Part shown: positions 1 through 64,000 of the stretch, one piece after another
Numbering within the stretch: the stretch's first letter is position 1
How the letters are laid out: every line of letters begins with the position of its first letter
Assembly: GCA_963513545.1 (NCBI GenBank)
Contig: CAUPQW010000001.1
Span: 298,194 to 362,193 of the forward strand
Origin: an uncultured Flavobacterium sp.
Lineage (GTDB): Bacteria; Bacteroidota; Bacteroidia; Flavobacteriales; Flavobacteriaceae
DNA: 64,000 nucleotides
Direction of reading: 5' to 3'
Notes under the pieces: generated by a model
Seen by the model: only the letters and a program-made list of their open reading frames with translations
Database searches by the model: none
What the model was told of the DNA's origin: nothing
Translations under genes and position numbers: made by a program

Positions 1-2
1 CG

Positions 3-3000
3 GAATCTGTTTCAGGTGATTTTGATGGTGATGGATTTATGGATTATTTGCTTTATCCTAAGGATTCTAAAACAAAAATCACCATATACAATGATCTCAG
101 AAATGCTTCTGCATTGGGAATCGGGTATCCTGTAAATATTGGTTTTTTTCAAGATATTTTTCCTTCTACATGGTTGATGGCAAACGGTAAGATTTCCAGT
201 CGTCAGGGAATAACTGCAGTTCATCCTGTAACGAGTCCACAAGGTAACATTGCATTTAAGACCTATTCATTTTCTGCTCCTTTCTTATATCAGCCAGTTA
301 CTCGAATAGTTAATTTTCCAACATATACACGTTCTGCTGGTTGTAAAGAATTTTATTCAGGTAATCAGGTAGGTTGCCAAGAAATAACCGAGGAGCAAGT
401 TATATCAAAAAAATATCTTTCAGGTGATTTTAATGGTGATGGATTAACTGATGTTATTGCAATAGATAATTCAGGTTATTCTAATCTCTATTGTGATTCA
501 AATGATAATAATGGATGTTATACTTATGGAGGAGATCAACAATATTATCCCAATCAGGTCTATTTCATTGATCTGAATATTACTTTGGCATCCAATTATT
601 TAAAAAATATAGGAACACTTCAAAATAAGATTACCTACGCATCAGATGTAAGGGTTATTGATTTTAATGGTGATGGAAGATCAGACTTTATGATACGGGA
701 AAATGGAAGCATTTTTGTTTATACAATGAGCCAAACATACGGATTGGTGTTACTTACTTCAAAAACTGATGCCGATATCTTTTTAAATAGAAAATTCTTA
801 GTTGGGGACTATAATGGAGATGGGAAAACCGATTTTATTACTCCAAAATTTGCAGAAAATAGTACATATCACACAGAATGGTATAAATTTACATCTAATG
901 GGACTAATTTTGTCAAAGAAGAACAGAATTATCCTCAGGTTAATTATCAGGCAATTGTTAATAGCAATAGTCATTATATTCCGATGGACTATGATAATGA
1001 TGGAAAGACGGATATAGTAGCCTTAACCTGTTACCTTCCCCCAAATACTACTGCTAATTATGTATACGTAAAATTTGCGGTTGCTTACAATAAAAACGGT
1101 GTTTTTAATTATACTGAAAATGTTGGAAGTAATGCAATATTTACGGCTGAAGAAGTTGGATTTGACTATTTATCACTCCCTATATTTTATAGTTCAAACC
1201 AACCCAACCGAAAGCTGGAAATAGCTTTGATGAGAAATGATAAAATTATATACTTCCAGTCACAAAAAGATTTTAGTATTGATAAATTATTAAAATCAAT
1301 TACTACAGGAAATGGGGTAAAAGAAAGTATTACTTATAAGTCGTTAGTATATGATATTAGTGAAGAAGATGTCAGTGTTTACACATCTGTACCTAACATA
1401 TCTTCATATCCCAATACAGATATTTTAACAGCCCCAAGCTTTCAGGTAGTTTCGATGTTTGAAAAAGAAAGTGCAACTGTTTATAAAAAGCAATTATTCT
1501 CTTATACAGGCGCAACTTTTAATTTGGAGGGAATGGGTTTCTTGGGGTTTCGGGCTACAATGCGAACTAACTGGTTTGATGATTATGGAAAAATTATAAG
1601 TAGCATTTCTAAATTTGATCCTAATTTACGTGGAGCGAATACTGAAAATTATACTTACGAAGGATTAATTTCCCCTGAGGTAACAGCTTATCAGTCAGCA
1701 GTAAATATGAACAGACCCAGCACAGTGATAGTAGATTATTCTGTAATAGATGATTATGACACAGTATTGGCTACAAAAAGTATTAAAATAGTGCCCGGTG
1801 TCACTATAGCGCCAGGAGGAGACTATGTATGGATAGCCCGTATTACGCCCGATTATGATTCAACAGGATTTGCCGAAACTAACACAAGTCCTCCGTATGG
1901 ACTCATCAGCAAATCACTATCTTTTTACGAGACCTCTTTATCGCCAACTAAAGTTTATAAAAGCCGAAATATAAAATCTAATTCATATAATATTCTCGAG
2001 AACACTAGTACTGAAACCACTACTGAATATGATGCTTATAATAATCCTACTGAATCTATAACGAAACTTAAAAATGGGGGAATTACAGAGCAAACTACTA
2101 CAAGTAGTATTACTTATGCAATCCCTTATACAACAAGCAGACCAATTAGTAAAACTCAAACCGTGACAAGTTCTGGTGATAGTATGAGCACGAAAGAAAC
2201 GTATGGATACGGTACAGGAACTGAAAGTAATTTGCTTAAAAAAATAGAAAAATGGGGAAATAATACAAATTCAATTAGGGAAGAAAATGTCTATGATGTT
2301 TTTGGAAATATTACTAAAAAAACAATAACAGCAGGATCAGAATCAAGAATTACAGATTATGAATATAATCCGGCCTCACCTTACAATGGACGTTTCTTAA
2401 CAAAAAGCACAGATGTTGAACGTTTGTCTACTATGTTTACATATAATGCAAATAATGGTTTATTAGATTCAGAAACGAATCCCTACAATTTAACAACAAC
2501 TTACCTATATGATTCATGGTTTAAAAAAACGAGGAAGACTGATTATTTGGGTAAATATAATACTTATTCTTATACTCGTAGTGGCAATGTAAATACTCTT
2601 GTTACTACAACAGGAGATAGCGATGGAAGTAAAAGCGAAGAGCTATTTGATGACTTAGGACGAAAAATACGGACAGGTATTAAAGATATTCAAGGTAATA
2701 TGTTTTATAAAGATTTCAAATACGATATTTATGATCGTAATTACAGTACGAGTGAGCCACATACTGGAAGTGCATCTCTATGGAGTACAACTGAGTATGA
2801 TTTGTATAGCCGTCCCCAAACAGTTACGAACTTTACCGGTAAAGTGGTTAATATAACATATGATAAATTGATCACCACAGTAACTGATGGTAGTACTGGT
2901 AATATCAAAACAGCTACTAAAAATGCTATTGGAAATGTCATTACCATGACTGAAGCTCCAATAGGAGGAACTATAAATTACACCTATTTTGCGAATGGAA

Positions 3001-6000
3001 ATTTAAAGGAAACCAATTATTCAGGTAATAAAATTTCCATAACTCAAGATGGTTGGGGTAGAAAAACCAGCCTGACAGATCCATCTGCCGGAACTTATTC
3101 ATATAAATACAATGCATTGGGTGAGCAAACAGAGGAGACGACTCCTAATGGTACTACCGTTTTCAACCTTGAGTCAACGACAGGCAAATTAACCAGTAAA
3201 ACTATCGTAGGAACTAATACCAATACTAGTACGGTTTATACCTACAATGCTTTGCCTGATAACAAAATGCTTCAAAAAACTGTTTATACTGACGTTGGTG
3301 ATGGCAACAAAACAATTACTACTGAATTTACGTATGATGCTCAAAAAAGGTTAGTTACCACCAAAGAAATTACAGGATATGGAGCAGAATTTACCAAAAC
3401 GATAGGTTATGATAATTGGGGAAGAGTAAATGCAGAAACTAGCGAGGCTAAACTAAATAGCAAAACGAGTACAACCGGTGTAAAACATAATTACAAGAAT
3501 GGTTATGCTTATTCTATGGAAAACTCTTCAAATACGGTAGTATATTATAAAACGGACGAAGTAAATTCCCGTGGACAATTAAAAAAGGGTACATTAGGTA
3601 ATGGAATTGTAATTAATAACACTTATGATGCTAATGACTTTGGCTACTTAGCAAACACAAAACATAGTTTGGGTACAATTACTACCATGGAGTTAAGTAC
3701 TGATTTTAATGTTCAACGAGGTAATCTTATGAGTAGGACTAACAGCCTTTTTGGTACAAGTGAAGTTTTTGAATATGATAATCAAGATCGTCTTACTAAA
3801 TATCCTAATGCATTAGGTGTACAAGTGTCACAAACTTATGAAGACGACGGACGTATTAAAGCAAATACATTAGGGACTTACAATTATGCCAATACTGCTA
3901 AAAAATATCAAAATACCTCGATAACATTAAGTCCGGAAGCTACAGGTTATTATGCTAACAGAGAAGGAATTTATAACGACAGTATGGAAGATTCTTCTGG
4001 ATGGGCATTGACTGATTCTAATATTTCATTTGATAAAAGTACACCTGCCCATTCTGGAAATACTTCTCTAAAAATAACCAATGTAGCGGGCGTTTCAGAA
4101 AGAGTAATTCATGCTAATTCCTGGGTAAAAATAAACAATACTGTACCTACTGAATATACATATTCAGCCTGGGTAAAGAGTGATGGGCCTCAGGCAGAAA
4201 TTTTTCTTTTCATGAAAACCGAAAATGAAATCGCTTATTTTACACAGATTGATAATAAAGTAAGCAATACTGTTAATCAATGGACACAAATTACTGGAAC
4301 TTTTATGGTGCCTGCTAATATCAAAAGACTAAACATTAGATTAGATAATAATGGTACTGGAAGCGTTTGGTATGATGATGTTATGATTCGCAAAACCAAT
4401 AATACAGCTTTGGTTGATAAAGAAATCCCAGATAGTGATTATAAAGACCGCCAGCTCAACATAACCTACAATACATTCAAGTCTCCCGTAGAGATTAGAG
4501 AAGCCGGAATTGACAAAATTAGTTTTACCTACAATGACAATAACAATCGAAGTGTAATGTTTTACGGTAGTTTGGATGCAACTAAACATTTGCGTCCTAT
4601 TCATAAGCATTACTCTGCTGATGGTACTATGGAAATTAAGCATAATATTCAAACAGGTGAAATAGAATTCGTAACTTATATGGGAGGTGATGGTTATTCG
4701 GCACCATTAATATACAAAAAGAGCTACAATAGTGGCGGAATATCACAAGATCAAATCTTATATTTGCATAGAGATTATCAGGGCAGTATTCTGGCTATAA
4801 CCAATCAGGCAGGTACTGTGTTAGAGAAACGTTTATTTGATGCTTGGGGAACTATAGTAAGTGTACAGGACGGGGCAGGAAACGTATTAAATGGTCTTAC
4901 TATATTGGACAGAGGATACACAGGCCATGAACACTTGCAGAGCGTAGGACTTATTCATATGAATGGACGCCTTTATGACTCAAAGCTGCACCGATTCCTA
5001 CAGGCTGATAATTATGTACAGGATCCGACTAATCCGCAAAACTTTAATAGATATGGTTATTGTATTAATAATCCATTAAAATACACGGATAAGAATGGTG
5101 AATGGTTTGGGCTTGATGATTTAGTAGTTGCAGCTTTTTCTTTTGCGATAGGATATGTTTCAAGTGGTTTGACAACCGGGGATTGGGGATGGAAGTCTGT
5201 ACAATCAGGATTAATTAGTGCTGTGACAGGGTGGATTGCATATAATACTTTAGGGGCGTCCACTTTCTCAGATAGTTGTGTAAGTGGTAATGTAGGAATG
5301 TGGAATTTCATTGGATCTTCTGCAGCAAGTGCAGCAATTGGAGCTTTTATGCCACCTGTAGGTATACCAATTGGGGACTGGACTGTTAGTATCTCTCCAA
5401 GTATTGCTTTCGGAAACGTCTCTGGTGTTGGAGCAAGTTTAAGCGTTACCTATAGTAGTGGAGATTTTAGTTTTTCCGGAGGAATAGGAATAATGAGTAA
5501 TAGCAATTATAATGGTTTTGGTAAAAATGGATTAGAAATACGTAAATCAATACTAATGTCATATGATGATGGAAGAACAGGTTTTTCATTGGGAACAAAT
5601 TTTTGGAGTGGGACAGATGGAATGAAAGATTTTACGCAAAGAACAGGAGTTGTTGGTTTACATTTTGGAGATTTTAGAGCGATGTATGAAAATGATGGTG
5701 GGCTTGGCATTTCACAGTCTAGATTAGGCGATAGAAATGATAGTTTTAGAACTGCTGCTTTGAATTTATCCGTTGGGGAATTTAGTGCAGGGTTTAATTT
5801 GTTTACTGGGCAAAGAAGTCGAACTGATCAGGAAACTGAAGAGGCAAGTACTCATAGTTATAAAGATAGATTTGGTGTTAATCATAAAAATGCCCCAGTA
5901 AATGAAATAGGTACTAAATACAGGTTAGGGGCATTAACCTTTGGTTACGGTGGTTATCGTGTAGGCGTTAATAGCGAACACATTCGACATGCTATTCAAA

Positions 6001-6107
6001 ACAGTATTATACACAGAGCTATTAATGATAACGAATTTACGAATACTTCTTGGTATTGGAAAGGCTATGTTCAATATAAAACTTCAAATATATTTACTTC
6101 ATGGTAA
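3..6107 (+). CDS. RHS/YD-repeat polymorphic toxin, 5'-partial (FG-GAP/VCBS repeats, YD shell, CBM-like insert, RHS core, ~333-aa divergent C-terminal tip)
   Basis: The frame is open from the window edge (ESVSGDFDGDGF precedes the first Met at 39), so the true start is upstream. FG-GAP/VCBS-like repeats: DFNGDGLTD, DFNGDGRSD, GDYNGDGKTDF, DYDNDGKTD. YD repeats: YEYNPASPYNGR, FTYDAQKRLV, FEYDNQDRLTKY. RHS core: YLHRDYQGSILAIT...GYTGHEHLQSVGLIHMNGRLYDSKLHRFLQAD, ending DPTNPQNFNRYGYCINNPLKYTDKNGEW (5022-5105). An unrelated tail follows at 5106-6104. Confidence 0.9.
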   Translation, partial: ESVSGDFDGDGFMDYLLYPKDSKTKITIYNDLRNASALGIGYPVNIGFFQDIFPSTWLMANGKISSRQGITAVHPVTSPQGNIAFKTYSFSAPFLYQPVTRIVNFPTYTRSAGCKEFYSGNQVGCQEITEEQVISKKYLSGDFNGDGLTDVIAIDNSGYSNLYCDSNDNNGCYTYGGDQQYYPNQVYFIDLNITLASNYLKNIGTLQNKITYASDVRVIDFNGDGRSDFMIRENGSIFVYTMSQTYGLVLLTSKTDADIFLNRKFLVGDYNGDGKTDFITPKFAENSTYHTEWYKFTSNGTNFVKEEQNYPQVNYQAIVNSNSHYIPMDYDNDGKTDIVALTCYLPPNTTANYVYVKFAVAYNKNGVFNYTENVGSNAIFTAEEVGFDYLSLPIFYSSNQPNRKLEIALMRNDKIIYFQSQKDFSIDKLLKSITTGNGVKESITYKSLVYDISEEDVSVYTSVPNISSYPNTDILTAPSFQVVSMFEKESATVYKKQLFSYTGATFNLEGMGFLGFRATMRTNWFDDYGKIISSISKFDPNLRGANTENYTYEGLISPEVTAYQSAVNMNRPSTVIVDYSVIDDYDTVLATKSIKIVPGVTIAPGGDYVWIARITPDYDSTGFAETNTSPPYGLISKSLSFYETSLSPTKVYKSRNIKSNSYNILENTSTETTTEYDAYNNPTESITKLKNGGITEQTTTSSITYAIPYTTSRPISKTQTVTSSGDSMSTKETYGYGTGTESNLLKKIEKWGNNTNSIREENVYDVFGNITKKTITAGSESRITDYEYNPASPYNGRFLTKSTDVERLSTMFTYNANNGLLDSETNPYNLTTTYLYDSWFKKTRKTDYLGKYNTYSYTRSGNVNTLVTTTGDSDGSKSEELFDDLGRKIRTGIKDIQGNMFYKDFKYDIYDRNYSTSEPHTGSASLWSTTEYDLYSRPQTVTNFTGKVVNITYDKLITTVTDGSTGNIKTATKNAIGNVITMTEAPIGGTINYTYFANGNLKETNYSGNKISITQDGWGRKTSLTDPSAGTYSYKYNALGEQTEETTPNGTTVFNLESTTGKLTSKTIVGTNTNTSTVYTYNALPDNKMLQKTVYTDVGDGNKTITTEFTYDAQKRLVTTKEITGYGAEFTKTIGYDNWGRVNAETSEAKLNSKTSTTGVKHNYKNGYAYSMENSSNTVVYYKTDEVNSRGQLKKGTLGNGIVINNTYDANDFGYLANTKHSLGTITTMELSTDFNVQRGNLMSRTNSLFGTSEVFEYDNQDRLTKYPNALGVQVSQTYEDDGRIKANTLGTYNYANTAKKYQNTSITLSPEATGYYANREGIYNDSMEDSSGWALTDSNISFDKSTPAHSGNTSLKITNVAGVSERVIHANSWVKINNTVPTEYTYSAWVKSDGPQAEIFLFMKTENEIAYFTQIDNKVSNTVNQWTQITGTFMVPANIKRLNIRLDNNGTGSVWYDDVMIRKTNNTALVDKEIPDSDYKDRQLNITYNTFKSPVEIREAGIDKISFTYNDNNNRSVMFYGSLDATKHLRPIHKHYSADGTMEIKHNIQTGEIEFVTYMGGDGYSAPLIYKKSYNSGGISQDQILYLHRDYQGSILAITNQAGTVLEKRLFDAWGTIVSVQDGAGNVLNGLTILDRGYTGHEHLQSVGLIHMNGRLYDSKLHRFLQADNYVQDPTNPQNFNRYGYCINNPLKYTDKNGEWFGLDDLVVAAFSFAIGYVSSGLTTGDWGWKSVQSGLISAVTGWIAYNTLGASTFSDSCVSGNVGMWNFIGSSAASAAIGAFMPPVGIPIGDWTVSISPSIAFGNVSGVGASLSVTYSSGDFSFSGGIGIMSNSNYNGFGKNGLEIRKSILMSYDDGRTGFSLGTNFWSGTDGMKDFTQRTGVVGLHFGDFRAMYENDGGLGISQSRLGDRNDSFRTAALNLSVGEFSAGFNLFTGQRSRTDQETEEASTHSYKDRFGVNHKNAPVNEIGTKYRLGALTFGYGGYRVGVNSEHIRHAIQNSIIHRAINDNEFTNTSWYWKGYVQYKTSNIFTSW

Positions 6108-6610
6108 AAAAAATAATACTAACAGTAATTACACTTTGTATGATAAGTTGTTTTTACACTCGAACAGATTATGGTAATATTAGATTTAAGCCTTATCGAT
6201 TTAGTATAGAACCAAATTCAAATTCTGATGTATATAAGGTTATTGATACTACAAAACTATATGAATTGGTTGACGCTATAAATTTAAAATACAATCAGAG
6301 GCCTAATAGTTTAAAAAAGCAATTTTTAAAATTCTATGCCAATGGTCGAGTTGGAGAATTTGAAGTTTATTATCCGAGCGATATTAAATCATTAGATCCA
6401 AAAAAAGCAAATATGGCTTATTACAATTATAATGGCAAAAGTCTAATTATTCAAATTTATTTTGAACATCCCCAAGGAGGAGGATTAATAAACAAGAATT
6501 TTAAAGAAATTAAAGGAGATACTTTAGAATTGGTAAACGATGATTATTCGTATAAATACAAAATTATAGATTTATCAAAGGAATTTTTAATTTACAAACC
6601 TGATTGGTAA
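6101..6610 (+). CDS. putative immunity protein of the RHS toxin (lipoprotein-like signal)
   Basis: The ATG at 6101 overlaps the toxin stop (ATGGTAA, stop 6105-6107). The N-terminus MVKKIILTVITLCMISC has a lipobox-like Cys. The gene sits in the canonical immunity slot right after an RHS tip. No family recognised. Confidence 0.6.
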   Translation: MVKKIILTVITLCMISCFYTRTDYGNIRFKPYRFSIEPNSNSDVYKVIDTTKLYELVDAINLKYNQRPNSLKKQFLKFYANGRVGEFEVYYPSDIKSLDPKKANMAYYNYNGKSLIIQIYFEHPQGGGLINKNFKEIKGDTLELVNDDYSYKYKIIDLSKEFLIYKPDW

Positions 6611-6670
6611 ATGGAAGGATAAAATAAAGAAAAACTGGGCTAGGTAAAAGGTAGAAGTTGGTCAACTACA

Positions 6671-6775
6671 AACTTTAATAGATATGGTATTGATAACCCC
6701 AATCGCATAGATATGAAGACAACGATTATGCGTGTTAGTAAAGGGCAGGTTAATAACAGGAAAAAACTCACTTAA
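6671..6775 (+). pseudogene. vestigial RHS core-end fragment (orphan tip remnant)
   Basis: Translates to NFNRYGIDNPNRIDMKTTIMRVSKGQVNNRKKLT*. The DNA 'aaactttaatagatatggt' is identical to the main core end at about 5038-5058 (QNFNRYGYCINNP). Only ~35 codons remain after the motif and there is no start codon. Confidence 0.55.
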
Positions 6776-6973
6776 ATTTGAGGTTTTTGTATTTTATACT
6801 TAAATGAAGTTTTAAAGTATACTAATTTTTTAAGCTTAATAAATAGTCAACAGTTGTAAAGTATATAAACCCAGTGGAAATCTTTTTTGATTAGTTATAA
6901 CTTAAATTAGGAATTACTAACAATTGAAAAAGCAGATAATCCATTTTTAATGGTTTAGATTTAGCCGAAGCCT

Positions 6974-7405
6974 TTATTGTACGTTGTAATCCTCATAAAA
7001 TTTTATTCTATCGCCCATCAAAAACATTTTTTTCTTAGCAAAATGAATAGAAAACTGACTGTACATCCATTCGTCGCTGTCTTCCGTTCTGTACCAGAAT
7101 GTATACGAAGCGCTGTTGTATCCTTCCTTAAGTATAGCAGTACCTTCCCAATTGCATTCGATTCCCCAGTTTATTTTTTTCTTGGTCATATCATCATATT
7201 GTATCACTCCCGTTCCGTCGTCATTTAAAACTGTGCTTGGTTCTTTTTTGTCCGGAGGCAGGAATGTACCGGTAATATGGTAAGGAAGGGTATTGGTAAT
7301 ATAATGTTCTTTTGATTTATATACGATTTGATCAACCTGAACTTGTGAATGTGATTTTATAGTAACAAAAAATAAGATAAAAAGGAATATTTTTAGGATT
7401 TTCAT
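6974..7405 (-). CDS. hypothetical secreted protein
   Basis: 143-aa ORF with an N-terminal signal-like segment MKILKIFLFILFFVTIKSHSQ. No family recognised. Confidence 0.55.
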   Translation of the reverse strand: MKILKIFLFILFFVTIKSHSQVQVDQIVYKSKEHYITNTLPYHITGTFLPPDKKEPSTVLNDDGTGVIQYDDMTKKKINWGIECNWEGTAILKEGYNSASYTFWYRTEDSDEWMYSQFSIHFAKKKMFLMGDRIKFYEDYNVQ

Positions 7406-7560
7406 TTTATGTCGGTTTTAGGTTTTGAAACTTTTTTTAAAATATGGGGCATTTCTTTGGCTAATATACTTTAATTTTTGCAAGAAAATAACCATTCATT
7501 TTTGAATTTAACTTAAAAGTTAAACTCAAAAAAAATAATTATTTGAAAAGAGATAATCCT

Positions 7561-7594
7561 AAAAAAAAGCCTCAGCAATACATATTGTTGAGGC
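7561..7594 (-). terminator. intrinsic terminator downstream of purL
   Basis: Hairpin gcctcagcaata / tattgttgaggc, with an A-run on the + strand that reads as a U-run on the minus transcript. Confidence 0.6.
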
Positions 7595-7617
7595 TGTCTA
7601 TATAATGAAAAATAAAT

Positions 7618-10600
7618 TTAGTTTTTTTCAATCCATTTTTTAGCATTCACAAAAGCTTCATGCCAAGGAGAAACCTCGTCGTTTCTGTCTTTTGCATAAT
7701 ACGCCCAGTTCCATTGGAAAGTCGAACGTTCAATGTGAGGCATCATAACCAAATGTCTTCCGGTTTTGTCACATAGCATTGCGGTGTTGTAATCAGAACC
7801 GTTTGGGTTTGCAGGATATCCTTCGTAAGCATATTTAGAAACAATGTTGTATTGGTCTTCTGCGTAAGGCAATTTAAATTTACCTTCTCCGTGAGAAACC
7901 CAAACTCCTAAAGTACTTCCTGCCAAAGTAGATAACATCACCGAATTATTTTCCTGAACCGTTACAGAAGTAAAGATGCTTTCGTGTTTCTGGCTTTCGT
8001 TATGGTGCATTTTTCCGTGAACTTCATGCTCCGGATTGATCACTTCTAATTCCATAAACAATTGGCAACCGTTACAGATTCCAACCGATAAAGTATCTTC
8101 TCTTTTGAAGAAATTATCTAAAGCTGTTTTTGCTTTTTCGTTATATAAGAAAGCTCCAGCCCAACCTTTAGCAGAACCTAAAACGTCAGAGTTAGAGAAT
8201 CCACCAACTGCTCCGATAAACTGAATATCTTCAAGAGTTTCACGTCCAGAAATTAAATCTGTCATGTGAACGTCTTTTACGTCAAATCCTGCCAGGTACA
8301 TAGCATTTGCCATTTCACGCTCAGAATTACTTCCTTTTTCACGGATAATAGCTGCTTTTGGTCTTGGTTTTGAGTTGTCGATTTCTGGTTTCTTTCCTGT
8401 AAAATGAGTAGGGAAAGTATAATTTAAAACCTGATTTTTATAGTTTTCGAAACGTGCTTTTGCAGTTCCATTTTTAGATTGTTTTTGATCTAATAAATAT
8501 GAAGTTTCGAACCAGATATCTCTATAAGTCGGAATGTCTAAAGTCCAAAGTCCAAGGTCTAAAACTGCAGTTTCCTGAATTGAACCAATTTTGAAGAATT
8601 CGATATTATTGGCTTTCAATTTAGCTTCAACAGTTGCATCAGATTTTGCCTGAAAAACAATTCCGATGTTTTCTGCGAAAAGGATTTTCAATACGTCTTT
8701 TTCTGCGAAAGCGCTGAAATCAATTTTAGCTCCCAAATTCACATCTGCAAAACACAATTCTAATAAAGTAGTGATTAAACCACCGCTTCCGATATCGTGA
8801 CCTGCTAAAATTTGGCTTTCGCCGATTAATTCCTGAATTGTATTAAAGGCATTTTTGAAGAAAGAAGCGTCTTTAATGGTAGAAGTTTCGTTTCCGATTG
8901 TATTTCTGATTTGTGCAAAAGACGAACCACCTAATTTAAAATCATCCTGAGACAAATTGATATAATAAATGGATTCTCCGTCTTTTTGTAAAACAGGTTC
9001 TACAACTTTTCTAATATCGGTACAATTTCCTCCTGCCGAAATAATAACCGTTCCCGGCGCAATTACTTCATCGTTTGGATATTTTTGTTTCATCGAAAGT
9101 GAATCTTTTCCTGTCGGAATATTGATTCCCAATTCGATTGCAAATTCAGAACAGCCTTCAACTGCAGCATACAAACGAGCGTCTTCACCTTCGTTTTTAC
9201 AAGCCCACATCCAGTTTGCAGAAAGAGAAATTCCTTTCATTCCGTCTTTAATCGGGGCCCAGATAATGTTTGATAAAGATTCTGCAATTGCATTTCTCGA
9301 ACCTGCAACAGGATCAATCAAAGCCGCGATAGGAGCGTGCCCGATAGAAGTTGCGATTCCTTCTTTTCCTAAATAATCCAAAGCCATTACACCAACATTG
9401 TTCAATGGCAATTGTAACGGACCGGCATTTTGTTGTTTAGCAACTCTTCCTCCAACACAACGGTCAACTTTGTTTGTTAACCAGTCTTTTGAAGCAACAG
9501 CTTCTAAACGTAAAACGTCTTTTAAATATGATTCAAAATCTGCAGTGTTGTAAACAACATCAGCATATTTTCTGTCGATAGTTTTGTCTGTCATAACCGT
9601 TTTTGGAGAACTTCCAAAGAAATCTTCCAAAGCATAATCCATTGGTTTAGAACCGTTAGATTGTGATTGAAAAGTAAAACGGTGATCGCCCGTTACATCT
9701 CCAACCTGATACATTGGCGAACGCTCTCTGTCAGCAATTCTTTGCAAAGTATCGATATCTTTTTGACCAATAACCAATCCCATTCTTTCCTGAGATTCGT
9801 TACCGATAATTTCTTTTGCCGAAAGTGTTGGGTCTCCAACTGGTAATTTGTCTAGATCGATCAAACCTCCAGTTTCTTCAACCAACTCAGAAAGACAGTT
9901 TAAGTGTCCACCCGCACCGTGATCGTGAATAGAAACAATTGGATTATTGTCGCTTTCTACTAAACCACGAATTGCATTTGCAGCACGTTTTTGCATTTCC
10001 GGGTTTGAACGCTGAATAGCATTCAACTCAATTCCTGAACCGAAAGCTCCAGTATCTGCAGAAGAAACTGCAGCTCCACCCATTCCGATTCTATAATTTT
10101 CTCCTCCAAGGATTACGATTTTATCGCCTTCTTGTGGTTTATGTTTTATTGCCTGATTTAATTTTCCGTAACCAATTCCACCCGCTTGCATGATTACTTT
10201 ATCGTAACCAATTTTACGGTCGTTTTCTCCATGTTCGAAAGTTAAAACAGAACCTGTAATAAGTGGCTGACCGAATTTATTTCCAAAATCTGAAGCTCCG
10301 TTTGAAGCTTTGATCAAAATATCCATTGGAGTCTGGTACAGCCATTTTCTTTCTTCAAGAGCATTTTCCCATTTTCTGTCATTGTTCAAACGAGAGTAAG
10401 AAGTCATATAAACCGCAGTTCCTGCTAATGGTAATGAACCTTGACCACCCGCCAAACGGTCACGAATTTCTCCTCCTGAACCTGTTGCAGCTCCGTTGAA
10501 AGGCTCTACAGTTGTTGGGAAATTGTGTGTTTCTGCTTTTAAAGATAAAACAGAATCAAATTTTTTTATTTCGTAAAAATCAGGTTTGTCTGCCGATTTT

Positions 10601-11271
10601 GGTGCAAATTGCTGCACTTTTGGTCCTTTTACAAAAGCAACGTTGTCTTTGTAAGCAGACACAATATCGTTAGGATTTTCCTGAGATGTTTTTTTGATTA
10701 ATTTGAAAAGAGAAGTTTCTTTTTCTTCACCGTCAATTACAAAAGTTCCGTTGAAAATTTTGTGACGGCAGTGCTCTGAATTAGCCTGAGAGAAAGCAAA
10801 AATCTCAGAGTCTGTTAATTTTCTTCCTAGTTTTGTAGCAAGATTATTTAAGTATTCTACTTCTTCTTCGCTTAAAGCTAAACCTTCTACTTTATTGTAA
10901 GTTGCAATATCATCAATCTCCAAAATTGGTTCTGGCTGGATGTTGATAGTGAAAATTTCCTGATCTAATTCGTTGAATTTTTGAGAAAGCATCGGATCAA
11001 AATCAGTAAAATCTTCCGTTGCCGGATGAAATTCTTCAATTCTGATAATGCCCGGAACACCCATGTTTTGAGTGATTTCTACAGCATTTGTACTCCAGGG
11101 AGTGATCATAGTAGCGCGTGGACCAACAAAAAAACCAGTCAATGCAGATTTTTCTATCTTACTTGCGTCGGCAAAAAGCCAGTTTAATTTTGAAATGTCT
11201 TGAGCTGAAATTTCGTTTTGCGTTTGTACGGCAAAAACAGTTTTGCTTTGGTTTTCAAAGAAATGGATCAT
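7618..11271 (-). CDS. purL: phosphoribosylformylglycinamidine (FGAM) synthase, single-chain large form
   Basis: 1217 aa. N-terminal and AIR-synthase-like repeats (SEHCRHKIFN, ETHNFPT, GAATGSGGEIRD, DHGAGG) and a C-terminal glutaminase (GICNGCQ, MMPHIER). Confidence 0.95.
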   Translation of the reverse strand: MIHFFENQSKTVFAVQTQNEISAQDISKLNWLFADASKIEKSALTGFFVGPRATMITPWSTNAVEITQNMGVPGIIRIEEFHPATEDFTDFDPMLSQKFNELDQEIFTINIQPEPILEIDDIATYNKVEGLALSEEEVEYLNNLATKLGRKLTDSEIFAFSQANSEHCRHKIFNGTFVIDGEEKETSLFKLIKKTSQENPNDIVSAYKDNVAFVKGPKVQQFAPKSADKPDFYEIKKFDSVLSLKAETHNFPTTVEPFNGAATGSGGEIRDRLAGGQGSLPLAGTAVYMTSYSRLNNDRKWENALEERKWLYQTPMDILIKASNGASDFGNKFGQPLITGSVLTFEHGENDRKIGYDKVIMQAGGIGYGKLNQAIKHKPQEGDKIVILGGENYRIGMGGAAVSSADTGAFGSGIELNAIQRSNPEMQKRAANAIRGLVESDNNPIVSIHDHGAGGHLNCLSELVEETGGLIDLDKLPVGDPTLSAKEIIGNESQERMGLVIGQKDIDTLQRIADRERSPMYQVGDVTGDHRFTFQSQSNGSKPMDYALEDFFGSSPKTVMTDKTIDRKYADVVYNTADFESYLKDVLRLEAVASKDWLTNKVDRCVGGRVAKQQNAGPLQLPLNNVGVMALDYLGKEGIATSIGHAPIAALIDPVAGSRNAIAESLSNIIWAPIKDGMKGISLSANWMWACKNEGEDARLYAAVEGCSEFAIELGINIPTGKDSLSMKQKYPNDEVIAPGTVIISAGGNCTDIRKVVEPVLQKDGESIYYINLSQDDFKLGGSSFAQIRNTIGNETSTIKDASFFKNAFNTIQELIGESQILAGHDIGSGGLITTLLELCFADVNLGAKIDFSAFAEKDVLKILFAENIGIVFQAKSDATVEAKLKANNIEFFKIGSIQETAVLDLGLWTLDIPTYRDIWFETSYLLDQKQSKNGTAKARFENYKNQVLNYTFPTHFTGKKPEIDNSKPRPKAAIIREKGSNSEREMANAMYLAGFDVKDVHMTDLISGRETLEDIQFIGAVGGFSNSDVLGSAKGWAGAFLYNEKAKTALDNFFKREDTLSVGICNGCQLFMELEVINPEHEVHGKMHHNESQKHESIFTSVTVQENNSVMLSTLAGSTLGVWVSHGEGKFKLPYAEDQYNIVSKYAYEGYPANPNGSDYNTAMLCDKTGRHLVMMPHIERSTFQWNWAYYAKDRNDEVSPWHEAFVNAKKWIEKN

Positions 11272-11317
11272 TTGTGTAGTTTGTTGTTTTGAGGTGCAAA
11301 TTTAGTCAATTCAACTC

Positions 11318-11348
11318 AAAAAAAAAAGCGACAATTTTGTCGCTTTTT
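11318..11348 (-). terminator. hairpin terminator after the nuclease gene (A-run/T-run on both sides)
   Basis: Stem gcgaca/tgtcgc with loop attt, flanked by an A-run (from 11318) and ttttt (11344-11348). Confidence 0.55.
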
Positions 11349-11371
11349 AATTCTGTATCACGTGATTTTTA

Positions 11372-13222
11372 TTAATTGATTATTAATTTTTTAGCCAGTG
11401 TTTTTGAGTCTTTAGTTATTTTAATAATATAGGTGCCTTTTGAAAAACTTTGAACTTCAACTGTTTTCGTGTTAGTATTTTGTCTTTCAAAAACCTTTTG
11501 ACCTACTAAAGAATAAATGGCTATTGAAAAAGATTCATCACTACTATCTTTAAAGTTAATTGTGAATTGGTGTCTTACCGGATTAGGGTAAATTGAAAAT
11601 TCAGCTGCATTAAATTCTTCATTTGACAATTTTACCGCATGACTTCCAAGTCCGGAACAAGTATCTCTAGAATATGAATTCCACTCACCGGTTTTGTTGA
11701 AAGTAGTATTTGGGTTATTAATACCTGGTTTTCTTCTTAATGTTTCATCTATCGCAAAGTTTGGAGATCCTCCGTTAAAAGTTCCGATAATGTCAATCAG
11801 GACATTATTTTTAAATAATCCTATTGGGTCATTACCATTGTATTGAAGATCAGTGCTATTGCTTGATAGGTTAGCATCAGCTATATTATAACAGCTTGTA
11901 GCTGCTAAATTATAAGCAATTACATAAGAAGCACCATCATTAATTGTTCCGGTTAGGGCTAATCCGGATCCCCATGCTCCGGCACCATTTGATTGTTTTT
12001 TAATTGAATAGACAGATAAATCTATTTGAGCACCGGTGAAATTTGAGATTTCTAATACCTTATTATTGCTGCTGCCTTCTATATATTCTGAAAAGAAAAT
12101 TTCAGAGCCTGTATTTCCTCCTCCGGTTGAAGCAGCTGTAACTCCGCTCACAATTGAACTTGGAACTGATGTGTTATTAGAAGCATCTCTGGCAACTACA
12201 TAAAAATTATAAGAGGTAGAAGGGGTAAGTCCCGTAATTGTCGTACTCAGTCCGGTTTCGTTTTGTTTAAAAACCGAATTAACATATACAGCATATCCAG
12301 TAACAGCTACGTTATCTGTCGCAGCCGACCATGTTAAATTAATTGAATTAGAAGTGCTGGATGCTACAGCTAAATTAGTCGGTGCAGTTGGAACAGTTGT
12401 ATCATCTGCTTCTGTAGTCCAGACAGCAGCAACATATTCGGGATGATCAATATAAGGATTACGATTGTTCTGGCGTGCATAGATAGCATTATTACGCGCT
12501 ATTTCGCGGGCGCTTACCGGATCCTGATTGTGCCACGCAAGAAGCTGACTTAAAAATGCAGGAGTAAAAACTTTGTTCGAACTACCATTAAACATAGGAT
12601 ATGAATAACCTGCAACAGTATTCTCATAGCGCGTTGCAAAATAAAAATACATTCTGGCAATATCACCTTTAAATTCATCTATTGGTTCAAAAACGAGTCC
12701 CGAATAACCTGCAGTTGTACTTGCTCCTAATTTGCTTCCGTTTAAACTTGTCTCAGTTGGTGTTGCTACAACCGAATGCGGATAATTAGAGCGGACTCCG
12801 TTTACTTTTCCATCAGTTGGAGTTATAAAATGAGCATCTGAAACCATCGGTGCTTTTTCGTCAAATACAGATTGCGGAATAATGTGTTCTCTGTTGTAGC
12901 AGTCTCCTTCATTTGTATATCCGGCTGATCCGCATCTTTGTGTGGCATCTGCACTGTAATTATAAGGATCATTTCCGTTAGGATTTTCAGAATACATATC
13001 TAATATTGATCCGTCATTTTCATAAAAATTATCAATATCAGATGTCTGATAAGTAACATATAAGCCTGAATAGCCGTTATCCGTGTGATCTTTAATGATA
13101 TTGTACAATTGGGTTTTTAGGGTGTAACCTGTTCCTGTAGCTGTAGAATAATAATTGGCAGGTGCCTGGGCTGAACAAAAAACAGCATAAAGCGTAAAGA
13201 ACAGAATGTAAAATTTCTTCAT
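11372..13222 (-). CDS. secreted endonuclease I family nuclease with Fn3, lamin-tail-like domain and T9SS type-A sorting domain
   Basis: Endonuclease I motifs: CYNREHIIPQSVF, DAHFITPTDGKVNGVRSNYP, FKGDIARMYFYFATRY. Fn3: PTNLAVASSTSNSINLTWSA...YNFYVVARD. LTD-like: IFFSEYIEGSSNNKVLEISN. C-terminal YPNPV...GTYIIKITKDSKTLAKKLIIN. Confidence 0.85.
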   Translation of the reverse strand: MKKFYILFFTLYAVFCSAQAPANYYSTATGTGYTLKTQLYNIIKDHTDNGYSGLYVTYQTSDIDNFYENDGSILDMYSENPNGNDPYNYSADATQRCGSAGYTNEGDCYNREHIIPQSVFDEKAPMVSDAHFITPTDGKVNGVRSNYPHSVVATPTETSLNGSKLGASTTAGYSGLVFEPIDEFKGDIARMYFYFATRYENTVAGYSYPMFNGSSNKVFTPAFLSQLLAWHNQDPVSAREIARNNAIYARQNNRNPYIDHPEYVAAVWTTEADDTTVPTAPTNLAVASSTSNSINLTWSAATDNVAVTGYAVYVNSVFKQNETGLSTTITGLTPSTSYNFYVVARDASNNTSVPSSIVSGVTAASTGGGNTGSEIFFSEYIEGSSNNKVLEISNFTGAQIDLSVYSIKKQSNGAGAWGSGLALTGTINDGASYVIAYNLAATSCYNIADANLSSNSTDLQYNGNDPIGLFKNNVLIDIIGTFNGGSPNFAIDETLRRKPGINNPNTTFNKTGEWNSYSRDTCSGLGSHAVKLSNEEFNAAEFSIYPNPVRHQFTINFKDSSDESFSIAIYSLVGQKVFERQNTNTKTVEVQSFSKGTYIIKITKDSKTLAKKLIIN

Positions 13223-13354
13223 AAAATATTGGTTTGTTTATTGTAATAAAAATGGATACTATGGATTCAAAATTAGTTTACCAAATCTACATATAAGTTA
13301 TGAAAACTTTAATAAAAATATTTTTTGTTATATTTTTTTAAAAATAAGATCTAA

Positions 13355-15208
13355 TTATTTGATTATGATCTTTTTATTAATGGTTTTTGAATCTTTTGTA
13401 ATTTTTATAATATAAGTCCCTTTCGAAAGATGATCTACTGAAATTACAGCATCTGTTAAGTCGGATTTTTCAAATACTTTTAAACCGGTGATAGAAAGAA
13501 TCTCTACTGAATAGGTAGCAGCAGAATTATCTAAAACAATGTTGAAATTTCCGTTAGAAGGGTTTGGGTAAATTATAATGTTATCTGAATCTGAAACAAT
13601 TTCCTCGTCTTCATTTTCAGCAATTAAGGCTTTTTTACTGGCTAAGTTATTACAGGTATCTGTTGTATACGAATCCCATTGTGAACTCAAATTAAAAGTA
13701 GTGCTTGGAGAGGTGACAGTCGATTTTCTTCTCAAAGTTACATCTATAGCAAAATTGGCTGTTCCTCCGCTAAAAGTTCCGATGATGTCAATTAAAACAC
13801 CGTTTTTGAATAAACCTACAGCATCATTTCCGTTGAAAGTTAATTCAGTAGCTGTTGTTGAAATATTAGCCGAACTTGTAGAAAAACAACTTGAAGAAAT
13901 AGAACTGTTTACAATTACAAATTTGCTTCCGGTTGCTAAAGTTCCGCTTAAAGCTAAGCCAGTACTCCAGGAACCTGCACCATTCGTTTGTTTTTTGATA
14001 GTATAAGCAGATAAGCTTACGGAACTTCCTGTATTGTTGGCAATTTCTAAAGCTTTGTTATTTCCGGAACCTTCAATGTATTCAGAGAAAAGTAAATCTG
14101 TTGCTGTTCCTGTTCCGCTGCTGTTGGTTGTAACCGAAATGGTATTGCTTGACGCAGAAGTATTTCCGGCTGCATCTTTTGCTTTTACATAAATAGAATA
14201 AGCAGTCGAAGCTGTTAAACCAGTAATTGTAGCTGTTGTTCCAGAAACCGTGGTTTTTAAAATGCTGTTTGCATAAACATCATAACCTGTAACGGCAACA
14301 TTATCTGTAGAGGCATTCCACGAAAGTGAAATAGTAGTCGAAGTTTTTGAAGTCGAAGCCAAACTCGTTGGGGCAGTTGGTGCCTGACTGTCTCCTGAAG
14401 AAGCTCCGCCCCAAATTTGGTTTACATATTCCGGATGGTCAATAAAAGGGTTTCTGTTGTTCTGACGTGCATAAATAGCATTGTTTCTCGCAATTTCTCT
14501 CGCGCTCACTGGGTCTTGTGCGTGCCAGGCTAAAAGAACATTTAAAAAGGCAGTTGTAAATACTTTATTGCTTGAACCATCAAACATTGGAAAGGAATAA
14601 CCTGCTACTGTGTTTTCATATCGTGTCGCAAAATAAAAATACATTCTGGCAATATCTCCTTTAAAAGCGTTTACGGGTTCGAAAACAGTTCCTGAATAAC
14701 CGGATACAGAACTTGATCCTAGTTTGCTTCCGTTTTGAGAAGTATAAGTAGCTGAATTTACAGTTCCGTGTGGATAATTAGAACGGATCCCGTTTACTTT
14801 TCCGTCAGTTGGTGTAATAAAATGCGCATCGGCAACCATTGGTGATGCTTCATTAAAAACCGATTGCGGAATAATATGCTCTCTGTTGTAACAATCACCT
14901 TCAACAGAATAACTGCCGCATCGTTGTGTTGTTCCGGTAGTGTAATTGTAAGGGTCTGTACCTGATGGATTTTCAGAATACATATCTAAAATTGTTCCGT
15001 CGTTTTCGTAAAAATTATCAACGTCAGAAGTTAAATAAGTCGTATAAAGTCCGGCATAACCATTATTGGTATGACCTTTAATAATGTTGTACAATTGTGT
15101 TTTTAAAGTATAACCGGTTCCCGTTGCAGTATTGTAATAACCTGAAGGGATTTGAGCAAAACCGAATGTAATGCATAGTAATAATGAAATGGAGTAGAGT
15201 TTTTTCAT
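13355..15208 (-). CDS. secreted endonuclease I family nuclease, tandem paralog of 11372-13222
   Basis: Same domain order. The N-terminal ~270 aa are nearly collinear with the neighbour (GYTLKTQLYNIIKGHTNNGY..., CYNREHIIPQSVF, FKGDIARMYFYFATRY). T9SS tail: YPNPSNGNFNIVL...GTYIIKITKDSKTINKKIIIK. Confidence 0.85.
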   Translation of the reverse strand: MKKLYSISLLLCITFGFAQIPSGYYNTATGTGYTLKTQLYNIIKGHTNNGYAGLYTTYLTSDVDNFYENDGTILDMYSENPSGTDPYNYTTGTTQRCGSYSVEGDCYNREHIIPQSVFNEASPMVADAHFITPTDGKVNGIRSNYPHGTVNSATYTSQNGSKLGSSSVSGYSGTVFEPVNAFKGDIARMYFYFATRYENTVAGYSFPMFDGSSNKVFTTAFLNVLLAWHAQDPVSAREIARNNAIYARQNNRNPFIDHPEYVNQIWGGASSGDSQAPTAPTSLASTSKTSTTISLSWNASTDNVAVTGYDVYANSILKTTVSGTTATITGLTASTAYSIYVKAKDAAGNTSASSNTISVTTNSSGTGTATDLLFSEYIEGSGNNKALEIANNTGSSVSLSAYTIKKQTNGAGSWSTGLALSGTLATGSKFVIVNSSISSSCFSTSSANISTTATELTFNGNDAVGLFKNGVLIDIIGTFSGGTANFAIDVTLRRKSTVTSPSTTFNLSSQWDSYTTDTCNNLASKKALIAENEDEEIVSDSDNIIIYPNPSNGNFNIVLDNSAATYSVEILSITGLKVFEKSDLTDAVISVDHLSKGTYIIKITKDSKTINKKIIIK

Positions 15209-15385
15209 AAAAAAAGTTTAAGGTTAATTTGGGTAAATGATTAAATTAATCCTTTAACATATTGGTTGTTAAAGTTTTAATTTGCCAAATTTACTGTTTT
15301 TATGAATACACAGTGTTAAGCGATGTTTAATTTTAGATATATTTTCTTACGATGATTTGTTGCTGCGAAAACGCAACGGAATTAA

Positions 15386-15970
15386 TCATTTTTTAGCGGA
15401 TATTTTTTTTATCGTTTTTTGATATTCTTTTTCATATTTACTGCTGCCGTCGTCGGTGATTTCGATTTTGTAATCATGAATTTTATTGTTTTTGATGCTA
15501 TAGAACCCGGTCCAGTTTGTGCCGGACATCACATGGCTTTCAATAATTTTGTACTTTGAATTGTAGGAAGGGTTTTTAATTTCTTCAAATCCTTTAACTT
15601 TTTTGAAACTATTAGTTTTTGAATTGTATAAATATAAAGTATAAGTCCAGTTACTTCTGACATCAGAAATATTTTGAATCAAAATATCTTTAATACTATC
15701 GTTGTTGTAATCCTGGAATTTTATTTCCTGTAAAAGACTAAAAATGGAGTCTTTTATCAGGACATGATTTTTGCCATTCAGTTTTTTGCTGATAGTTAGA
15801 ATTGAATTTTTTTCACCGAAATAACCTTGTTGTTCAGTTTCAAAAGTTTTTAATTTTATTGTAATTCCCTTGCCTTTATAAATAGAATCACACTTAATCG
15901 TTTTGGTGTTCTGTGTAAATGCATTAATGTAAGCTAGAATAAAAGCTGCAATCAATAGACTTCTTTTCAT
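15386..15970 (-). CDS. hypothetical secreted protein
   Basis: 194-aa ORF with signal-like MKRSLLIAAFILAYINAFTQ. No family recognised. Confidence 0.55.
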   Translation of the reverse strand: MKRSLLIAAFILAYINAFTQNTKTIKCDSIYKGKGITIKLKTFETEQQGYFGEKNSILTISKKLNGKNHVLIKDSIFSLLQEIKFQDYNNDSIKDILIQNISDVRSNWTYTLYLYNSKTNSFKKVKGFEEIKNPSYNSKYKIIESHVMSGTNWTGFYSIKNNKIHDYKIEITDDGSSKYEKEYQKTIKKISAKK

Positions 15971-16030
15971 TTGAATAGAATTTAAAGCTTTGACGTAAAA
16001 AAAACTCCGAGCCTTAGCCTAAGAAAAAAA

Positions 16031-17542
16031 CTATTTCGGAAAGTCTTTATTCTGATAAGCACCCAAATCGGGAGGAGAAGTTCTGGTAGTGCCAATAATG
16101 TCTAACGGAATTATATATGCCTGGTTTCCTTTTGCGAAAGCGGCAGAAGTTTTGTCAATGTTAAGTTTATTCAGATTGACATTAAAAAACTTTGGATTTT
16201 CGTTTAAAATAATAGCGTTATAATGTGCTGTATCTGTGCTGAATTGATAGTCGGGATTTGAAGTGTTGCCGAATTTCAGTAAACAATTATTTAACTGATA
16301 AACAAAACCACTATTACTATTTTTGTCTAAATTGAATTCGTTGGTATTCGAACCATAAATGATGCAATTGTTAAAAGTAGCCTGAGTCAGCGGCTTGGTT
16401 TCGGGTGTTGCTCCAGCCAGTTTGTTGCTCAAATTAACTGCAAATTGTTGTCCGCCGGACCAAGTGTTGTTAAATGTACAATGCGTAAATTTATAATCAC
16501 CTCCGTAAACGCATGATAAAGCTGCTAAACCGGCATAATTGATAACGATATTTTCTCCGTTAATTTTAGCATTTTGCGCCAGAATTCCATAATTGGAACA
16601 ATTGTAAATTTGTGTGTTCGTAATTTGAAAAGCGGTAGGATCCTGATTTCTTATATCCAGACCAATTTTGGCATTCTTTAAAGTGAGATGATTTATAGCA
16701 TGATTTGTACTTTCATTAGCGAAAATAACCGAATTCCATTGCCCGGGAATATCAGAGAATTCAGGCTCTAACCGATCTCCTTCAAAAATAACTTCATTTT
16801 CCAGTTTAGAGGTTGATGAAATGTTTCCGTTGATTTGCAGGGAAGCATTTTTGTCAACAAAAAGACCTGAATTGGCATGAAAATGAATTCTTGCACCAGC
16901 CTCAAAAGTAACGGTTTTGTTTTCCGGAACTCCGGCATATCCGTAAATAACGTAAGGTTTTTGTTTGGTAAAAAGCAATTCGTTTCCGTTTGTTTCGTCA
17001 TTTTCTTCAAGAAAAAATCCATCAACATCTTTGCCGTCAATCTGGATTTTCTCTTTAGTTCCATCGGTGTTTTGTTTTGGATATAAAAAAACGGCATCCT
17101 GAATCAGAGTTACCAAAGCTACTTTTTGAAGATTTGAGCCACTGTCAAACTGGATTTCATCAGTATATAAAAAGTCAGTCGGATTAGCATCGGTAATGTC
17201 TGCAGTAGTTTCAACAAAAATATATAAGCTGTCTTTTGCCAATAGAGTGATGTTGTTGAATATTTTACCATTGTTTCCGTTCATTCCGTCAACAGTCATT
17301 CTGTATTTTGAACTTAATCCGTTTTTAAGTTGAATTACTGGAATATTGATGTCTTCTTTACTTCGATTGTATACTTTTAGGTTATAAGTGCTTGAACCTA
17401 TGTTTTTAAAAACAGTATCTAAATAAACGGTGTCTTTTGAGAATTTTAAGTCTCCTGTGCTGGCAACGGTGTCAAAATCGGTTCGGCATGAACTCGCTGC
17501 TAAAAGTATTCCGAAAATGAAGAGAACAAAATAATGACGCAT
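16031..17542 (-). CDS. lipoprotein with probable right-handed beta-helix repeats
   Basis: The likely start is the internal Met (MRHYFVLFIFGILLAASSC, lipobox Cys) rather than the track start at 17569. Periodic N/I/G-rich repeats: ITNTQIYNCSNYGILAQNAKINGENIVIN, ATFNNCIIYGSNTN, YQLNNCLLKFGN. Confidence 0.6.
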   Translation of the reverse strand: MRHYFVLFIFGILLAASSCRTDFDTVASTGDLKFSKDTVYLDTVFKNIGSSTYNLKVYNRSKEDINIPVIQLKNGLSSKYRMTVDGMNGNNGKIFNNITLLAKDSLYIFVETTADITDANPTDFLYTDEIQFDSGSNLQKVALVTLIQDAVFLYPKQNTDGTKEKIQIDGKDVDGFFLEENDETNGNELLFTKQKPYVIYGYAGVPENKTVTFEAGARIHFHANSGLFVDKNASLQINGNISSTSKLENEVIFEGDRLEPEFSDIPGQWNSVIFANESTNHAINHLTLKNAKIGLDIRNQDPTAFQITNTQIYNCSNYGILAQNAKINGENIVINYAGLAALSCVYGGDYKFTHCTFNNTWSGGQQFAVNLSNKLAGATPETKPLTQATFNNCIIYGSNTNEFNLDKNSNSGFVYQLNNCLLKFGNTSNPDYQFSTDTAHYNAIILNENPKFFNVNLNKLNIDKTSAAFAKGNQAYIIPLDIIGTTRTSPPDLGAYQNKDFPK

Positions 17543-17668
17543 TTGAATTGTTTTTTGTAAAAATAGCAAAAATCTTATAGGTTGAAAGCGGATTTTTAAT
17601 TTTAGAATTGCTTTTTCCGATTTGTATCTTTTCTTTTCTTTAATTTTACGATTTTAAAGCTGATTTTA

Positions 17669-18100
17669 ATGAATTATACAAAAGAGCAAATTATAGCGTA
17701 TTGCAATGAGTTTTCGAAAAACACATTAATGGAAACGCTAAAAATAGAATATATAGATGCCGGAGAAGATTTTTTAGTTGCCAAAATGCCCGTAAATCCT
17801 TCAGTTCATCAGCCAATGGGGCTTTTGCATGGAGGTGCTTCGGTAGCTCTGGCAGAAAGTGTGGGCAGTGCAGCATCATATTTTTTTATCAACGCAAAAG
17901 AACAGGAAGTACGTGGAATAGAAATTTCAGCAAATCACTTAAAAAGTATCCGTGAAGGAGTTGTTTTTGGTACAGCCCGCATTATTCATAAAGGAAGAAG
18001 TCTTCATCTTTGGGAAATTAAAATTACCGATGAAGCCGGAAATCTGATTTCGCTTTGTAAACTGACGAATATGGTTTTGGATAAAAAGAAAGCAGAATAG
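17669..18100 (+). CDS. hotdog-fold (PaaI/YdiI-type) thioesterase, probably DHNA-CoA hydrolase of menaquinone synthesis
   Basis: 143 aa with GLLHGGASVALAESVGS, typical of PaaI-family thioesterases. Lies 2 nt upstream of an isochorismate synthase gene. Confidence 0.7.
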   Translation: MNYTKEQIIAYCNEFSKNTLMETLKIEYIDAGEDFLVAKMPVNPSVHQPMGLLHGGASVALAESVGSAASYFFINAKEQEVRGIEISANHLKSIREGVVFGTARIIHKGRSLHLWEIKITDEAGNLISLCKLTNMVLDKKKAE

Positions 18101-18102
18101 TA

Positions 18103-19185
18103 ATGAATACGAATATTTTTTTTTCCAAAATAAAACATCATCACAATCAAAATTTACCTTTTGTACTTTATTCAAAGCCCAATAGCTCAAATCTTATTGG
18201 GATTTTACAGCAAAATGATATTTTGTATAAAGTTTCGGATTATAGCGAGAAAGGATTTGTTTTTGCTTCTTTTGATGAAAAACAACTGATTTTAATTCCG
18301 GAAAATGAATCGGAAATTATTAGTATTGATAAAGAAATAACAACATTTGAATTGATTGAAGCTGATGATCTGAATTTGAATCATGAAGCGAAAAAACAAT
18401 ATCAGGATTTAGTTTCAAAAGGAATTGAAGCCATTAAAAATGATGAATTTAAAAAAGTAGTTTTATCCAGAAGTGAAACTGTAGAGGTAACTGAATTTGA
18501 TTTTGTAGCAACGTTCCAGCATTTGGTTCAGTTATACCCGACTACTTTTTGTTATTGTTTTTTTCATCCGAAAATTGGATTCTGGATGGGAGCAACGCCC
18601 GAACAATTGCTAAAAGCGAACGGAAATATTTTTGAAACCACAGCTTTGGCCGGGACTCAAAAAGCAAATTCTGAAACTGAAATTCGTTGGGAGCAAAAAG
18701 AAAAAGAGGAACAACAATATGTAACTGATTTTATTATAAAGCGATTGAGGGAAGTTGCAAATTCAGTGATGGTTACAGAACCTTATAGTATTAAAGCGGG
18801 ATCAATCTGGCATATTAAAACGGATATTTCCGGAGTTTTAAATAGAAAATCAACTTTAGAAGAAGTAATCGATACACTTCATCCAACTCCGGCAGTTTGT
18901 GGTTTGCCAAAGAAAAAAGCCAAAGCATTTATTTTGGAAAATGAAAATTATGACAGAACTTTTTATACAGGCTTTCTAGGAGAATTAAATAGCAGTTTTG
19001 CAGGAAATGATATAAGTTCTGATTTATTTGTAAATCTACGAAGCATGCAAATTCAGAAAAACAAAGCCGTTTTGTACATGGGCTGTGGAATTACAAAAGA
19101 AAGTATTCCAGAAAAGGAGTGGGAGGAAAGTGTCAACAAATCGATGACAATGAAAAGAGTTTTAAGAATAAAGAATAAAGAATAA
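18103..19185 (+). CDS. menF: isochorismate synthase
   Basis: Chorismate-binding motifs GATPEQLLK, TALAGT, LHPTPAVCGLP, YTGFLGE. The stop codon lies inside the heptamer repeat. Confidence 0.8.
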   Translation: MNTNIFFSKIKHHHNQNLPFVLYSKPNSSNLIGILQQNDILYKVSDYSEKGFVFASFDEKQLILIPENESEIISIDKEITTFELIEADDLNLNHEAKKQYQDLVSKGIEAIKNDEFKKVVLSRSETVEVTEFDFVATFQHLVQLYPTTFCYCFFHPKIGFWMGATPEQLLKANGNIFETTALAGTQKANSETEIRWEQKEKEEQQYVTDFIIKRLREVANSVMVTEPYSIKAGSIWHIKTDISGVLNRKSTLEEVIDTLHPTPAVCGLPKKKAKAFILENENYDRTFYTGFLGELNSSFAGNDISSDLFVNLRSMQIQKNKAVLYMGCGITKESIPEKEWEESVNKSMTMKRVLRIKNKE

Positions 19186-19387
19186 AGAATAAAGAATAAA
19201 GAATAAAGAATAAAGAATAAAGAATAAAGAATAAAGAATTAAGAATTAAGAATAAAGAATTAAGAATTAAGAATAAAGAATAAAGAATAAAGAATAAAGA
19301 ATAAAGAATAAAGAATTAAGAATAAAGAATTAAGAATTAAGAATTAAGAATTAAGAATTAAGAATTAAGAATTAAGAATTAAGAATG
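19164..19387. repeat. 7-bp tandem repeat (AAGAATA / AAGAATT), about 32 units
   Basis: Hand-parsed unit order: 10xAAGAATA, 2xAAGAATT, 1xA-type, 2xT-type, 6xA-type, 1xT-type, 1xA-type, 8xT-type, then AAGAATG. Followed by shorter direct repeats (ttgatttttgaa x3-4, cttgccattgccattg) up to the bshB1 start. Confidence 0.95.
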
Positions 19388-19492
19388 TTGTTAAAATCAA
19401 TTTTAGTTTTCAAAGTTGAGATTGAATTGATTTTTGAATTGATTTTTGAACTTGATTTTTGAACTTGCCATTGCCATTGAATTTGATAAATT

Positions 19493-20209
19493 ATGAAATT
19501 AGATATATTAGCCTTTGGTGCGCATCCGGATGATGTAGAATTGGGTTGTGCCGGAACAATCTTAAAAGAAGTATCGCTTGGTAAAAAAGTAGGTATTGTT
19601 GATTTGACACGTGGAGAATTAGGTACGCGTGGAACAGCAGAAACAAGAGATCAGGAAGCAAAAGATGCCGCAAAAATTTTAGGAGTGGTTGTACGTGAAA
19701 ACTTAGCTATGCGTGATGCTTTTTTTGCTAATGATGAAAAACATCAATTAGAGGTCATAAAAATGATTCGGAAATATAAGCCTGAAATCGTTTTGTGTAA
19801 TGCCATTGATGATCGCCACATTGATCACGGAAAAGGAAGTAAACTGGTTTCAGATGCTTGTTTTTTATCGGGCCTGGTAAAAATTGATACTTCAATAGAT
19901 GGAGCAAAACAAGAAGCGTGGAGACCAAAGATTGTTTATCACTATATTCAGTGGAAAAATATCGAACCAGATTTTGTTGTAGATATTACTGGTTTTGAAA
20001 AAAAGAAAATAGAAGCAATCCTGGCTTACAAAACGCAATTTTATGATCCAAATTCTAAAGAACCTGCTACGCCAATCACAAGCAAAAATTTTCTGGAAAG
20101 CCTAAATTACAGAGCACAGGACCTGGGAAGGCTGGTTGGTAAAGATTTTGCAGAAGGTTTTACTGTAGAAAGGTGTTTGGCTGTCAATAGCTTAGGAGGT
20201 TTGATATAA
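19493..20209 (+). CDS. bshB1: LmbE-family deacetylase, bacillithiol biosynthesis BshB1-like
   Basis: N-terminus MKLDILAFGAHPDDVELGCAGT...DLTRGELGTRG and HIDHGKG match the PIG-L/LmbE signature as found in BshB1. Confidence 0.75.
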   Translation: MKLDILAFGAHPDDVELGCAGTILKEVSLGKKVGIVDLTRGELGTRGTAETRDQEAKDAAKILGVVVRENLAMRDAFFANDEKHQLEVIKMIRKYKPEIVLCNAIDDRHIDHGKGSKLVSDACFLSGLVKIDTSIDGAKQEAWRPKIVYHYIQWKNIEPDFVVDITGFEKKKIEAILAYKTQFYDPNSKEPATPITSKNFLESLNYRAQDLGRLVGKDFAEGFTVERCLAVNSLGGLI

Positions 20210-20259
20210 AAAAGATAGATTTTTTTTAATTTTTTCTTTGTAGAAGTAAACCTTTGTCA

Positions 20260-20267
20260 TATATTTG
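20260..20267 (+). promoter_or_regulatory. Bacteroidota -7 promoter box (TAnnTTTG) for tRNA-His
   Basis: TATATTTG lies 29 nt upstream of the tRNA 5' end. Confidence 0.45.
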
Positions 20268-20295
20268 CAACCGCTAAGCGAAAGCTTAAGTAAAT

Positions 20296-20370
20296 GGTGG
20301 TTGTAGCTCAGTTGGTTAGAGTAGCGGTTTGTGGTGCCGCGGGTCGCCGGTTCGAACCCGGTCAGCCACC
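20296..20370 (+). tRNA. tRNA-His (anticodon GTG) with genome-encoded G-1
   Basis: Hand fold: G-1, acceptor GTGGTTG/CAGCCAC, D arm GCTC..GAGT, anticodon stem GCGGT/GCCGC with loop TTGTGGT (GTG), T arm GCCGG-TTCGAAC-CCGGT, discriminator C pairing with G-1. Confidence 0.9.
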
Positions 20371-20380
20371 CAGAAATTTA

Positions 20381-20409
20381 AAGCCTTGAAGTAATTCAAG
20401 GCTTTTTTT
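20381..20409 (+). terminator. intrinsic terminator after tRNA-His
   Basis: Stem aagccttgaa, loop gtaa, stem ttcaaggctt, followed by a T-run. Confidence 0.8.
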
Positions 20410-20553
20410 GTGGACTAAATTTACAGATAGTTACTGATTTTATTTTTAAGAAAAACAATCCCTCTCTCAAAACATATTGAGATTAGTTTTAAAGATCAAG
20501 CCAAAACAGTGCTGCAAAAAAAAAGACTGTCATTTTAGACAGTCTCTCGTTTT

Positions 20554-20751
20554 TTATACTTTAACTAATAGTAAACATTCTTTTAATTCTGGTTTTTCGA
20601 CGATGAAGTTTAATAACCATTCTTGCAATTGTTCCATTTCGTAAGGTAACAGTGTTTTGATAGCTTTTTCTAATTCTTTACAAAAAAGTACCGGGTCGAA
20701 ACTTACTCTCTCGAGTATTGATTTCGTGTAATCAAACATCATTTTTGACAT
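20554..20751 (-). CDS. small hypothetical protein
   Basis: 65-aa ORF followed on its own strand by the hairpin agactgtc/gacagtct (about 20523-20546) plus a U-run, which supports a real transcription unit. Confidence 0.5.
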   Translation of the reverse strand: MSKMMFDYTKSILERVSFDPVLFCKELEKAIKTLLPYEMEQLQEWLLNFIVEKPELKECLLLVKV

Positions 20752-20923
20752 AATAAAATAAGATTTTGGGGGGTTATCTCTATTTTTGAACTCGAGCCAA
20801 ATTTAATCAAATATCACATATAAAATAGCTTTTTAACTTATTTTTTTAAAAAGATTAGCAACGAATACGTTTTCTTAATATATATAAATCAATATAGATT
20901 TATTCTAAATAATGTTGTGTGAA

Positions 20924-21586
20924 TTATTTTACAGCTCTGAACATTTCTCTTTTTCCAGGTGGGCCTGCTAATTTTTCAACAGTAAATCCAACTTCAATCA
21001 TACTCCTTTTAACGACTCCTCTGGCGGCATAAGTTACTAAAACACCATTCGGTTTTAAGCTATTGTACATTTTCTGAAAAATTTCGGTACTCCAAAGCTC
21101 GGGTTGTACTCTGTATCCAAAGGCATCAAAGTAAATCAAATCAAAAATTTCAAAATCATCTATTTCATCAAAAAATTGTTTTCTTTTGGTTAATGAATAA
21201 TTAGGACTAATTTCATTTTTTTGATTCCAATCGCATTCGTGCATTTTCTTGAAAATTTCTTCAAATTGATTCGCTTTAAGCTCAGATACATAATTCATAG
21301 ATAAAACTTCGTCGGCATTGACAGGATAAGCTTCTACACCTGTATAATCAATGATTTGATTTTTTTGATTTGCTTCCAAAAAAGTTATAAAAGCATTTAG
21401 TCCAGTTCCAAAACCAATTTCGAGAATACTTACCGGGTTGTCTTCAAATAGTGAAAGACCATTTTTTATAAATACATGTTTTGCTTCCTGGATTGCGCCG
21501 TGTTTTGAATGATAACATTCATTCCATTCTTTTAAATGAATTGTTGTTGAGCCGTCTAACGTTTTAATAATTTCTCTTTCCATCAA
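20924..21586 (-). CDS. SAM-dependent tRNA U34 methyltransferase, stand-alone MnmC C-terminal-domain type (MnmD-like)
   Basis: HSKHGAIQEAKHVF, ILEIGFGTGLNAF, YFDAFGYRVQPELWS, GVLVTYAARG and GPPGKREM match the MnmC methyltransferase module. Confidence 0.7.
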   Translation of the reverse strand: MMEREIIKTLDGSTTIHLKEWNECYHSKHGAIQEAKHVFIKNGLSLFEDNPVSILEIGFGTGLNAFITFLEANQKNQIIDYTGVEAYPVNADEVLSMNYVSELKANQFEEIFKKMHECDWNQKNEISPNYSLTKRKQFFDEIDDFEIFDLIYFDAFGYRVQPELWSTEIFQKMYNSLKPNGVLVTYAARGVVKRSMIEVGFTVEKLAGPPGKREMFRAVK

Positions 21587-21886
21587 TTTAAACTTTACAG
21601 TGCTATTGGATAGTTTGTAGTATTAGTAATAAGTCAAAAATAATCAAAACAAATGCGTAAAGCCTTAAAAAATCAAGGTTTTTTCATAAAATCCATATAA
21701 AAATCAGCTAAAATTTTAAGTTTATTGTAAGATAAATAAATCTCAGTTAAATGAGGTAATTAATGGTTTTTTAGCAAGTAAATTATATATTTTTACTTAA
21801 TTTTGCATCAATAAATTCTATTTATATCATATTGTCACTTTAAGAATCTTCTTTTGTGATGAAAATTACGTAAAACTTACATTATT

Positions 21887-22957
21887 ATGAGTACAACTCA
21901 AACAAGCAAAATTGAAATCAGAAAAGCCACTTCTTCTAAAATTAGTAGTGTAGACTTTGAAAACTTAAGCTTTGGTGCTGTATTTACAGACCATTTATTC
22001 GAATGTGATTTTAAAAATGGAGAGTGGCAAACACCGGTCATTAAGCCTTATGCTCCAATTTTAATGGATCCGTCTTCTAAAGTCTTTCATTATGGTCAGG
22101 CAATTTTTGAAGGAATGAAAGCTTACAAAGATGATAATAATGATGTTTGGTTGTTCAGACCGGATGAAAACTACAAGCGTTTTAATAATTCAGCAGTTCG
22201 TATGGCAATGCCGGAAGTTCCTGAATCAGTTTTTATGGATGGTTTGAATGAGTTATTGAAAATTGATCAGGACTGGATTCAAAGAGGAAACGGAAGCAGT
22301 ATGTATATTCGTCCGTTTATGATTGCTACAGGTCCCGGAGTTGTAGCTAATCCTTCGGATGAATATAAATTTATGATCTTACTTTCTCCTGCAAAATCAT
22401 ACTATTCAGGTGAAGTAAAAGTAATTATTGCAGAGCATTACAGTAGAGCTGCCAATGGTGGAATAGGGGCTGCAAAAGCGGCTGGAAATTACGCAGCACA
22501 GTTCTATCCAACTAACCTGGCTAACAAAGACGGTTTTCAGCAGGTGATCTGGACTGATGATGCAACGCACACAAAATTAGAAGAGGCCGGCACAATGAAT
22601 GTTTTCTTTAGAATCAATGATACTTTATTGACAGCTCCAACTAGTGAAAGAATCTTAGATGGTATTACCAGAAAAAGTTTAATTGCCATGGCTGAAAAAG
22701 AAGGCCTGAATGTAGAAGTTCGTCCTGTTATTGTTTCAGAATTGGTTGAAGCTGCTAAAAACGGATCTTTAAAAGAAATTTTTGGAGCAGGAACAGCAGC
22801 CGTTGTAAGTGTTATCAAAGGATTTTCTTATCAGGATGTTTATTATGAAATGGCTCCAATTGAGAATTCATATGCTTCTCTCCTAAAAGAAAAACTAACA
22901 AATCTTCAAAACAAACTTGCTGAGGATACTTTTGGCTGGACAGTAAAAGTTCAATAA
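21887..22957 (+). CDS. ilvE: branched-chain amino acid aminotransferase (class IV)
   Basis: 356 aa with FEGMKAY, YIRPF, AAKAAGNYA, EEAGTMNVF. Confidence 0.85.
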   Translation: MSTTQTSKIEIRKATSSKISSVDFENLSFGAVFTDHLFECDFKNGEWQTPVIKPYAPILMDPSSKVFHYGQAIFEGMKAYKDDNNDVWLFRPDENYKRFNNSAVRMAMPEVPESVFMDGLNELLKIDQDWIQRGNGSSMYIRPFMIATGPGVVANPSDEYKFMILLSPAKSYYSGEVKVIIAEHYSRAANGGIGAAKAAGNYAAQFYPTNLANKDGFQQVIWTDDATHTKLEEAGTMNVFFRINDTLLTAPTSERILDGITRKSLIAMAEKEGLNVEVRPVIVSELVEAAKNGSLKEIFGAGTAAVVSVIKGFSYQDVYYEMAPIENSYASLLKEKLTNLQNKLAEDTFGWTVKVQ

Positions 22958-23045
22958 TCAAAAGATTTATATAAAAACAAGCCCGATGATTTAACAGTTG
23001 TCGGGTTTTCTATTTTATATTTGTTTTTCAAACAATATTTAGATT

Positions 23046-23621
23046 ATGCAGGATCTGGTTTTAAAAAATATAGCCAAACACATTTCGCTTGACGAAAATG
23101 AAACAGCTTATTTTCTTTCGATCTTAAAAGAAAGGAAGTATCCAAAAAAAACTATTATTTTAAAAGAAGGAGATATTTGTAAAACAATAAATTTTGTGCA
23201 ATCAGGAACTTTAAGAGCATTTTACAGAGATCAGCAAGGAAAAGAATCTACTATCATGTTTGCTGTTTCTGACTGGTGGATTACAGACATGGCTTGTTTC
23301 ATAAACCAACAACCTGCAATATTGAATATTGAAACAATTGAAGAGAGCTATATGTTACATTTGCAAAAAGATGATTTAGATCACTTGTATCTTAAAATTC
23401 CAAAATTTGAGCGATTTTTCAGGATTATTATGCAAAATGCTTATATTAGAGAACAGTTAAGGGTTATTCAAAATCTTTCTCTCACAGCAGAGCAACGGTA
23501 TTATATTTTTTTAGAAAAATATCCGCAAGTGGTAAAACAAGTTACACAAAAACAAATAGCATCATACTTGGGAATTACGCCTGAGTTTTTAAGTATGATT
23601 AAAGCAAATAAAAAGAAATAG
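23046..23621 (+). CDS. Crp/Fnr family transcriptional regulator
   Basis: 191 aa. cNMP-binding-like N-terminus (ILKEGDICKTINFVQSGTLRAF) and a C-terminal HTH (QKQIASYLGITPEFLSMI). Confidence 0.75.
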   Translation: MQDLVLKNIAKHISLDENETAYFLSILKERKYPKKTIILKEGDICKTINFVQSGTLRAFYRDQQGKESTIMFAVSDWWITDMACFINQQPAILNIETIEESYMLHLQKDDLDHLYLKIPKFERFFRIIMQNAYIREQLRVIQNLSLTAEQRYYIFLEKYPQVVKQVTQKQIASYLGITPEFLSMIKANKKK

Positions 23622-23656
23622 GGTTTTCTTAAACTACATTATTTTTTTGCTGTAAT

Positions 23657-24049
23657 ATGTTCACGTGCTTTGTGAAAAAATATATAGAAAATATGTTAAT
23701 ACTTATAGCAGGTCCTTATCGTGGAGGGACAAATGACGATCCCAAATTAATTCAACAAAATTTAGAAAAATTAGAAGCTGTAGCCCTTCCGTTATTCAGA
23801 ATGGGGCATTTGCCTGTAATTGGCGAATGGTTGGCTTTGCCGCTGCTTCATTTAGCCGGATCTAAAGCAATTGGTGATAGCGTCTGGGACGAAATACAAT
23901 ATCCGGTTGCTCATCGGCTTCTTGAAAAATGTGATGCAGTTCTTCGTCTTGAAGGAGAGTCAAAAGGGGCAGATAACGATGTAAGAATTGCTAAAGAAAA
24001 AGGATTGAAGATTTATTATCGTCTGGAGGATGTTCCTGAGGTACAATAA
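23657..24049 (+). CDS. hypothetical protein (start may be the internal Met at 23693)
   Basis: ORF only. MLILIAGPYRGGTNDDP... is not recognised with confidence. Confidence 0.5.
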   Translation: MFTCFVKKYIENMLILIAGPYRGGTNDDPKLIQQNLEKLEAVALPLFRMGHLPVIGEWLALPLLHLAGSKAIGDSVWDEIQYPVAHRLLEKCDAVLRLEGESKGADNDVRIAKEKGLKIYYRLEDVPEVQ

Positions 24050-24107
24050 TTAGATTTAAAATTAGAAAATCCCTGGTAATTTTTTTAAACTTACCAGGGA
24101 TTAATGT

Positions 24108-24488
24108 TTAAAATAATTTCGAAAAATCAGGTTTAAAATAATTCGGTCCTTTCATTACTTTCCCATCTTCACGATAAATAGGCTGTCCATCGTCTCCTAA
24201 TTTACTCATATTACTGCGCTGGATTTCATCAAAAACAGCTTCAATTTTGTCCTGCAGTCCATGTTCGATAATTGTTCCGCATAATATATACATCATATCT
24301 CCAAGTGCATCAGCGATTTCAATTAAATCGTTATTTTGTACCGCCTCAAGATATTCTTCATTTTCTTCTTTCATTAAATTATAGCGAAGGTGTTTTTTTG
24401 TTTCGCCTAAATCTGCAATGGGAGTTTCACTATGACCTATTTTAAAAGCAGTGTGAAATTCTTTTACAGCATCTATTTGTTTCTTCAT
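24108..24488 (-). CDS. MazG-like nucleoside triphosphate pyrophosphohydrolase family protein
   Basis: From the internal Met (MKKQIDAVKEFHTAF...). EENEEYLEA and IADALGDMMYILCGT are typical all-alpha NTP-PPase motifs. The longer track start at 24566 would overlap the divergent promoter. Confidence 0.65.
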   Translation of the reverse strand: MKKQIDAVKEFHTAFKIGHSETPIADLGETKKHLRYNLMKEENEEYLEAVQNNDLIEIADALGDMMYILCGTIIEHGLQDKIEAVFDEIQRSNMSKLGDDGQPIYREDGKVMKGPNYFKPDFSKLF

Positions 24489-24568
24489 TTTTTTATTGAT
24501 TAAATGGACTGCCAAATTAGCAACTATTCGTATACAATTCTCTAAATTTGTCAAAAATAATTTCAATT

Positions 24569-24757
24569 ATGTTTAGTCAGGGACAATTAATATTCGCAGT
24601 CTGTTTTTTTATCACATTTGTTATCGTAATGATTTTCGCTTACCGAAAAGATCTTGCTTTACACAAGATATTTTATAAGGGAAATTATAAAGTATTAATT
24701 GGTTTTCTGCTTTTTATTCTGATTCTGTTTTTAATCAAATTCTTTTTTAAAAGATAA
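24569..24757 (+). CDS. small membrane protein (2 predicted TM segments)
   Basis: ATG at 24569 lies 19 nt after a TAAATTTG -7 box (24543-24550). Hydrophobic stretches: LIFAVCFFITFVIVMIFA and VLIGFLLFILILFLI. Confidence 0.45.
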   Translation: MFSQGQLIFAVCFFITFVIVMIFAYRKDLALHKIFYKGNYKVLIGFLLFILILFLIKFFFKR

Positions 24758-24928
24758 ATTTGAAAACTATTTCTATGTTTAAAAATCTGAAATATACTTT
24801 AAACTTTTTAAAATCGTTCTGTTATATGTGTTTTTGAAGAAAATATAATCAAGAAAACTGTTTTTATTTTTTGTAATTCGTAACACTATTAATAAATTTA
24901 TAACTTTACGACACCAAATAACCTACAC

Positions 24929-26065
24929 ATGAAAATCCTAAAATATCTGTTTCTTTTACTGTTATTAAGTTTTGTTGCTTTAAGTGTTTTTGTGGCTACT
25001 CAAAAAGGCATTTTTAGTGTTGAGCGAAGCAAAGTCATTAATTCGCCAAGAGCAACTGTATATAATTATGTAAATGATTTTAGAAATTTTGAAGATTTTG
25101 AATCTTGGGCAATTGAAGATCCAACAATAAAAATGTCTTTTCCGGGAAAGACAACAGGAAATGGAGCTTTATTTTCATGGGAAGGCAGTGAAGCAAAAGG
25201 GAGCGGTATAACACTACAGGCTAAAGACGGAGAAAGTATTCATCAAAAAATGAATTTTGACGGTACAGATGCTGATGTTTATTGGGTTTTTAAAGATACT
25301 CTTAATGGTAAAACAAAAGTTACCTGGAAAGCGAAAGGAGAAATGAGCTTTCTTTTTAAAATTTATACTGTTTTGAATGGTGGTTCTGATAAAGTAATAG
25401 GAACAATGTATGAAAAAACCCTTGTCAATATTGATAAGAATCTGGATTACGAAACTAAAACGTACGCTATAAAAGTAAATGGTGTTGTTAAAAAAACAGA
25501 GAGTTTTTATATTAAGCAGACTTTTACAAGTGAGATTCAAAAAGTAAATAAAAATGCCAGAATTGTTATTCCGAAACTGATAGAGTTTAGTAAAACCAAT
25601 AATTTATATACAAACGGAAAGCCTTTTATTATTTATCATACTTATGATACAAATACCAATTTGGCAAAAATTTCGATTTGTTTGCCAATAAACAAAGAAA
25701 TTTTCACAAGTGCAGGAAGTGATATTTTATCTGGTAAATTGAACAGTTTTGTAGCTGTGAAAACTACTTTGAAAGGAGATTACTCTCATACAAATGAAGC
25801 TATTGCCAAAACAACAGCTTTTATTAACAAGGAAAAAATCACTCCTGATTTAAGCTGGTCACATCTTGAAATCTTAACGGCAGGGAAATTGGATGTTAAA
25901 AGTTCATCAAGATTAGTAACAGAAATTTACTATCCAGTTATTCCAAAGGTAATTCCGGTTGCTGTACCTCCGGCATACAAACCTGTTGCTTCTGAACCGG
26001 TCGCTAAAAAACCTGCCGAAACGCCTCCTGCTAAAACAACTCCGGAAGAAGAATCTGAATTTTAA
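24929..26065 (+). CDS. SRPBCC/START-like plus GyrI-like effector-binding domain protein with Pro/Ala-rich tail
   Basis: 378 aa with an N-terminal TM/signal segment. Fold assignment is tentative, from overall pattern. C-terminal PVAVPPAYKPVASEPVAKKPAETPPAKTTPEEE. Confidence 0.5.
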   Translation: MKILKYLFLLLLLSFVALSVFVATQKGIFSVERSKVINSPRATVYNYVNDFRNFEDFESWAIEDPTIKMSFPGKTTGNGALFSWEGSEAKGSGITLQAKDGESIHQKMNFDGTDADVYWVFKDTLNGKTKVTWKAKGEMSFLFKIYTVLNGGSDKVIGTMYEKTLVNIDKNLDYETKTYAIKVNGVVKKTESFYIKQTFTSEIQKVNKNARIVIPKLIEFSKTNNLYTNGKPFIIYHTYDTNTNLAKISICLPINKEIFTSAGSDILSGKLNSFVAVKTTLKGDYSHTNEAIAKTTAFINKEKITPDLSWSHLEILTAGKLDVKSSSRLVTEIYYPVIPKVIPVAVPPAYKPVASEPVAKKPAETPPAKTTPEEESEF

Positions 26066-26129
26066 AAAAAAAATAAAGGAGAGATTAAACCTTTTGTGAT
26101 TAATTCATTCAAACAAGATAAAAAAAAAC

Positions 26130-26672
26130 TTGACCGAAGAGAAGGAATTTATAGCACAATTATTAAATCCTAAAACGCAGAATGTTGCGTTTCAGAAACT
26201 CTTGTCAGAATATCAAAAACCTTTGTATTCTCATATTCGGAATATTGTTTTGAATCATGATGATGCCGATGATGTTTTGCAGAATACCTTTGTAAAAGTA
26301 TTTCAGTATCTGAAAAATTTTAAGGGAGAAAGCAAGCTTTTTTCCTGGATGTATAGAATTGCAACCAATGAGGCCCTTACTTTTTTGAGTCAGAAAGCAA
26401 AATTAAGTGGTTTGACATCAGAGGCTTTGCAGAATAAAACCATAGATAATTTAAAGGCCGATAGTTATTTTGATGGAGATGAGATTCAGATAAAGCTTCA
26501 AAAAGCGATCGTTACATTACCTGAAAAACAACAATTGGTTTTTAAAATGAAGTATTTCGAAGAATTGAAATATGAGGAAATCTCCGAAATTCTGGGGACT
26601 TCAGTAGGGGCATTGAAAGCCTCATATCATCATGCGGTAAAAAAAATTGAATTATATGTTACATCAAATTAA
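26130..26672 (+). CDS. ECF-type RNA polymerase sigma-70 factor (TTG start)
   Basis: Region 2: DADDVLQNTFVKVFQYL, FSWMYRIATNEAL. Region 4: YEEISEILGTSVGALKASYHHAVKK. Confidence 0.85.
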   Translation: MTEEKEFIAQLLNPKTQNVAFQKLLSEYQKPLYSHIRNIVLNHDDADDVLQNTFVKVFQYLKNFKGESKLFSWMYRIATNEALTFLSQKAKLSGLTSEALQNKTIDNLKADSYFDGDEIQIKLQKAIVTLPEKQQLVFKMKYFEELKYEEISEILGTSVGALKASYHHAVKKIELYVTSN

Positions 26673-26705
26673 ACCTTTTGTTATAAAACTTGTCTTATAG
26701 CTATT

Positions 26706-27116
26706 ATGAAAGTATTTAAATTAGAAAACGAACCGAAGATTAAAACCGGATTTAAAACTCCGGAACATTATTTTGATGATCTTTCGGCAAAAGTTTTACA
26801 GCAAATTAGTGAAACAGAAGTAAAGGTAATACCAATTTACAAACGTAAAAAGGTTGTTGCAACGCTTGCTGCTGCAGTAGTTTTTATTGCGTTGATGATT
26901 CCGATAGTAAATAATTATAAATCTTCTAAAGAACTCGACGAGGCTGCTTTAGAAACATATTTGTCTTATGAGTCCAATTTAAATCAATATGATTTGATTC
27001 GGGAACTGGATACAAAAGATATTGAAGCCATAAATAAAAATGTTGTCCTCGAGCAGGAAACTCTTGAAGATGTTTTGTCTTCAAATCCAAATATTGAGAA
27101 TTTAATTTCAGAATAA
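26706..27116 (+). CDS. putative anti-sigma factor (single-pass membrane protein)
   Basis: Directly follows the ECF sigma gene. One TM segment: VVATLAAAVVFIALMIPIV. Confidence 0.5.
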   Translation: MKVFKLENEPKIKTGFKTPEHYFDDLSAKVLQQISETEVKVIPIYKRKKVVATLAAAVVFIALMIPIVNNYKSSKELDEAALETYLSYESNLNQYDLIRELDTKDIEAINKNVVLEQETLEDVLSSNPNIENLISE

Positions 27117-27134
27117 AAATAAAAAACAATAAAG

Positions 27135-27593
27135 ATGAAAATTAAAAATATACTTCCCATATTGCTATTTTTAGTTAGTTTTTCATTTTATGCGCAAAGT
27201 GATAAAATAGATGAAAAGCGTGAAAAAATTAAAGCTTTTAAGGTATCCTTTTTGACTACAGAGTTGGAGCTGACCTCTAATGAAGCTGAAAAATTCTGGC
27301 CAATTTATAACGATTTTGATGATAAACAATATGAATTGCGTCATGAAAAAATGAAAACCTATTTGAGAAAGCTGAATGATGATACAGTTAATTCACTTTC
27401 AGAAAAAGAAGCTGCTTCATTGTTGTCTCAAATAGAAAGTACAGATAAAGAATTGTATTTTTTAAGAGAAAAATATATGAGTAACCTTAAAAAAGTGCTT
27501 TCGGCTAAAAAAATATTGAAATTAAAAAAATCAGAAGATGATTTTAATCGAAAATTATTAAAGCAATATAAAGAAAAAGCAGGTAAGAGCTAA
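27135..27593 (+). CDS. periplasmic helical protein of the ECF operon (Spy/CpxP-like?)
   Basis: Signal peptide, Lys/Glu-rich helical sequence, LTSNEAEKFWPIYNDFDDK. Third gene of the sigma/anti-sigma cluster. Confidence 0.45.
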   Translation: MKIKNILPILLFLVSFSFYAQSDKIDEKREKIKAFKVSFLTTELELTSNEAEKFWPIYNDFDDKQYELRHEKMKTYLRKLNDDTVNSLSEKEAASLLSQIESTDKELYFLREKYMSNLKKVLSAKKILKLKKSEDDFNRKLLKQYKEKAGKS

Positions 27594-27724
27594 TCTTGAA
27601 AAAATAAATACCGACTGCCGTCACAAATACCACAAAAGGCGACAAATACCACGAGGAACAACAGCGATAAGACCCCTATATAATAATACTTACTTTATTA
27701 TTTAGGGGTTTTATTATTATGTTA

Positions 27725-28786
27725 TTATTTAAAGCGAAGTCTGATGACTTTATTGTGTCCGGCCGCAATAGCTGTATTTCTATTGATAAAACGAATTGTA
27801 AAAAGTTTTGAATCAGTAGATAATTGCGTCCAGTTTTCACCGCCATTTTGAGAATATTGAATCCCCTCAGAGCCAACGCAGATAATTTCTTTGCCGTTAC
27901 CTCCTGGAACATACTGTACACACGATGCGTATCCAAAACCCATACCCTGACCTATTAATTCCCAGGTTTTTCCACCATCTGTTGTGAAAGCTTTATTGTT
28001 GGTTTTTTGGTTTGGAAGTTCGTAATCACCTCCGGCAATAAATCCATGTTTAGAATCGTAAAAATCTGCTGTAAAAATACCTGTCATTGTTTTTCCCTGA
28101 ACAATAGGAGTTTCAATAACTTTCCAGGTTTTGCCTTTATCCGGAGAATAAAAAACCCGGGATTTTTTTCCTCCCGAAACCAGCCAGGTATCATCTCCTT
28201 TTATAACAATGTTAGAATTGCTGGCCGCAAAGGCAGATTCGCCTTTGGCATTTGTAGGTAATTTATCTGATAATAATTTTGTCCATGTTTCTCCTCCATC
28301 GCGGGTTATTATGATAGAAAAGGTATCTTCTGTAGGATCTCCAATTGCAATTCCTTCCTTGTCGTTCCAAAATTGCATACTATCATAAAAAACTCTTTCA
28401 TTAATTTCCTTGTAAACTAATTTTGTTTTTTGTGTCTTTTTTGAAACTGAATAAAGTAATGCGGGATTTCCAACACTTAATAAAAAAATATCTTTTGAAG
28501 TTTGAGCTATACTTCTGAATTCTAATTTTAAAGTGTCCCGGTAAATATGCTCTTCAAATTTTTCTTTTTTATCTAAATCGTAGTAGCCAAAACGAGAATT
28601 ATCAGCGCCATACCAAACTTTATTTTTATCAATTAAAATGGCCCTGATGCTAATTTTGTCTTCAAATAAAGTATCTGTTTGCATAGAAGTAAAACCGCTA
28701 TACATAGTTGTTTTGGTACTATTATTCAATGTTTTAAAAGATATGAATAAAATAAAAACACCGCAAAACAATATTACTTTTTTCAT
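27725..28786 (-). CDS. BNR/Asp-box repeat beta-propeller protein (Ycf48-like)
   Basis: Asp-box repeats: RDGGETWTKL, SPDKGKTWKVI, TDGGKTWELI, SQNGGENWTQL. Confidence 0.7.
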   Translation of the reverse strand: MKKVILFCGVFILFISFKTLNNSTKTTMYSGFTSMQTDTLFEDKISIRAILIDKNKVWYGADNSRFGYYDLDKKEKFEEHIYRDTLKLEFRSIAQTSKDIFLLSVGNPALLYSVSKKTQKTKLVYKEINERVFYDSMQFWNDKEGIAIGDPTEDTFSIIITRDGGETWTKLLSDKLPTNAKGESAFAASNSNIVIKGDDTWLVSGGKKSRVFYSPDKGKTWKVIETPIVQGKTMTGIFTADFYDSKHGFIAGGDYELPNQKTNNKAFTTDGGKTWELIGQGMGFGYASCVQYVPGGNGKEIICVGSEGIQYSQNGGENWTQLSTDSKLFTIRFINRNTAIAAGHNKVIRLRFK

Positions 28787-28905
28787 ATAGGTTAAGATTT
28801 AGTTATTGCTAAAATACAATTATTTATAACATGTGAAGTATATTTTGTTTTTTTTGTGGCACAGTAATTGGATACTACAGATTATTAATCTTAATATGAT
28901 TTGCC

Positions 28906-30189
28906 ATGAAAGCGAAAATACTTTTTTTAGCGTTAGTAACTATAGGTTTAAGTTCTTCTGCTGTACAAAGCCAAACAAATGTTTATGCAAAAAACTCAGA
29001 TATCAGTGATAATTTAGATTTAAGAGCTGTTGCTTCTATTTTTGGAGACTCAGACAATCTTCAGGATTTCGAAAGAAGATTAAATGATCCAAAATACCAA
29101 ATTTCAAATCTTGACTTGAATGATGATGATGAGGTTGATTATTTACGTGTTATTGAATCTGTTGAAGACAGAACTCACGTTGTTATCATTCAAGCTGTTC
29201 TTGATCGTGATGTTTATCAGGATATTGCAACGATAGATGTTGAGCGAGATAACTATAACAAAGTAAGTGTTCAGATTGTAGGGAATAATTATTTATATGG
29301 AGACAACTATATTTATGAGCCTGTTTATAATGTAGCTCCGGTTATATACTCATCATTCTGGGTTACGAACTACAGACCTTATTATTCTGCGTGGACCTGG
29401 AATTTTTTTCCAACATATTACGTAGCATGGAGACCTTACCCAATTTACAGATATAGAAACAATATCAATATTTGTATCAATGTGAATAATCGTTATAATT
29501 ATGTGAATCACAGAAGAAGTTACAGAGCTCCTGTAATATATGAAACCAGACGTTGCTATGGTTACGAAAGACGCCATCCTAATTATAGTTTTTCGCAAAG
29601 ACATGCAAATGTGGGTAACAGATATGAGTTAGATCGTAGACGTGTTGGAAGCAGAGAATTAAACAGAAATCAAAGCATTTACAGTAACAACAGATCAAAC
29701 TCAGCCAGAGTATCTAATACTGAATATAGAACTCCAAACAGAAATTATGCTGAAAATAGAAATGCATCATCTGATAGAAGTTATAATTCAAACCGAGGTG
29801 TTTCAGACAGAAATAACGCATCTAAAGGAAATAGTCCGGTTAGGGTTGAAAATAATTCCAGAACAGAATCAAGAGGGTATTCTAATGAAAACAGAACTAA
29901 CACTTCGAGAGGGAATTCTGAGAACAGGATGAATGAAAACAGATCAGTTTCATCAACTCCAAGAACAGAATCTTCCAGAGGGAATTATGAGAACAGAATG
30001 AATACTAACAGAACCGCTTCGTCGTCTCCAAGAGCTGAATCGCAAAGAACGGCTTCTGATAACAGATCTGCAAGACCGCAAGCATCACAACGTTCAGAGG
30101 CTTCACGAGGAAATCAGGAAGCTAGAGGAGGGGGGCAGTCACAAAGACAAAATAATTCAGAATCAAGAGGTGGAGGAAGAAGAGGTTAA
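28906..30189 (+). CDS. secreted protein with an Arg/Asn/Ser-rich low-complexity C-terminal half
   Basis: Signal peptide MKAKILFLALVTIGLSSSAVQSQ. The C-terminal ~190 aa are degenerate repeats (SRGNSENRMNENRSVSSTPRTES / SRGNYENRMNTNRTASSSPRAES). Confidence 0.6.
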   Translation: MKAKILFLALVTIGLSSSAVQSQTNVYAKNSDISDNLDLRAVASIFGDSDNLQDFERRLNDPKYQISNLDLNDDDEVDYLRVIESVEDRTHVVIIQAVLDRDVYQDIATIDVERDNYNKVSVQIVGNNYLYGDNYIYEPVYNVAPVIYSSFWVTNYRPYYSAWTWNFFPTYYVAWRPYPIYRYRNNINICINVNNRYNYVNHRRSYRAPVIYETRRCYGYERRHPNYSFSQRHANVGNRYELDRRRVGSRELNRNQSIYSNNRSNSARVSNTEYRTPNRNYAENRNASSDRSYNSNRGVSDRNNASKGNSPVRVENNSRTESRGYSNENRTNTSRGNSENRMNENRSVSSTPRTESSRGNYENRMNTNRTASSSPRAESQRTASDNRSARPQASQRSEASRGNQEARGGGQSQRQNNSESRGGGRRG

Positions 30190-30288
30190 TCTCAAAAGAG
30201 GTTTTTGAACAAAAAAAGACACAATCGTTAGATTGTGTTTTTTTTTGTTCTTTTTTCTTATAATTAGCGTTAGTTTGTTTTAAAACAG

Positions 30289-30296
30289 TAAATTTG
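30289..30296 (+). promoter_or_regulatory. -7 promoter box for kup
   Basis: TAAATTTG lies 24 nt upstream of the kup ATG. Confidence 0.4.
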
Positions 30297-30319
30297 CAAC
30301 CGTCTTTTATAAAACATAC

Positions 30320-32284
30320 ATGAGCGCATCGCATAAAAACTTACACAGTAAGTTGTCTATTGGGGGTTTATTGATCACATTAGGAATTATTTATGGAGAT
30401 ATTGGTACTTCTCCGTTATATGTAATGAAAGCCATACTTGGTGAACATACAATTGATGCTGATATTGTTTTAGGAGGTATTTCCTGTGTCTTCTGGACAT
30501 TAACTCTTCAAACTACAATTAAGTATGTCCTTATAACCTTAAGTGCAGACAATCACGGTGAAGGAGGAATTTTTGCTTTGTATGCCCTGGTTAAGAAAAC
30601 AAAAATTCAATGGCTTATAGTGCCTGCAATTATTGGAGGTAGCGCCTTGCTTGCCGATGGTATTATAACACCGCCTATTTCGGTTTCCTCAGCAGTAGAA
30701 GGAATAAAAACTTACTATCCTGAAATAAATACGATTCCGATTGTTATTGGAATTCTTTTTGTTTTGTTTACCATTCAACAGTTTGGTACTAAGCTGGTTG
30801 GTAAATTTTTTGCGCCAATGATGCTAATTTGGTTTGCTATGTTAGGGACTTTAGGAGTAATTCAGATTTTGGATCATCCGGAGGTCATCAAAGCTATTAA
30901 TCCTTATTATGCTTACCATTTATTATCTATACATCCTGATGGTTTTTTTGTATTGGGATTTGTATTTTTATGTACCACAGGAGCAGAAGCATTGTACTCT
31001 GATATGGGGCATTGCGGAAGAAAAAATATTAGAATTAGCTGGGTTTTTGTAAAACTAACTTTAGTGTTAAACTATTTTGGTCAGGCTGCTTATTTAATTC
31101 ATCATGAGGGACAAACATTGCAGGTATTGGGAGGCGAAAATGGTAATCCGTTTTACTTAATCATGCCGGATTGGTTTCAGCCTGCCGGCATCGTAATAGC
31201 AACTTTGGCTGCGGTTATTGCATCTCAGGCACTTATCAGTGGTTCATTTACTTTGATAAATGAAGCCATGAGATTGAATTTCTGGCCCAAAGTACGAATC
31301 AAATATCCTACCGAAGTAAAAGGACAATTATATATTCCGTCAATTAACTGGCTATTGTTTTTTGGGTGTGTGGGAATCGTTTTACACTTCGAAAAATCCA
31401 GTAATATGGAGCATGCTTATGGTTTGGCAATTGTACTCTGCATGATTATGACTACGATTTTACTGAATTATTATTTGATTATGAAAAGAGTAAAACTATA
31501 TTTTATGGTTCCTCTGATCACAATTTACCTAATAATTGAAGGGTGTTTTTTACTGGCTAATATTACCAAATTTGCCGAAGGCGGTTATGTAACGTTGATT
31601 ATTGCAATTTTACTGATTTCGGTAATGACAGTATGGTATATGGCTAAAAAAATTAATAAAAGCTATACTAAAATTATCAAAATTGACGACTATAAGAAAG
31701 TATTGATGGAGTTGAGTGAAGATTTATCCATTCCAAAATATGCTACCCATTTGGTTTACATGACGAATGCTAATCGTGTTGATGAATTAGAGCAAAAAGT
31801 GATGTATTCTATTCTTCAAAAGCGCCCAAAAAGAGCTGATATTTATTGGTTTGTCCATGTGAATATTTTAACTGAACCGTATAAAACACAATATAAGGTA
31901 ACAGAAATTGCCAAAGATGATATTTACAGAATTGATTTCAATTTAGGCTTCAGAGAACCAACCAAAATTAATTTAATGTTTAGGGAAGTTATTCGTGATA
32001 TGGTGAAAAATGGAGAAGTCGATATTACCAGCCGTTACGAATCGTTGAATAAAAATAATATTGTTGGAGATTTCAAATTTGTATTGTCTGAGAAATTCTT
32101 GTCTAATGACTCCGATTTATTATGGCATGAGAAAATAATCATGAACTCCTATTTCTTAATTAAAAAATTGAGTTTGTCTGAAGAAAGTGCTTTTGGTTTA
32201 GACAGCAGTTCAGTAAAAATTGAGAAATTTCCAATGGTGCTTCATGCCCCGGAGAATATTGGTTTAACGAGAATTATAAAATAA
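30320..32284 (+). CDS. kup: KUP/HAK/KT family potassium transporter
   Basis: 654 aa. GDIGTSPLYV near the N-terminus, about 12 hydrophobic segments, cytoplasmic C-terminal domain. Confidence 0.9.
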   Translation: MSASHKNLHSKLSIGGLLITLGIIYGDIGTSPLYVMKAILGEHTIDADIVLGGISCVFWTLTLQTTIKYVLITLSADNHGEGGIFALYALVKKTKIQWLIVPAIIGGSALLADGIITPPISVSSAVEGIKTYYPEINTIPIVIGILFVLFTIQQFGTKLVGKFFAPMMLIWFAMLGTLGVIQILDHPEVIKAINPYYAYHLLSIHPDGFFVLGFVFLCTTGAEALYSDMGHCGRKNIRISWVFVKLTLVLNYFGQAAYLIHHEGQTLQVLGGENGNPFYLIMPDWFQPAGIVIATLAAVIASQALISGSFTLINEAMRLNFWPKVRIKYPTEVKGQLYIPSINWLLFFGCVGIVLHFEKSSNMEHAYGLAIVLCMIMTTILLNYYLIMKRVKLYFMVPLITIYLIIEGCFLLANITKFAEGGYVTLIIAILLISVMTVWYMAKKINKSYTKIIKIDDYKKVLMELSEDLSIPKYATHLVYMTNANRVDELEQKVMYSILQKRPKRADIYWFVHVNILTEPYKTQYKVTEIAKDDIYRIDFNLGFREPTKINLMFREVIRDMVKNGEVDITSRYESLNKNNIVGDFKFVLSEKFLSNDSDLLWHEKIIMNSYFLIKKLSLSEESAFGLDSSSVKIEKFPMVLHAPENIGLTRIIK

Positions 32285-32304
32285 ATCATTTTTAAAATAC
32301 ATTC

Positions 32305-32340
32305 AAAAACACTCTTTTATGCTTTATCAGAGTGTTTTTT
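32305..32340 (+). terminator. intrinsic terminator after kup
   Basis: Arms aaaaacactct and agagtgttttt, with a T-run. Confidence 0.7.
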
Positions 32341-32402
32341 CCTTTTAATGAAAGTTAAAACAACGATCAAAATTAAAAATTTAACTTTCAATCAATTAAT
32401 AG

Positions 32403-32410
32403 TACCTTTG
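32403..32410 (+). promoter_or_regulatory. -7 promoter box for the rsmB-like gene
   Basis: TACCTTTG lies 18 nt upstream of the ATG at 32428. Confidence 0.4.
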
Positions 32411-32427
32411 CAACTCAAACAATTAAA

Positions 32428-33642
32428 ATGAGATTACACAGAAATTTAGTTTATACTACCATCGATTCTTTAAATGCTATTTTTAATGAAGGAGAATACG
32501 CGGATAAAGTGGTAGCAAGAGCCTTAAAAAAAGACAAGCGTTGGGGAAGTTCTGACAGGAAGTTTGTTGCTGAAACGATATACGAAATAGTTCGTTGGAA
32601 AAGATTATATGCTGAAATTGCCGAAGTTAAAGAACCCTTTGATAGAGATAATTTATGGAGAATGTTTGCTGTTTGGGCAGTTTTAAGAGGTTATCCAATT
32701 CCGGACTGGAGACAGTTGGAAGGAACACCTGAAAGAAAAATAAAAGGTCGTTTTGACGAACTTTCAAAAGTTAGGGCTTTAAAAGAATCTATTCCGGACT
32801 GGATGGATGAATTGGGAGCGAAAGAGCTAGGCGAAAAAGTTTGGGCAAAAGAAATTGCAGCCCAAAACCAGCCTGCAAAAGTTATCTTAAGAACCAACAC
32901 ACTTAAAGGAACTAAAGAAAACTTAAGAAATACATTGATGGATTTAAATATCGAAACAGAATATTTAAAAGATCAGCCTGAAGCTTTAGTTTTGAAAGAA
33001 AGAGCCAATGTATTTTTGACAGATGCTTTTAAACAGGGACTTTTTGAAGTTCAGGATGCAAACTCACAATTGGTTGCAGGTTTTCTTGATGTAAAACCAG
33101 GTATGCGTGTTGTTGATACTTGTGCCGGAGCAGGTGGAAAAACATTACACATTGCTTCTTTAATGGAAAATAAAGGACAATTAATTGCAATGGATTTATA
33201 CGAAAGTAAACTGAAGCAATTAAAATTAAGGGCTAAACGAAATGGTGCTTTTAATATCGAATATCGTATAATTGACACTACAAAAGTGATTAAAAAACTC
33301 CATGAAAAAGCAGATCGAGTGTTAATTGATGCGCCTTGTAGTGGTTTAGGAGTTTTAAAAAGAAATCCTGATGCGAAATGGAAATTACAGCCTGAATTTA
33401 TTGATAATATTCGTAAAGTACAATCTGAAGTTTTAGAAAGTTATTCTAAAATTGTAAAGCCAGGCGGAAAATTAGTATATGCTACATGTTCAGTCTTACC
33501 GTCAGAAAATCAGGAACAAGTTGAGAAATTCCTGAAAACTGAAATCGGAAAACAATTTACATTTATAAAAGATCGTAAAATTCTGGCTTCTGAATCTGGC
33601 TTCGATGGATTTTATATGGCATTATTAGAGCGTAAAGAATAA
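32428..33642 (+). CDS. RsmB/NOL1/NOP2/Sun family RNA m5C methyltransferase
   Basis: SAM site VVDTCAGAGGKT. Catalytic motifs DAPCSGLGVLKRNPD and YATCS. Confidence 0.85.
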   Translation: MRLHRNLVYTTIDSLNAIFNEGEYADKVVARALKKDKRWGSSDRKFVAETIYEIVRWKRLYAEIAEVKEPFDRDNLWRMFAVWAVLRGYPIPDWRQLEGTPERKIKGRFDELSKVRALKESIPDWMDELGAKELGEKVWAKEIAAQNQPAKVILRTNTLKGTKENLRNTLMDLNIETEYLKDQPEALVLKERANVFLTDAFKQGLFEVQDANSQLVAGFLDVKPGMRVVDTCAGAGGKTLHIASLMENKGQLIAMDLYESKLKQLKLRAKRNGAFNIEYRIIDTTKVIKKLHEKADRVLIDAPCSGLGVLKRNPDAKWKLQPEFIDNIRKVQSEVLESYSKIVKPGGKLVYATCSVLPSENQEQVEKFLKTEIGKQFTFIKDRKILASESGFDGFYMALLERKE

Positions 33643-33661
33643 ATTTATTGAAATAGATACT

Positions 33662-33703
33662 AAAATCCCAAATTCCAATTCATGTTTTGGAATTTGGGAT
33701 TTT
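33662..33703. terminator. bidirectional hairpin between convergent genes
   Basis: Perfect 17-bp arms aaaatcccaaattccaa / ttggaatttgggatttt with an 8-nt loop. Confidence 0.7.
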
Positions 33704-33719
33704 ATTTATTGTGATTTTA

Positions 33720-34760
33720 TTAAAGTAAGCTTGGTTTGCGTAATAGTTTTCCATTTTCATTTTCTTTAAATTTAGGGACAAAAACTATTTCTTTTGGTTT
33801 TTCATATTTATCCAGAACATCAAAAAAGCCAGTTGGAAAATCTTGTTTTTCTCCTTCAATAACCAAAATTAGTTTTTCTCCCAAAATTGAATCCGGAATT
33901 CCGGTAACGAAAAATCTTGAATTAATTTTTTTAATGAGTTTTGCTTCAATTTGTTCTGGAATTAATTTTACGCCACCGCTATTAATTACATTATCAATTC
34001 TTCCTAAAAATAGAAACTGATTTTCTTTTACAAATTCAATCAGGTCATTGGTAATGATAGGTTCGTTGGAAATAGCTGGAACTGTAATTGCTAAACATCC
34101 TCTACTGTCCTGGGCAATCTTTACATTAGGCAGAATAGTAAACGCTTTTTCTCCCACTTTTTTAGCCGCAATATGAGTAATAGTTTCCGTCATTCCGTAA
34201 GTTTCGTAAATGTCAGTTTTTAAGGGTAAAACTTTTTCTTCGAGTGCGGTATTCATTTTTGCTCCGCCAACTATTAACTTTTTCACATTTTTTAATGCTT
34301 CAATCGAATTTTGAACCTGTAAAGGTACCATCGCGACAAAATCATACAATTTATCATTTAAGGCTAATGGTGTTGTACTGGGTTCTGTAACGTCTAACTC
34401 CAAACCCAGAATAAAGCTTCGTACGAGCATCATTTTTCCTGCAATAAATTTTACCGGCAGGCAAAGCAGAGCCTTGTTTCCAGGTTTTAAATTGAAAAAA
34501 TCTCCTGTTGCCAATGCCGATTGTATCATCGCTTGTTTTTGTAATCGGACTAATTTAGGCAGACCCGTAGTTCCTGATGTTCTCATTTCGATATATTCTT
34601 TATCGTCGAACCAGTCTAATAAAAATTCTCCAATTGCCTGTTCATTAGTGTCACCTTCCTTAATGTAGCTATAAGCAACAGAACGCAAATCGTCTCCATT
34701 TAAATGATAACCATTTATTTTAAAATAATTGTGAACGTTTTTATGAGTCAGGTTTAGCAT
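33720..34760 (-). CDS. menE: O-succinylbenzoate-CoA ligase-type AMP-binding enzyme (short Bacteroidota form)
   Basis: 346 aa with TSGTTGLPK, YGMTETITH, GGVKLIPEQIE. Confidence 0.7.
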   Translation of the reverse strand: MLNLTHKNVHNYFKINGYHLNGDDLRSVAYSYIKEGDTNEQAIGEFLLDWFDDKEYIEMRTSGTTGLPKLVRLQKQAMIQSALATGDFFNLKPGNKALLCLPVKFIAGKMMLVRSFILGLELDVTEPSTTPLALNDKLYDFVAMVPLQVQNSIEALKNVKKLIVGGAKMNTALEEKVLPLKTDIYETYGMTETITHIAAKKVGEKAFTILPNVKIAQDSRGCLAITVPAISNEPIITNDLIEFVKENQFLFLGRIDNVINSGGVKLIPEQIEAKLIKKINSRFFVTGIPDSILGEKLILVIEGEKQDFPTGFFDVLDKYEKPKEIVFVPKFKENENGKLLRKPSLL

Positions 34761-34766
34761 GGTGTA

Positions 34767-35720
34767 TTAATTTAAATTTAAAAATTCGGTAACTTCATCG
34801 TCTGTTTCTTTGATGTTTCCGGTTAATTTTTCTTTCCAGTTTGTCCAGTTGTATTTTTTGCTGAAAATAAAAAGTAAAATAGGGTAGATTATGATCACAG
34901 GCAATATAACATCAAAGCCGGCAGAAGGTTCAGATTTATCAATAAAAAGGGAATAGGTCTGAAAAACGGTCCAGTCTGAGGTTACCAGCAAAGCGCCTAT
35001 CAGGTTGTTGGCAGCATGGAAACCAAGTGCCAGTTCCATGCCTTCATCCATTAAAGTAATAATTCCTAAAAAGAATCCGGTACCTATGTAATAAATCATG
35101 ATAATATTGCCCATTTTAGTTACTTCCGGGTTAAACCAGTGCATAGAACCAAATATAAATGAAGTCATTAATAACGGAAACCATCTGTTTTTGGCTAAGT
35201 TGGCAAAACCCTGCATAAGATAGCCCCTAAAAACATATTCTTCAGTACTGGTTTGTATCGGGATCATTAGGGTTCCGATAACGACTAATATTAAAAATGG
35301 AATTGGTTTGAAATTAAAAATAAAGCTTTCGGGTGATTGTAAATAAATAAACACAAAACTCAATAATGAAAAACCCGCCCATAAAAGAAAGGAAAACAAA
35401 ATACGTTTTGTGTCTGCTTTTTTTCGCGAAGTTGTAACGGATAAGATACTTTGATGATGCATGTATTTGACAACATAATAAACCCCTGCTAAGGCAAAAG
35501 CGAACGAAATCATAACTAAAAATAAAGTCAGGTTTGAATCAAACATTTTCATCAGCATTTTATCGTTTTCTGGATAGGGTTTTTTGTTGATTAGAGTTTC
35601 ATATTTTATCGCCAGCCATAAAGGAAAGTTACCAAAAAAAGATGCTGAGATTATGACTACAGAGCCTAAAAGATATTTCCAAAATTTATTTTCTGGTTTA
35701 ATTCCTTGTTCTAAAAACAT
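34767..35720 (-). CDS. CPBP (CAAX) family intramembrane metalloprotease
   Basis: Motifs EEYVFRGYL, FGSMHW, HAANN in a polytopic membrane protein. Confidence 0.8.
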   Translation of the reverse strand: MFLEQGIKPENKFWKYLLGSVVIISASFFGNFPLWLAIKYETLINKKPYPENDKMLMKMFDSNLTLFLVMISFAFALAGVYYVVKYMHHQSILSVTTSRKKADTKRILFSFLLWAGFSLLSFVFIYLQSPESFIFNFKPIPFLILVVIGTLMIPIQTSTEEYVFRGYLMQGFANLAKNRWFPLLMTSFIFGSMHWFNPEVTKMGNIIMIYYIGTGFFLGIITLMDEGMELALGFHAANNLIGALLVTSDWTVFQTYSLFIDKSEPSAGFDVILPVIIIYPILLFIFSKKYNWTNWKEKLTGNIKETDDEVTEFLNLN

Positions 35721-35830
35721 ATTATTTAAAATTAAAAAGGAGTTCTAATTAATAAGTAAATCTTATTTTTGGGGATTGCTAAAATACCCTTTTTTAGCCC
35801 AATTATTTTACAACAACTTAAAAAAATAAC

Positions 35831-36181
35831 ATGATACAAGTTTACCATAATCCACGATGTGGAAAATCAAGAAGTTGTCTGGCTTTTCTGGATGATGCGA
35901 ATCAGGACTATGAAATTATTCAATATCTTACTGAAACACCAACTTTTGAAGAACTGAAAAGTTTAATAGAAAAATTAAATCTGAAACCAATTGAATTAGT
36001 TAGAGTTAAAGAAAAAGTATGGATTGAAGAGTACAAAGGGAAAACCCTGACAGATTCACAAGTGATTCAGGCCATGGCTGATAACCCTATTTTGATTGAA
36101 CGACCAATAGTGATAAAAGACGGGAAAGCCATAATTGGTCGTGATCTTGATAAATTATCTTCTTTTTTAGAAGGAATATAG
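35831..36181 (+). CDS. ArsC/Spx family protein (YffB-like)
   Basis: 116 aa with YHNPRCGKSR and ILIERPIV. Confidence 0.8.
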   Translation: MIQVYHNPRCGKSRSCLAFLDDANQDYEIIQYLTETPTFEELKSLIEKLNLKPIELVRVKEKVWIEEYKGKTLTDSQVIQAMADNPILIERPIVIKDGKAIIGRDLDKLSSFLEGI

Positions 36182-36229
36182 AATGGTGTATTAACATTTT
36201 TTTGTGATTTCTTCTTTTAAACCAAAAGC

Positions 36230-36237
36230 TATATTTG
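36230..36237 (+). promoter_or_regulatory. -7 promoter box for the outer-membrane barrel gene
   Basis: TATATTTG lies 33 nt upstream of the ATG at 36270. Confidence 0.4.
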
Positions 36238-36269
36238 CGGTCTAAAAGAAAAAGAAATACCAGAAAATA

Positions 36270-38750
36270 ATGAAAAAAATCAGATTTGCAATATTGATCC
36301 TGTTACTGTTTTCGGGATTATATAATTATGCACAACAACCGCCTTCAGGCCAGAACAAAGTAAAAGTTAGTGGTAAAGTTTTAGAAAAAGTTACTAAACA
36401 GCCATTAGAGTATGCTACAATTTCTATTATGGCTGCAAATAATACTAAAGTAATTGCAGGCGGAATTACAAATCCAAAAGGTGAATTTGAAGTAGCTGTT
36501 GCACCTGGAACTTACGATATAAAAATTGAATTTATCTCCTTTAAGTCAACTGATATCAAAGGAAGAAATATTTCTGACGATACAAATTTAGGAGTTGTAA
36601 ATCTGTCTGAAGACGCAGCACAACTGAATGAAGTTGTGGTTCGTGCTGAAAAATCTACTGTAGAAATCAAATTAGATAAAAAAGTTTACAACGTTGGTCA
36701 GGATATGATTGTAAAAGGAGGAACTGTAAGTGATGTATTAGAAAATGTCCCTTCTGTTTCTGTAGATGTTGAAGGAAATGTAAGTTTGAGAGGAAACGAA
36801 AATGTTAGAATCTTCATAGACGGTCGTCCTTCAAACGCATTAAATATGGCTGAAGCTTTACGACAGATTCCGGCAGATGCGATTGATAAAGTAGAAGTAA
36901 TTACAAATCCATCAGCCCGTTATGACGCAGAAGGAGGTGCTGGGATTCTGAATATTGTTCTGAAAAAAGGAAAAAACCTGGGTTTCAACGGAAGTTTTAT
37001 TGTTTCGGGTGGAGTTCCTGAAACGTATGGAGCAAGTGCGAATTTGAATTTCAAAACAGAGAAAGTAAACTTTTTTACTTCTACCGGATATGATTACAGA
37101 ACCAGTGAAGGAGCTGGTATTACTAACTCGGTCAATCTAAATAAAGATACTAAAGAAATTATTGGATACACTGACGAAGATAAGGATACCGAACGTCTGA
37201 GAAAAGGAATCTCGACAAAAACGGGACTCGAGTGGACAATAGCTCCCAATACGTATTGGACAAATGCTATCAGCTATAGAAATAATAGCGGCTCTAATAA
37301 TGATTTGGTAAATTATAATTCTTTTGATCCAAATCGTGTTTTTACTTCGAGCCGTTACCGATTAAGTGAAGGAAATGATACAGGAAGAGATTTCGAATAT
37401 TCATCCAATTTTCTAAAAAACTTTAACGATAAAGGGCATAAATTAACGTTAGATTTTTCATATTCAACCGATAAAGATTCGGATAATGCCTATATCACTG
37501 ATCAAACAATTGGAAGCAGTGTGCCTGCAACTATTGACGAAACTTTTAATGATCAAAAACAGGAACAGTTACAGCTTCAGGCCGATTATGTTTTGCCATT
37601 AAAAAATGGAGGTCAGTTTGAAGCGGGTTATAAAGGGAACTTTAATTACATGGATAATGTATATAGTGTTTCTACAGATGATCAGGGAAATCCTATCGAT
37701 GGCTACCTTTCTAATACTTTGGAGTACAATGAGCGTATCAATTCTTTTTATACACAATATGGTTTTAAGGTTAAAAGGTTTTCTTATCTTTTTGGTTTAC
37801 GCTGGGAGGATACAGTTATCGATGTGAATTTATTGGATACTCAGGATTTCAACACAAAAAAATACAATAATTTCTTTCCAAGTGCATTTGCCAATTATGA
37901 AATATCAGATAAAAGCAGTGTTTCTTTGAGTTACAGTAAACGTTTATCTAGACCCAGAGGACGTTTCTTAAATCCGGCGACAAATTATTCAAGCAATATC
38001 AATTTATTTAGAGGTAATCCTGACTTAGACCCATCATTTACAGATAAATTTGATTTGGGTTATTTAAAACGTTGGGAAAAAGTAACTTTTAGTACTTCCG
38101 TGTTTTATGAAAATACTAAGGATGTATTCTCATTTGTTAGAACTGAAACAGGAAAATTTGTAGGTAATAATCCAGTTGTTTTAAGCAGCCCGATTAATTT
38201 AGCAAAAGAACAACAGTTTGGTTTCGAATTTACATTGAATTACACACCATTTAAAATCTGGAAAATAAACAGTAGTTTTAATCTTTCAGATGTCAAAACT
38301 ACAGGAAATTACACCTACAGGAATACTCAGGGTGAAGAGATTACAACGAATTTAAATAATGAAACTTTCTCATGGTTTGGTAGAGTGAACTCACGTTTGT
38401 CATTACCTTATAAAATTGACTGGCAATTATCGGGAATGTATTTTGGACCAAGAAATACAGCACAGGGAAAAAGTTTGGGGAATTATGTAGTAAATAGTGC
38501 CTTCAGTAAGGATATTTTGAAAGATAAAGGTACCATCGCATTAAACGTAAGTGATCTTTTCAATTCAAGAAAAATGAAAAATGAAACGAATCTTTCAAGT
38601 GTCAATTCATACAGTGAATTTCAATGGAGAAAAAGACAAATTAATTTATCATTTACTTACAGGCTGAATATGAAGAAAACTGACAGGGATAAAAACGCAC
38701 CAAAAAATAACGGAAATGGTGGTGATGAAGGTGGTGAATTTCAGGGGTAA
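36270..38750 (+). CDS. TonB-dependent-receptor-like outer membrane beta-barrel protein with CarboxypepD_reg N-domain
   Basis: Signal peptide. VSGKVLEKVTKQPLEYATISI (carboxypeptidase-regulatory-like). Plug-like segment SLRGNENVRIFIDGRPS. A long alternating beta-strand region. Gly/Asp-rich tail. Confidence 0.8.
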   Translation: MKKIRFAILILLLFSGLYNYAQQPPSGQNKVKVSGKVLEKVTKQPLEYATISIMAANNTKVIAGGITNPKGEFEVAVAPGTYDIKIEFISFKSTDIKGRNISDDTNLGVVNLSEDAAQLNEVVVRAEKSTVEIKLDKKVYNVGQDMIVKGGTVSDVLENVPSVSVDVEGNVSLRGNENVRIFIDGRPSNALNMAEALRQIPADAIDKVEVITNPSARYDAEGGAGILNIVLKKGKNLGFNGSFIVSGGVPETYGASANLNFKTEKVNFFTSTGYDYRTSEGAGITNSVNLNKDTKEIIGYTDEDKDTERLRKGISTKTGLEWTIAPNTYWTNAISYRNNSGSNNDLVNYNSFDPNRVFTSSRYRLSEGNDTGRDFEYSSNFLKNFNDKGHKLTLDFSYSTDKDSDNAYITDQTIGSSVPATIDETFNDQKQEQLQLQADYVLPLKNGGQFEAGYKGNFNYMDNVYSVSTDDQGNPIDGYLSNTLEYNERINSFYTQYGFKVKRFSYLFGLRWEDTVIDVNLLDTQDFNTKKYNNFFPSAFANYEISDKSSVSLSYSKRLSRPRGRFLNPATNYSSNINLFRGNPDLDPSFTDKFDLGYLKRWEKVTFSTSVFYENTKDVFSFVRTETGKFVGNNPVVLSSPINLAKEQQFGFEFTLNYTPFKIWKINSSFNLSDVKTTGNYTYRNTQGEEITTNLNNETFSWFGRVNSRLSLPYKIDWQLSGMYFGPRNTAQGKSLGNYVVNSAFSKDILKDKGTIALNVSDLFNSRKMKNETNLSSVNSYSEFQWRKRQINLSFTYRLNMKKTDRDKNAPKNNGNGGDEGGEFQG

Positions 38751-38774
38751 TTTAGTTTAAATCCCAAAAATTTA

Positions 38775-38819
38775 AATTCCAAATTCCAATTTCACAGTTG
38801 GAATTTGGAATTTTTTTTT
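38775..38819 (+). terminator. intrinsic terminator after the barrel gene
   Basis: Perfect 15-bp arms aattccaaattccaa / ttggaatttggaatt followed by a T-run. The arm sequence is related to the hairpin at 33662-33703. Confidence 0.75.
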
Positions 38820-38889
38820 ATTGGAATTTATATTCATTTTCAGCATAAAAAAAGGACTCGTTTTCACGGGTCCTTTTTTATGAAATCAA

Positions 38890-39069
38890 TTAAAGCTTAA
38901 CTGATTGTTCTTCTTGTCTTTTTTTGGCTCTTTTTTCTTTGAACATTTCCCAGCTAGCTCCCGTAACCCAATAAGATACGAAACCAACCAAGAAAAACAT
39001 TAACCAAAACCCTATAGTTAGTATGGTTAAGAAAAGCAAAAAGCCTAAGTACTGTGAAAATTCAAACAT
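38890..39069 (-). CDS. small membrane protein (start at internal Met)
   Basis: MFEFSQYLGFLLFLTILTIGFWLMFFLVGFVSYWV... has two hydrophobic segments. A hairpin at about 38847-38879 lies downstream on its strand. Confidence 0.4.
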   Translation of the reverse strand: MFEFSQYLGFLLFLTILTIGFWLMFFLVGFVSYWVTGASWEMFKEKRAKKRQEEQSVKL

Positions 39070-39263
39070 GTTTTCCGGAATTTTTGAATGTAAGCACAAA
39101 TGTAGGTTTTATATTTTTCCTTGCCAATAAAAACCAAATCAATTTTTCTAAAAGGTCAATTATCCTTATATTTATACTCATTTTAAATAAGGATTTTTTT
39201 TCAAGTATCTAAAATAGAATAATATGATTGTTTTCAGGAGCTGTTTCCTGCTGTCCACTATAT

Positions 39264-39290
39264 CTTTTATGGGGAACACCCCCATAAAAG
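39264..39290. repeat. perfect 11-bp-stem hairpin (cttttatgggg / ccccataaaag) in the fumC upstream region
   Basis: Inverted repeat read directly. No U-run on either side. Function unknown. Confidence 0.5.
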
Positions 39291-39399
39291 GATGCCGTTT
39301 CCATCAGGGCTAAGACATTCGTTTTCAAAAGAAACATTAGTTTTTAAATCTCACAAATAACATTTCACATTTTACAAACAATATTTTACAAAGAACAAA

Positions 39400-40785
39400 A
39401 TGAAATACAGAATAGAAAAAGACACCATGGGCGAAGTGCAGGTCCCGGCTGATAAATATTGGGGTGCACAAACAGAGCGTTCCAGAAATAATTTTAAAAT
39501 TGGAGATTCAGGATCAATGCCAAAAGAAATCATAGAAGGTTTCGCTTATCTTAAAAAAGCAGCTGCTTATGCGAATCACGATTTAGGTGTGTTACCGATT
39601 GAAAAAAGAGACGCAATTGCTGCAGTTTGCGATGAAATTTTAGAAGGTAAACTAGACGATCAGTTTCCGCTTGTAATCTGGCAGACCGGCTCTGGTACAC
39701 AAAGTAATATGAATGTCAATGAAGTAATAGCAAACCGCGCTCAGGTACTTAAAGGATTTGGAATTGGCGAAGGCGAACAATTCATAAAAGCCAATGATGA
39801 CGTCAATAAATCACAATCGTCAAACGATACCTTTCCAACCGGAATGCATATTGCAGCTTACAAAATGGTGATTGAAACCACCATTCCGGGAGTCGAAAAA
39901 CTGCATGCAACATTAGTCAAAAAAGCAACCGAATTTAAAGACGTTGTAAAAATCGGACGTACACATCTTATGGACGCAACGCCATTGACACTTGGACAGG
40001 AAATTTCAGGTTATGCAGCTCAATTGGCATATGGTTTAAAAGCACTTAGAAATACATTAGCGCATTTATCTGAAATCGCTTTAGGCGGAACGGCAGTAGG
40101 AACAGGACTAAATACTCCAAAAGGCTATGATGTCAAAGTAGCCGAATACATTGCACAATTTACCGGTCATCCATTTGTAACGGCTGAAAACAAATTTGAA
40201 GCTTTGGCCGCACACGATGCCATTGTAGAAACTCATGGAGCCTTAAAGCAACTGGCCGTAGCTTTAAATAAAATAGCCAATGATGTCAGAATGCTGGCTT
40301 CAGGACCGAGATCCGGAATTGGCGAAATTCATATTCCTGAAAACGAACCGGGTTCTTCAATAATGCCCGGAAAAGTAAACCCAACGCAGTGCGAAGCCTT
40401 AACAATGGTTTGTGCTCAGATAATCGGAAATGATGTAGCAATTGCAGTAGGAGGAATGCAGGGACATTATGAATTAAATGTTTTCAAGCCCGTTATGGCA
40501 GCAAACTTTTTACAGTCAGCAAGACTGTTAGGCGATGCGTGTGTTTCATTTGACGAACATTGCGCTCAGGGAATTGAACCTAATTACAAACGGATTAAAG
40601 AATTAGTAGATAATTCATTGATGTTAGTAACAGCTTTAAATACAAAAATCGGTTATTATAAAGCAGCCGAAATTGCTCAAACCGCTCACAAAAACGGGAC
40701 TACACTTAAAGAGGAAGCCGTTCGTTTAGGATACGTAACTCCTGACGATTTTGATGAATGGGTCAAACCTGAGGAAATGGTGTAG
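39400..40785 (+). CDS. fumC: class II fumarate hydratase
   Basis: 461 aa with the signature [16 protein letters not shown], plus [10 protein letters not shown] and SSNDTFPT. Confidence 0.95.
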
Positions 40786-40899
40786 TTTTACCGTAATCAG
40801 TCCGACTTCGATCGAGATATATTAATTCAAAAAGGGAGGAAATTTTAAAATTCCCTCCCTTTTTTATATGTTTAAACTATTTTTAAAAGACTTGATGTT

Positions 40900-41790
40900 T
40901 TACTTATTGTAAATATCCAATAACCAGTCATAGAAACTGTCTTTCCACTTTGAAACCGAATGCCCTTTATCATAAGCCAGTCCAAAACCGTGATCCCCTT
41001 TAGAATAAATATGTAATTCCGAATTTTTTACTTCGGCAGCAATGGCAGCCAGTCCCGGAATAATTTCTTTTACAGGCATTTTTTTGTCGTCACGGGCAAT
41101 CGCCATAAAAATAGGAGGTAAGGCCTGAATGTTGTCAATTTTTTTAAAATTGCTTAACGTATTGCCGTGGTAAATTAAAGCAGCAAAAGCAGGTTTCCAG
41201 TCTACAGCTTCTTTTGTTTCGGTAGATTTGATTACAATGCGTTCGCTTAGCCAGCCACCGGCCGAAAAGCCCAAAATTCCAATTTTGTCCTTGTCAATTT
41301 TTAAGCCTTCCGCCAGTTCTTTCATTTTTAAAATACCGGTTCTCGCATCCTGATAAACCGCTCCTTTATAATCATCCATCGGAATAATCATTTCTCCCTT
41401 TTCATCTTTTCTGTTAGTTCTGTATTTTACCACCATACAGCTGATTCCTTGTTGGGAAAGCCACATCGCAAGATCAGTTCCTTCTTTATCGACCCAGTTC
41501 GTAGTTAAACCTCCACCCGGAAATATAACGACACCAATATGTTTGTTATTCGATTCTGAAGCCGGAAATAATTGATAGGTTGGAACCGAAATATTACTGA
41601 TTACCCTGTTTTTATGGGATAATGACAATGGATTAACAACAGAGTCGACTACCTTTTCAGGATTAGGATGCGTTACCGGATTTTTTTCAATTCCGTTTGG
41701 AAACAAAGGAGTTTCCGGATTGGTTTGAGCGAGTAAATGTGCACAGTTTAATAATAATGAAATCGAAAATGTAATTATGAGTTTTTTCAT
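40900..41790 (-). CDS. secreted alpha/beta hydrolase (esterase)
   Basis: Signal peptide, nucleophile elbow GFSAGG, and DHGF near the C-terminus. Confidence 0.7.
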   Translation of the reverse strand: MKKLIITFSISLLLNCAHLLAQTNPETPLFPNGIEKNPVTHPNPEKVVDSVVNPLSLSHKNRVISNISVPTYQLFPASESNNKHIGVVIFPGGGLTTNWVDKEGTDLAMWLSQQGISCMVVKYRTNRKDEKGEMIIPMDDYKGAVYQDARTGILKMKELAEGLKIDKDKIGILGFSAGGWLSERIVIKSTETKEAVDWKPAFAALIYHGNTLSNFKKIDNIQALPPIFMAIARDDKKMPVKEIIPGLAAIAAEVKNSELHIYSKGDHGFGLAYDKGHSVSKWKDSFYDWLLDIYNK

Positions 41791-41807
41791 GTTTTTTGTT
41801 AATAGTA

Positions 41808-41991
41808 AACCCGTTGGGTGAAATTGATTTTAAAAAATGATTTGATTATAAAAAGTATAAAATCGGGAGTAAATCATCATTTATAGCTTAAGGAATTGAT
41901 GTCATCCTGGGCGGAGTCGAAGGTTTTTGAACTCGAAAGGGCTTGGACTCCGCTCAGCCTGACACTTATTTTTAATTTCACCCAACGGGTT
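41808..41991. repeat. 184-bp nested inverted-repeat element (MITE/REP-like)
   Basis: Perfect 18-bp terminal inverted repeats aacccgttgggtgaaatt (41808-41825) and aatttcacccaacgggtt (41974-41991). Inner imperfect pair gtcatcctgggcggagtc / gactccgctcagcctgac (15/18 by eye). Confidence 0.7.
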
Positions 41992-42032
41992 AAAAATAGT
42001 TACAAATTAATAAGCAACACAAATTACATTAA

Positions 42033-43235
42033 TTAATTCCCATCAACATAATCTTGTAAATAACTAAATCGTTCTGTAAGTTTACCATTCTCGGTAATTT
42101 TGGCTCGTTCCAGAATTCCATCTTTATCTCCGTTAAAAAAAGCCGGAATAACATGTTCCATAAACTGTTCTCCAAAACCTTCACTGGCATCTTTTGGGAT
42201 TTCGCAAGGCAAATTATCAACTGCCATTACTACAATTGCAGCCGGATGAAAAATATCAACTTCTTTATTTTCTGATGGGAGATATCCGTACAAAGGTTCA
42301 GCAATGGTAGAAGAACGGAGTGTGCTTGCAATTGGGCCATTTATATCACATGAAACATCAGCGACAACTCTTATTTTACAATCTTTAGCATTCAGCATGT
42401 CCTGAGTCAGAATCATTGGGGCATTATTTCCGTAAAAATGCCCGGCTATATAAATGTCACTGACTTTGGTGAATTTTTCGAAATCAGAAGTATAAGCTTC
42501 CGGATGTTGGGTGAAATCTACAAAATCAAGTATCTGACCGTCAATTCTTTTGTTGTATTCTAAAGCGTCCAGTTGTACATAAACGGATTGCGTATAGTTT
42601 TTAGTCAGGTAATTATCAATCGTGATCTCTTTTACTTTAATCGCTTTTAAAATTTCCTGAGCTCCGCTGCCTACTTTTCCTGTTCCGGTAATCACAAATT
42701 TTAAAGGAGGCAGTGTGATTCTTTTCAAATGCATAATCAGGGCATCTTTTCCTGAAAGCGTTTCTGCTTTTGGAAGTTTAAATAATTCAAATTTTATTCC
42801 GAAAGCACGAATTCCGTTATAAACTCCAACCATTCCGGCATATTTCCCAAACCCGATTAACCTACGGTTATGCTCATCAACAATCGTTTCATGATCGTAT
42901 AAAGTAATATTTTTTTCTAATATAGCCTGTAAAAGTTTTCTGTTGTAAGGCTGTTTTTTGATGGTATGTGAAAAAAAGAAATAAGACTTATTCGGTATTA
43001 AATCATCTACAGGAACTTCTTTTACGCCAAATAAAATATCACAATCTGAAACGTCATCAGCAACATTAATTCCCATACTCTTATATTGAACATCTGAAAA
43101 AATTCTAATATCTGAACTTTCAACACTTACATAGGCTTCAGGATGAAGTTGTTTCAGTTTTGCTAATGCATCAGGGGCAAAGACAACGCGTCTGTCAGGT
43201 GGATTTTTTCTTTCTTTGATAATTCCGAATTTCAT
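42033..43235 (-). CDS. AlaDH/PNT-family dehydrogenase, saccharopine dehydrogenase / lysine-ketoglutarate reductase-like
   Basis: 400 aa. N-terminal MKFGIIKERKNPPDRRV and the dinucleotide fold VITGTGKVGSGA. Confidence 0.55.
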   Translation of the reverse strand: MKFGIIKERKNPPDRRVVFAPDALAKLKQLHPEAYVSVESSDIRIFSDVQYKSMGINVADDVSDCDILFGVKEVPVDDLIPNKSYFFFSHTIKKQPYNRKLLQAILEKNITLYDHETIVDEHNRRLIGFGKYAGMVGVYNGIRAFGIKFELFKLPKAETLSGKDALIMHLKRITLPPLKFVITGTGKVGSGAQEILKAIKVKEITIDNYLTKNYTQSVYVQLDALEYNKRIDGQILDFVDFTQHPEAYTSDFEKFTKVSDIYIAGHFYGNNAPMILTQDMLNAKDCKIRVVADVSCDINGPIASTLRSSTIAEPLYGYLPSENKEVDIFHPAAIVVMAVDNLPCEIPKDASEGFGEQFMEHVIPAFFNGDKDGILERAKITENGKLTERFSYLQDYVDGN

Positions 43236-43469
43236 TTATTAGGATTTAAATTTAATAATATAACTTTTATTTGTTATTTTGTTTTAAATATAACAAATAT
43301 AGTTAAATTTTTGTTGCTGTTTTCTTATTTTTAATGATTTTGAATCACTATGATCTGATTTTCAACAGGCTAACAAAAAAACGTGTTAATTGTCTGTTAA
43401 GGGTATCCGTTTTTAGCTCTCAAAATCACCAAACATAAATATTGAATTCTATATATTTGTTTTTAAAGA

Positions 43470-44675
43470 ATGATGAAAATGAGTTTCCTTAAAAAGACAA
43501 ATATACCACAAATACTTTTCTCAGTTTTAGTTTTAAGTTCATGTGGAAAAGATAAAAACAACAGTCAGGATGGAACTGTAAAAGAAAAAGATACATTAGG
43601 AAAAATGGTTCCGATGGGGCCTGAAAAAAAAATAAGTGCGGCTTATGTTAATTCTGTAAAAGGGAGAATAAATTATTTTTACAATAAAAACTGGCCAAAC
43701 AACTGCATGAACGGAAGTTTTTTGGTAGCAAAAAATGGTCAGATTATTTTTGAAAGATATAATGGTTTTGCCAATAAAAATGAAGACACTAAAATTACTG
43801 CCGATACCCCTGTACAAATTGCCTCTGTAAGCAAAGTACTGACTGCAACTGCTGTTTTAAAATTAATCAATTTAGGCAAGCTTGGCCTGGATCAAAAAGT
43901 AAATACTATTTTAAAAACTTTTCCATACGAAGAATGTACGGTTCGAATGTTATTGTGCCATCGAAGCGGAATGCGAAATTATGCTTATTTCACAGACAGG
44001 GACAAATCGGTTTGGGACAGACACAACCAGCTTACCAACAAAGATATTTTAGACATTCTGGCGACTAAAGATGTAGGTCTGGAGTCAAGGGTAGGTACCC
44101 GTTTTGCCTATTGCAATACCAATTACGCCATGCTGGCACTCATAATCGAAAAAATAACGGGACTGACCTACAAAGAAGCAATGTCGCAAATGATTTTCAA
44201 ACCTCTTGGGATGACACATTCTTATGTTTTTGATGATGATAAAGACAGGAAAGATATTGTTCCTTCTTATAAGGGGAATGGTGTAGAAATTGGATTTGAC
44301 TATTTGGATAATGTTTATGGTGATAAAAATATCTTTTCAACAGTTCGGGATCTTTTAAAATTTGACAGAGCCAGATATGCTCCCAATTTTTTAAAACCGG
44401 CTTTATTAAAAGAGGTTTACACTGGTCAGAGCAATGAACGTAAAGGAGCCAAAAATTATGGATTAGGAATCAGAATGATTAATTGGGAAACTGGTCAGAA
44501 TTTTTATTTTCACAATGGCTGGTGGCACGGAAACACATCTTCTTATATTACGCTTCAAAAAGAGCATGTAACCATTATAGCATTATCTAATAAAATGACA
44601 AGAAATACGTATGCAGTTCGTAAACTGGCTCCTATTTTTGGAGATTATCCTTTTAAGTTTAAAGAAGAAGAATAA
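43470..44675 (+). CDS. serine hydrolase of the class C beta-lactamase/PBP family
   Basis: SxxK motif in QIASVSKVLTA. Lipoprotein-like N-terminus VLVLSSCGKD. Confidence 0.75.
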   Translation: MMKMSFLKKTNIPQILFSVLVLSSCGKDKNNSQDGTVKEKDTLGKMVPMGPEKKISAAYVNSVKGRINYFYNKNWPNNCMNGSFLVAKNGQIIFERYNGFANKNEDTKITADTPVQIASVSKVLTATAVLKLINLGKLGLDQKVNTILKTFPYEECTVRMLLCHRSGMRNYAYFTDRDKSVWDRHNQLTNKDILDILATKDVGLESRVGTRFAYCNTNYAMLALIIEKITGLTYKEAMSQMIFKPLGMTHSYVFDDDKDRKDIVPSYKGNGVEIGFDYLDNVYGDKNIFSTVRDLLKFDRARYAPNFLKPALLKEVYTGQSNERKGAKNYGLGIRMINWETGQNFYFHNGWWHGNTSSYITLQKEHVTIIALSNKMTRNTYAVRKLAPIFGDYPFKFKEEE

Positions 44676-44865
44676 AATAGTCATAAAGTCAAAAGTCATA
44701 AAGTCTTAAAGAAGAAATTGTAAATATTGACTTTGTTTCTTTTGAATATACCAATTGCAGGAAAACAAAAAGAAGCAACCATGTGACTTTTAAAACTTTA
44801 CAACCTTCGACTTTTGGCTTTCTAATTTTTCTGAAAATTTTAATAGAAAGTAAATGCAAATAGTA

Positions 44866-44873
44866 TAAATTTG
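44866..44873 (+). promoter_or_regulatory. -7 promoter box for ssrA
   Basis: TAAATTTG lies 14 nt upstream of the tmRNA 5' GGGG. Confidence 0.45.
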
Positions 44874-44886
44874 CAAACTCATTTTT

Positions 44887-45280
44887 GGGGTCGACTGGTT
44901 TTGACAGCAAGTCGAATTGAAAAGTAAGCACGTCGAGCATTGAGACCTTGCTCGTAAATATAAGATCTTACACTTTTACACGGCGAAAATAACTACGCTT
45001 TAGCTGCATAATCCGAATTATAGTACGATTAGCCACGTCCCTACAAGGTAGGGAAGCTGGATTCTCCTTGAAAGCCTTGGTTTGTGGCGTTCTGTTTAGG
45101 GGAACCGTAAAAATAAACCTAGATTTCCATGAGCTTCGGGTGGATTTTGAAAATTAAGAAGATAAGTGTTGAGTGGCTGTTTCTGGCCTTGCTTAACATC
45201 GAAAATCTAATCAGGAAATAAGCGTGTAGAAAGCTCTTTAGTTGCTTGTTTGGACCCGGGTTCGATTCCCGGCGACTCCA
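44887..45280 (+). ncRNA. ssrA: tmRNA (transfer-messenger RNA)
   Basis: 5' GGGGTCGACTGGTTTTGACAGC. Tag reading frame 44982-45011 = GENNYALAA stop. 3' T-arm and acceptor GGACCCGGGTTCGATTCCCGGCGACTCCA, with the G:U acceptor pair. Confidence 0.93.
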
Positions 45281-46794
45281 CTGGATGGGATGATTGAAAA
45301 ATCATCCCATTTTTTTTCATAGATCAAACACCCTTTATCCTTCATTAATGGGGTGTTATGAGTAAAAATACTTCTCATTGTAGGTGTTCGATAAATGCCT
45401 TCTTGATAGTACAAATTGCTATCGAACACCATATTTATAAAATCTCTTTTCTGGAAAGTATTAGATTTATTGTACACATAATTCATGTCCGTAAGTAAAT
45501 TCAAGTTTTTCTCCAAAATTAAAAACACCTTACTTTGATCTGTATTAAGTCTATCAATGGTTTGTTTCAGATTTTGTATAGTACCATTGTAAGTTGCATA
45601 CCATCGATCGTAAGTTTCTTTTGCGATCTCATTTTTAATCCACTTTTCTTCAACTGAGAACATTTTTTCCTGTACACTTTCTAATTCAAGCTTTTTTTCT
45701 TGAACTTTTTGTTTATTGGCTTTCATTTCTAGTTGAATAGAAGTATTGCAACCATCTTTTATTTCACGAACCCTCTTTTCCGGCAAACTCATTAACTCGC
45801 ATACATTTTGAAATTGACTATGAGCCTTTATTGCGCTTATATTATTGTGCTTAGAAGAATTACATTTATAGTAATAAAAATATTTTCCAGATTTTCCACG
45901 AGATGGCGCTCCTGTTAACGGAACACCACAATGACATTTTAATAATCCACGTAGTGGAATATTTTCATCAATTATAGTCCTTATTTTTTCTGGCTTTTTC
46001 ATTTTACTTTGTACCATTTGCCATGTGCTCATATCAATTATGGCTTCATGAATTGCAGGGAAAAGACCACCAGGGTATTCTTTGTAAGCTTGGACATTTA
46101 ACATACCGGCGTAAACCGGATTAGTAAGAATTCTTTCAATAGCGGTATTGCCTTTCTTTTTAAACCCAAGTTCATTGGCATTTTTCTTAATAAGATATAA
46201 TGGTACGTCCAATAAATAAGAATCATAAATAAATTTAACTATTTTAGCCTCAGCCTCATTAATAATTAACCTACGTTCTTTTCTTTCACCCTCTTTTAAA
46301 TATCCAAATGGAGCGCTAGTTCCTATATATCTACCTTCCTTTGCTCTAGCTGTGTAAAGCCCACCTCTTATTTTTATGCTTCTATTAATATTATCTTCCT
46401 CAGCCAATAATAGTTGTAAACCAGCCCTAAAAAAACTACCAGGTGTATCATAGTCAAATGTAATACCTTCTGTTACACTAACCACTTGAATACTATATCT
46501 TTTCTGAAACATTTTTACCATATTCATTGCTTCTCCTGCGTCACGACTAAACCTGTCCAGTTGATCTACTAAGAGATAATCAACATTTTTATAATACTTC
46601 ACAATAAAAGCTTGTAGTTTTATAAAATCAGGGCGATCAAAAGTTTTAGCACTTTTCCCTCTATCTATAAAAGAATCCACCAGTTCAACTTTATTAAAAT
46701 GTAACCACTGATCGGTATACATTTCCTGACGTTCTATTGAACCGTTGCTTTGTCCTAATTGACTAAATCGTAAATATCTAATTGCCTTTTTCAT
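45238..46794 (-). CDS. large serine recombinase (integrase)
   Basis: Resolvase-type catalytic domain (YLRFSQLGQSNGSIERQ, DRGKSAK, LLVDQLDRFSRD), recombinase domain, zinc-ribbon-like CHCGVPLTG...YYYKC, and a coiled coil. The last ~27 codons are antisense to the ssrA terminator and the tmRNA 3' end. Confidence 0.88.
   Translation of the reverse strand: MKKAIRYLRFSQLGQSNGSIERQEMYTDQWLHFNKVELVDSFIDRGKSAKTFDRPDFIKLQAFIVKYYKNVDYLLVDQLDRFSRDAGEAMNMVKMFQKRYSIQVVSVTEGITFDYDTPGSFFRAGLQLLLAEEDNINRSIKIRGGLYTARAKEGRYIGTSAPFGYLKEGERKERRLIINEAEAKIVKFIYDSYLLDVPLYLIKKNANELGFKKKGNTAIERILTNPVYAGMLNVQAYKEYPGGLFPAIHEAIIDMSTWQMVQSKMKKPEKIRTIIDENIPLRGLLKCHCGVPLTGAPSRGKSGKYFYYYKCNSSKHNNISAIKAHSQFQNVCELMSLPEKRVREIKDGCNTSIQLEMKANKQKVQEKKLELESVQEKMFSVEEKWIKNEIAKETYDRWYATYNGTIQNLKQTIDRLNTDQSKVFLILEKNLNLLTDMNYVYNKSNTFQKRDFINMVFDSNLYYQEGIYRTPTMRSIFTHNTPLMKDKGCLIYEKKWDDFSIIPSSGVAGNRTRVQTSN
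45285..45318 (+). terminator. intrinsic terminator of ssrA
   Basis: Stem atgggatgatt, loop gaaa, stem aatcatcccat, followed by T8. Confidence 0.8.
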
Positions 46795-46933
46795 AATATT
46801 CTTTTAAAGTAGATGAAACAATTATTTCAATTATTAAATTTACTAACTTTTGCTCTCGTTCCTGCTCAATCATTTCAAAAGTTTCAAAAATTATTTGATC
46901 TACTTCTAATAATTTCTCATTTTCATTTTCCAT
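46778..46933 (-). CDS. 51-aa acidic protein, translationally overlapping the recombinase start (not in the ORF track)
   Basis: Hand translation: MENENEKLLEVDQIIFETFEMIEQEREQKLVNLIIEIIVSSTLKEYYEKGN*. Preceded by AAAGGAGGTGTGTG-ATG. Overlaps the recombinase ATG by 17 nt. Confidence 0.45.
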   Translation of the reverse strand: MENENEKLLEVDQIIFETFEMIEQEREQKLVNLIIEIIVSSTLKEYYEKGN

Positions 46934-46955
46934 CACACACCTCCTTTAATTACTT

Positions 46956-46993
46956 TTAATTAGAAAAGCCCGTAAGCGGGCTTTTCTAATTAA
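46956..46993. terminator. perfect 17-bp-stem hairpin between the wHTH gene and the recombinase module
   Basis: Arms ttaattagaaaagcccg and cgggcttttctaattaa with loop taag. No clear U-run, so terminator function is uncertain. Confidence 0.45.
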
Positions 46994-47016
46994 ATTAAAA
47001 TTCATTCAATTACTAC

Positions 47017-47301
47017 TCATATGGGAAAATAAATCGTACTTCTCTGGTTTCTGTTACGTTTTGGTAGATAACTTATGTAACCATACTCGTTTAGTTCACG
47101 CATGCATTTATGGTATGTTACAGGTCCCGTTATTTTGGCTAACTTCATGATTTCATATCTATAGACCTCAATAGGATTGATAAAACCTTTCTCCGTCCTA
47201 AATTGAAGCAATGCAGCATATATACCAATGTGAGTAATGCTGATACGGTAATCTTTCTCTATTGCTTTAAAGAAATCAGATAAAGGTTGTAGTGTTTTCA
47301 T
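47017..47301 (-). CDS. small winged-helix DNA-binding protein of the mobile element
   Basis: 94 aa. ISITHIGIYAALLQF...EIMKLAKITGPVTYHKCMRELNEYGYISY resembles the wHTH proteins common on Bacteroidota mobile elements (assignment by pattern only). Confidence 0.55.
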   Translation of the reverse strand: MKTLQPLSDFFKAIEKDYRISITHIGIYAALLQFRTEKGFINPIEVYRYEIMKLAKITGPVTYHKCMRELNEYGYISYLPKRNRNQRSTIYFPI

Positions 47302-47468
47302 ATTTCCGTTTCTCAGCTTATACGCATGCCATTCAGTTTCGAATGATTAACCTGATGGCTCTCGTTCGTTTTTTGTATTTGTTTTACAGTTTCCATTGTT
47401 TTATTACCCAATGCCGTTGATAGCGTAATTTTTCTGGAATGCTCATCATAAATGTTTACCGATTTAAA

Positions 47469-48365
47469 CTAAGGATTTGCTTCAATATAAAACCGGTGTT
47501 CATTTCCATTCTTAATCAAGGTTACGGGCAGCCGATTTCCTTGTTTTAAGTCATCCTTTAGTTTATCAGCTTCATTTTTATTTGATAATTCCTTTAAGGG
47601 AAGCTGTACTGCCTTTTCAAGATCATAACCGTATCCCGAATTAAATTCTTTGATACGATGATTTCCACTTGCGTCTTTGTCATTAAGATCTAACTGTATC
47701 CAGGATTTTTCTTTTTGAACTGCACGGCCCGCTAACAAATTATAAGCCTGTTTTGTGTCAAAAGAATTTCCTTCCTGTAATTTGAAATACTGGCTTCTAT
47801 TTTCATCCCGTTTTAGTTCATTTTGCAAAGTGGTTTTATAACCATCAAATTGATATTTTCCACTTTGGTCTTTAGAAAAAGATAACTCATGATCCAGTTT
47901 TTCCTTTTCGTTGATATAATAGGAAACCGGAATAGTAAACTGCTCGTGACCTAATTTGATCTGCTGTTCAATTTTATCTGATAAATCTCTAAAACCAATA
48001 CGCTGCAATTGTTCCTGCAGCGATTGGTTGTTTTTTTCTTCTTCTTTTACATCCTTGTGTACCGCAATTTGGTCTATGAGTGGCGCAACGAGAAGTTTCC
48101 GAACAAGACGAACTAATAAATTAGGATAAAGTTGCTTTAAAATCTTGTTCTTTTCCTGCTTGAGTATCTGCAATGCAAAACGTTCTTCCAAATTTTTTGT
48201 TTCCTTAAACTTTGTGCCAATACGCTCGTAATGATGCAGCTTTTCTTTAAGGAGTGATCTACTATTGGAAAGGCTGAAATTAAACAGCTTACTAAAGCGC
48301 TCTTCCCTGGAGTGCCACTGTTTTAATTCCATTTCTACTCTGTTAACGGGAAGCTGTTCGTTCAT
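47469..48365 (-). CDS. mobile-element protein with a C-terminal ~60-aa module shared with the upstream ORF (DUF3945-like?)
   Basis: C-terminal NSGYGYDLEKAVQLPLKELSNKNEADKLKDDLKQGNRLPVTLIKNGNEHRFYIEANP parallels HQNYGYDLEAALSKHPIKELETPKYKEDLMNSLKKGNLQSATFLKESNEIKQYIEASP in 48393-48818. Confidence 0.6.
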   Translation of the reverse strand: MNEQLPVNRVEMELKQWHSREERFSKLFNFSLSNSRSLLKEKLHHYERIGTKFKETKNLEERFALQILKQEKNKILKQLYPNLLVRLVRKLLVAPLIDQIAVHKDVKEEEKNNQSLQEQLQRIGFRDLSDKIEQQIKLGHEQFTIPVSYYINEKEKLDHELSFSKDQSGKYQFDGYKTTLQNELKRDENRSQYFKLQEGNSFDTKQAYNLLAGRAVQKEKSWIQLDLNDKDASGNHRIKEFNSGYGYDLEKAVQLPLKELSNKNEADKLKDDLKQGNRLPVTLIKNGNEHRFYIEANP

Positions 48366-48392
48366 AATTCAAATTTTAATTATTGTATTTTA

Positions 48393-48818
48393 CTACATGG
48401 AATTGGATTGGCTTTTCCTTTTTCTCTTAGCTTCCTTTGGCACTTCAGGTCCATCATCGTCGGCAGTTTGGTTTTGCTTTTTACTGCCTTGTTTCTCGGA
48501 AGTCTGCTGGGTTTCAGTTTGTTTTTCTTCTTGGCTTTTACGATTGTCAATTCGTTTCATATTATTATCATAGATATTAATTGTTTTGAATTGCGGGCTG
48601 GCTTCAATGTACTGCTTGATCTCATTGCTTTCTTTTAAGAAAGTAGCGCTCTGCAGATTTCCCTTTTTCAAAGAATTCATCAAGTCTTCTTTGTATTTTG
48701 GGGTTTCCAGTTCCTTAATCGGATGTTTGGACAATGCTGCTTCTAAATCATAGCCGTAATTCTGGTGGTAATGGTTTAGTTTAAAATTTCCATTAGTTTC
48801 GGATTGTTTGAAGTCCAT
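48393..48818 (-). CDS. mobile-element protein carrying the same ~60-aa module, with a Lys/Glu/Gln-rich tail
   Basis: See the paralogous module above. The start abuts the truncated coupling-protein gene. Confidence 0.55.
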   Translation of the reverse strand: MDFKQSETNGNFKLNHYHQNYGYDLEAALSKHPIKELETPKYKEDLMNSLKKGNLQSATFLKESNEIKQYIEASPQFKTINIYDNNMKRIDNRKSQEEKQTETQQTSEKQGSKKQNQTADDDGPEVPKEAKRKRKSQSNSM

Positions 48819-49691
48819 TTGAACCCCGCCTACCTAAATAACGTAATGGACCAATTGGAGGGGCAGATTGCTTCTGCAAAAATTGCCATGGCAAGGCTTT
48901 CCTCACCACAATTGTATTATGTTTTGTCCGGCAGCGATTTCACATTGGACATCAATAATCCGGACGATCCTAAGATCGTATGTATGGGTAATAATCCGCA
49001 GAAAATCCAGATTTATGGAGCTGTATTGTCACTTTACGTAAACCGATTGGTAAAGCAGGTAAACCAAAAAAACAAACAGAAAAGCAGTTTGATATTCGAT
49101 GAATTTCCAACTATTTATCTTAACAATATGGACAGTCTAATTGCAACTGCAAGAAGTAATAAAGTGGCAACCTGTTTGGGTATTCAGGATTTTAGCCAGC
49201 TCCGTAAAGACTATGGACGAGAACAGGCGGATGTTATTATGAATATTGTTGGGAACATTGTCAGCGGGCAGGTTACTGGGGATACTGCCAAACAATTATC
49301 AGAGCGTTTTGGGAAAATTATGCAGGACAGGGAAAGCCTTTCGATTAATAGTGGGGATACGTCAATCAGCCGCTCCAAACAATTGGAATCAGCAGTACCG
49401 CCGTCCAAAATTTCCGGACTTAGTTCCGGTGAGTTTGTAGGTATGGTAGCCGATGATCCGGATTGTAAAATCGAACTCAAAACATTTCATTCTGAAATAA
49501 TTAATGACCATCAGGCGTTGAAAATCGAACAGGATAATTACGTCGATATTCCTGTCATTCGAAAAGTCGATAATGCGATGGTACAGCGAAATTATCTGCA
49601 GATAAAAAAGGATATCAAGGATATCATTTATGCTGAAAAGGAAAGACTGTTGAATGATATTGAATTGAGCCATCTGGTAATTAAGAAATGA
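48804..49691 (+). pseudogene. 5'-truncated type IV secretion coupling protein (Bacteroidota TraG/TraD-type T4CP), C-terminal ~295 aa only
   Basis: LIFDEFPTIYLNNMDSLIATARSNKVATCLGIQDFSQLRKDYGREQADVIMNIVGNIVSGQVTGDTAKQLSERFGK is the conserved C-terminal ATPase part. No Walker A or TM N-terminal half. The frame opens only at 48798 after a TAG, and the only available start is a TTG. Confidence 0.7.
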
Positions 49692-50689
49692 TAATAAATA
49701 AAAACTTAAACTTAGAAATAATGATACAGGAACAATTTATCGATATAATCCAATTAATAAAACAATCCAGATCAAAAGCTATTGCTGCTGTTAATACTGA
49801 AATGATTAATCTGTACTGGAATATAGGACAGTATATTCATAATCGTATAGAAACAGCAGAGTGGGGAAAATCAGTCGTAAAAGAACTGGCTGATTTTTTA
49901 CAGAAAAGCGAACCTGATTTAAAAGGATTTTCCGATAAAAATCTTTGGAGGATGAAGCAATTTTATGAATCATACAGAGGCTATCCAAAACTCTCAACAG
50001 TGTTGAGAGAAATTAGCTGGTCACATAATCTTGCTATTTTTTCAAGATGTAAAACGATACAAGAAAAAGAGTTTTATCTGAAGTTAGCAAAGCAAGAAAA
50101 CTATAGTTTTAGGGAATTGGATCGACAGATTTCTTCCAGTCTTTATGAAAGAACTATGTTAGGTAATGCAAAACTCTCAACAGTGTTGAGAGAAATTCAT
50201 CCGGAGGCTCTAAATGCCTTTAAAGACAGTTATATTTTTGATTTTTTAAACCTTGTAGAGCCACATAAGGAGGGAGATCTACAGAAAGGACTGATAAAAC
50301 AAATGAAAAATTTTATCTTGGAATTGGGTAAAGATTTTTTATTTGTAGAAGAAGAATATAAAATTCAGGTCGGTAATAGTGATTTTTTTATTGACTTGTT
50401 ATTCTATCATAGGGGATTACAATGCCTTGTAATATTTGAGTTAAAATCTGATAAATTTAAACCTGAGCATTTAGGACAACTTAATTTTTATCTGGAAGCA
50501 CTTGATCGTGATGTAAAAAAAGAAAACGAAAATTCAAGTATTGGTATTTTATTATGCAAAGACCAAGACCACGCAGTGGTAGAATATGCTTTAAGCAGAA
50601 GTCTTTCTCCAACCATGGTTGCAGAATATAAGGTTCAACTTCCGGACAAACAATTGCTAATGCAAAAAATGCAAGAATTATTAAAATAA
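49688..50689 (+). CDS. DUF1016/YhcG-like PD-(D/E)xK nuclease family protein
   Basis: The N-terminal helical part (INLYWNIGQYIHNRI, FSDKNLWRMKQFYESY) and the C-terminal core (FIDLLFYHRGLQCLVIFELKSDKFKPEHLGQLNFY) fit the YhcG pattern. The ATG overlaps the upstream stop (ATGA). Confidence 0.7.
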   Translation: MIINKNLNLEIMIQEQFIDIIQLIKQSRSKAIAAVNTEMINLYWNIGQYIHNRIETAEWGKSVVKELADFLQKSEPDLKGFSDKNLWRMKQFYESYRGYPKLSTVLREISWSHNLAIFSRCKTIQEKEFYLKLAKQENYSFRELDRQISSSLYERTMLGNAKLSTVLREIHPEALNAFKDSYIFDFLNLVEPHKEGDLQKGLIKQMKNFILELGKDFLFVEEEYKIQVGNSDFFIDLLFYHRGLQCLVIFELKSDKFKPEHLGQLNFYLEALDRDVKKENENSSIGILLCKDQDHAVVEYALSRSLSPTMVAEYKVQLPDKQLLMQKMQELLK

Positions 50690-50938
50690 AAGTTATGATG
50701 ACTAAAGTAACTAAAAAAAACTCAATTAGATATTTCTATTTCTTCTAGATTGATATCTGCTAAAGGAATTTATTGAGTTGTGATTAAAAAAAGGCTTATA
50801 ATATTATAAATATGGCTCATTTGTAACTAATCATATTTTTTTGACATTATTTAAGTACTTTACATTGTAATTAACCAATAAATTGGAGTAGGCAATAAAA
50901 AAGATAAAACCTTATTTGATTTTAAACAAAATAAATTG

Positions 50939-51379
50939 ATGAATAATAATTTTAATACAATATTATCAACTTTAATGACTGAGTCAATTAATCTTTTAAA
51001 AAATAATTCATCGCAAAGAAGAAAGAGGATAAATAGATTAAGTGCATTAAAAGAGTCATATGTGAAATTTGATAAATTTGATAAATTTGAAACTGATTTC
51101 GAAAAGGATTTTATAGAAGTAGAATTAAAAGAAACCTGCTTCTTTATAATATCTGGAATAGAAACTAACTACACATCAATTCCCATGTATTTGGAATTAA
51201 AAAAGAAATTAGGTTTAAATTTCAGCTGGGTGCATATTAAAAGAGCACAACAACACTTTGACTTGAAAGGTGATATAATTAAAATCAATTTAAATAAGTT
51301 TGAAAAACATTATAGTAACTTCACTTTAATTTCCTTTCCTATTATTTTGTTGATGCAATCATTTAATGTGCCTATTTAA
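50939..51379 (+). CDS. hypothetical protein in a very AT-rich segment
   Basis: ORF only (146 aa from the ATG). The C-terminus becomes hydrophobic just before the stop. Confidence 0.4.
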   Translation: MNNNFNTILSTLMTESINLLKNNSSQRRKRINRLSALKESYVKFDKFDKFETDFEKDFIEVELKETCFFIISGIETNYTSIPMYLELKKKLGLNFSWVHIKRAQQHFDLKGDIIKINLNKFEKHYSNFTLISFPIILLMQSFNVPI

Positions 51380-51583
51380 ATCAAAAATATAAATTAAATG
51401 GAATTTTAGATTATATAATAGTAGTATCCACTTTGATTATACCTTTAATGTTAGCCTATTTGTTTGTAGCTAGTGCTGATTCTATTTTAACAGCTAGAAA
51501 AATAGAAAAAAGATTACAATTTGTAGACTTAAATGGAGAATAAATAATAAGTTGATATTAGACATCTAATTTGAAACTTCTTA

Positions 51584-51626
51584 TTAGTAATTGCTTAAAA
51601 TTAAATAATTTTTAAGCAATTACTAA
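51584..51626. promoter_or_regulatory. perfect 17-bp inverted repeat upstream of the toxin operon
   Basis: Arms ttagtaattgcttaaaa and ttttaagcaattactaa with a 9-nt spacer, about 145 bp upstream of the -7 box. Operator or terminator role unknown. Confidence 0.35.
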
Positions 51627-51771
51627 AAAAGGAGGTAGTTAATTTCTTTTTTAGAATTTTAATTTTCTTATAATGAAAAATATATTTTTCATTCAGGATA
51701 ATACTTTATTAATCGTAAGATTTTTATTTGTCATTAAATAAATATTTGCTTGTCAGTTAATTATAAAATAC

Positions 51772-51779
51772 TATTTTTG
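51772..51779 (+). promoter_or_regulatory. -7 promoter box for the Fn3 / SprB-repeat / toxin operon
   Basis: TATTTTTG (TAnnTTTG) lies 33 nt upstream of the ATG at 51812. Confidence 0.4.
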
Positions 51780-51811
51780 CGTTTTTTTAACATGGAAATA
51801 ATTACATATTA

Positions 51812-53878
51812 ATGTCAAAAAGCAAGCTTCTTTTTTTGTTCTTATTATTTATATCACTATCATATTCTCAGGCTAAACGTGCTACTGTCATGGTCAATGC
51901 CAGAGCTCAAAAAGATAAAATTTTGATTCGTTGGGCTGTTAATTCCCCTGCTGAATGGCAAAAAGCGAATAAAAAAGGATTTATACTTACCAGAACCACA
52001 GTATTACGAGATGGTAATGTTTTACCAAAACCTGAAAAAATTCTTCTTACTCCAAAAGCATTAGTAGCGGAACCTTTGAACGCCTGGCTTGATCTGGTAC
52101 AAAAAGATAATAATGCAGCTATTATAGCACAATCTATTTATGGAGAAAGTTTTGAGGTAACTTCTGCAAAAGAAGGAGATTTGTCAAAAATAGTAAATAT
52201 GGCAGATGAACTGAATCAGCGATATACATTTGCTTTGTATGCAGCCGATATGAGTTTTACCGGTGCGGTAAAAGCGGGCTGGGGATTTGTAGATACCAAT
52301 GTAAAGAAAAATGAAGTCTATGCTTATCAGGTAAGTGTTTTTGAAAGCCCAAAAGTTAAGGAATCATCTTACATGATAGGCTTAAAAGATTATAGTGCAC
52401 TTCCGGCTCCAACTGATTTTATTGCAGTTCCCGACGACAAAAAAGTATTACTTTCCTGGGATTACGAAACCTTTAAAAGAATTTATACCTCTTATATGGT
52501 CGAAAAATCTTCTGATGGAATCAATTTTAATCCCATAGCAACTACGCCTTTAGTAAACTTGAATGATAAAGACGAACATCCGTCAAAAACAATGTATTAT
52601 ATTGATACCCTTAGTGTAAACGATAAGATCTATCAATATCGATTATACGGTATAACTTCATTTGGAGAAAAAGGAGAAGTAACAAAACCAATTACTGCAA
52701 AAGGAGTAGCTGCTATAGTTACAGCGGCAAGGCTTGTAGATTATAATATCATTAATTCAAACGAAGTTAATCTTGAATGGGAATATCCTGTAGCCTCTGA
52801 AGGTTTCATACAAGGGTATGAAATTAATTTAGCGGATAACGATAAAGGTCCCTATAAAATTGTTTCTAAAATTATTCCACCATCCGAGAGAAAACTCAAT
52901 TATAAAGAAAATTTGTACCCCTCTAATTATTTTACAATATCTGTTGTAGGTAAAAATAATCAACGATTAACATCACAAAGTATGTTAGTCCAGCCTGTAG
53001 ATTCTATACCACCTGCAAAACCAATGGGGATCGAAGGAGTAATTGATAGCCTTGGGGTAGTTCGATTAAAATGGAAACCTAATCAGGAAAAAGATTTGCG
53101 AGGATACCGAATTTTAAAAGCCAATAACCCTGATGAAGAGTTTGTTGATATTTATCATCAATCTTATGTTGGTAATGACTATAAAGACAGTGTAAGTCTG
53201 AAGATGACAAACAGTAAGGTATATTATAGAATTGCTGCCGAAGATATGCGTTTTAATATTTCTGACCCATCTGATGTTTTGGTTTTGGATAAACCGGATA
53301 AAATCCCACCAGCAGCACCTATTTTTAAAGACTACGATAATAAAGACGGCAAAGTACATTTAAAATGGATACGAAGTTATAGTGAAGATGTAGTAGGATA
53401 TAGCCTAAGAAGGAGAGAAAAAGGACAAGAAAAGTGGCTGGAAATTAAGCAAATAAATGATACTATCCAGGAATTTACAGATGATAGGGTAGAGAACAAG
53501 AAAACATATCAGTATGCTATTTTGGCAAAGGATAAAAGTAATCTTTGGTCATCGTTAGATCATTCTATCATAACAGTACAGGTTTTAGATTTTACACCAG
53601 TTAAAATAATTACATTTTTACAAGGTGTACCAGACAGGGAAAACAAAAAAATAATCCTGACGTGGAGCTATGCTAAAAACAAAGGCAAAATTACAGGTTT
53701 GAGTATTTATAAAAATATTAAAGGAACGCCACCAACATTGTGGAGAGAATTAAATGGTGATGTTTTTACTTTAGAAGACAAGAATTTAAAGATAAATATG
53801 GAATACGAGTATCACTTGATTCCTGATCTGGAGAATAGCAGCCCTGCAAAAGAAGAAGTTTTAACCGTTGTTTATTAA
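51812..53878 (+). CDS. secreted multi-Fn3-like repeat protein (first gene of the toxin operon)
   Basis: Signal peptide MSKSKLLFLFLLFISLSYSQA. About 6 Fn3-like modules of ~95 aa (KILIRWAV..., KVLLSWDY...YQYRLYGITSFGEKG, VNLEWEYP..., VVRLKWKP...YYRIAAED, KVHLKWIR...YQYAILAKD, KIILTWSY...). No T9SS tail recognised. Confidence 0.8.
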   Translation: MSKSKLLFLFLLFISLSYSQAKRATVMVNARAQKDKILIRWAVNSPAEWQKANKKGFILTRTTVLRDGNVLPKPEKILLTPKALVAEPLNAWLDLVQKDNNAAIIAQSIYGESFEVTSAKEGDLSKIVNMADELNQRYTFALYAADMSFTGAVKAGWGFVDTNVKKNEVYAYQVSVFESPKVKESSYMIGLKDYSALPAPTDFIAVPDDKKVLLSWDYETFKRIYTSYMVEKSSDGINFNPIATTPLVNLNDKDEHPSKTMYYIDTLSVNDKIYQYRLYGITSFGEKGEVTKPITAKGVAAIVTAARLVDYNIINSNEVNLEWEYPVASEGFIQGYEINLADNDKGPYKIVSKIIPPSERKLNYKENLYPSNYFTISVVGKNNQRLTSQSMLVQPVDSIPPAKPMGIEGVIDSLGVVRLKWKPNQEKDLRGYRILKANNPDEEFVDIYHQSYVGNDYKDSVSLKMTNSKVYYRIAAEDMRFNISDPSDVLVLDKPDKIPPAAPIFKDYDNKDGKVHLKWIRSYSEDVVGYSLRRREKGQEKWLEIKQINDTIQEFTDDRVENKKTYQYAILAKDKSNLWSSLDHSIITVQVLDFTPVKIITFLQGVPDRENKKIILTWSYAKNKGKITGLSIYKNIKGTPPTLWRELNGDVFTLEDKNLKINMEYEYHLIPDLENSSPAKEEVLTVVY

Positions 53879-53882
53879 GCTT

Positions 53883-56800
53883 ATGAAGAAAATTTACGTA
53901 TTGATAATTTTATTGGTTTCAGGCTTTTGTTTTAGTCAGGGTGTTGGTGTATATGATGTTAGTTTTAATATAACAGGTATTGATGTAAAAGTAAATATAT
54001 CAGGAAATTGTGGCAGTCGTTTACAATCGTGGCTAATTTTTAGTAATGCTGCTGATCAGTCTTTTTTTTATCAACCAGTTGGTGACGGACAAAATCTTCC
54101 CAGAAATTGGACTGCTACTTTTCCCAGCTCCAATAAACTTACCAAGATTAAATATTATTCTGAGGGAAGGGAATATCATGGAGGGTTGAATTCTGGTTGT
54201 AAAAACGATCACAATAGTACGGAGTCTCAGAATGTTTCATACGGAATTACAGAATATTATATTGGGAATTATTTTACCAGACTTTATAACTTAAGTGCAA
54301 CACTTAAGATCCTTCCTAAACTTCATATAGAAATACCTGCCAATAACATTTTACCAACAACTGACAAGGTTACAATAAAATCCGATACAGGATTTTTGAG
54401 TTCTGAATACAATTGGCAATATTCATTTAATCCTCTTGACTCATCAAGTTGGGTAAGTCTTCCACAATTTAATACGGCAAATATATCGGTAAACGCCTTA
54501 GATGTCTTACCAGTATTGGATGAAACAAGTCATGGGAAAATTGTTTATTTTAGACAAATAGCCTATAATGGGGCTGCGGTTTCAAATCCGGTTCCTTACA
54601 GTATACGTTTATCTGCACCAAAAGTTGCTTCAGCAGTACCTGTTCAGCCAAGTTGTAGTGATACTAATGATGGATTTATAAAACTTGTGTTTGACCGGAC
54701 TTTATATCCCGGCGAACAGTTAAATTATACTTTACTGGACCTTACTACAAATACTCCTACTGATTATAATGGCACATTGTCTATTGCAGCAGATAAATCT
54801 TTTGTCATTTCGGGTTTAAGAAAAGGCAATTATATGCTGCAGCTAATTGGCTTTAAAAATGGATTAAGTACGGCTACTGATGCAGATCGATATGATTTGA
54901 AGTCATTTACAATAGCATCTCCTCCTGTATTGGATTTTACGCTAAACAGCACTGATGTACAATGTTACGGATCTCAGGACGGTACCATAACGATTACTCC
55001 AACCGGAGGAACCCGGACTGTATTAGACAATGATTATTATTCATTAGATAATGGATTGAACTGGGTTGCTTTTCCTAATAATACACCACATACTATTACC
55101 GGTTTGGAACTTGGTACATACAAAGTGAAATTAAAAGATATGAATGGCTGTATTGCTAGAATTCAAACATCAGTAAATGGAGAGATTCAGCTTGGTGATG
55201 ATAAAGTACTGGAAAAAACGATTTCACAACCCGCATCACCATTAACACTCAATTACACATTCAAAAAAGATCCCACCTTTTACGGAGCAGCTAACGGAAA
55301 ATTAACAGCCTCGATAACTGGTGGAACAATCAATGATGATAAATCGTATGAGTACGAATGGAAAAATAGTAATGGTATAGCTTTACTGGCAACAGCACAG
55401 TATAATGCTGCTGATAAAACGTATAATATTACCTTAGATAATGTTCCTGAAGGAGAATACAAACTGACAGTCAAAGATAAAAATTACAGTAATGCTAGTA
55501 ATAAAACAGCTTGTTCGATTATAGAATCATCACAAATATTAACCCAGCCTGATCAAATTATTATTGCTTTAGCAGAAACACAGCCTATTTCCTGTAATAC
55601 TGGAAATTTAGAATCAGATGTAAATAAATTCTCAGACGGAATTTTAAAAGCGACAGTAAGTGGTGGCGTTAAATTTACAGGATCAGCAAATAATGGTTTG
55701 CCTTATAAATTTATCTGGTCAAAATACAATACTGCAACAAATTTATGGGAAGAGTTGACAGATTATAAAACAGATACTGCAGAGAATCTTTCAAAAGGAA
55801 ACTATTCGCTAAACATTACAGATGCGAACGGAATAGTACAAGGAACTTATAACACTACAGATCTAGTAACAGCAGTTCCAACAACAAAAGAAATCGCTGA
55901 ACCCACAAAATTGGAATTGTCATTTACCTCAGAAAATGTTTTCTGTCACCAGGGAAATAATGGTTGGGCTACTGCAACTGTCACCGGAGGAACAGGGGCT
56001 TATACATATACATGGTACAATACGGGTAACGGAACTATTGACCAAAACAAAATAACTCAGTTAACAGCAGGGGAATATTTTGTTGAGGTGACAGATGCAA
56101 AGGGCTGTTTTATAAAAGGTAGTATCAAAATTAGTGAGCCAACGGAAATGGTAAAAATTGACTACGAAGAAATTTTCACGCCTACCTTTTCAGGAGCCAC
56201 TAACGGAAGAATTATAGCCAGGATAACAGGAGGAACACCAAATGATGATCAATCCTATAATTACGAATGGAAAAATGGAGCAGGAGTATTACAAACGACA
56301 ACAGCTGAAATAAAAGACGGCATTTATACCATTACGCTAAATGGTGTTCCTGCCGATGATTATTTTTTAACCATAAAAGACAAGAATTATAACGAAGCAA
56401 TAAATCAAATTATTAATTGTTCGGTCTTAGAGTCAAAAGTGACATTGAATCAGCCTGATCCTTTAAAAGTTGTTTTTGAAATCGTCCGTACTATTTCTTG
56501 TAATACAAGTAACGAGTTCGGAAATGATACAGATACAACACCAAATGACGGTCAGCGTGATGAATCGCAAGATGGTATTTTAACCGCTCATGTTTCAGGA
56601 GGAACTCCGCTGGCATCCTCTGTAAATAATGGATTACCGTATTATTTTTATTGGAAAAAGCAACAGACAGATGGCTCCTGGACCAGCTTACCTGACATTA
56701 CGGGAGAAACAGCTTCGGATCTTTCTCATGGGAATTATGCCTTAAATGTAAAAGACAGAAACGGAATCATGTTAGGAACTTACATCAATAACCAGCTTAC

Positions 56801-58973
56801 ACAAGAAATTGACGCAACCCAATTGATGCAGGAACCTCCCAAATTATCCGTAACCATTACCCATGGCGATGTGTTTTGTAATGATGGAAATGATGGTTGG
56901 GCTACAGCAAATGTTGTGGGCGGAACCCCTCCGTATGATTATAAATGGTCGAATGAAGTAGAAATTGATACAAACACTGTTTTAAAAGCGGGTGAATATT
57001 GGGTATTTATTACAGATGCCAAAGGATGTACTACGCAAGAAAGTATTACGATTTCAGAACCTGCAGCACCGCTTGCTATTAAATATATCGAAGTTCTTAA
57101 TCCAAGTTTTTACAAAGCGACCAATGGAAAAATAGTGGTAGAAGTTACCGGTGGTACTATTTTCTCAGACAACTCCTATTGGTTTGAATGGAAAAATAGT
57201 AAAGGAATTGTACAAACGACAACCACAACGAATTTCAGTAACGGAGTTTATACCATTTCCTTAAACGGGCTTCCGGAGGAAATGTATAGCTTAACAGTTC
57301 GTGATGCCAATTATAATCCTGCAACAAATAAAACAAGTTGCACCGTGGCAAATTCTTTAACAGCTTTAGACGACCCGGATCCGCTTGAAGTTACTTTTGA
57401 GGTAGTTCGTACTATTTCCTGTAATGTGAGTAATGAATTTGGAAATGAGACCGATGCTGATCCGATGGACAATCAAAGAGATGAATCGCAGGATGGTCTT
57501 TTGACAGCCCATGTTAAGGGAGGGATTCAGTTGCAGGCGGATAAAAATAACGGATTGCCTTATTTTTATACATGGAAAAAACAACAAAAAGATGGTTCGT
57601 GGACAATCTGGAATGATCAGGATGAAACCGCAGAAAATTTGTCTGACGGAACCTATGCTTTGAATATTGAAGATGCCAACGGAATAAAACTCGGAACGTA
57701 TCTCAATAATATTTTGGTTCAGGCAAAAGATGTTGCCCAATATATGCCGGAGCCTGAAAAATTAAAACTCACTTTTACTAAGTTAGATGTAGGCTGTACA
57801 ACAGGAAATGACGGTTGGGCAGAAGCGCATGTTTCCGGGGGCACTCCACCTTATATGTATGAGTGGACAAATGGAGAAACAACCCCAAGAATAGAAAACA
57901 TTACCACAAACAATTACTTTGTAATCGCAACCGATGCAAAAGGTTGTATTGTTCAGGGAAGCATTTTTGTTGGTGATCCAAAAGGAATATTTACGACTGA
58001 AATCATCAAAAATACTACTTGTTATCAAGGGAATGATGCTTCGATAGAATTAAATGTTACAGGTGGAAATTTACCTTACAGCTATTTATGGAACACTGGT
58101 GCTACGACCAAAGACCTAAATAATCTTACAGCAGGAAATTATGAAGTTGCTATTACCTGTCCTGATTGCTGTACATATAAAAAGAAATTTGTTTTAAAAG
58201 ATCCGCAACCTGTTATTGTAAATATTGGTCCTGACAGAACCTTATGCAACGATCAGAATCTGGATTTAGAGGCGAAAATTGCAGATCCGAAAGCACAATA
58301 CAGCTGGACCTCTACAAATGGATTTACCTCGAATGAAGCAAAAGTAAATGTATCAAAAGCCGGAACCTATCACGTAAAAGTAACTTCAGGTTTAGGATGT
58401 GTTAGCGAAGATGAAATTGTAATAAAAACAAGTCAGGCAGTAATTAATTCCGAATTTTTATTGAGCTCTCAGGCTTATTTGGATGAAGAAGTAATATTGA
58501 TTAATACAAGCAGCCCTATTGGCGAAGATACAGAATGGGTGATACCTCAAGGGGTGAATAGTATAGAGCAAAACGAAAAATACGCAACACTCAAATTTAG
58601 TGCGATTGGTACTTATACCATTGGTCTGAAGCAAACACAAGGGGAGTGTTATGCTACATTTAATAAAAATATTACGGTAGAGCAACGAAGTACATTACCT
58701 AATACAGGCACAACATCGCAATTCATTGTAGATTTTATCGTAACTCCAAATCCGAGTAATGGTAATTTTAAAGCACTTGTGACTTTAGAAAACAATAGTG
58801 ACATAAACCTAAGACTATTCTCAACAACAGGACAAAATACTATGATTCAGAAAAAAGAATCCGGAAAGAAAAAGTATGAAATAGATTTTGAGACCACATT
58901 AGAATCCGGAATGTATGTTTTAGTATTAGAAACAGGGCAACAAACATTGGTTAAAAAAATTATCATCAATTAA
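53883..58973 (+). CDS. giant SprB-repeat cell-surface protein with T9SS type-A C-terminal sorting domain
   Basis: ATG at 53883 (MKKIYVLIILLVSGFCFSQG), 4 nt after the upstream stop. SprB-type repeats: CHQGNNGWATATVTGGTGAYTYTWYN, CNDGNDGWATANVVGGTPPYDYKWSN, CTTGNDGWAEAHVSGGTPPYMYEWTN, CYQGNDASIELNVTGGNLPYSYLWN. C-terminal TPNPSNGNFKALV...GMYVLVLETGQQTLVKKIIIN. Confidence 0.88.
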   Translation: MKKIYVLIILLVSGFCFSQGVGVYDVSFNITGIDVKVNISGNCGSRLQSWLIFSNAADQSFFYQPVGDGQNLPRNWTATFPSSNKLTKIKYYSEGREYHGGLNSGCKNDHNSTESQNVSYGITEYYIGNYFTRLYNLSATLKILPKLHIEIPANNILPTTDKVTIKSDTGFLSSEYNWQYSFNPLDSSSWVSLPQFNTANISVNALDVLPVLDETSHGKIVYFRQIAYNGAAVSNPVPYSIRLSAPKVASAVPVQPSCSDTNDGFIKLVFDRTLYPGEQLNYTLLDLTTNTPTDYNGTLSIAADKSFVISGLRKGNYMLQLIGFKNGLSTATDADRYDLKSFTIASPPVLDFTLNSTDVQCYGSQDGTITITPTGGTRTVLDNDYYSLDNGLNWVAFPNNTPHTITGLELGTYKVKLKDMNGCIARIQTSVNGEIQLGDDKVLEKTISQPASPLTLNYTFKKDPTFYGAANGKLTASITGGTINDDKSYEYEWKNSNGIALLATAQYNAADKTYNITLDNVPEGEYKLTVKDKNYSNASNKTACSIIESSQILTQPDQIIIALAETQPISCNTGNLESDVNKFSDGILKATVSGGVKFTGSANNGLPYKFIWSKYNTATNLWEELTDYKTDTAENLSKGNYSLNITDANGIVQGTYNTTDLVTAVPTTKEIAEPTKLELSFTSENVFCHQGNNGWATATVTGGTGAYTYTWYNTGNGTIDQNKITQLTAGEYFVEVTDAKGCFIKGSIKISEPTEMVKIDYEEIFTPTFSGATNGRIIARITGGTPNDDQSYNYEWKNGAGVLQTTTAEIKDGIYTITLNGVPADDYFLTIKDKNYNEAINQIINCSVLESKVTLNQPDPLKVVFEIVRTISCNTSNEFGNDTDTTPNDGQRDESQDGILTAHVSGGTPLASSVNNGLPYYFYWKKQQTDGSWTSLPDITGETASDLSHGNYALNVKDRNGIMLGTYINNQLTQEIDATQLMQEPPKLSVTITHGDVFCNDGNDGWATANVVGGTPPYDYKWSNEVEIDTNTVLKAGEYWVFITDAKGCTTQESITISEPAAPLAIKYIEVLNPSFYKATNGKIVVEVTGGTIFSDNSYWFEWKNSKGIVQTTTTTNFSNGVYTISLNGLPEEMYSLTVRDANYNPATNKTSCTVANSLTALDDPDPLEVTFEVVRTISCNVSNEFGNETDADPMDNQRDESQDGLLTAHVKGGIQLQADKNNGLPYFYTWKKQQKDGSWTIWNDQDETAENLSDGTYALNIEDANGIKLGTYLNNILVQAKDVAQYMPEPEKLKLTFTKLDVGCTTGNDGWAEAHVSGGTPPYMYEWTNGETTPRIENITTNNYFVIATDAKGCIVQGSIFVGDPKGIFTTEIIKNTTCYQGNDASIELNVTGGNLPYSYLWNTGATTKDLNNLTAGNYEVAITCPDCCTYKKKFVLKDPQPVIVNIGPDRTLCNDQNLDLEAKIADPKAQYSWTSTNGFTSNEAKVNVSKAGTYHVKVTSGLGCVSEDEIVIKTSQAVINSEFLLSSQAYLDEEVILINTSSPIGEDTEWVIPQGVNSIEQNEKYATLKFSAIGTYTIGLKQTQGECYATFNKNITVEQRSTLPNTGTTSQFIVDFIVTPNPSNGNFKALVTLENNSDINLRLFSTTGQNTMIQKKESGKKKYEIDFETTLESGMYVLVLETGQQTLVKKIIIN

Positions 58974-58975
58974 AA

Positions 58976-61900
58976 ATGAAGAACTTTTTCAAAAATATAA
59001 TTTTATTCATATTGTTCCCCCTTTGGGGGCTAGGGGGATTTGGCTCAGGGGCTTACGCTCAGCTTTATCCGGTTCAGTTAACACCTGTTTTCAATAGTCC
59101 GTATAGTGTCAAAATGTCGGATTATACCAACAGCATGGATATTAAAATGCAATTGCTGATCAATCCTACAGATATCTCTATATCGCAAAGACAGGTACGT
59201 CTAAAATTTTACATACAAGGTAACGGACTCAACATACAAAGCAGTGATTATATACAGGGGCAGCGCCCAATTTTTATAAATGGTGGAGAATTGCAAACGC
59301 TTACCAATACTGATATTGCGGCACTATTTAGGTTAGAAAATCTGCAGGGAATTTCTCCTGCACAATATGCCAATGGATTACCTGAAGGGATGTATAGCTT
59401 TTGCTTTGAAATGTATGATTTTGTGACCAACCAGAAGATCTCACAAAAAAGCTGTTCCAGTTTATACCTGATCTTAAATGATCCACCAATATTAAATACG
59501 CCACAAAAAAACGAACAAATTGCTTCAACAGAATTTCCGAATATTTTATTTACCTGGACACCGCGCCAGATCAATGCAACCAATGTATCGTATAAGTTTG
59601 AGTTAAAACAGCTTATTGATCCTGCATTAGACCCACAATTCGGGTTTCAAATGTCTCCCATTTTATATGAGGAAACACTTTTTGGGACTGCTTTGCTGTA
59701 TAATTTAAGCATGCCAATTCTTACCCCTGGATTGCGTTATGCATGGCGGGTAAAAGCGATTTCGACCACAGGACTTTCAGAGAATGCCATATTTAAGAAT
59801 GATGGATACAGCGAGATCTATTCGTTTAAATATACATCGTCCTGTACTGCCCCAACTTTTTTATTAAGCGAATCCCAGAGTTCTAAAAGTGTCAAAATCA
59901 CTTGGCAAGGAACGCCGGAACATACACGCTATCAGGTACAATACAAAAAACAAGGTGTTCGTAATGCACAATGGTTTTCGATCAATAGTTTAAACACACA
60001 AAGCTTAATCACCAATTTAGAGCCCGGTGTTACGTATCAGTTTAGAGTAGGTTCAAGCTGTGATCCCGTAACCGAAGGCGTTCAGTCGTTTACCTATTCC
60101 GGCATCAGCACCTTTACAACACCTACAGAGACAAGTGGCGTTGCTGCTTATAACTGTGGTATTATTCCTCAAATTAATATTCAGAACCAAAAACCGCTTA
60201 CGAATTTAATACAAGGCGAAACGTTTAAGGCGGGCGATTTTCCGGTCACAATTTCTGAACTTAAAGGCGAGAACAGTCCTTATTCAGGACGCGGTTATAT
60301 AATGGTTCCTTATTTAAATCAAATTAAAATAGCTGTTCAGTTTAGTAATATCACGATCAATACCGATTATCAATTGATTAGCGGTGTTGTGGAAACGGCT
60401 TATGATGCGAAGTGGAGTGATGTTGTTAATGGAAAAGAAATAATTGATGATGTAAAAAGTTTACTGGAAGGAATTGCGGATCTCTTTAATAGAGCCGATG
60501 AATTAGAAAAGCAAAAAGCGGCGGGTACAACTAGTGAAGAAGATTATAATAAGAATTGGAAAGAAATTTATGCTGGTCTGGAAAAAGCTAAGGAACAATA
60601 TAAAACATTAGTAAATGCTCCTGATATTCCTGAGGACTTAAAGAAAAAAGTTGCTGATTTAGATCCGGTTTTTGTTGAGTTGGCTTCTAATAATTATACA
60701 ACGTCAGGCAATCAAAACCAGGAGAATTTAGCAAAAACAAACGCAGTTTTTGATGAAGTAAATAAGTTTTTTAGTGAAAAATGTGATGTTGCACTTAAAA
60801 GTGTTGTAGCCTTTTTAGCGACAGAAAAAGTAACTTATTTAAAATTAGTAGCCAGTGAAGTGTCAAAAACTACAGCATCAGTTTCAGGAAGCAAGACATA
60901 TATGACCTCTATTTATGAGGAAGGAAAAGGCACTTTAAAAATAATACATTATAAAGGATGGAGTATTAGTAACCCTGTCCAGAACTTATTTTTGATTGAG
61001 ACCAATGATGCAGAATTAAATAAATTAAAAATAACAAAATTTTGGTTGAGCTATGTCCCCAATAGTGTAGATGGATATGCAGCGGGAGTTGATGTAACAA
61101 TTTATTTTAAAGATCCGGTACCAAATCCTGATGAACCTTTTTGTACACAAAAAACCACTATTGTCAAAGGTGTTTCTGCGCAAGCACAATTTTCAGATGC
61201 AATGGGACAAATGGTTTTTTATGGAGCTTTAGGTTTAGGTTCAGTAGAGGCATTAGCAAGCGTAAAAGCAACCGAATGTATTACAGGATTTGCCCTTGAT
61301 ACAGGCTTTCAAATGGGGATAAATGCTATTGTAAAACGATATTTGAATGAGAGTTTTACGACGAAACAATTAATGAAAGAAGTTTCCCTGCCAAGTGCAG
61401 CGACAAGCTGTGCAACAGCGGCTCTAGTAAATAAATGCGGTACGGGATGTGCAGGTGTTAGTGGTTTTGTAGTAGGTTTTGGTGATGATATTTTAAACCA
61501 GCTAAAAAGCGGAAAAAGCTTATCTGAGGTAGAAATTAGCCAAAGTACTTTAAACGGTATAAAGCAAGCAATTTTAACTATCGTACTTCAAAAAGTAATT
61601 ACTTTTGGTATAGGTAAATTTTCTGCATGGAAGGGTAAATATACACCAAAACAGGTTGAAGATGCTTTAGAAGATTTGCAGGCTAACCCTGAGAAGTATG
61701 GAGTTGAAGGAGCTTTAGTAGCAAAGAATGTTGAGGATGTGATTTCAAAAAAGGTTTTAAAAACGATCACGAAATACGATAGAAAGTTAGGAAAAACGGT
61801 TGAATATCCAATGTATAATAATTTAGCTTTAGGAAAAGATTTAAATGGTACCCTTAAAAAATTTGGTGATGAAGTTGGCGCTAATGTTTGGACTGCTGAA

Positions 61901-62221
61901 ACTGATAATGTTTTTACTTCAATGTATGATCTTATGGATAGTAGAAGTTTCGAGAGAAACATTTCTGATGTATTTACTCAAACGATCAAAAATGAAGGAA
62001 AAATACTTTTTGATATAACTAGTGTAAATATTCAAAAAGCAATTGATGGAGGTTTAACACATAATACTAAATTGGTACTTGATGATAAACTAGTTACAGA
62101 ATTAGAATTACAATTAATTCTAAGAAATCAATCTTGGTTTGAAAATGTTATATTCCATAATCAAGGGAAGATATTATCTAATCAAGAGCTTACAAATGCA
62201 GGTATTAAATTAATTAATTAG
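58976..62221 (+). CDS. polymorphic toxin: signal peptide, conserved N-terminal domain, Fn3, coiled coil, Gly/Cys-rich pre-toxin region, conserved handle, ~170-aa variable C-terminal tip
   Basis: ATG 2 nt after the upstream stop. Signal MKNFFKNIILFILFPLWGLGGFGSGAYAQ. Fn3: VKITWQGTPEHTRYQVQYKK...YQFRVGSSC. The handle GFGDDILNQLKSGKSLSEVEISQSTLNGIK...GIGKFSAWKGKYTPKQVEDALEDL..PEKYG is duplicated at 62660-62895 in front of a different tip. Confidence 0.8.
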   Translation: MKNFFKNIILFILFPLWGLGGFGSGAYAQLYPVQLTPVFNSPYSVKMSDYTNSMDIKMQLLINPTDISISQRQVRLKFYIQGNGLNIQSSDYIQGQRPIFINGGELQTLTNTDIAALFRLENLQGISPAQYANGLPEGMYSFCFEMYDFVTNQKISQKSCSSLYLILNDPPILNTPQKNEQIASTEFPNILFTWTPRQINATNVSYKFELKQLIDPALDPQFGFQMSPILYEETLFGTALLYNLSMPILTPGLRYAWRVKAISTTGLSENAIFKNDGYSEIYSFKYTSSCTAPTFLLSESQSSKSVKITWQGTPEHTRYQVQYKKQGVRNAQWFSINSLNTQSLITNLEPGVTYQFRVGSSCDPVTEGVQSFTYSGISTFTTPTETSGVAAYNCGIIPQINIQNQKPLTNLIQGETFKAGDFPVTISELKGENSPYSGRGYIMVPYLNQIKIAVQFSNITINTDYQLISGVVETAYDAKWSDVVNGKEIIDDVKSLLEGIADLFNRADELEKQKAAGTTSEEDYNKNWKEIYAGLEKAKEQYKTLVNAPDIPEDLKKKVADLDPVFVELASNNYTTSGNQNQENLAKTNAVFDEVNKFFSEKCDVALKSVVAFLATEKVTYLKLVASEVSKTTASVSGSKTYMTSIYEEGKGTLKIIHYKGWSISNPVQNLFLIETNDAELNKLKITKFWLSYVPNSVDGYAAGVDVTIYFKDPVPNPDEPFCTQKTTIVKGVSAQAQFSDAMGQMVFYGALGLGSVEALASVKATECITGFALDTGFQMGINAIVKRYLNESFTTKQLMKEVSLPSAATSCATAALVNKCGTGCAGVSGFVVGFGDDILNQLKSGKSLSEVEISQSTLNGIKQAILTIVLQKVITFGIGKFSAWKGKYTPKQVEDALEDLQANPEKYGVEGALVAKNVEDVISKKVLKTITKYDRKLGKTVEYPMYNNLALGKDLNGTLKKFGDEVGANVWTAETDNVFTSMYDLMDSRSFERNISDVFTQTIKNEGKILFDITSVNIQKAIDGGLTHNTKLVLDDKLVTELELQLILRNQSWFENVIFHNQGKILSNQELTNAGIKLIN

Positions 62222-62225
62222 TTAT

Positions 62226-62552
62226 ATGGAAAAAATAACAGAAATTTTTGGATTACAAATACACGCAATAATTCATTATTATAATGAAAAAAAAATATCA
62301 ATAAGTTTTGATAATACTAATATAAGAATAGAATTTTATAATTGTCCCCTGGTTTTCGACTCAGGTATTATAGGAAAAAAAGTGCTAGTAGCCGAAAGGT
62401 ATAAAGGAGAGATGAGTTTTGTACTTGTTTTTAGAGAAATGAAATTGGATGTCGATGATTATAAATATTTTATAATTAAAGGGCAAGAAGGGTTAGAGCA
62501 TTATCAGAATCAAATAAGAATTGCGTATCAATCGATGGAGATAATTTTATAA
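62226..62552 (+). CDS. putative cognate immunity protein of the 1081-aa toxin
   Basis: 108-aa ORF starting 4 nt after the toxin stop. No signal peptide. No family recognised. Position-based call. Confidence 0.55.
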   Translation: MEKITEIFGLQIHAIIHYYNEKKISISFDNTNIRIEFYNCPLVFDSGIIGKKVLVAERYKGEMSFVLVFREMKLDVDDYKYFIIKGQEGLEHYQNQIRIAYQSMEIIL

Positions 62553-62674
62553 TAATTTATTGATTTTCCCTAATTCCGAACTACTAGGTTTTTTAGCGAT
62601 TTTAAAAACTTTCGGATGATAGTTGATATCAATCATTTTATAAAACCTTTACATAAACAGGTTTTGGTGATGAT

Positions 62675-63532
62675 GTGTTGAACCAGTTAAAAAGTGGAAA
62701 AAGCTTATCTGAGGTAGAAATTAGCCAAAGTACATTAAACGGTATTAAGCTAGGTATTTTAAATATTGTGGTCCAAAAAGCAATTACTTTTGGTATAGGT
62801 AAATTTTCTGCTTGGAAAGGTAAATACACTCCAAAACAGGTTGAAGAGGCATTGGAGGATTTAGAATTACATCCCGAGAAGTATGGATTGAAAGGTACTG
62901 AAATAGACGCGACTTTAAGTATAATGCTTAAAAATGCAGATTTTAAAAAGATTTATGAAAATTTGAGTAATGGTAATATTACGAGGGTTTATAGTAAAAT
63001 CTTTAGTATTGAAGAAGAAGCATTAATAAGATTTTATCAAGAAGGTTCATATTACAATTTCAATCAAGCATTAATTAACAAAACTGCTTCACAAGATATA
63101 TTAACTATTGAAAAGATGTTAAATAAGACTTTAGATAAAATTCCATCCAAAGCAGGTAATTATTTCAGAGGTGTAGGAAAAGAAGAAACCTTGAAATTAT
63201 TAGCAAAAAAAGAAGGTGGTGAAATTGGATATGATAATTTTCTATCTAGCTCAAGCGAAAAAGATGTAGCTTGGGGTTTTCTAAGAAAGGTTAATGAGAT
63301 GGATGAAAAAGCATTTATAACAGTAATATCTAAAAATGGCAAAAATCTTGAGAGTGGTAGAGATGTTATGAGAGGAGAGTTTGAAATGCTGCATAAAAGT
63401 AAAACAAAATTCGAAATAGAAAAGATTGAATTTATTGAGAAAGAAATTTTAAATATAGATGATGTAGCAATTGATGGTGCAACACCAGATGTAATCAAGA
63501 AATTTTATTTAATAACAATAAAAGAATTATGA
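62675..63532 (+). CDS. orphan toxin cassette: handle remnant plus ADP-ribosyltransferase-like tip (no ATG start)
   Basis: The frame opens right after a TAA (62654-62656), and homology to the main gene begins at 62660. Only GTG/TTG starts are available (62675/62678). ART signature: SYYNFNQALI, YFRG (Arg codon 63167-63169), FLSSSSE (63245-63256), GEFEML (E-x-E, 63377-63385). Confidence 0.7.
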   Translation: MLNQLKSGKSLSEVEISQSTLNGIKLGILNIVVQKAITFGIGKFSAWKGKYTPKQVEEALEDLELHPEKYGLKGTEIDATLSIMLKNADFKKIYENLSNGNITRVYSKIFSIEEEALIRFYQEGSYYNFNQALINKTASQDILTIEKMLNKTLDKIPSKAGNYFRGVGKEETLKLLAKKEGGEIGYDNFLSSSSEKDVAWGFLRKVNEMDEKAFITVISKNGKNLESGRDVMRGEFEMLHKSKTKFEIEKIEFIEKEILNIDDVAIDGATPDVIKKFYLITIKEL

Positions 63533-64000
63533 GATTAGAGGAGATAGAAAAAATAGAAGAGTTATATCTTTTAAAAAATTCTCACAGATATGAGATACAG
63601 CTTATAGAAGGTTTAAAAAAGGATTTGTATTGGGCATCGCTTTCAGATAAGGAAAAGCTTGAATTAAGAACAAAAGAATTGATGAAAAAATATGTTTTTA
63701 AAGAAATATATTCGGATTTAATGATTTCGTATGAAGAGTCTGTTATAGATTTGGTTAAACTCATAATGAAATTCTTAGATGAAATTAATTTAATTGTTTT
63801 TGATTTTCAAAATATGTCAGAAGATGAATTTATATTATTTCGCTTAAAAAATATGATGTGTGTAGAGTTATATGCTGTAAATAAAAGGGAAAAACTTCAA
63901 TATTCTGGGCATGTACTTTTTGAAGAAGTTGTACAGCCTATTTTTGTTGAGATAGAAAGGACTGAATTTTATATACAATACAGCTTAGAAGATCTAAGAG
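63529..64000 (+). CDS. putative immunity protein of the orphan ART tip, 3'-partial (absent from the ORF track)
   Basis: The ATG at 63529 overlaps the toxin stop (ATGA). Hand translation MRLEEIEKIEELYLLKNSHRYEIQLIEGLKKDLYWASLSDKEKLELRTKELMKKYVFKEIYSDLMISYEES... stays open for 157 codons to the window end. Confidence 0.6.
   Translation, partial: MRLEEIEKIEELYLLKNSHRYEIQLIEGLKKDLYWASLSDKEKLELRTKELMKKYVFKEIYSDLMISYEESVIDLVKLIMKFLDEINLIVFDFQNMSEDEFILFRLKNMMCVELYAVNKREKLQYSGHVLFEEVVQPIFVEIERTEFYIQYSLEDLR

Follow-up and report, generated by a model that had tools for sequence, protein, structure and literature searches.

Organization of the locus

The window, by which we mean the entire 64,000-nt stretch of Flavobacterium DNA analyzed here, contains a locus of four tightly spaced genes followed by an orphan tip/immunity pair. 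We read the junctions from the open reading frames and their translations, which gave gaps of 4, 2 and 4 nt. Both the junctions and the protein sizes (688, 1696, 1081 and 108 aa) agree with the original prediction. The features, all on the + strand, are listed below.

51772..51779, +: TAnnTTTG match TATTTTTG, read directly, 33 nt 5' of the first ATG
51812..53878, +: gene for a 688-aa Fn3 protein (ORF and translation; Pfam fn3), cassette gene 1
53883..58973, +: gene for a 1696-aa SprB-repeat protein (Pfam SprB and Por_Secre_tail; TIGR04183)
58976..62221, +: gene for a 1081-aa putative TANFOR-class toxin (TIGR02542 match; orthologue listed as TANFOR)
61474..61721, +: conserved pre-tip block in the toxin, 83% identical to 62659-62906
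61712..62221, +: toxin tip, residues 913-1081, a domain family without characterization
62226..62552, +: 108-aa immunity candidate, starting 4 nt past the toxin stop codon
62659..63532, +: orphan toxin module, a pre-tip homology block and then an ADP-ribosyltransferase-like tip
63529..64000, +: orphan immunity candidate, overlapping the orphan tip at ATGA and cut by the window end

The length of 1696 aa is counted from the ATG at 53883; the mechanical ORF begins at a TTG at 53868.

The genes had been proposed to sit behind a single TAnnTTTG box. The box is present at 51772-51779, but it is not evidence for a single promoter, because the motif occurs at chance frequency in the window (103 observed and 106 expected) and the locus holds eight further copies on its + strand. 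We therefore reject it as proof of one promoter. A sigma-70 scan was uninformative (76 sites, with 60 expected from shuffles), this being the wrong promoter type for Bacteroidota. No terminator-like sites were found on the + strand of the locus, which together with the gaps of 2-4 nt suggests that the genes form an operon. The F. cheongpyeongense cassette (L011) is homologous at the DNA level from 51709 onward, indicating that the stretch 5' of the first ATG is conserved along with the cassette. A 147-aa ORF at 50936-51379 was rejected as a cassette member because DNA homology with related cassettes begins only at 51709.

The toxin belongs to the TANFOR class

TANFOR polymorphic toxins of Bacteroidetes were defined by their N-terminal TANFOR domain by Jana, Salomon and Bosis (2020, Life Sci Alliance; PMC7073777). 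The toxin had been thought to lack the markers of all known polymorphic-toxin routes. This is incorrect, as hmmscan matches its N-terminus to TANFOR (TIGR02542, E 2.6e-8) at residues 41-164 (nt 59096-59467), covering model positions 12-142 of 145 (131/145). The score of 33.9 bits falls below the NCBIfam trusted cutoff of 67 bits. Among nine diverse relatives, seven likewise have a sub-cutoff match and two have none. As a result of such scores, relatives are mostly annotated merely as "fibronectin type III domain-containing protein".

The closest relative of the toxin is WP_078228562.1 of Flavobacterium sp. LM4, with 95% identity over 84% of the toxin length; a look-up of the exact toxin sequence returned no record. 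This orthologue is listed as TANFOR in Supplemental Data 1 of PMC7073777, with the domain at residues 33-166 and a SprB/CTD gene 4 nt upstream. RPS-BLAST served to define the class, and with its orthologue listed there the protein is TANFOR by the definers' criterion and sub-threshold by that of NCBIfam. Toxin homologues also bear the name TANFOR in JGI and UniRef. Judged by its sequence, the locus is a further member of the TANFOR class defined in 2020.

The toxin consists of a putative signal peptide, the TANFOR match, another conserved, beta-rich domain reaching residue 290, an fn3 domain (292-358), a central region, a Gly/Ala-rich pre-tip region and a variable tip. We judged the signal peptide by eye to be MKNFFKNIILFILFPLWGLGGFGSGAYA, followed by Q; for the orthologue, SignalP gives SP(Sec/SPI) with Pr 0.53-0.81 (PMC7073777). 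Residues 1-290 match 3046 representative clusters at E<=1e-3, and the matches are nearly always N-terminal in proteins of 600-3500 aa. A profile search of this module against PDB sequences gave weak titin Fn3/Ig-like matches alone.

Pfam and NCBIfam searches confirmed that the toxin lacks the markers of several other classes. PAAR, VgrG, Hcp, MIX/FIX, LXG/WXG, Rhs/YD and MafB domains are absent from the six ORFs of 51812-64000. The toxin has no match to TpsB, TPS/haemagglutinin repeats or VENN, and no T9SS C-terminal sorting domain of type A (TIGR04183/PF18962) or type B (TIGR04131) at E<=0.01. A known T5, T6 or T7 trafficking domain was considered for the toxin and rejected, since Pfam, NCBIfam and PDB profile searches show none.

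Exchangeable tips and their immunity candidates

Homologues that are 65-95% identical to the toxin across the N-terminal 45-90% have differing tips. These tips match PF14424, PF14440, PF14412, PF13930 or PF03496 (the types being deaminase, AHH, Endonuclease_NS_2 and ADP-ribosyltransferase) or are of no known kind. Thus the N-terminal ~480-910 residues are conserved and the C-terminal tip is exchangeable.

In the toxin studied here, divergence between homologues sets in after PEKYGVEG, at residue 912. The tip that follows has no Pfam match, even at E<=10, and its 25 homologues are all short orphan-like ORFs of Bacteroidota. An AlphaFold2 model of the tip reached a pLDDT of 92.3. Foldseek found no match for the model in PDB (best E 0.26, TM ~0.3) or in BFVD. 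The neighboring 108-aa protein has no signal peptide and no family in Pfam or NCBIfam. Both Chryseobacterium (L081, 69%) and Fulvivirga (L083, 49%, E 2e-30) encode a homologue of it directly 3' of a tip homologue, and a further locus (L015) has an orphan copy of the gene at 84%. Homologues of the tip and of the 108-aa protein therefore travel together in three genera, and this co-variation makes the 108-aa protein a candidate for the cognate immunity protein. The conserved pair, the confident predicted fold and the absence of a known relative make the tip and 108-aa protein a candidate new toxin activity.

The orphan module is promoterless and has no N-terminal trafficking region. It opens with a 248-nt block (62659-62906) that is 83% identical to the toxin at 61474-61721; 62 of the 74 encoded residues are identical to toxin residues 839-912, after which the sequences diverge. 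Homology to F. pectinovorum (P0002) and to a second related locus (L006) likewise stops at the pre-tip block. The shared block would permit tips to be swapped through homologous recombination, and the pre-tip block ending in PEKYGVEG is likely the recombination site for tip exchange.

The orphan tip has a weak match to ADPrib_exo_Tox (PF03496; E 0.011), with 15.5 bits falling below the cutoff of 23.4. BLASTP pairs it with the ART domain of a TANFOR toxin (P0115) at 33% identity (E 7e-10), and YFRGV/VYRGV, SSSSE/SSSTS and EFE/EME align at the R, S-x-S and E-x-E positions. The orphan tip is thus a candidate ADP-ribosyltransferase of the R-S-E type. Its immunity candidate has homologues of 60-69% located 3' of the toxin in three TANFOR loci (L002, L012 and L018). 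These results support the predicted arrangement, in which a polymorphic toxin and its cognate immunity candidate are accompanied by an orphan tip/immunity module.

The SprB-repeat protein carries a T9SS sorting domain

Pfam identified six SprB repeat stretches in the 1696-aa protein (E 2.4e-52) and Por_Secre_tail at its C-terminus (E 1.3e-11). The C-terminus also matches TIGR04183, the T9SS sorting domain type A, with 45.4 bits against cutoffs of 23-27 (residues ~1620-1696, nt 58740-58970). A SprB-repeat protein with a T9SS sorting tail, as predicted, is thus borne out. Judged by eye, its N-terminus resembles a signal peptide, as in the other two large proteins. The 688-aa protein has a signal-peptide-like N-terminus and an fn3 match in Pfam (E 9.9e-12), no NCBIfam family, and no T9SS C-terminal sorting domain at E<=0.01 in Pfam or NCBIfam. 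The C-terminal sorting domain of T9SS cargo is therefore found in the SprB-repeat protein and not in the toxin or the Fn3 protein.

The cassette is conserved across genera

Conserved Fn3/SprB-repeat/toxin synteny in other genomes had been set beforehand as a test of the locus. We examined 80 related toxin loci, and the synteny proved strongly conserved in several genera of Flavobacteriaceae. Fn3 and SprB-like genes lie upstream of the toxin on the same strand in 58 of the 80. These full cassettes span Flavobacterium, Tenacibaculum, Capnocytophaga, Myroides, Aquimarina, Spongiimicrobium and Gelidibacter, and gene order and strand are kept across genera despite protein divergence to 35-50% identity. 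In the 58 loci, full-length homologues of the 688-aa protein occupy the same cassette position (75-95% identity in Flavobacterium and ~40-66% in other genera), and the SprB-like homologue adjoins the toxin upstream or has a single lipoprotein gene in between. A further 13 of the 80 loci are solo, having no Fn3 and SprB-like genes in the 10 kb upstream. Ten of these 13 are in genomes that also carry a full cassette, which would fit partners acting in trans.

Within the fetched span, a PKD lipoprotein gene was found in 44/80 loci and a beta-barrel gene in 32/80. Among the full cassettes, 16/58 lack the lipoprotein and 28/58 the barrel in that span, most of them limited by span length or contig ends. 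The position of both genes relative to the toxin varies, always inside the cassette. In some genera, the cassette also encodes a ~1500-aa protein without a family. In Flavobacterium, both genes map past the point at which the window ends. Extrapolating from relatives, the PKD lipoprotein and barrel genes of this genome probably lie just beyond it, and the window would hold the 5' half of the toxin cassette.

The cassette barrel is ~570-820 aa long and all-beta, with ~26-28 strands in an AlphaFold2 model of low confidence (pLDDT 51), built on a shallow alignment of members >=68% identical. It has no Pfam or NCBIfam family, no match to PDB sequences in a profile search and no match to PorP/SprF. 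POTRA, TpsB/ShlB, Omp85 and usher signatures were not found, even at E<=1. Foldseek matched the model to MtrB, TonB-dependent receptors, FimD/PapC ushers and SprA at TM <=0.38, which places it only among generic large barrels and not in any family. We predict that it is a large unclassified outer-membrane beta-barrel.

Comparison with published TANFOR loci

The locus had been called undescribed. Both the class and its neighborhood, enriched for SprB, Fn3, PKD and Por_Secre_tail (the CTD), were published in 2020, and the listed orthologue is among the proteins of that study (PMC7073777). The delivery mode was also not new, as T9SS export of TANFOR toxins had been proposed there as a hypothesis. 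Since the class was already known, the locus reveals no new kind of system.

Like published TANFOR toxins, the toxin here combines the TANFOR module and Fn3, behind a putative signal peptide, with a C-terminal toxin that varies, and an immunity candidate is encoded downstream. It likewise has a SprB-repeat/Por_Secre_tail gene a few nt upstream. Of the Fn3 and PKD neighbors reported, Fn3 is in the window and the PKD lipoprotein is in related loci. The locus differs in that its tip/immunity pair belongs to an uncharacterized family, the tip matching nothing in Pfam or PDB, in its orphan ADP-ribosyltransferase-like module, and in a TANFOR score under the NCBIfam cutoff. The conserved barrel, the lipoproteins and the orphan modules go unmentioned in PMC7073777. 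What is added here is the synteny in 58/80 loci, the PKD lipoprotein and unclassified barrel in cassettes, the new tip/108-aa pair and the ART-like orphan tip. This gene list is sharper than the published domain enrichment, and the barrel and lipoproteins that it adds are invisible to a domain-based survey.

Apart from the BaCT DNase domain (PMC7073777), we found no published experiment showing that a TANFOR toxin is exported, displayed on the surface, dependent on contact or toxic, and no later paper testing their T9SS export.

Proposed mechanism of delivery

We consider the following reading highly probable, with the locus forming the 5' half of a TANFOR-class cassette. The Fn3 protein, the SprB-repeat protein and the toxin would all enter the periplasm via Sec. 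T9SS would then export and display the SprB-repeat protein through its C-terminal domain. The tail-less toxin would reach the surface via its conserved TANFOR module, associated with conserved cassette partners, which in related loci include the PKD lipoprotein and the large barrel. When the cell touches a competitor, the tip would enter the target; the orphan tip would ADP-ribosylate a target. Cytoplasmic immunity proteins would shield sibling cells.

In a different account, which we regard as possible though rather unlikely, export of the toxin is independent of T9SS. The barrel and PKD lipoprotein would form its outer-membrane translocon or anchor in an usher- or two-partner-like manner, and the SprB-repeat and Fn3 proteins would be only adhesins holding target cells. 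The absence of a T9SS tail on the toxin fits this account, as do the conservation of barrel and lipoprotein in cassettes across genera and a barrel that falls in no known family. However, that barrel has no POTRA, TpsB, Omp85 or usher signature, its model is of low confidence, it is not seen within the window, and barrel or lipoprotein is missing from many full cassettes in the fetched span, mostly at span or contig ends. In addition, T9SS co-occurs in >95% of TANFOR genomes (PMC7073777).

Alternatively, the genes might be adjacent without a shared function, the toxin being exported by Sec and freed by lysis or vesicles beside unrelated adhesins. The 13 solo loci are consistent with this, and no experiment links the genes, but we find it quite improbable given spacing of 2-4 nt, gene order and strand kept at 35-50% protein identity, and solo loci mostly found alongside a full cassette elsewhere in the genome. 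A delivery system apart from every known polymorphic-toxin class, suggested by the missing classical T5, T6, T7, Rhs and MAF markers and an outer-membrane step without explanation, is very improbable because the class, its SprB/Fn3/PKD/CTD neighborhood, the T9SS hypothesis and an orthologue of the toxin were all published in 2020 (PMC7073777).

Beyond the TANFOR mechanism that we favor, the full cassette (Fn3 protein, T9SS-exported SprB-repeat fibre, PKD lipoprotein, barrel and, in some genera, the ~1500-aa protein) might be a dedicated apparatus of Bacteroidota for contact-dependent toxin delivery, in which the barrel rather than the T9SS translocon passes or anchors the toxin. We regard this as speculative and doubtful; if true, it would amount to a new pathway for secretion or display at the outer membrane. 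The TANFOR export route could give either T9SS or a new barrel a part in warfare between bacteria. Genetic tools work in Flavobacterium, and T9SS mutants are available.

Similarity to other systems

As in CdiB/CdiA/CdiI (type Vb), a large toxin directed to the surface has a conserved body that ends in a clearly bounded, exchangeable tip, and the immunity gene lies immediately 3'. Orphan tip/immunity modules in both systems retain a short stretch of homology. The two also share a beta-barrel gene, here in the cassettes of relatives. Unlike CdiA, the toxin carries neither a TPS domain nor haemagglutinin repeats nor a VENN motif, and the cassette barrel has no POTRA/ShlB signature. The cassette also adds Fn3, SprB-repeat and PKD proteins, with a T9SS sorting tail on one partner.

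The gliding adhesin SprB of F. johnsoniae is encoded in sprCDBF and is a T9SS type-B cargo with a SprF/PorP-like adaptor. Both systems have a giant SprB-repeat surface protein, T9SS-exported (predicted here), whose gene lies among those for accessory proteins, one of them an outer-membrane barrel. In contrast, the sorting domain here is type A, the barrel of ~570-820 aa has no PorP/SprF match, and a toxin/immunity array lies within the cassette.

Rhs/YD toxins with orphan arrays, whether T6SS-linked or free-standing, likewise have a polymorphic tip, an immunity gene and, further downstream, orphan modules. The 51812-64000 locus differs in having no RHS/YD repeats, PAAR or VgrG. An Rhs/YD toxin with an Ntox23 tip is present elsewhere in the same window, at 39-6107.

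Gene organization of the locus

The locus at 51812-64000 opens with four closely packed genes. Their ORF coordinates and junctions, with gaps of 4, 2 and 4 nt, agree exactly with those of the original prediction:

51812-53878, + strand: Fn3 protein, 688 aa, with an fn3 match in the Pfam/NCBIfam scan
53883-58973, + strand: SprB-repeat protein, 1696 aa from ATG, with six SprB repeats and a type-A T9SS sorting domain (PF18962, TIGR04183)
58976-62221, + strand: toxin, 1081 aa, in which fn3 was found
62226-62552, + strand: immunity candidate, 108 aa

The mechanical start of the 1696-aa ORF is a TTG five codons 5' of the ATG. The 108-aa protein had zero domain matches in Pfam and NCBIfam. Two features of the sequence suggest that the four genes are co-transcribed, namely the tiny gaps and the lack of terminator-like sites on the + strand of the locus. 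A TAnnTTTG box at 51772-51779 had also been proposed as a single promoter. The window contains 103 copies of this motif vs 106 expected, some of them on the + strand inside the locus. Because it is at chance frequency and recurs within the locus, the box is uninformative on a single promoter.

The toxin is very probably a TANFOR polymorphic toxin

TANFOR proteins have been defined as a polymorphic-toxin class (n=339) with downstream immunity genes, C-terminal toxins of many kinds and, in ~87%, Sec signals (Jana, Salomon & Bosis 2020, PMC7073777). Their neighbourhoods are enriched in SprB repeats, Fn3, PKD and Por_Secre_tail (PMC7073777). Toxin residues 41-164 match the TANFOR domain, TIGR02542 in NCBIfam (E 2.6e-8, 131/145 model positions), with a sub-threshold score of 33.9 bits vs a cutoff of 67. 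Scores were likewise below the cutoff in seven of nine diverse relatives scanned, and the other two had no match. Because TANFOR scores below the NCBIfam cutoff, homologues are mostly annotated "fibronectin type III domain-containing protein".

Across 84% of its length, the toxin shares 95% identity with a deaminase-tipped homologue from Flavobacterium sp. LM4 (P0001). This protein is already tabulated as WP_078228562.1, where TANFOR is placed at 33-166 and FN3 at 292-358, and only 4 nt separate its gene from a SprB/Por_Secre_tail gene upstream (PMC7073777, Supplemental Data 1). Judged from sequence, the locus very probably belongs to the published class. The original prediction had called the locus undescribed; since the class was published in 2020, that label fails, whereas its reading of the toxin, immunity gene, orphan module and synteny holds.

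One homologue 86% identical to Flavobacterium toxins (P0062) carries the label Pseudomonas shirazensis, and the published genome table lists Pseudomonas fluorescens and Halomonas entries without T9SS genes (PMC7073777, Supplemental Data 5). It is possible that the Pseudomonas and Halomonas entries are contaminated or mis-binned assemblies and not a spread of the class beyond Bacteroidota.

TANFOR and a second beta-rich domain together make up a strongly conserved N-terminal module, toxin residues 1-290; among sequences that share 39-68% identity with the window protein, 40 of its positions are invariant. A search of 1.84 billion representative proteins with this module retrieved 3046 clusters at E<=1e-3, of which 826 also pass E<=1e-30; almost all of the matches are N-terminal in proteins 600-3500 aa long. 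A sequence search for a solved relative of the module returned none, just weak Fn3/Ig-like titin matches. The conserved part of the subfamily stops at ...PEKYGVEG (residue 912), and close homologues end in deaminase, AHH, Endonuclease_NS_2 or ADP-ribosyltransferase tips, or in tips of no known family. The pre-tip region at 61181-61490 (residues ~735-838) is Gly/Ala/Val/Ser-rich (48/108 residues) and moderately hydrophobic, with Kyte-Doolittle peaks of 1.2-1.4 at residues 745, 815 and 861-866. We speculate that it could be a membrane-interacting or translocation segment.

The main tip and the 108-aa protein travel together

The main tip (residues 913-1081) has no Pfam match and only 25 homologues, all of them short orphan-like ORFs in Flavobacterium, Chryseobacterium, Fulvivirga and Runella. 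Its AlphaFold2 model is confident (pLDDT 92.3), and Foldseek found no structural match in the PDB (best E 0.26) or BFVD. Homologues of the 108-aa protein lie directly 3' of tip homologues in Chryseobacterium (locus L081, 69% identity) and Fulvivirga (L083, 49% identity, E 2e-30). Therefore the tip and the 108-aa protein move together. This is what a toxin/immunity pair should show, and by this co-travel the two are a candidate pair of an uncharacterised family.

Further copies were seen elsewhere. Flavobacterium sp. 270 carries an 84%-identical copy of the immunity gene (L015:14572-14892) with no cognate tip detected, and F. frigoritolerans (L050:14931-15432) has a 47-aa tip fragment and a 33%-identical immunity-like ORF. 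Both resemble orphan immunity genes or modules that have decayed. In L081 (Chryseobacterium bernardetii JBBCUL010000001.1), a large Fn3-containing toxin is followed by a long orphan array, in which a CdiA_C-domain module and SitI3 immunity gene precede the window-tip homologue and its immunity gene. A second cassette (Fn3 protein of 695 aa plus SprB/CTD) starts ~3 kb beyond this array.

The orphan module that had been proposed downstream is borne out by a 248-nt block shared with the toxin gene. Nucleotides 62659-62906 are 83% identical to 61474-61721 and encode 62/74 residues identical to toxin residues 839-912, after which the sequences diverge. The orphan tip aligns with the ART domain of P0115 (33% identity, E 7e-10), with Arg, Ser-x-Ser and Glu-x-Glu positions coinciding; its Pfam match is weak (E 0.011). 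P0115 is a TANFOR toxin listed as VIP2-type (PMC7073777). A further ORF starts at 63529 in an ATGA overlap with the orphan tip and runs past the window end. Homologues of the orphan partner ORF (60-69%) occur in three further TANFOR loci, within their arrays.

Fn3 and SprB-like genes are conserved upstream of the toxin

One genome per species was scanned, giving 384 loci with a relative of the module, and we fetched 80 of these and compared them with the window's proteins by tblastn. Homologues of the Fn3 protein and the SprB-repeat/CTD protein were both upstream on the same strand in 58/80 loci, in genera including Flavobacterium, Tenacibaculum, Capnocytophaga, Myroides, Aquimarina, Spongiimicrobium and Gelidibacter. 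This is the synteny that the original prediction had expected of a dedicated system. Of the 58, 42 have the SprB-like gene immediately next to the toxin gene, and 16 have one gene in between. The Fn3 protein is conserved full-length (75-95% within Flavobacterium, about 40-66% in other genera). The census confirms and refines the published association; it reveals no new one.

Thirteen of the 80 toxin loci were solo, and nine were indeterminate owing to short contigs. For 10/13 solo loci the same genome, within the sample, also holds a full cassette (F. piscis, F. collinsii, sp. ACN2, F. pectinovorum, F. soyae, F. araucananum, F. ginsenosidimutans, sp. 1355 and Spongiimicrobium), which fits accessory proteins able to serve several toxins.

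Related cassettes encode lipoproteins and a predicted, family-less barrel

Additional cassette genes in related loci (locus:coordinates)
L007:16485-17828, L056:8572-9936, L071:6925-8286: PKD-repeat lipoprotein, ~450 aa
L047:688-2010: TIG/BNR lipoprotein, ~440 aa
L007:15597-16463: secreted protein, ~282-288 aa
L007:17865-19532, L013:16642-19098, L071:8283-9935: predicted outer-membrane barrel, about 570 or 818 aa
L047:5103-9719, L065:233-4582, L062:40-2646: family-less secreted protein, ~1450-1540 aa, C-terminus ...KFKN.N.FRF

In other genera (Tenacibaculum, Aquimarina, Capnocytophaga), what lies between the toxin and the SprB-like gene is the gene for the ~450-aa lipoprotein. This protein has three PKD domains, which accounts for the published PKD enrichment (PMC7073777). 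In Flavobacterium this lipoprotein, the TIG/BNR lipoprotein and the ~282-288-aa protein lie 3' of the variable immunity array. The order there is Fn3, SprB-like, toxin and variable immunity/orphan array, then a 3' block of ~282-aa protein, ~440-aa TIG/BNR lipoprotein, PKD lipoprotein and barrel. This block, seen for example in L007, L011 and L013, begins 5.3-10.5 kb past the toxin start in Flavobacterium relatives. The window ends only 5.0 kb past it, and the block would therefore be cut off here. The ~1450-1540-aa protein, which has no Pfam match, is encoded ahead of the Fn3 gene in genera other than Flavobacterium and directly upstream of the toxin in F. columnare-group loci (L045, L047, L048).

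The predicted barrel (~550-570 aa, C-terminus ...NFNYSYNF) adjoins the PKD lipoprotein or sits 3' of the toxin/immunity array; in many Flavobacterium genomes a C-terminal extension of about 250 aa brings it to 818 aa. Relaxing the threshold to E<=1 still gave it no match in Pfam or NCBIfam, and no PDB sequence matched it. Its relatives number >1893, and automatic annotation has named a few of them "porin family" or "outer membrane protein beta-barrel domain". The AlphaFold2 model is low-confidence (pLDDT 51) and all-beta, with about 26-28 long strands, and its Foldseek matches are generic large outer-membrane barrels only (TM <= 0.38). The barrel, lipoproteins and orphan modules are not mentioned in the 2020 paper (PMC7073777), and this conserved barrel, which belongs to no known family, offers a new lead.

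Export of the toxin

The gene content, the polymorphism, the conserved tip/immunity pairing, the recombination block and the conserved cassette are established by the sequence comparisons. We infer that all partners would be exported by Sec and the SprB-repeat protein by T9SS. The toxin would be presented on the surface via its TANFOR module together with the cassette partners; its tip may then be delivered contact-dependently, with immunity acting in the cytoplasm. The toxin could cross the outer membrane through the T9SS translocon, as hypothesized when T9SS was found in >95% of TANFOR genomes (PMC7073777). Of the partners, only the SprB-repeat protein carries a T9SS tail, and the Pfam and NCBIfam scan found no sorting domain in the 1081-aa toxin. 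Alternatively, the cassette's own barrel could provide this step. Any specific route is tentative and, in our judgement, somewhat doubtful. A literature search found no later paper testing TANFOR toxin export. Both the class and its association with T9SS have been published, and the export route is testable.

Flanks and a second toxin

DNA homology to the F. cheongpyeongense cassette covers 51709-60424 (91% identity) and stops there, and that to F. pectinovorum continues to 61710. This pattern fits a variable island between conserved flanks. The upstream flank is unlike that of relatives, because homology to related cassettes begins only at 51709. Directly upstream of the cassette are mobile-element remnants:

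45238-46794, - strand: large serine recombinase
48804-49691, + strand: 295-aa TraG/T4SS coupling-protein fragment
49688-50689, + strand: YhcG PD-(D/E)xK nuclease

GC falls before the Fn3 gene (0.262 at 50001-52000). The window also holds a second, unrelated polymorphic toxin at 39-6107 (+). This 2022-aa protein contains FG-GAP repeats as well as RHS repeats, and its C-terminal domain is Ntox23 (E 1.3e-36). A 169-aa ORF without a family match (6101-6610, +) overlaps this gene and is likely its immunity gene.

Follow-up and report, generated by a model that had tools for sequence, protein, structure and literature searches.

The TANFOR class of polymorphic toxins was first described by Jana, Salomon and Bosis in 2020 (PMC7073777), and SprB, C-terminal sorting (CTD) and Fn3 domains were found to be enriched near TANFOR genes in that study. 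The system tested there, TANFOR-BaCT, is an operon of Flavobacterium hydatis DSM 2063 coding for proteins of 688, 1754 and 1841 aa, and the toxin tip was shown experimentally to be a DNase with a cognate immunity protein. Orphan cassettes and two-tier breakpoints are not described in the paper. Our search of the literature on TANFOR secretion found no follow-up beyond the 2020 study and its citations.

Here, we analysed a window of 64,000 nucleotides (the whole stretch of DNA under study) from an uncultured Flavobacterium sp., near the end of which an operon of the same order was found, consisting of genes for an Fn3 protein, a SprB-repeat T9SS cargo and a toxin, as at the F. hydatis locus (Table 1). 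The first 485 residues of the toxin are 84% identical (aa 3-485) to the product of the F. hydatis DSM 2063 locus (L012), whose gene order of 688, 1754, 1841 and 358 aa is that described for WP_081912444.1 (PMC7073777). The toxin ORF was recovered exactly as an earlier sequence-only reading of this DNA had placed it, and the main proposal of that reading, namely a secreted polymorphic toxin with a variable tip past PEKYG and possibly a TANFOR domain, was supported. Taken as a whole, the locus is best explained, and we are fairly confident of this, as encoding a TANFOR-class polymorphic toxin of Flavobacterium aimed at competing bacteria. As the class is already known, the gene leaves the general picture unchanged. 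It is an ordinary member of the class, except that its tip and the matching immunity protein come from an undescribed family.

Table 1 Positions of the operon genes, toxin segments and downstream cassette in the window
Feature	Position	Strand	Description
First operon gene, secreted Fn3-rich protein	51812..53878	+	688 aa; signal peptide SYS↓Q
Second operon gene, SprB-repeat protein	53868..58973	+	1701 aa; type-A T9SS C-terminal sorting domain (CTD)
Toxin gene	58976..62221	+	ATG start, 1081 aa; TANFOR-class polymorphic toxin
Sec signal peptide, aa 1-29	58976..59062	+	AYA↓Q cleavage, by inspection
N1, TANFOR domain, aa 30-168	59063..59479	+	TIGR02542; Ig-like beta-sandwich model
N2, aa 169-291	59480..59848	+	Probably Fn3-like; weak hhalign and Tissue_fac signals
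Fn3 domain, aa 292-385	59849..60130	+	PF00041; PDB Fn3 sequence matches
Post-Fn3 domain, aa 386-485	60131..60430	+	End of constant module, first recombination junction
Variable body, aa 486-833	60431..61473	+	Lys/Glu-rich stretch, mixed region, Gly/Cys-rich hydrophobic segment
Handle GFGDD...PEKYG, aa 834-911	61474..61721	+	Direct repeat copy 1, second recombination junction
Toxin tip, aa 912-1081	61709..62218	+	Undescribed family; conserved T1041-E1042-x-E1044 motif
imm1, candidate cognate immunity gene	62226..62552	+	108 aa, no signal peptide
Orphan cassette	62659..63532	+	Second handle copy (62659-62906) fused to ADP-ribosyltransferase (ART)-like tip
imm2, candidate immunity gene for orphan tip	63529..64000	+	Runs past window end

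The N-terminal module of 485 aa is 47-89% identical across 80 Flavobacteriaceae loci, including that of F. hydatis DSM 2063. Close homologs carry the name 'TANFOR domain-containing protein' in other sources, and the exact 1081-aa protein has no record in the contig index. By inspection, the Sec signal, which the sequence-only reading had also placed at aa 1-29, has its hydrophobic core at aa 8-20 and would be cleaved at AYA↓Q; homologs keep the start of the mature protein ('AQLYPVQL', or QLYPVQL after cleavage). A Gln at +1 is typical for signal peptidase I substrates in Bacteroidota. The region that had been read as one N-terminal domain of ~260 aa does exist but comprises two domains, N1 and N2. 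N1 aligned with positions 12-142 of the 145 positions of the TANFOR model TIGR02542 (E = 3.8e-10) at 39.8 bits, below the curated NCBIfam cutoff of 67 bits. Near full-length though below the cutoff, this match and the orthology of the locus to the published TANFOR-BaCT locus support the suspected TANFOR membership, and by sequence comparison the toxin N-terminus is a TANFOR relative. The trafficking domain had been called unidentified; it has in fact carried a published name since 2020. The AlphaFold2 model of N1 is all-beta (pLDDT 94.7), and its best Foldseek matches in the PDB are Ig-like or E-set domains, namely 2r39 (E = 2.9e-4), GH2 Ig-like domains, RbmA and HAP2 D3 (TM 0.37-0.57). As modelled, N1 has a generic Ig-like beta-sandwich fold, which says nothing specific on trafficking. 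The idea that N1 repeats N2 or Fn3 within the protein was ruled out (hhalign probability ≤0.3%). N2, conserved at 53% in other genera, is probably an Fn3-like domain; its hhalign match to the Fn3 block (probability 24%, E = 8e-4) is weak and suggestive at most, and its Tissue_fac match is weak too. The single Fn3 domain expected at aa ~292-385 was matched by PF00041 (Pfam) at aa 292-358 (E = 2.6e-8).

Similarity to 120 homologs showed two breakpoints, at aa ~485 and ~911, and was lost at aa 478-493 in 86 of the 120. In 41 loci of Flavobacterium, identity to the query runs at 0.8-0.9 to about aa 450, falls to 0.13-0.25 past aa 485 and reaches 0.04-0.09 in the tip. Two patterns had been named beforehand as speaking against a toxin, and neither was found: the C-terminal 170 aa are not as conserved as the body, and the protein does not match a characterised non-toxin family end to end. 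The collapse that had been expected right after PEKYG is present (at aa 913 in the closest relative), but an earlier break lies at aa ~485. Likewise, the supposedly constant body is constant to aa ~485 only; aa 486-911 are swappable and common to just 14 of the 120 homologs. A remnant of aa 425-485 is located downstream in locus L001 (14919-15101). The body had no match in Pfam and NCBIfam scans or in a PDB sequence search, and its Lys/Glu-rich stretch, read earlier as a coiled coil, and its Gly/Cys-rich segment are evident in the sequence. The Gly/Cys-rich stretch immediately precedes the recombination handle. Its proposed likeness to pre-toxin regions did not hold for PT-TG (PF14449), a reading that was rejected because no HMM match was obtained at E ≤ 10 on aa 486-911. 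The handle itself, previously recognised by its PEKYG end, is a 248-nt repeat with a sharp start at GFGDD and an end at PEKYG, the two copies in the window being 83% identical at the DNA level. Additional copies are present downstream in L001, L003 and L047.

Two partner genes precede the toxin gene. The 688-aa product of the first matched Pfam fn3 (E = 9.9e-12), and 61 of 81 related loci encode a homolog upstream in the same orientation, with an identity of 74-95% within Flavobacterium and 40-45% among marine genera. The second product has seven stretches matching PF13573 SprB (E = 2.5e-52) and a Por_Secre_tail/TIGR04183 domain at aa 1625-1701 (E = 6e-12); its gene was found in 63 of the 81 loci. 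Identity of the SprB-like protein is 0.18 at aa 51-150, a hypervariable N-terminus, and ~0.8 in the C-terminal half. The operon has a variable pole on either side, formed by the N-terminus of the SprB-like protein and the C-terminus of the toxin. The first two genes overlap by 11 nt and the toxin starts 3 nt past the SprB-like stop codon. Both partners are directly upstream in 61-63 of the 81 loci, spanning seven named genera. Adjoining partner genes are missing from 18-20 of the 81 loci, and toxin copies of this partner-less kind occur in genomes that hold a full operon as well.

A conserved SprB-like partner with a hypervariable N-terminus suggests that delivery of the toxin is T9SS-linked and takes place at the surface. 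A hidden CTD on the toxin or the 688-aa protein was rejected, since neither matched the CTD models of type A (TIGR04183/PF18962), type B (TIGR04131) or type C (NF033708) at E ≤ 0.1 in Pfam and NCBIfam. We know of no precedent for a CTD-less partner co-exported through the T9SS. In the mechanism we propose, the toxin would first be exported by Sec. The 485-aa constant module behind the signal (a TANFOR/Ig-like, a probable Fn3-like, an Fn3 and one further domain) would then dock on the SprB-like filament, the 688-aa Fn3 protein or both, and the CTD-less toxin would ride with its docked partner or partners to the cell surface. Contact with target cells would be made by the SprB-like protein, at its hypervariable distal end.

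Alternatively, the same toxin might be exported independently of any T9SS partner, through Sec and then outer-membrane vesicles or lysis, in which case the SprB-like gene would be merely co-regulated or a fellow-traveller. This route, which we consider possible but rather unlikely, would agree with the toxin having no CTD, with roughly one in four related toxin genes being solitary and in unrelated contexts, and with the detection of a Tannerella forsythia TANFOR protein in a vesicle proteome (PMC10682907). However, the solitary copies share a genome with a full operon, the three-gene order is kept across seven named genera despite partner identities of 40-45%, and the genes are tightly joined, one pair overlapping by 11 nt and the other lying 3 nt apart.

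The ~170-aa tip of the sequence-only reading yielded a confident AlphaFold2 model (pLDDT 92.6, pTM 0.87), according to which it is an autonomous domain. No family above threshold was found for it in Pfam or NCBIfam scans, and neither its sequence nor its profile matched PDB sequences. No fold was given to the tip because Foldseek returned no match, the best E value being 0.28 in the PDB (TM ≤ 0.30) and 0.30 in BFVD (TM ≤ 0.37). A motif search of one supplementary file of Nachmias et al., which is a weak test, produced no match to the new toxin domains listed in that file. Nevertheless, 64 of 67 tip domain matches end ≤8 aa from the protein C-terminus, and relatives are found at the C-terminus of Rhs, PT-HINT and TANFOR proteins; of the distant ones, 8 of 33 are behind Rhs cores and others follow PT-HINT and PT-TG domains. 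Judged from these relatives, the tip is probably a toxin, of a new family. An ART-like reading of its E-x-E motif was dropped, as the motif lies in a helix of the alpha/beta model and not in an ART beta-strand. The tip might be an enzyme working in the target cytoplasm, with T1041, E1042 and E1044 as candidate catalytic residues. Because neither its sequence nor its structure leads to a relative of known activity, the word enzyme is a guess prompted by the one conserved T-E-x-E motif.

The adjacent gene imm1 is the candidate cognate immunity gene by its position and co-inheritance with the tip. In each of the six other loci examined, which range from Flavobacterium to Fulvivirga, a homolog is encoded directly 3' of the tip or a tip remnant (L001, 99%; L085, 72%; L082, 70%; L084, 49%; L043 and L049). 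Lacking a signal peptide, the product is predicted to be cytoplasmic, and it would neutralise the tip through binding. Neither imm1 nor imm2 had a family above threshold in Pfam and NCBIfam scans.

In the closest relative, Flavobacterium sp. LM4, the gene is 95% identical up to aa 913, beyond which a deaminase tip takes over. Downstream in LM4 are the last 41 aa of the query's tip and a copy of imm1 that is 99% identical. At the DNA level, this displaced cassette is 97.4% identical to the query and the body 88%. The orphan cassette in our window is 5'-truncated and promoterless, with no N-terminal module and a stop codon immediately upstream. Its tip scored below threshold against PF03496 (E = 0.011, 15.5 bits, cutoff 23.4) and PF01129 (E = 0.12) and had no match among PDB sequences; by inspection, the motifs YFRG, FLSSSS and GEFEML occur in the correct R-S-E order of an ART. 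The imm2 ATG overlaps the orphan stop codon (ATGA). Homologs of imm2 are present in three toxin arrays (L002, L010 and L011), and in L010 the homolog is directly behind an ART-like tip remnant. At this locus, tips have been replaced and also stored as orphans, at two nested junctions. Recombination between the two handle copies would remove the current tip and imm1 and join the ART-like tip to the expressed gene.

An ART-like orphan tip, together with the VIP2-type ART tips that Jana et al. noted on TANFOR proteins (PMC7073777), might indicate that the toxin targets eukaryotes such as protists, insects or fish and not bacteria. We think this improbable, as the small signal-less genes behind both tips co-vary with them, which is the self-protection signature of an antibacterial toxin. 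It is still harder to believe that the protein is a non-toxin, i.e., a surface adhesin or structural Ig/Fn3 protein whose C-terminal part would serve for binding and vary under diversifying selection, even though adhesin-typical beta-sandwich domains make up the N-terminal half and the tip is without a known catalytic family, because true toxin domains of the deaminase, AHH, nuclease (Endonuclease_NS_2) and ART kinds follow this N-module in homologs (PF14424, PF14440, PF14412, PF13930, PF03496 and PF01129), the F. hydatis ortholog ends in the proven DNase with its immunity protein, relatives of the tip terminate Rhs and PT-HINT proteins, and a small cytoplasmic partner gene always accompanies the tip.

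Returning to an antibacterial TANFOR toxin, we see three points of wider interest. Together, the tip and imm1 make up a putative toxin-immunity family absent from Pfam and NCBIfam, and the combination of a confident model without a structural neighbour and the sharing with Rhs and PT-HINT toxins makes the tip a candidate for a new toxic activity. Furthermore, such exchange and storage of tips at nested junctions had not been described for TANFOR toxins before. Finally, the conservation pattern marks two likely interacting parts, the 485-aa module of the toxin and the C-terminal half of its SprB-like neighbour, candidates that bear on the exit route of TANFOR toxins and on a possible role of the T9SS in interbacterial killing. 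A bolder and decidedly tentative picture, which we doubt will hold in full, is that the three-gene module is a T9SS-run, Bacteroidota form of contact-dependent inhibition (CDI), in which a CTD-exported SprB-like filament with a hypervariable, target-choosing N-terminus would bind the four-domain constant module and so bring the CTD-less toxin to the surface, the 688-aa protein would serve as adaptor, and the tip would be a new T-E-x-E enzyme fold shared by Rhs and PT-HINT toxins.

Compared with known systems, the locus resembles CdiA-CT/CdiI in having a conserved delivery part, a variable C-terminal toxin past a short motif (VENN in CDI, PEKYG here) and a cognate immunity gene immediately 3', and its orphan cassette resembles the orphan cdiA-CT/cdiI cassettes, which are 5'-truncated toxin/immunity pairs with a common junction sequence. 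Unlike CdiA (T5SS), the query has no TPS domain, FHA repeats (Pfam), CdiB partner or VENN motif; its delivery part consists of Ig/Fn3 sandwiches and its host is a member of Bacteroidota with a T9SS. Rhs/YD-repeat toxins likewise have modular tip and immunity cassettes with displaced tips piling up downstream, and Rhs proteins carry distant relatives of the query tip, whereas YD repeats and an Rhs core are absent from the query. The upstream partner resembles the T9SS-exported gliding adhesins of the SprB/RemA type in Flavobacterium johnsoniae by its SprB repeats and T9SS sorting domain, but its CTD is of type A (type B in SprB) and its gene is fixed in a toxin operon. The nearest system is TANFOR-BaCT (WP_081912444.1), with which the locus shares a toxin that has a Sec signal and no CTD and the series of 688-aa Fn3 protein, SprB-repeat CTD protein, toxin and immunity gene. 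It differs from TANFOR-BaCT in everything past aa ~485, in the length of the toxin (1081 versus 1841 aa), in a tip that is not BaCT and is absent from domain libraries, and in the handle-delimited orphan cassette behind the toxin gene.

The 1081-aa ORF described in the sequence-only reading was confirmed as stated, and every segment boundary drawn there matches a real feature of the toxin. Its interpretation as a polymorphic toxin was likewise supported, with refinements. A search of 5.8 billion proteins yielded 460 homologs, nearly all from Flavobacterium. When the best 120 of these 460 were re-aligned, two sharp junctions emerged. Similarity to the toxin had already ended at aa 478-493 in 86 of them, before the PEKYG motif where conservation had been expected to collapse; it stopped between aa 494 and 700 in 20 and extended to around aa 906 or further in 14. 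Across 41 Flavobacterium loci, identity was 0.8-0.9 up to aa ~450, fell to 0.13-0.25 past aa 485, and was 0.04-0.09 for the tip. According to these breakpoints and this identity profile, constancy is confined to aa 1-485 (the constant module), and the remainder consists of two nested modules that can be replaced, the body (aa 486-911) and the tip (aa 912-1081). The closest homolog, from Flavobacterium sp. LM4, matches the toxin at 95% identity as far as aa 913, beyond which it carries a Toxin-deaminase domain. Other homologs terminate in XOO_2897 deaminase, AHH, Endonuclease_NS_2, ADPrib_exo_Tox/ART or DUF3289 domains.

The NCBIfam TANFOR model, TIGR02542, is covered over nearly its full length by aa 41-164, scoring 33.9 bits with the whole toxin and 39.8 bits (E 3.8e-10) with the isolated domain against a curated cutoff of 67. 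The first domain, N1 (aa 30-168), was modelled as an all-beta sandwich (pLDDT 94.7) whose top PDB neighbours are generic Ig-like/E-set domains (TM 0.37-0.57); its structural neighbours include the FixG-related protein 2r39 (E 2.9e-4), GH2 Ig-like domains, RbmA and HAP2 domain 3. N2 gave a weak Fn3-like profile match and is followed by the only Fn3 found by Pfam (aa 292-358, E 2.6e-8) and by another domain of 100 aa. Conservation in other genera is about the same for these four (47-53%), and no solved structures with sequence similarity to N1, N2 or the body were found. The modelled fold suggests that the constant module is a protein-protein docking stalk rather than an enzyme or membrane domain.

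Searches of the tip against Pfam, NCBIfam and PDB sequences gave no match. Just 26 close homologs were recovered, mostly short ORFs from Flavobacterium, Chryseobacterium, Fulvivirga and Runella; a subset of them start within the PEKYG handle (aa 834-911) and are therefore orphan copies. AlphaFold2 predicted an alpha/beta domain (pLDDT 92.6, pTM 0.87), for which Foldseek found nothing in the PDB (best E 0.28, TM <= 0.30) or BFVD. When 1.84 billion representatives were searched with a profile, only 50 proteins were detected at E < 1e-3. Distant relatives align to the C-terminal half of the tip and form the extreme ends of Rhs-associated core (8/33), PT-HINT or PT-TG proteins; 64 of 67 domain matches end <=8 aa from the protein C-terminus. 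Among the polar residues, only T1041 (98%), E1042 (81%) and E1044 (97%) are strongly conserved. This distribution is as expected of a true polymorphic-toxin domain.

Directly behind the tip lies imm1, a candidate immunity gene whose product showed neither a recognizable family nor a signal peptide. Tip and imm1 are co-inherited as a cassette: in every other locus examined, an imm1 homolog stands directly behind the tip or a tip remnant (LM4, 99%; Chryseobacterium bernardetii, 70%; a metagenome contig, 72%; Fulvivirga, 49%; also loci L043 and L049). In LM4 the tip is reduced to its last 41 aa before an intact imm1, indicating that the cassette was displaced there. Since the cassette DNA is 97.4% identical between LM4 and the window and the body 88%, it has probably moved recently between lineages.

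The orphan architecture of the locus is also informative. Handle DNA at 61474-61721 is repeated at 62659-62906 with 83% identity. This second copy, just preceded by a stop codon and without an N-terminal module, leads into a tip of 209 aa that has ART matches below threshold and YFRG, SSSS and EFE motifs in canonical order. An ORF overlapping the end of this tip (ATGA) then leaves the window; its homologs occur in other toxin arrays, and one of them immediately follows a remnant of this ART-like tip. Additional handle copies were found in LM4 (L001), L003 and L047, and LM4 carries a remnant of aa 425-485, so the first junction seeds orphans too. Recombination between handle copies may switch tips. 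Some stand-alone TANFOR toxins are trailed by small, very hydrophobic proteins (MKIIKWL...LYWVGFAILYSYGAGG) in tandem arrays; these resemble immunity proteins of the membrane, a hint that the tips of those toxins target membranes.

The operon is conserved, with genes for the 688-aa Fn3-rich protein and the SprB-like protein directly upstream of the toxin gene in 61-63 of 81 loci; in the window, 3 nt separate the SprB-like stop codon from the toxin gene start. Partner-less toxin copies occupy unrelated contexts, yet the same genomes carry the full operon elsewhere. Conservation of the 688-aa protein is uniform along its length. Among close Flavobacterium species, the C-terminal half of the SprB-like protein is conserved (~0.8 identical) and its N-terminal ~100-300 aa are hypervariable (identity 0.18 at aa 51-150); the cause could lie in target recognition, phage pressure or the shuffling of domains. 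From this pattern, what is conserved at the core of the operon is the SprB-like C-terminal half together with the toxin N-terminal module, with a variable pole on either side. In the marine genera Tenacibaculum and Aquimarina, a PKD-repeat lipoprotein (~450 aa) is encoded between the SprB-like and toxin genes, and in L058 a 118-aa 23S-rRNA-IVP / bAvd-like protein is encoded directly before the toxin gene. Upstream of the window operon, a perfect hairpin (TTAGTAATTGCTTAAAA...TTTTAAGCAATTACTAA) and a TATTTTTG motif, which fits the Bacteroidota -7 promoter consensus TAnnTTTG and stands ~35 nt ahead of the first ATG, were found by eye. Mobile-element debris (45238-51750) lies immediately upstream, G+C falls to 0.21-0.25 at 50500-51750, and LM4 has an IS3-family transposase at the equivalent position.

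Coordinates of features in the window and in related loci (L-numbers)
Feature	Location	Strand	Description
FG-GAP + RHS-repeat toxin, 2022 aa	39-6107	+	Ntox23 tip (E 1.3e-36); second polymorphic toxin, unrelated to TANFOR toxin
169-aa ORF	6101-6610	+	overlaps 2022-aa toxin gene; without family; likely its immunity gene
Tandem paralogs	11372-13222 and 13355-15208	-	each Endonuclease_1, Fn3, Lamin-tail, T9SS C-terminal sorting domain (CTD)
Serine recombinase	45238-46794	-	mobile-element debris
TraG/coupling-protein fragment	48804-49691		truncated; mobile-element debris
YhcG PD-(D/E)xK nuclease	49688-50689		mobile-element debris
Hairpin	51581-51630		
Promoter-like motif	51768-51780		
688-aa Fn3-rich protein	51812-53878	+	first gene of operon
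SprB-like protein, 1701 aa	53868-58973	+	seven SprB repeats, type-A T9SS sorting domain
Toxin ORF, 1081 aa	58976-62221	+	third and last gene of a compact run on one strand
imm1, 108 aa	62226-62552		candidate immunity gene
PKD-repeat lipoprotein region; 118-aa gene	L058 8067-9413; 9459-9815		
PKD-repeat lipoprotein region	L075 8533-9894		
Hydrophobic-protein arrays	L041 13589-14972; L054 13754-16601; L073 13074-15580		

We propose that the toxin would be exported by Sec and that its constant module may dock onto the T9SS cargo, the Fn3 protein or both, leading to surface display. The variable SprB-like end would then contact target cells, the tip would enter their cytoplasm, and imm1 would neutralise the tip in kin cells. 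We put forward such hitchhiking on the T9SS tentatively, at somewhat less than even chances. Its main rival, release by vesicles or lysis, draws on the detection of a T. forsythia TANFOR protein in a vesicle proteome and appears somewhat less likely. T9SS export of TANFOR toxins was a speculation of the authors who defined the class (PMC7073777), and our literature search found no work after 2020 settling the route. The tandem Endonuclease_1 paralogs of the window are, by their domain content, secreted nucleases that, unlike the TANFOR toxin, bear a canonical T9SS signal.

TANFOR-containing proteins were defined as a class of Bacteroidetes polymorphic toxins by Jana, Salomon & Bosis 2020 (PMC7073777), who demonstrated that BaCT, the tip of F. 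hydatis WP_081912444.1, acts as a DNase and has a cognate immunity protein, and who found SprB, Por_Secre_tail, Fn3 and PKD domains to be enriched beside TANFOR genes. The present toxin very probably belongs to this class. Our scan of one genome per species identified 80 loci encoding the 485-aa module (47-89% identity), in Flavobacterium, Tenacibaculum, Aquimarina, Galbibacter, Gelidibacter, Spongiimicrobium and Pseudofulvibacter. Given its 84% identity in this module and the same order of ORFs (688, 1754, 1841 and 358 aa), the F. hydatis DSM 2063 locus, studied experimentally, is orthologous to that of the window. The class is thus already known; the tip and immunity family are undescribed. 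In Chryseobacterium bernardetii (L082 3746-5933), an orphan array with the present tip family also holds a CdiA_C-type tip and a SitI3 immunity gene, so that cassettes are shared between TANFOR arrays and the toxin repertoires of T5SS/T6SS.

Follow-up and report, generated by a model that had tools for sequence, protein, structure and literature searches.

Among toxins of solved structure, the closest match to the one described here is the interbacterial R-S-E ADP-ribosyltransferase (ART) Tre1 from Serratia proteamaculans (PDB 6DRE/6DRH), which is paired with Tri1 and modifies Arg174 of FtsZ (PMC8120803). In the TANFOR class of Bacteroidetes toxins, ADP-ribosylating tips of the VIP2 type have been described together with SprB/CTD neighbours (Jana, Salomon & Bosis 2020, PMC7073777). 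Precedents for orphan tips are the rhs-CT/rhsI and cdiA-CT/cdiI modules, for which activation by recombination (Koskiniemi 2014, PMC3967940) and a lack of initiation signals (Poole 2011, PMC3150448) have been described.

We analysed a 64,000-nucleotide stretch of DNA (the window) that ends in a locus of this kind, and we consider it probable that the best explanation overall is an orphan cassette, made up of an ART toxin and its immunity gene, in a TANFOR-class locus of polymorphic toxins. Its likeness to Tre1 extends from the catalytic domain to the arrangement of the genes, with the toxin as a tip at the C-terminus of a larger delivery protein and an adjacent immunity gene (PMC8120803). However, the tip is only 16–17% identical to Tre1 in structural alignments, and the carriers differ: that of Tre1 is a PAAR protein of a type VI secretion system, whereas here the carrier combines TANFOR-like and FN3 domains with a signal peptide, and no PAAR or Rhs domain was found in it. 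Tri1, moreover, is a DraG-like ADP-ribosylhydrolase, whereas the immunity protein here has neither a hydrolase domain nor any other known domain.

The main gene of the window resembles the TANFOR class in its FN3 domain, its predicted signal peptide and, by a match below the curated cut-off, its N-terminus, and also in its surroundings, with a SprB-repeat/T9SS-CTD gene upstream, a polymorphic tip and an immunity gene downstream. The published account of the class differs at two points (PMC7073777): orphan cassettes are not mentioned there, the word 'orphan' being absent, and VIP2 tips are treated as anti-eukaryotic, whereas the tip in the window has a conserved immunity partner and an antibacterial ART as its nearest relative. 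As in Rhs and CDI orphans, a fragment lies 3' of the main pair, starts with a copy of the sequence that precedes the tip, shows no initiation or export signals and carries its own linked immunity gene, and in other genomes the module forms part of full-length genes (on an orthologous carrier in locus L012, and in locus L001). It differs from those orphans in toxin class, in phylum and in the junction motif (...PEKYG here versus VENN or PxxxxDPxGL); recombinational activation, as described for such orphans (PMC3967940), would apply to TANFOR loci by analogy only. ART tips on TANFOR toxins have already been published and each of the three elements (ART tip, orphan, TANFOR toxin) was familiar before, so the cassette brings no conceptual surprise; it is a genuine and fairly ordinary case of how bacteria are known to stockpile and exchange their weapons. 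An exchange of cassettes between main and orphan positions by way of the handle is not known from the TANFOR class.

The main toxin gene and its orphan

The main gene (58976–62221, forward strand, as are the orphan and both immunity genes) encodes a 1,081-residue protein composed of a signal-peptide-like N-terminus, a TANFOR-like domain, an FN3 domain (residues 292–358), a pre-tip region and a C-terminal tip. We assign it to the TANFOR-class polymorphic toxins from its match to TIGR02542, its FN3 domain, its homology and its neighbourhood. The TIGR02542 match (E 2.6e-8) reaches 33.9 bits against a curated cut-off of 67 bits, and the N-terminal 480–590 residues are 33–43% identical to other proteins with equally weak TANFOR matches. 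Identity to an ART-tipped protein of Aquimarina is 42% over 587 residues, and seven ART-tipped relatives have a TANFOR-class N-terminal region in common with the main protein. A gene with SprB repeats and a Por_Secre_tail (T9SS-CTD) domain (53868–58973) ends 2 nt before the main gene. The main gene's own tip, of unknown family, occupies about 61712–62221, and 4 nt after its stop codon begins a putative immunity gene for that tip (62226–62552), whose product of 108 residues matches no Pfam family.

Downstream of this pair, the mechanical list of open reading frames places an ORF at 62675–63532, counted from a GTG. An in-frame TAA at 62654–62656 closes the frame just 5' of it, so the cassette cannot be read from farther upstream. 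The frame opens after this stop with a handle of 79 codons (62660–62896) that is homologous to residues 834–912 of the main protein (GFGDD...PEKYGVEG), which are encoded at 61475–61711, the proposed recombination partner. Identity between the two copies is 85% in amino acids (E 9e-42) and 84.4% in nucleotides, including uninterrupted matches of 38 and 30 nt; they are the only copies in the window, lie in direct orientation and are 1,185 nt apart. In P0003–P0006 and the window, what comes after the PEKYG of this handle is one of at least four different tips, and homology to the tip of L012 begins at 62913, in agreement with a module boundary after the handle. The tip follows, and then an overlapping immunity-type ORF, an arrangement that bears out the orphan status proposed in the earlier note. 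We regard it as very likely that a TANFOR-class locus of a Flavobacterium-like genome carries, at positions 62660–64000, a toxin and its immunity gene as an orphan cassette.

The same note had described the cassette as having no ATG and no recognisable -7 box, and suggested that it is silent until recombined. The handle is indeed free of ATG; the earliest in-frame ATG is codon 84 (62924), and 5' of it the only start candidates are GTG 62675 and TTG 62678, the latter being where the public gene call P0001 (284 aa) begins. Neither a signal peptide nor a delivery domain was found in the orphan. All 291 codons of the frame, from the handle through the tip with every catalytic residue, are undamaged in DNA of 27% GC. 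No TAnnTTTG box occurs within 62553–62675, as the note had said, although this is weak evidence, since the motif occurs across the window at the frequency expected by chance. Bacteroidetes translation signals are, in addition, hard to read. A sigma-70 promoter scan is not meaningful for Bacteroidetes and we used only its negative result for terminators: none is predicted to separate the orphan from the main operon, so the orphan could possibly be transcribed by read-through. Silence until recombination is a reasonable reading that fits the absence of an ATG and of export signals and is drawn from the Rhs and CDI orphans (PMC3967940, PMC3150448). Two ORFs on the opposite strand (62638–62829 and 63160–63498) found no support, and we treat them as chance ORFs in AT-rich DNA.

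The ADP-ribosyltransferase tip

The tip itself (62897–63532) comprises 211 residues and a stop codon, and its assignment draws on a family profile, residue conservation and a predicted structure compared by Foldseek. Reading the sequence directly, we find FYQEGSYYNFNQAL with Tyr121 at 63035–63037 and Asn130 at 63062–63064, NYFRGVG with Arg165 (AGA) at 63167–63169, NFLSSSSEKD with Ser191–194 at 63245–63256 and MRGEFEMLH with Glu235-Phe-Glu237 at 63377–63385, the last three at the positions given in the earlier note. Three-letter motifs prove nothing by themselves, and the statistics therefore come from the family profile. An exhaustive search returned 137 relatives of the tip at E ≤ 1e-3, from which we built a family alignment of 38 sequences (A2); a narrower alignment, A3, was used for the locus scan. 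Within A2, Arg165 and Glu237 are invariant, and at least 90% of the 38 sequences share Ser191, Glu235, Tyr121 and Asn130; the serine motif of the tip, F-L-S191-S-S-S, stands against a family consensus of FxSTS.

Against solved structures, the A2 profile matched Tre1 best (E 2e-23), followed by Vis (6e-22), XopAI (1e-15), SpvB and HopU1 (4e-12), and ExoT, ART2.2, VIP2, iota and CDTa (1e-11 to 1e-9); more than 30 solved ARTs were matched at E 2e-23 to 3e-7. The Pfam family PF03496 (ADPrib_exo_Tox) is matched by 33 of the 38 relatives, at best with 1.2e-14, and PF01129 (ART) by 24 of the 38. Taken alone, the window sequence scores 15.7 bits against PF03496, under the gathering score of 23.4 bits (E 0.026 and 0.0095), and as a single phmmer query against the PDB the tip returned no match, so that its membership in the ART family rests on the family profile and the structural model. 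Structure prediction from the single sequence was likewise unusable (AF2, pLDDT 45), and it was the family alignment that resolved these weak single-sequence searches.

The AF2 model of the tip reached a pLDDT of 93.1 and a pTM of 0.87. In this predicted structure, the arginine sits on strand 84–93 and the serine run on strand 116–119, and the ExE motif opens strand 163–166 after a loop of lower confidence. When the model was searched against the PDB with Foldseek, the top 50 matches were all R-S-E ARTs (E about 1e-10, probability 1.00, TM up to 0.63), and Tre1 was among the best fold matches (TM up to 0.63/0.74). The ART fold that the earlier note had proposed to look for by profile and structure searches was thus found by both routes, and its claim of a complete R-S-ExE mono-ADP-ribosyltransferase signature is borne out by the profile, by PF03496 in 33 of 38 relatives and by AF2 with Foldseek in agreement. 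We are nearly certain that the handle is followed by a complete R-S-ExE mono-ADP-ribosyltransferase domain, as predicted.

The nearest subgroup is Tre1/Vis-like by sequence. Arg165 aligns with the arginine of the YRG motif of Tre1 and Vis, the R/STS/ExE layout is that of Tre1, and the spacing from Arg to Ser is 26 residues in the tip and 25 in the Tre1 and Vis alignments. The earlier note had measured this spacing correctly at about 26 residues and had taken it as a possible sign of a compact or divergent subfamily; we drop that reading, as such a spacing is standard for Tre1 and Vis relatives. Its label 'C3/VIP2-type' holds at the level of the superfamily and fails for the nearest kin, since Tre1, Vis and XopAI match at 2e-23 to 1e-15. 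C3, VIP2, iota-Ia and CDTa share the R-S-E superfamily and the fold, with Tyr-x8-Asn, Arg, STS and ExE at equivalent positions, but their match to the A2 profile is 13–20 orders of magnitude worse than that of Tre1 and Vis (VIP2 4e-10, iota 6e-10, C3 just 3e-3), and they have about 15–20 extra residues over the same profile span. Most of this surplus separates Arg from STS, which lie about 43–46 residues apart in these enzymes. Binary toxins, furthermore, carry a duplicated ART domain, and the targets of C3, VIP2, iota and CDTa are eukaryotic actin or Rho. The ExE motif and the arginine-specific nearest relatives suggest, at the level of sequence, that the tip is specific for arginine.

The immunity gene and related loci

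The putative cognate immunity gene (63529–64000) begins with an ATG that overlaps the stop codon of the toxin (ATGA) and is conserved beside related tips. The window end cuts it, leaving 157 of 174 codons visible; the full 174 residues are known from P0146. Related ART tips are directly followed by a homologue of this gene in L001 (39% identity, E 6e-32), L003, L008, L009, L011 (45%, E 2e-40) and L012–L016, and the gene is conserved beside related tips in at least nine loci. Neither the single sequence nor a family profile found a relative of the 174-residue protein in Pfam, NCBIfam or the PDB. An immunity protein of the Tri1/DraG-like or macrodomain kind was dropped as a candidate, there being no such match by sequence or profile. 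As the protein has no hydrolase domain, we infer that it acts by binding the toxin and not by removing the modification, and a family of this kind, which has no known relative, could reveal a new way to block an ART active site.

An intact counterpart is the tip of L012, which is 75% identical in amino acids (81.5% in nucleotides over 1,100 nt including the immunity gene) and ends a protein of 1,702 residues, the first 485 of which are 82.7% identical to the main protein of the window; the main gene of L012, too, comes after a SprB/CTD gene. A full-length protein of 1,096 residues carries the tip in L001, together with the immunity gene. Locus L010 presents the reciprocal case, in which the window's main tip and its 108-residue gene sit as a downstream orphan cassette (81% nucleotide identity). 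This occurrence in orphan position argues, indirectly and from sequence comparison, that cassettes change slots between main and orphan positions.

Other relatives are in various states of decay. The ART tip of L015 and L016 contains two in-frame stops, that of L013 is reduced to its last 59 residues by insertion of an IS element with a Y1 transposase, and that of L014 is deleted to about 90 nt and accompanied by two immunity paralogues; in L011 (P0002) the tip is truncated and has lost the half containing the arginine, and in L008 it is frameshifted. In close relatives, the immunity gene is intact (70–84% identity) beside such a damaged or missing tip. Because the ART orphan often decays in related genomes while the immunity gene stays intact, something other than future redeployment may keep up such cassettes. 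Three further relatives (L004–L006) are stand-alone secreted ARTs with no adjacent immunity gene, so the ART subfamily is not necessarily always antibacterial.

Proposed mechanism and competing explanations

As an orphan ART cassette, the fragment would at present not be deployed, since it has no ATG, signal peptide or delivery domain. By analogy with Rhs and CDI orphans, homologous recombination between the handles at 61475–61711 and 62660–62896 would fuse the ART tip to the delivery portion (912 residues) of the main protein, and we give redeployment by this route an even chance. If the handles recombined by plain deletion, the current immunity gene (62226–62552) would be lost as well. The recombinant fusion would be exported by Sec and then released or delivered by a candidate TANFOR route, possibly linked to the T9SS. 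Within a rival bacterium, the ART would use NAD+ to mono-ADP-ribosylate an arginine on an essential protein, as its ExE motif and arginine-specific relatives lead us to expect, and the immunity protein would presumably bind the toxin and in this way shield the producing strain and its kin. We lean towards a tip that is both antibacterial and specific for arginine. Taken further, the tip and its 174-residue partner may represent a Bacteroidetes-specific family of interbacterial arginine ADP-ribosyltransferases with a structurally new, non-enzymatic immunity, possibly a new target, delivery by the TANFOR route and handle-mediated swapping between main and orphan positions, a combined proposal that we make tentatively and rate at slightly under even. 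The intact toxin–immunity pair offers a clean test of interbacterial action, and of the substrate of an ART tip, in the barely studied TANFOR class.

Two other readings deny the tip a role against rival bacteria. It could be an anti-eukaryotic toxin acting, in the manner of VIP2, SpvB or C3, on the actin or small GTPases of animal hosts or of protists, an idea with which the fold and profile matches to VIP2, iota, CDTa, SpvB, ExoS/T and C3, the classification of VIP2 tips as predicted anti-eukaryotic by Jana et al. (PMC7073777) and the secreted, stand-alone L004–L006 with no adjacent immunity gene are in keeping. We nevertheless judge it improbable: a dedicated, overlapping downstream gene travels with the tip across genera, and a conserved immunity partner argues for bacterial targets, as self-protection is needed only against these; the top-scoring solved relative is the antibacterial Tre1; and there is one ART domain, whereas binary toxins have a second, duplicated one as an N-terminal adaptor. 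Slightly more improbable still is an independent pair resembling a toxin–antitoxin system, with a cytoplasmic ART made from GTG 62675, TTG 62678 or ATG 62924, checked by the downstream protein and serving addiction or abortive infection. Such a pair would have to begin with 79 codons that copy an internal segment of the main toxin and are functionless alone, no Bacteroidetes -7 box was found upstream, and elsewhere the same tip stands at the C-terminus of full-length exported proteins, even though the public gene call P0001 starts at TTG, the ATGA overlap suggests coupled expression of both ORFs and no upstream terminator is predicted.

A third reading, unlikely but to be taken more seriously, is that the cassette is kept as a reservoir of immunity against neighbours that deploy the ART, the toxin being a passenger that has not yet decayed and is never redeployed. 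The same idea has been considered for CDI orphans (Poole et al., PMC3150448), and relatives in L008, L011 and L013–L016 keep the immunity gene while the ART tip is damaged or missing. The window departs from this pattern in that its 291-codon frame is fully intact in DNA of 27% GC, where stops arise easily, and in that its handle keeps the perfect 38- and 30-nt tracts shared with the main gene, both of which favour the spare toxin of an orphan ART cassette. The series that runs from full-length toxin to intact orphan, pseudogene, IS-disrupted copy and immunity gene only is a natural experiment on whether such loci are ammunition stores or immunity collections, and the two models are not mutually exclusive.

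Residues, fold and affinity of the ART tip

The orphan ORF (62675..63532, + strand) exists as described, and the earlier note placed every motif of its ADP-ribosyltransferase (ART) tip correctly in the orphan frame: Arg165 (63167-63169), Ser191-194 (63245-63256), Glu235-x-Glu237 (63377-63385) and the segment FYQEGSYYNFNQAL with Tyr121 and Asn130, all on the + strand. When the sequence of this ORF was searched alone, PF03496 scored below its gathering score (E 0.026 and 0.0095), which is only suggestive, and phmmer found no match in the PDB. Residues 75-285, used as the query of an exhaustive HMMER search, retrieved 137 relatives at E ≤ 1e-3 (36 at E ≤ 1e-10), mostly the C-terminal ends of long proteins. 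Across the 38-sequence family alignment (consensus FYT...Y..FN.AL / YRG.G / F.STS / E.E.L.KS.), Arg165 and Glu237 are invariant, and Ser191, Glu235, Tyr121 and Asn130 are kept in at least 90% of sequences; searched singly, 33/38 match PF03496 and 24/38 match PF01129. The alignment profile matches solved ARTs, most strongly Tre1 (6DRE/6DRH; E 2e-23) and Vis (6e-22), followed by XopAI (1e-15), SpvB and HopU1 (4e-12), ExoT and ART2.2 (~1e-11), VIP2, iota and CDTa (~1e-9) and C3 (3e-3).

An AlphaFold2 model built from the alignment (pLDDT 93.1, pTM 0.87) places the Arg in strand 84-93 and the Ser run in strand 116-119, with the ExE opening strand 163-166 behind a loop of lower confidence, a predicted placement that is the canonical R-S-E layout. 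Absence of an ART fold, the outcome that the earlier note had named as telling against its reading, did not occur: the top 50 Foldseek matches in the PDB are all ARTs (E ~1e-10, probability 1.00, TM up to 0.63), including ExoS, Tre1, CDTa, Vis, iota, C3, Certhrax, VIP2, C2-I, C3larvin and Plx2A. Profile matches, Pfam hits among relatives and predicted fold all bear out an R-S-ExE ART domain; the earlier observation stands, and so does the main reading given to it.

One refinement concerns the type of enzyme. The domain had been called C3/VIP2-type, and R-S-E ART holds, but Tre1 and Vis match far better than VIP2 or C3. Likewise, the Arg-to-Ser spacing of 26 was counted correctly but is not 'compact or divergent', as both Tre1 and Vis have 25 (HMMER alignments). 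Over the same span, VIP2, iota, CDTa and C3 have ~15-20 more residues (profile-to-chain coordinates), in agreement with an Arg-STS spacing of ~43-46 in iota Ia (R295/S338) and C3bot (R128/S174). On sequence grounds, this match in spacing, together with the extra residues in VIP2 and C3, makes the tip a Tre1/Vis-like R-S-E ART; a compact C3/VIP2 variant is rejected, since 26 is ordinary for the Tre1/Vis branch. By analogy, arginine specificity is our best guess, because all close characterised ExE relatives are arginine-specific, such as Tre1, which ADP-ribosylates FtsZ R174 (PMC8120803). Four relatives (P0010, 901 aa; P0037; P0063; P0069) carry two tandem ART domains in one protein, recalling the ART duplication seen in binary toxins.

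The orphan, the main toxin and their putative immunity genes

An in-frame TAA (62654-62656) directly precedes the opening of the orphan frame. From 62660, orphan codons 1-79 (GFGDDVLNQLKSGKS...PEKYGLKG) share 85% identity (E 9e-42) with residues 834-912 of the upstream main protein, a 1081-aa toxin, probably of the TANFOR class, encoded at 58976..62221. The DNA copies of this pre-tip handle (61475-61711 and 62660-62896) are 84.4% identical, include perfectly matching tracts (38 and 30 nt) and lose their similarity sharply at both edges; the 38-mer occurs exactly twice within the window. Because the same handle bears at least four unrelated tips after PEKYG (public proteins P0003-P0006 and the window), that junction is a polymorphic breakpoint. 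The earlier note gave the cassette neither an ATG nor a -7 box: there is no ATG ahead of codon 84, the first in frame, and no -7 box in 62553-62675, a motif that is statistically uninformative here. Earlier start candidates are only GTG (62675) and TTG (62678), and the public gene call (P0001) starts at the TTG.

At its N-terminus the main protein resembles a signal peptide; it also contains an FN3 domain and matches TIGR02542 TANFOR weakly (E 2.6e-8, below cut-off). Its gene begins 2 nt after that of a 1701-aa protein (53868..58973) that has SprB repeats and a T9SS C-terminal sorting domain, the arrangement given by Jana, Salomon and Bosis for TANFOR-class polymorphic toxins (PMC7073777). Directly after it lies a 108-aa ORF (62226..62552), its presumed immunity gene. 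Both tips and both immunity genes have 26-28% G+C against ~37% in the main-gene body, a drop typical of exchanged cassettes. The main-gene tip (61712-62221, ~170 aa) and the 108-aa gene (62226-62552) recur in P0003 (Flavobacterium anhuiense) and P0005/L010; neither has a family in Pfam or NCBIfam, and the pair may be an undescribed toxin/immunity family. At 51772-51779, 33 nt ahead of the 51812 ATG, stands a -7 box of Bacteroidetes type (TATTTTTG), which may serve as promoter for an operon of three genes (FN3 protein, 51812; SprB/CTD, 53868; TANFOR toxin, 58976). Mobile-element remnants lie ~1 kb upstream of this operon: a truncated TraG/VirD4-type coupling protein ORF (295 aa) overlapping a YhcG/DUF1016 PD-(D/E)xK nuclease gene (48804-50689).

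Toxin-immunity synteny behind the ART tip is conserved. The ORF at 63529 encodes 174 aa (completed from P0146; 157/174 codons inside the window). At the Aquimarina locus L001, a 191-aa protein with 39% identity to its product (E 6e-32) follows the ART tip with the same ATGA overlap, and homologues stand behind related tips in L003, L008 (twice), L009 and L011 (45%, E 2e-40). Neither the single sequence nor a profile has a relative in Pfam, NCBIfam or the PDB, on which ground we rejected a Tri1-type ADP-ribosylhydrolase; binding to the toxin is the most likely way in which the 174-aa protein neutralises it.

Cassette slots, with possible redeployment or immunity retention

The ART cassette occurs elsewhere on full-length carriers, in L012 on an orthologous one. 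L001 encodes a full-length 1096-aa protein ending in the ART tip, which aligns with the main protein at 42% identity across 587 aa, and seven ART-tipped relatives (P0007, P0021, P0017, P0126, P0063, P0013, P0026) share the N-terminal 300-570 residues with the main protein at 28-43% identity. Among the near relatives (L012-L016 and L010, ~81-84% nt identity), L012 has an ART tip with 75% aa identity, intact R, STS and E-Y-E, and its immunity gene; this tip forms the C-terminus of a 1702-aa protein that, over its first 485 residues, shares 82.7% identity with the main protein, and an SprB/CTD gene lies upstream. Conversely, L010 has an orphan array whose third cassette is the window's main tip with its 108-aa immunity gene; a different tip and a deaminase orphan precede it, and each cassette comes with an immunity gene. 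Main and orphan positions thus differ between L010, L012 and the window, and cassettes sit in either slot depending on lineage; the handle would be the common sequence at which exchange takes place. The L010 array (1-3860; Logan SRR25428695) reads handle, unknown tip and 140-aa gene; short handle remnant, Toxin-deaminase tip and 79-aa gene; handle, the window's main tip and 108-aa gene; and another, cut ORF.

As present, the orphan would not be deployed, because it is without ATG, signal peptide or delivery domain. The orphan may well be transcribed, as no terminator was predicted between it and the main operon. The direct handle copies lie 1185 nt apart, and recombination between them would yield a main-ART fusion of 1123 aa; such activation was shown with Salmonella Rhs orphans (PMC3967940), and recombination of orphans has been proposed for CDI (PMC3150448). 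Plain deletion between the handles would also lose the current immunity gene, and therefore unequal exchange or duplication may be the productive route. Once delivered, the ART tip would modify an essential bacterial protein by mono-ADP-ribosylation of an arginine, and would itself be blocked by the 174-aa protein.

The main rival holds that the cassette is kept chiefly for its immunity gene, and decayed ART copies in relatives speak for it: in L015/L016 two in-frame stops, of which one falls just ahead of the catalytic Arg, make the tip a pseudogene; L013 (Flavobacterium piscisymbiosum) retains only the last 59 tip residues, behind a Y1-transposase gene; the immunity gene is intact in L015/L016 and in L013; and L014 retains only ~90 nt of the tip and two immunity paralogues. 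Immunity retention and redeployment are compatible.

ART tips in polymorphic toxins, VIP2-type ADP-ribosylating tips on TANFOR toxins (catalogued in PMC7073777) and orphan cassettes are already established. Modestly new are the documentation for TANFOR toxins of orphan cassettes and slot-swapping, neither of them mentioned in that paper, the only one on the class, the uncharacterised immunity family and the reassignment of the ART tip to the antibacterial Tre1-like branch.

Further loci

At L013 (JAJJMM010000001.1, 7225-9255), the ART remnant and intact immunity gene lie between two Y1-transposase genes of IS200/IS605 type, with an EndoU orphan further downstream; IS elements remodel this array. 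In L008 (6535-7824), from Capnocytophaga gingivalis, two paralogous immunity genes, both of this family, stand on either side of a frameshifted ART tip fragment (51- and 64-aa ORFs), so the cassette family extends to human oral Bacteroidetes. L004, L005 and L006 (uncultured Flavobacteriaceae, ~6650-7600) encode stand-alone 314-aa ART proteins with a signal peptide (41-42% identity); no immunity-like gene adjoins the ART gene, a 1550-aa secreted protein comes next, and this branch of the family may have a different use, perhaps a non-antibacterial one. The window also encodes an unrelated polymorphic toxin (39-6107), a 2022-aa FG-GAP/RHS-repeat protein with C-terminal Ntox23 (PF15528, E 1.3e-36), overlapped by a 169-aa ORF (6101-6610) that matches no family and is probably its immunity gene.
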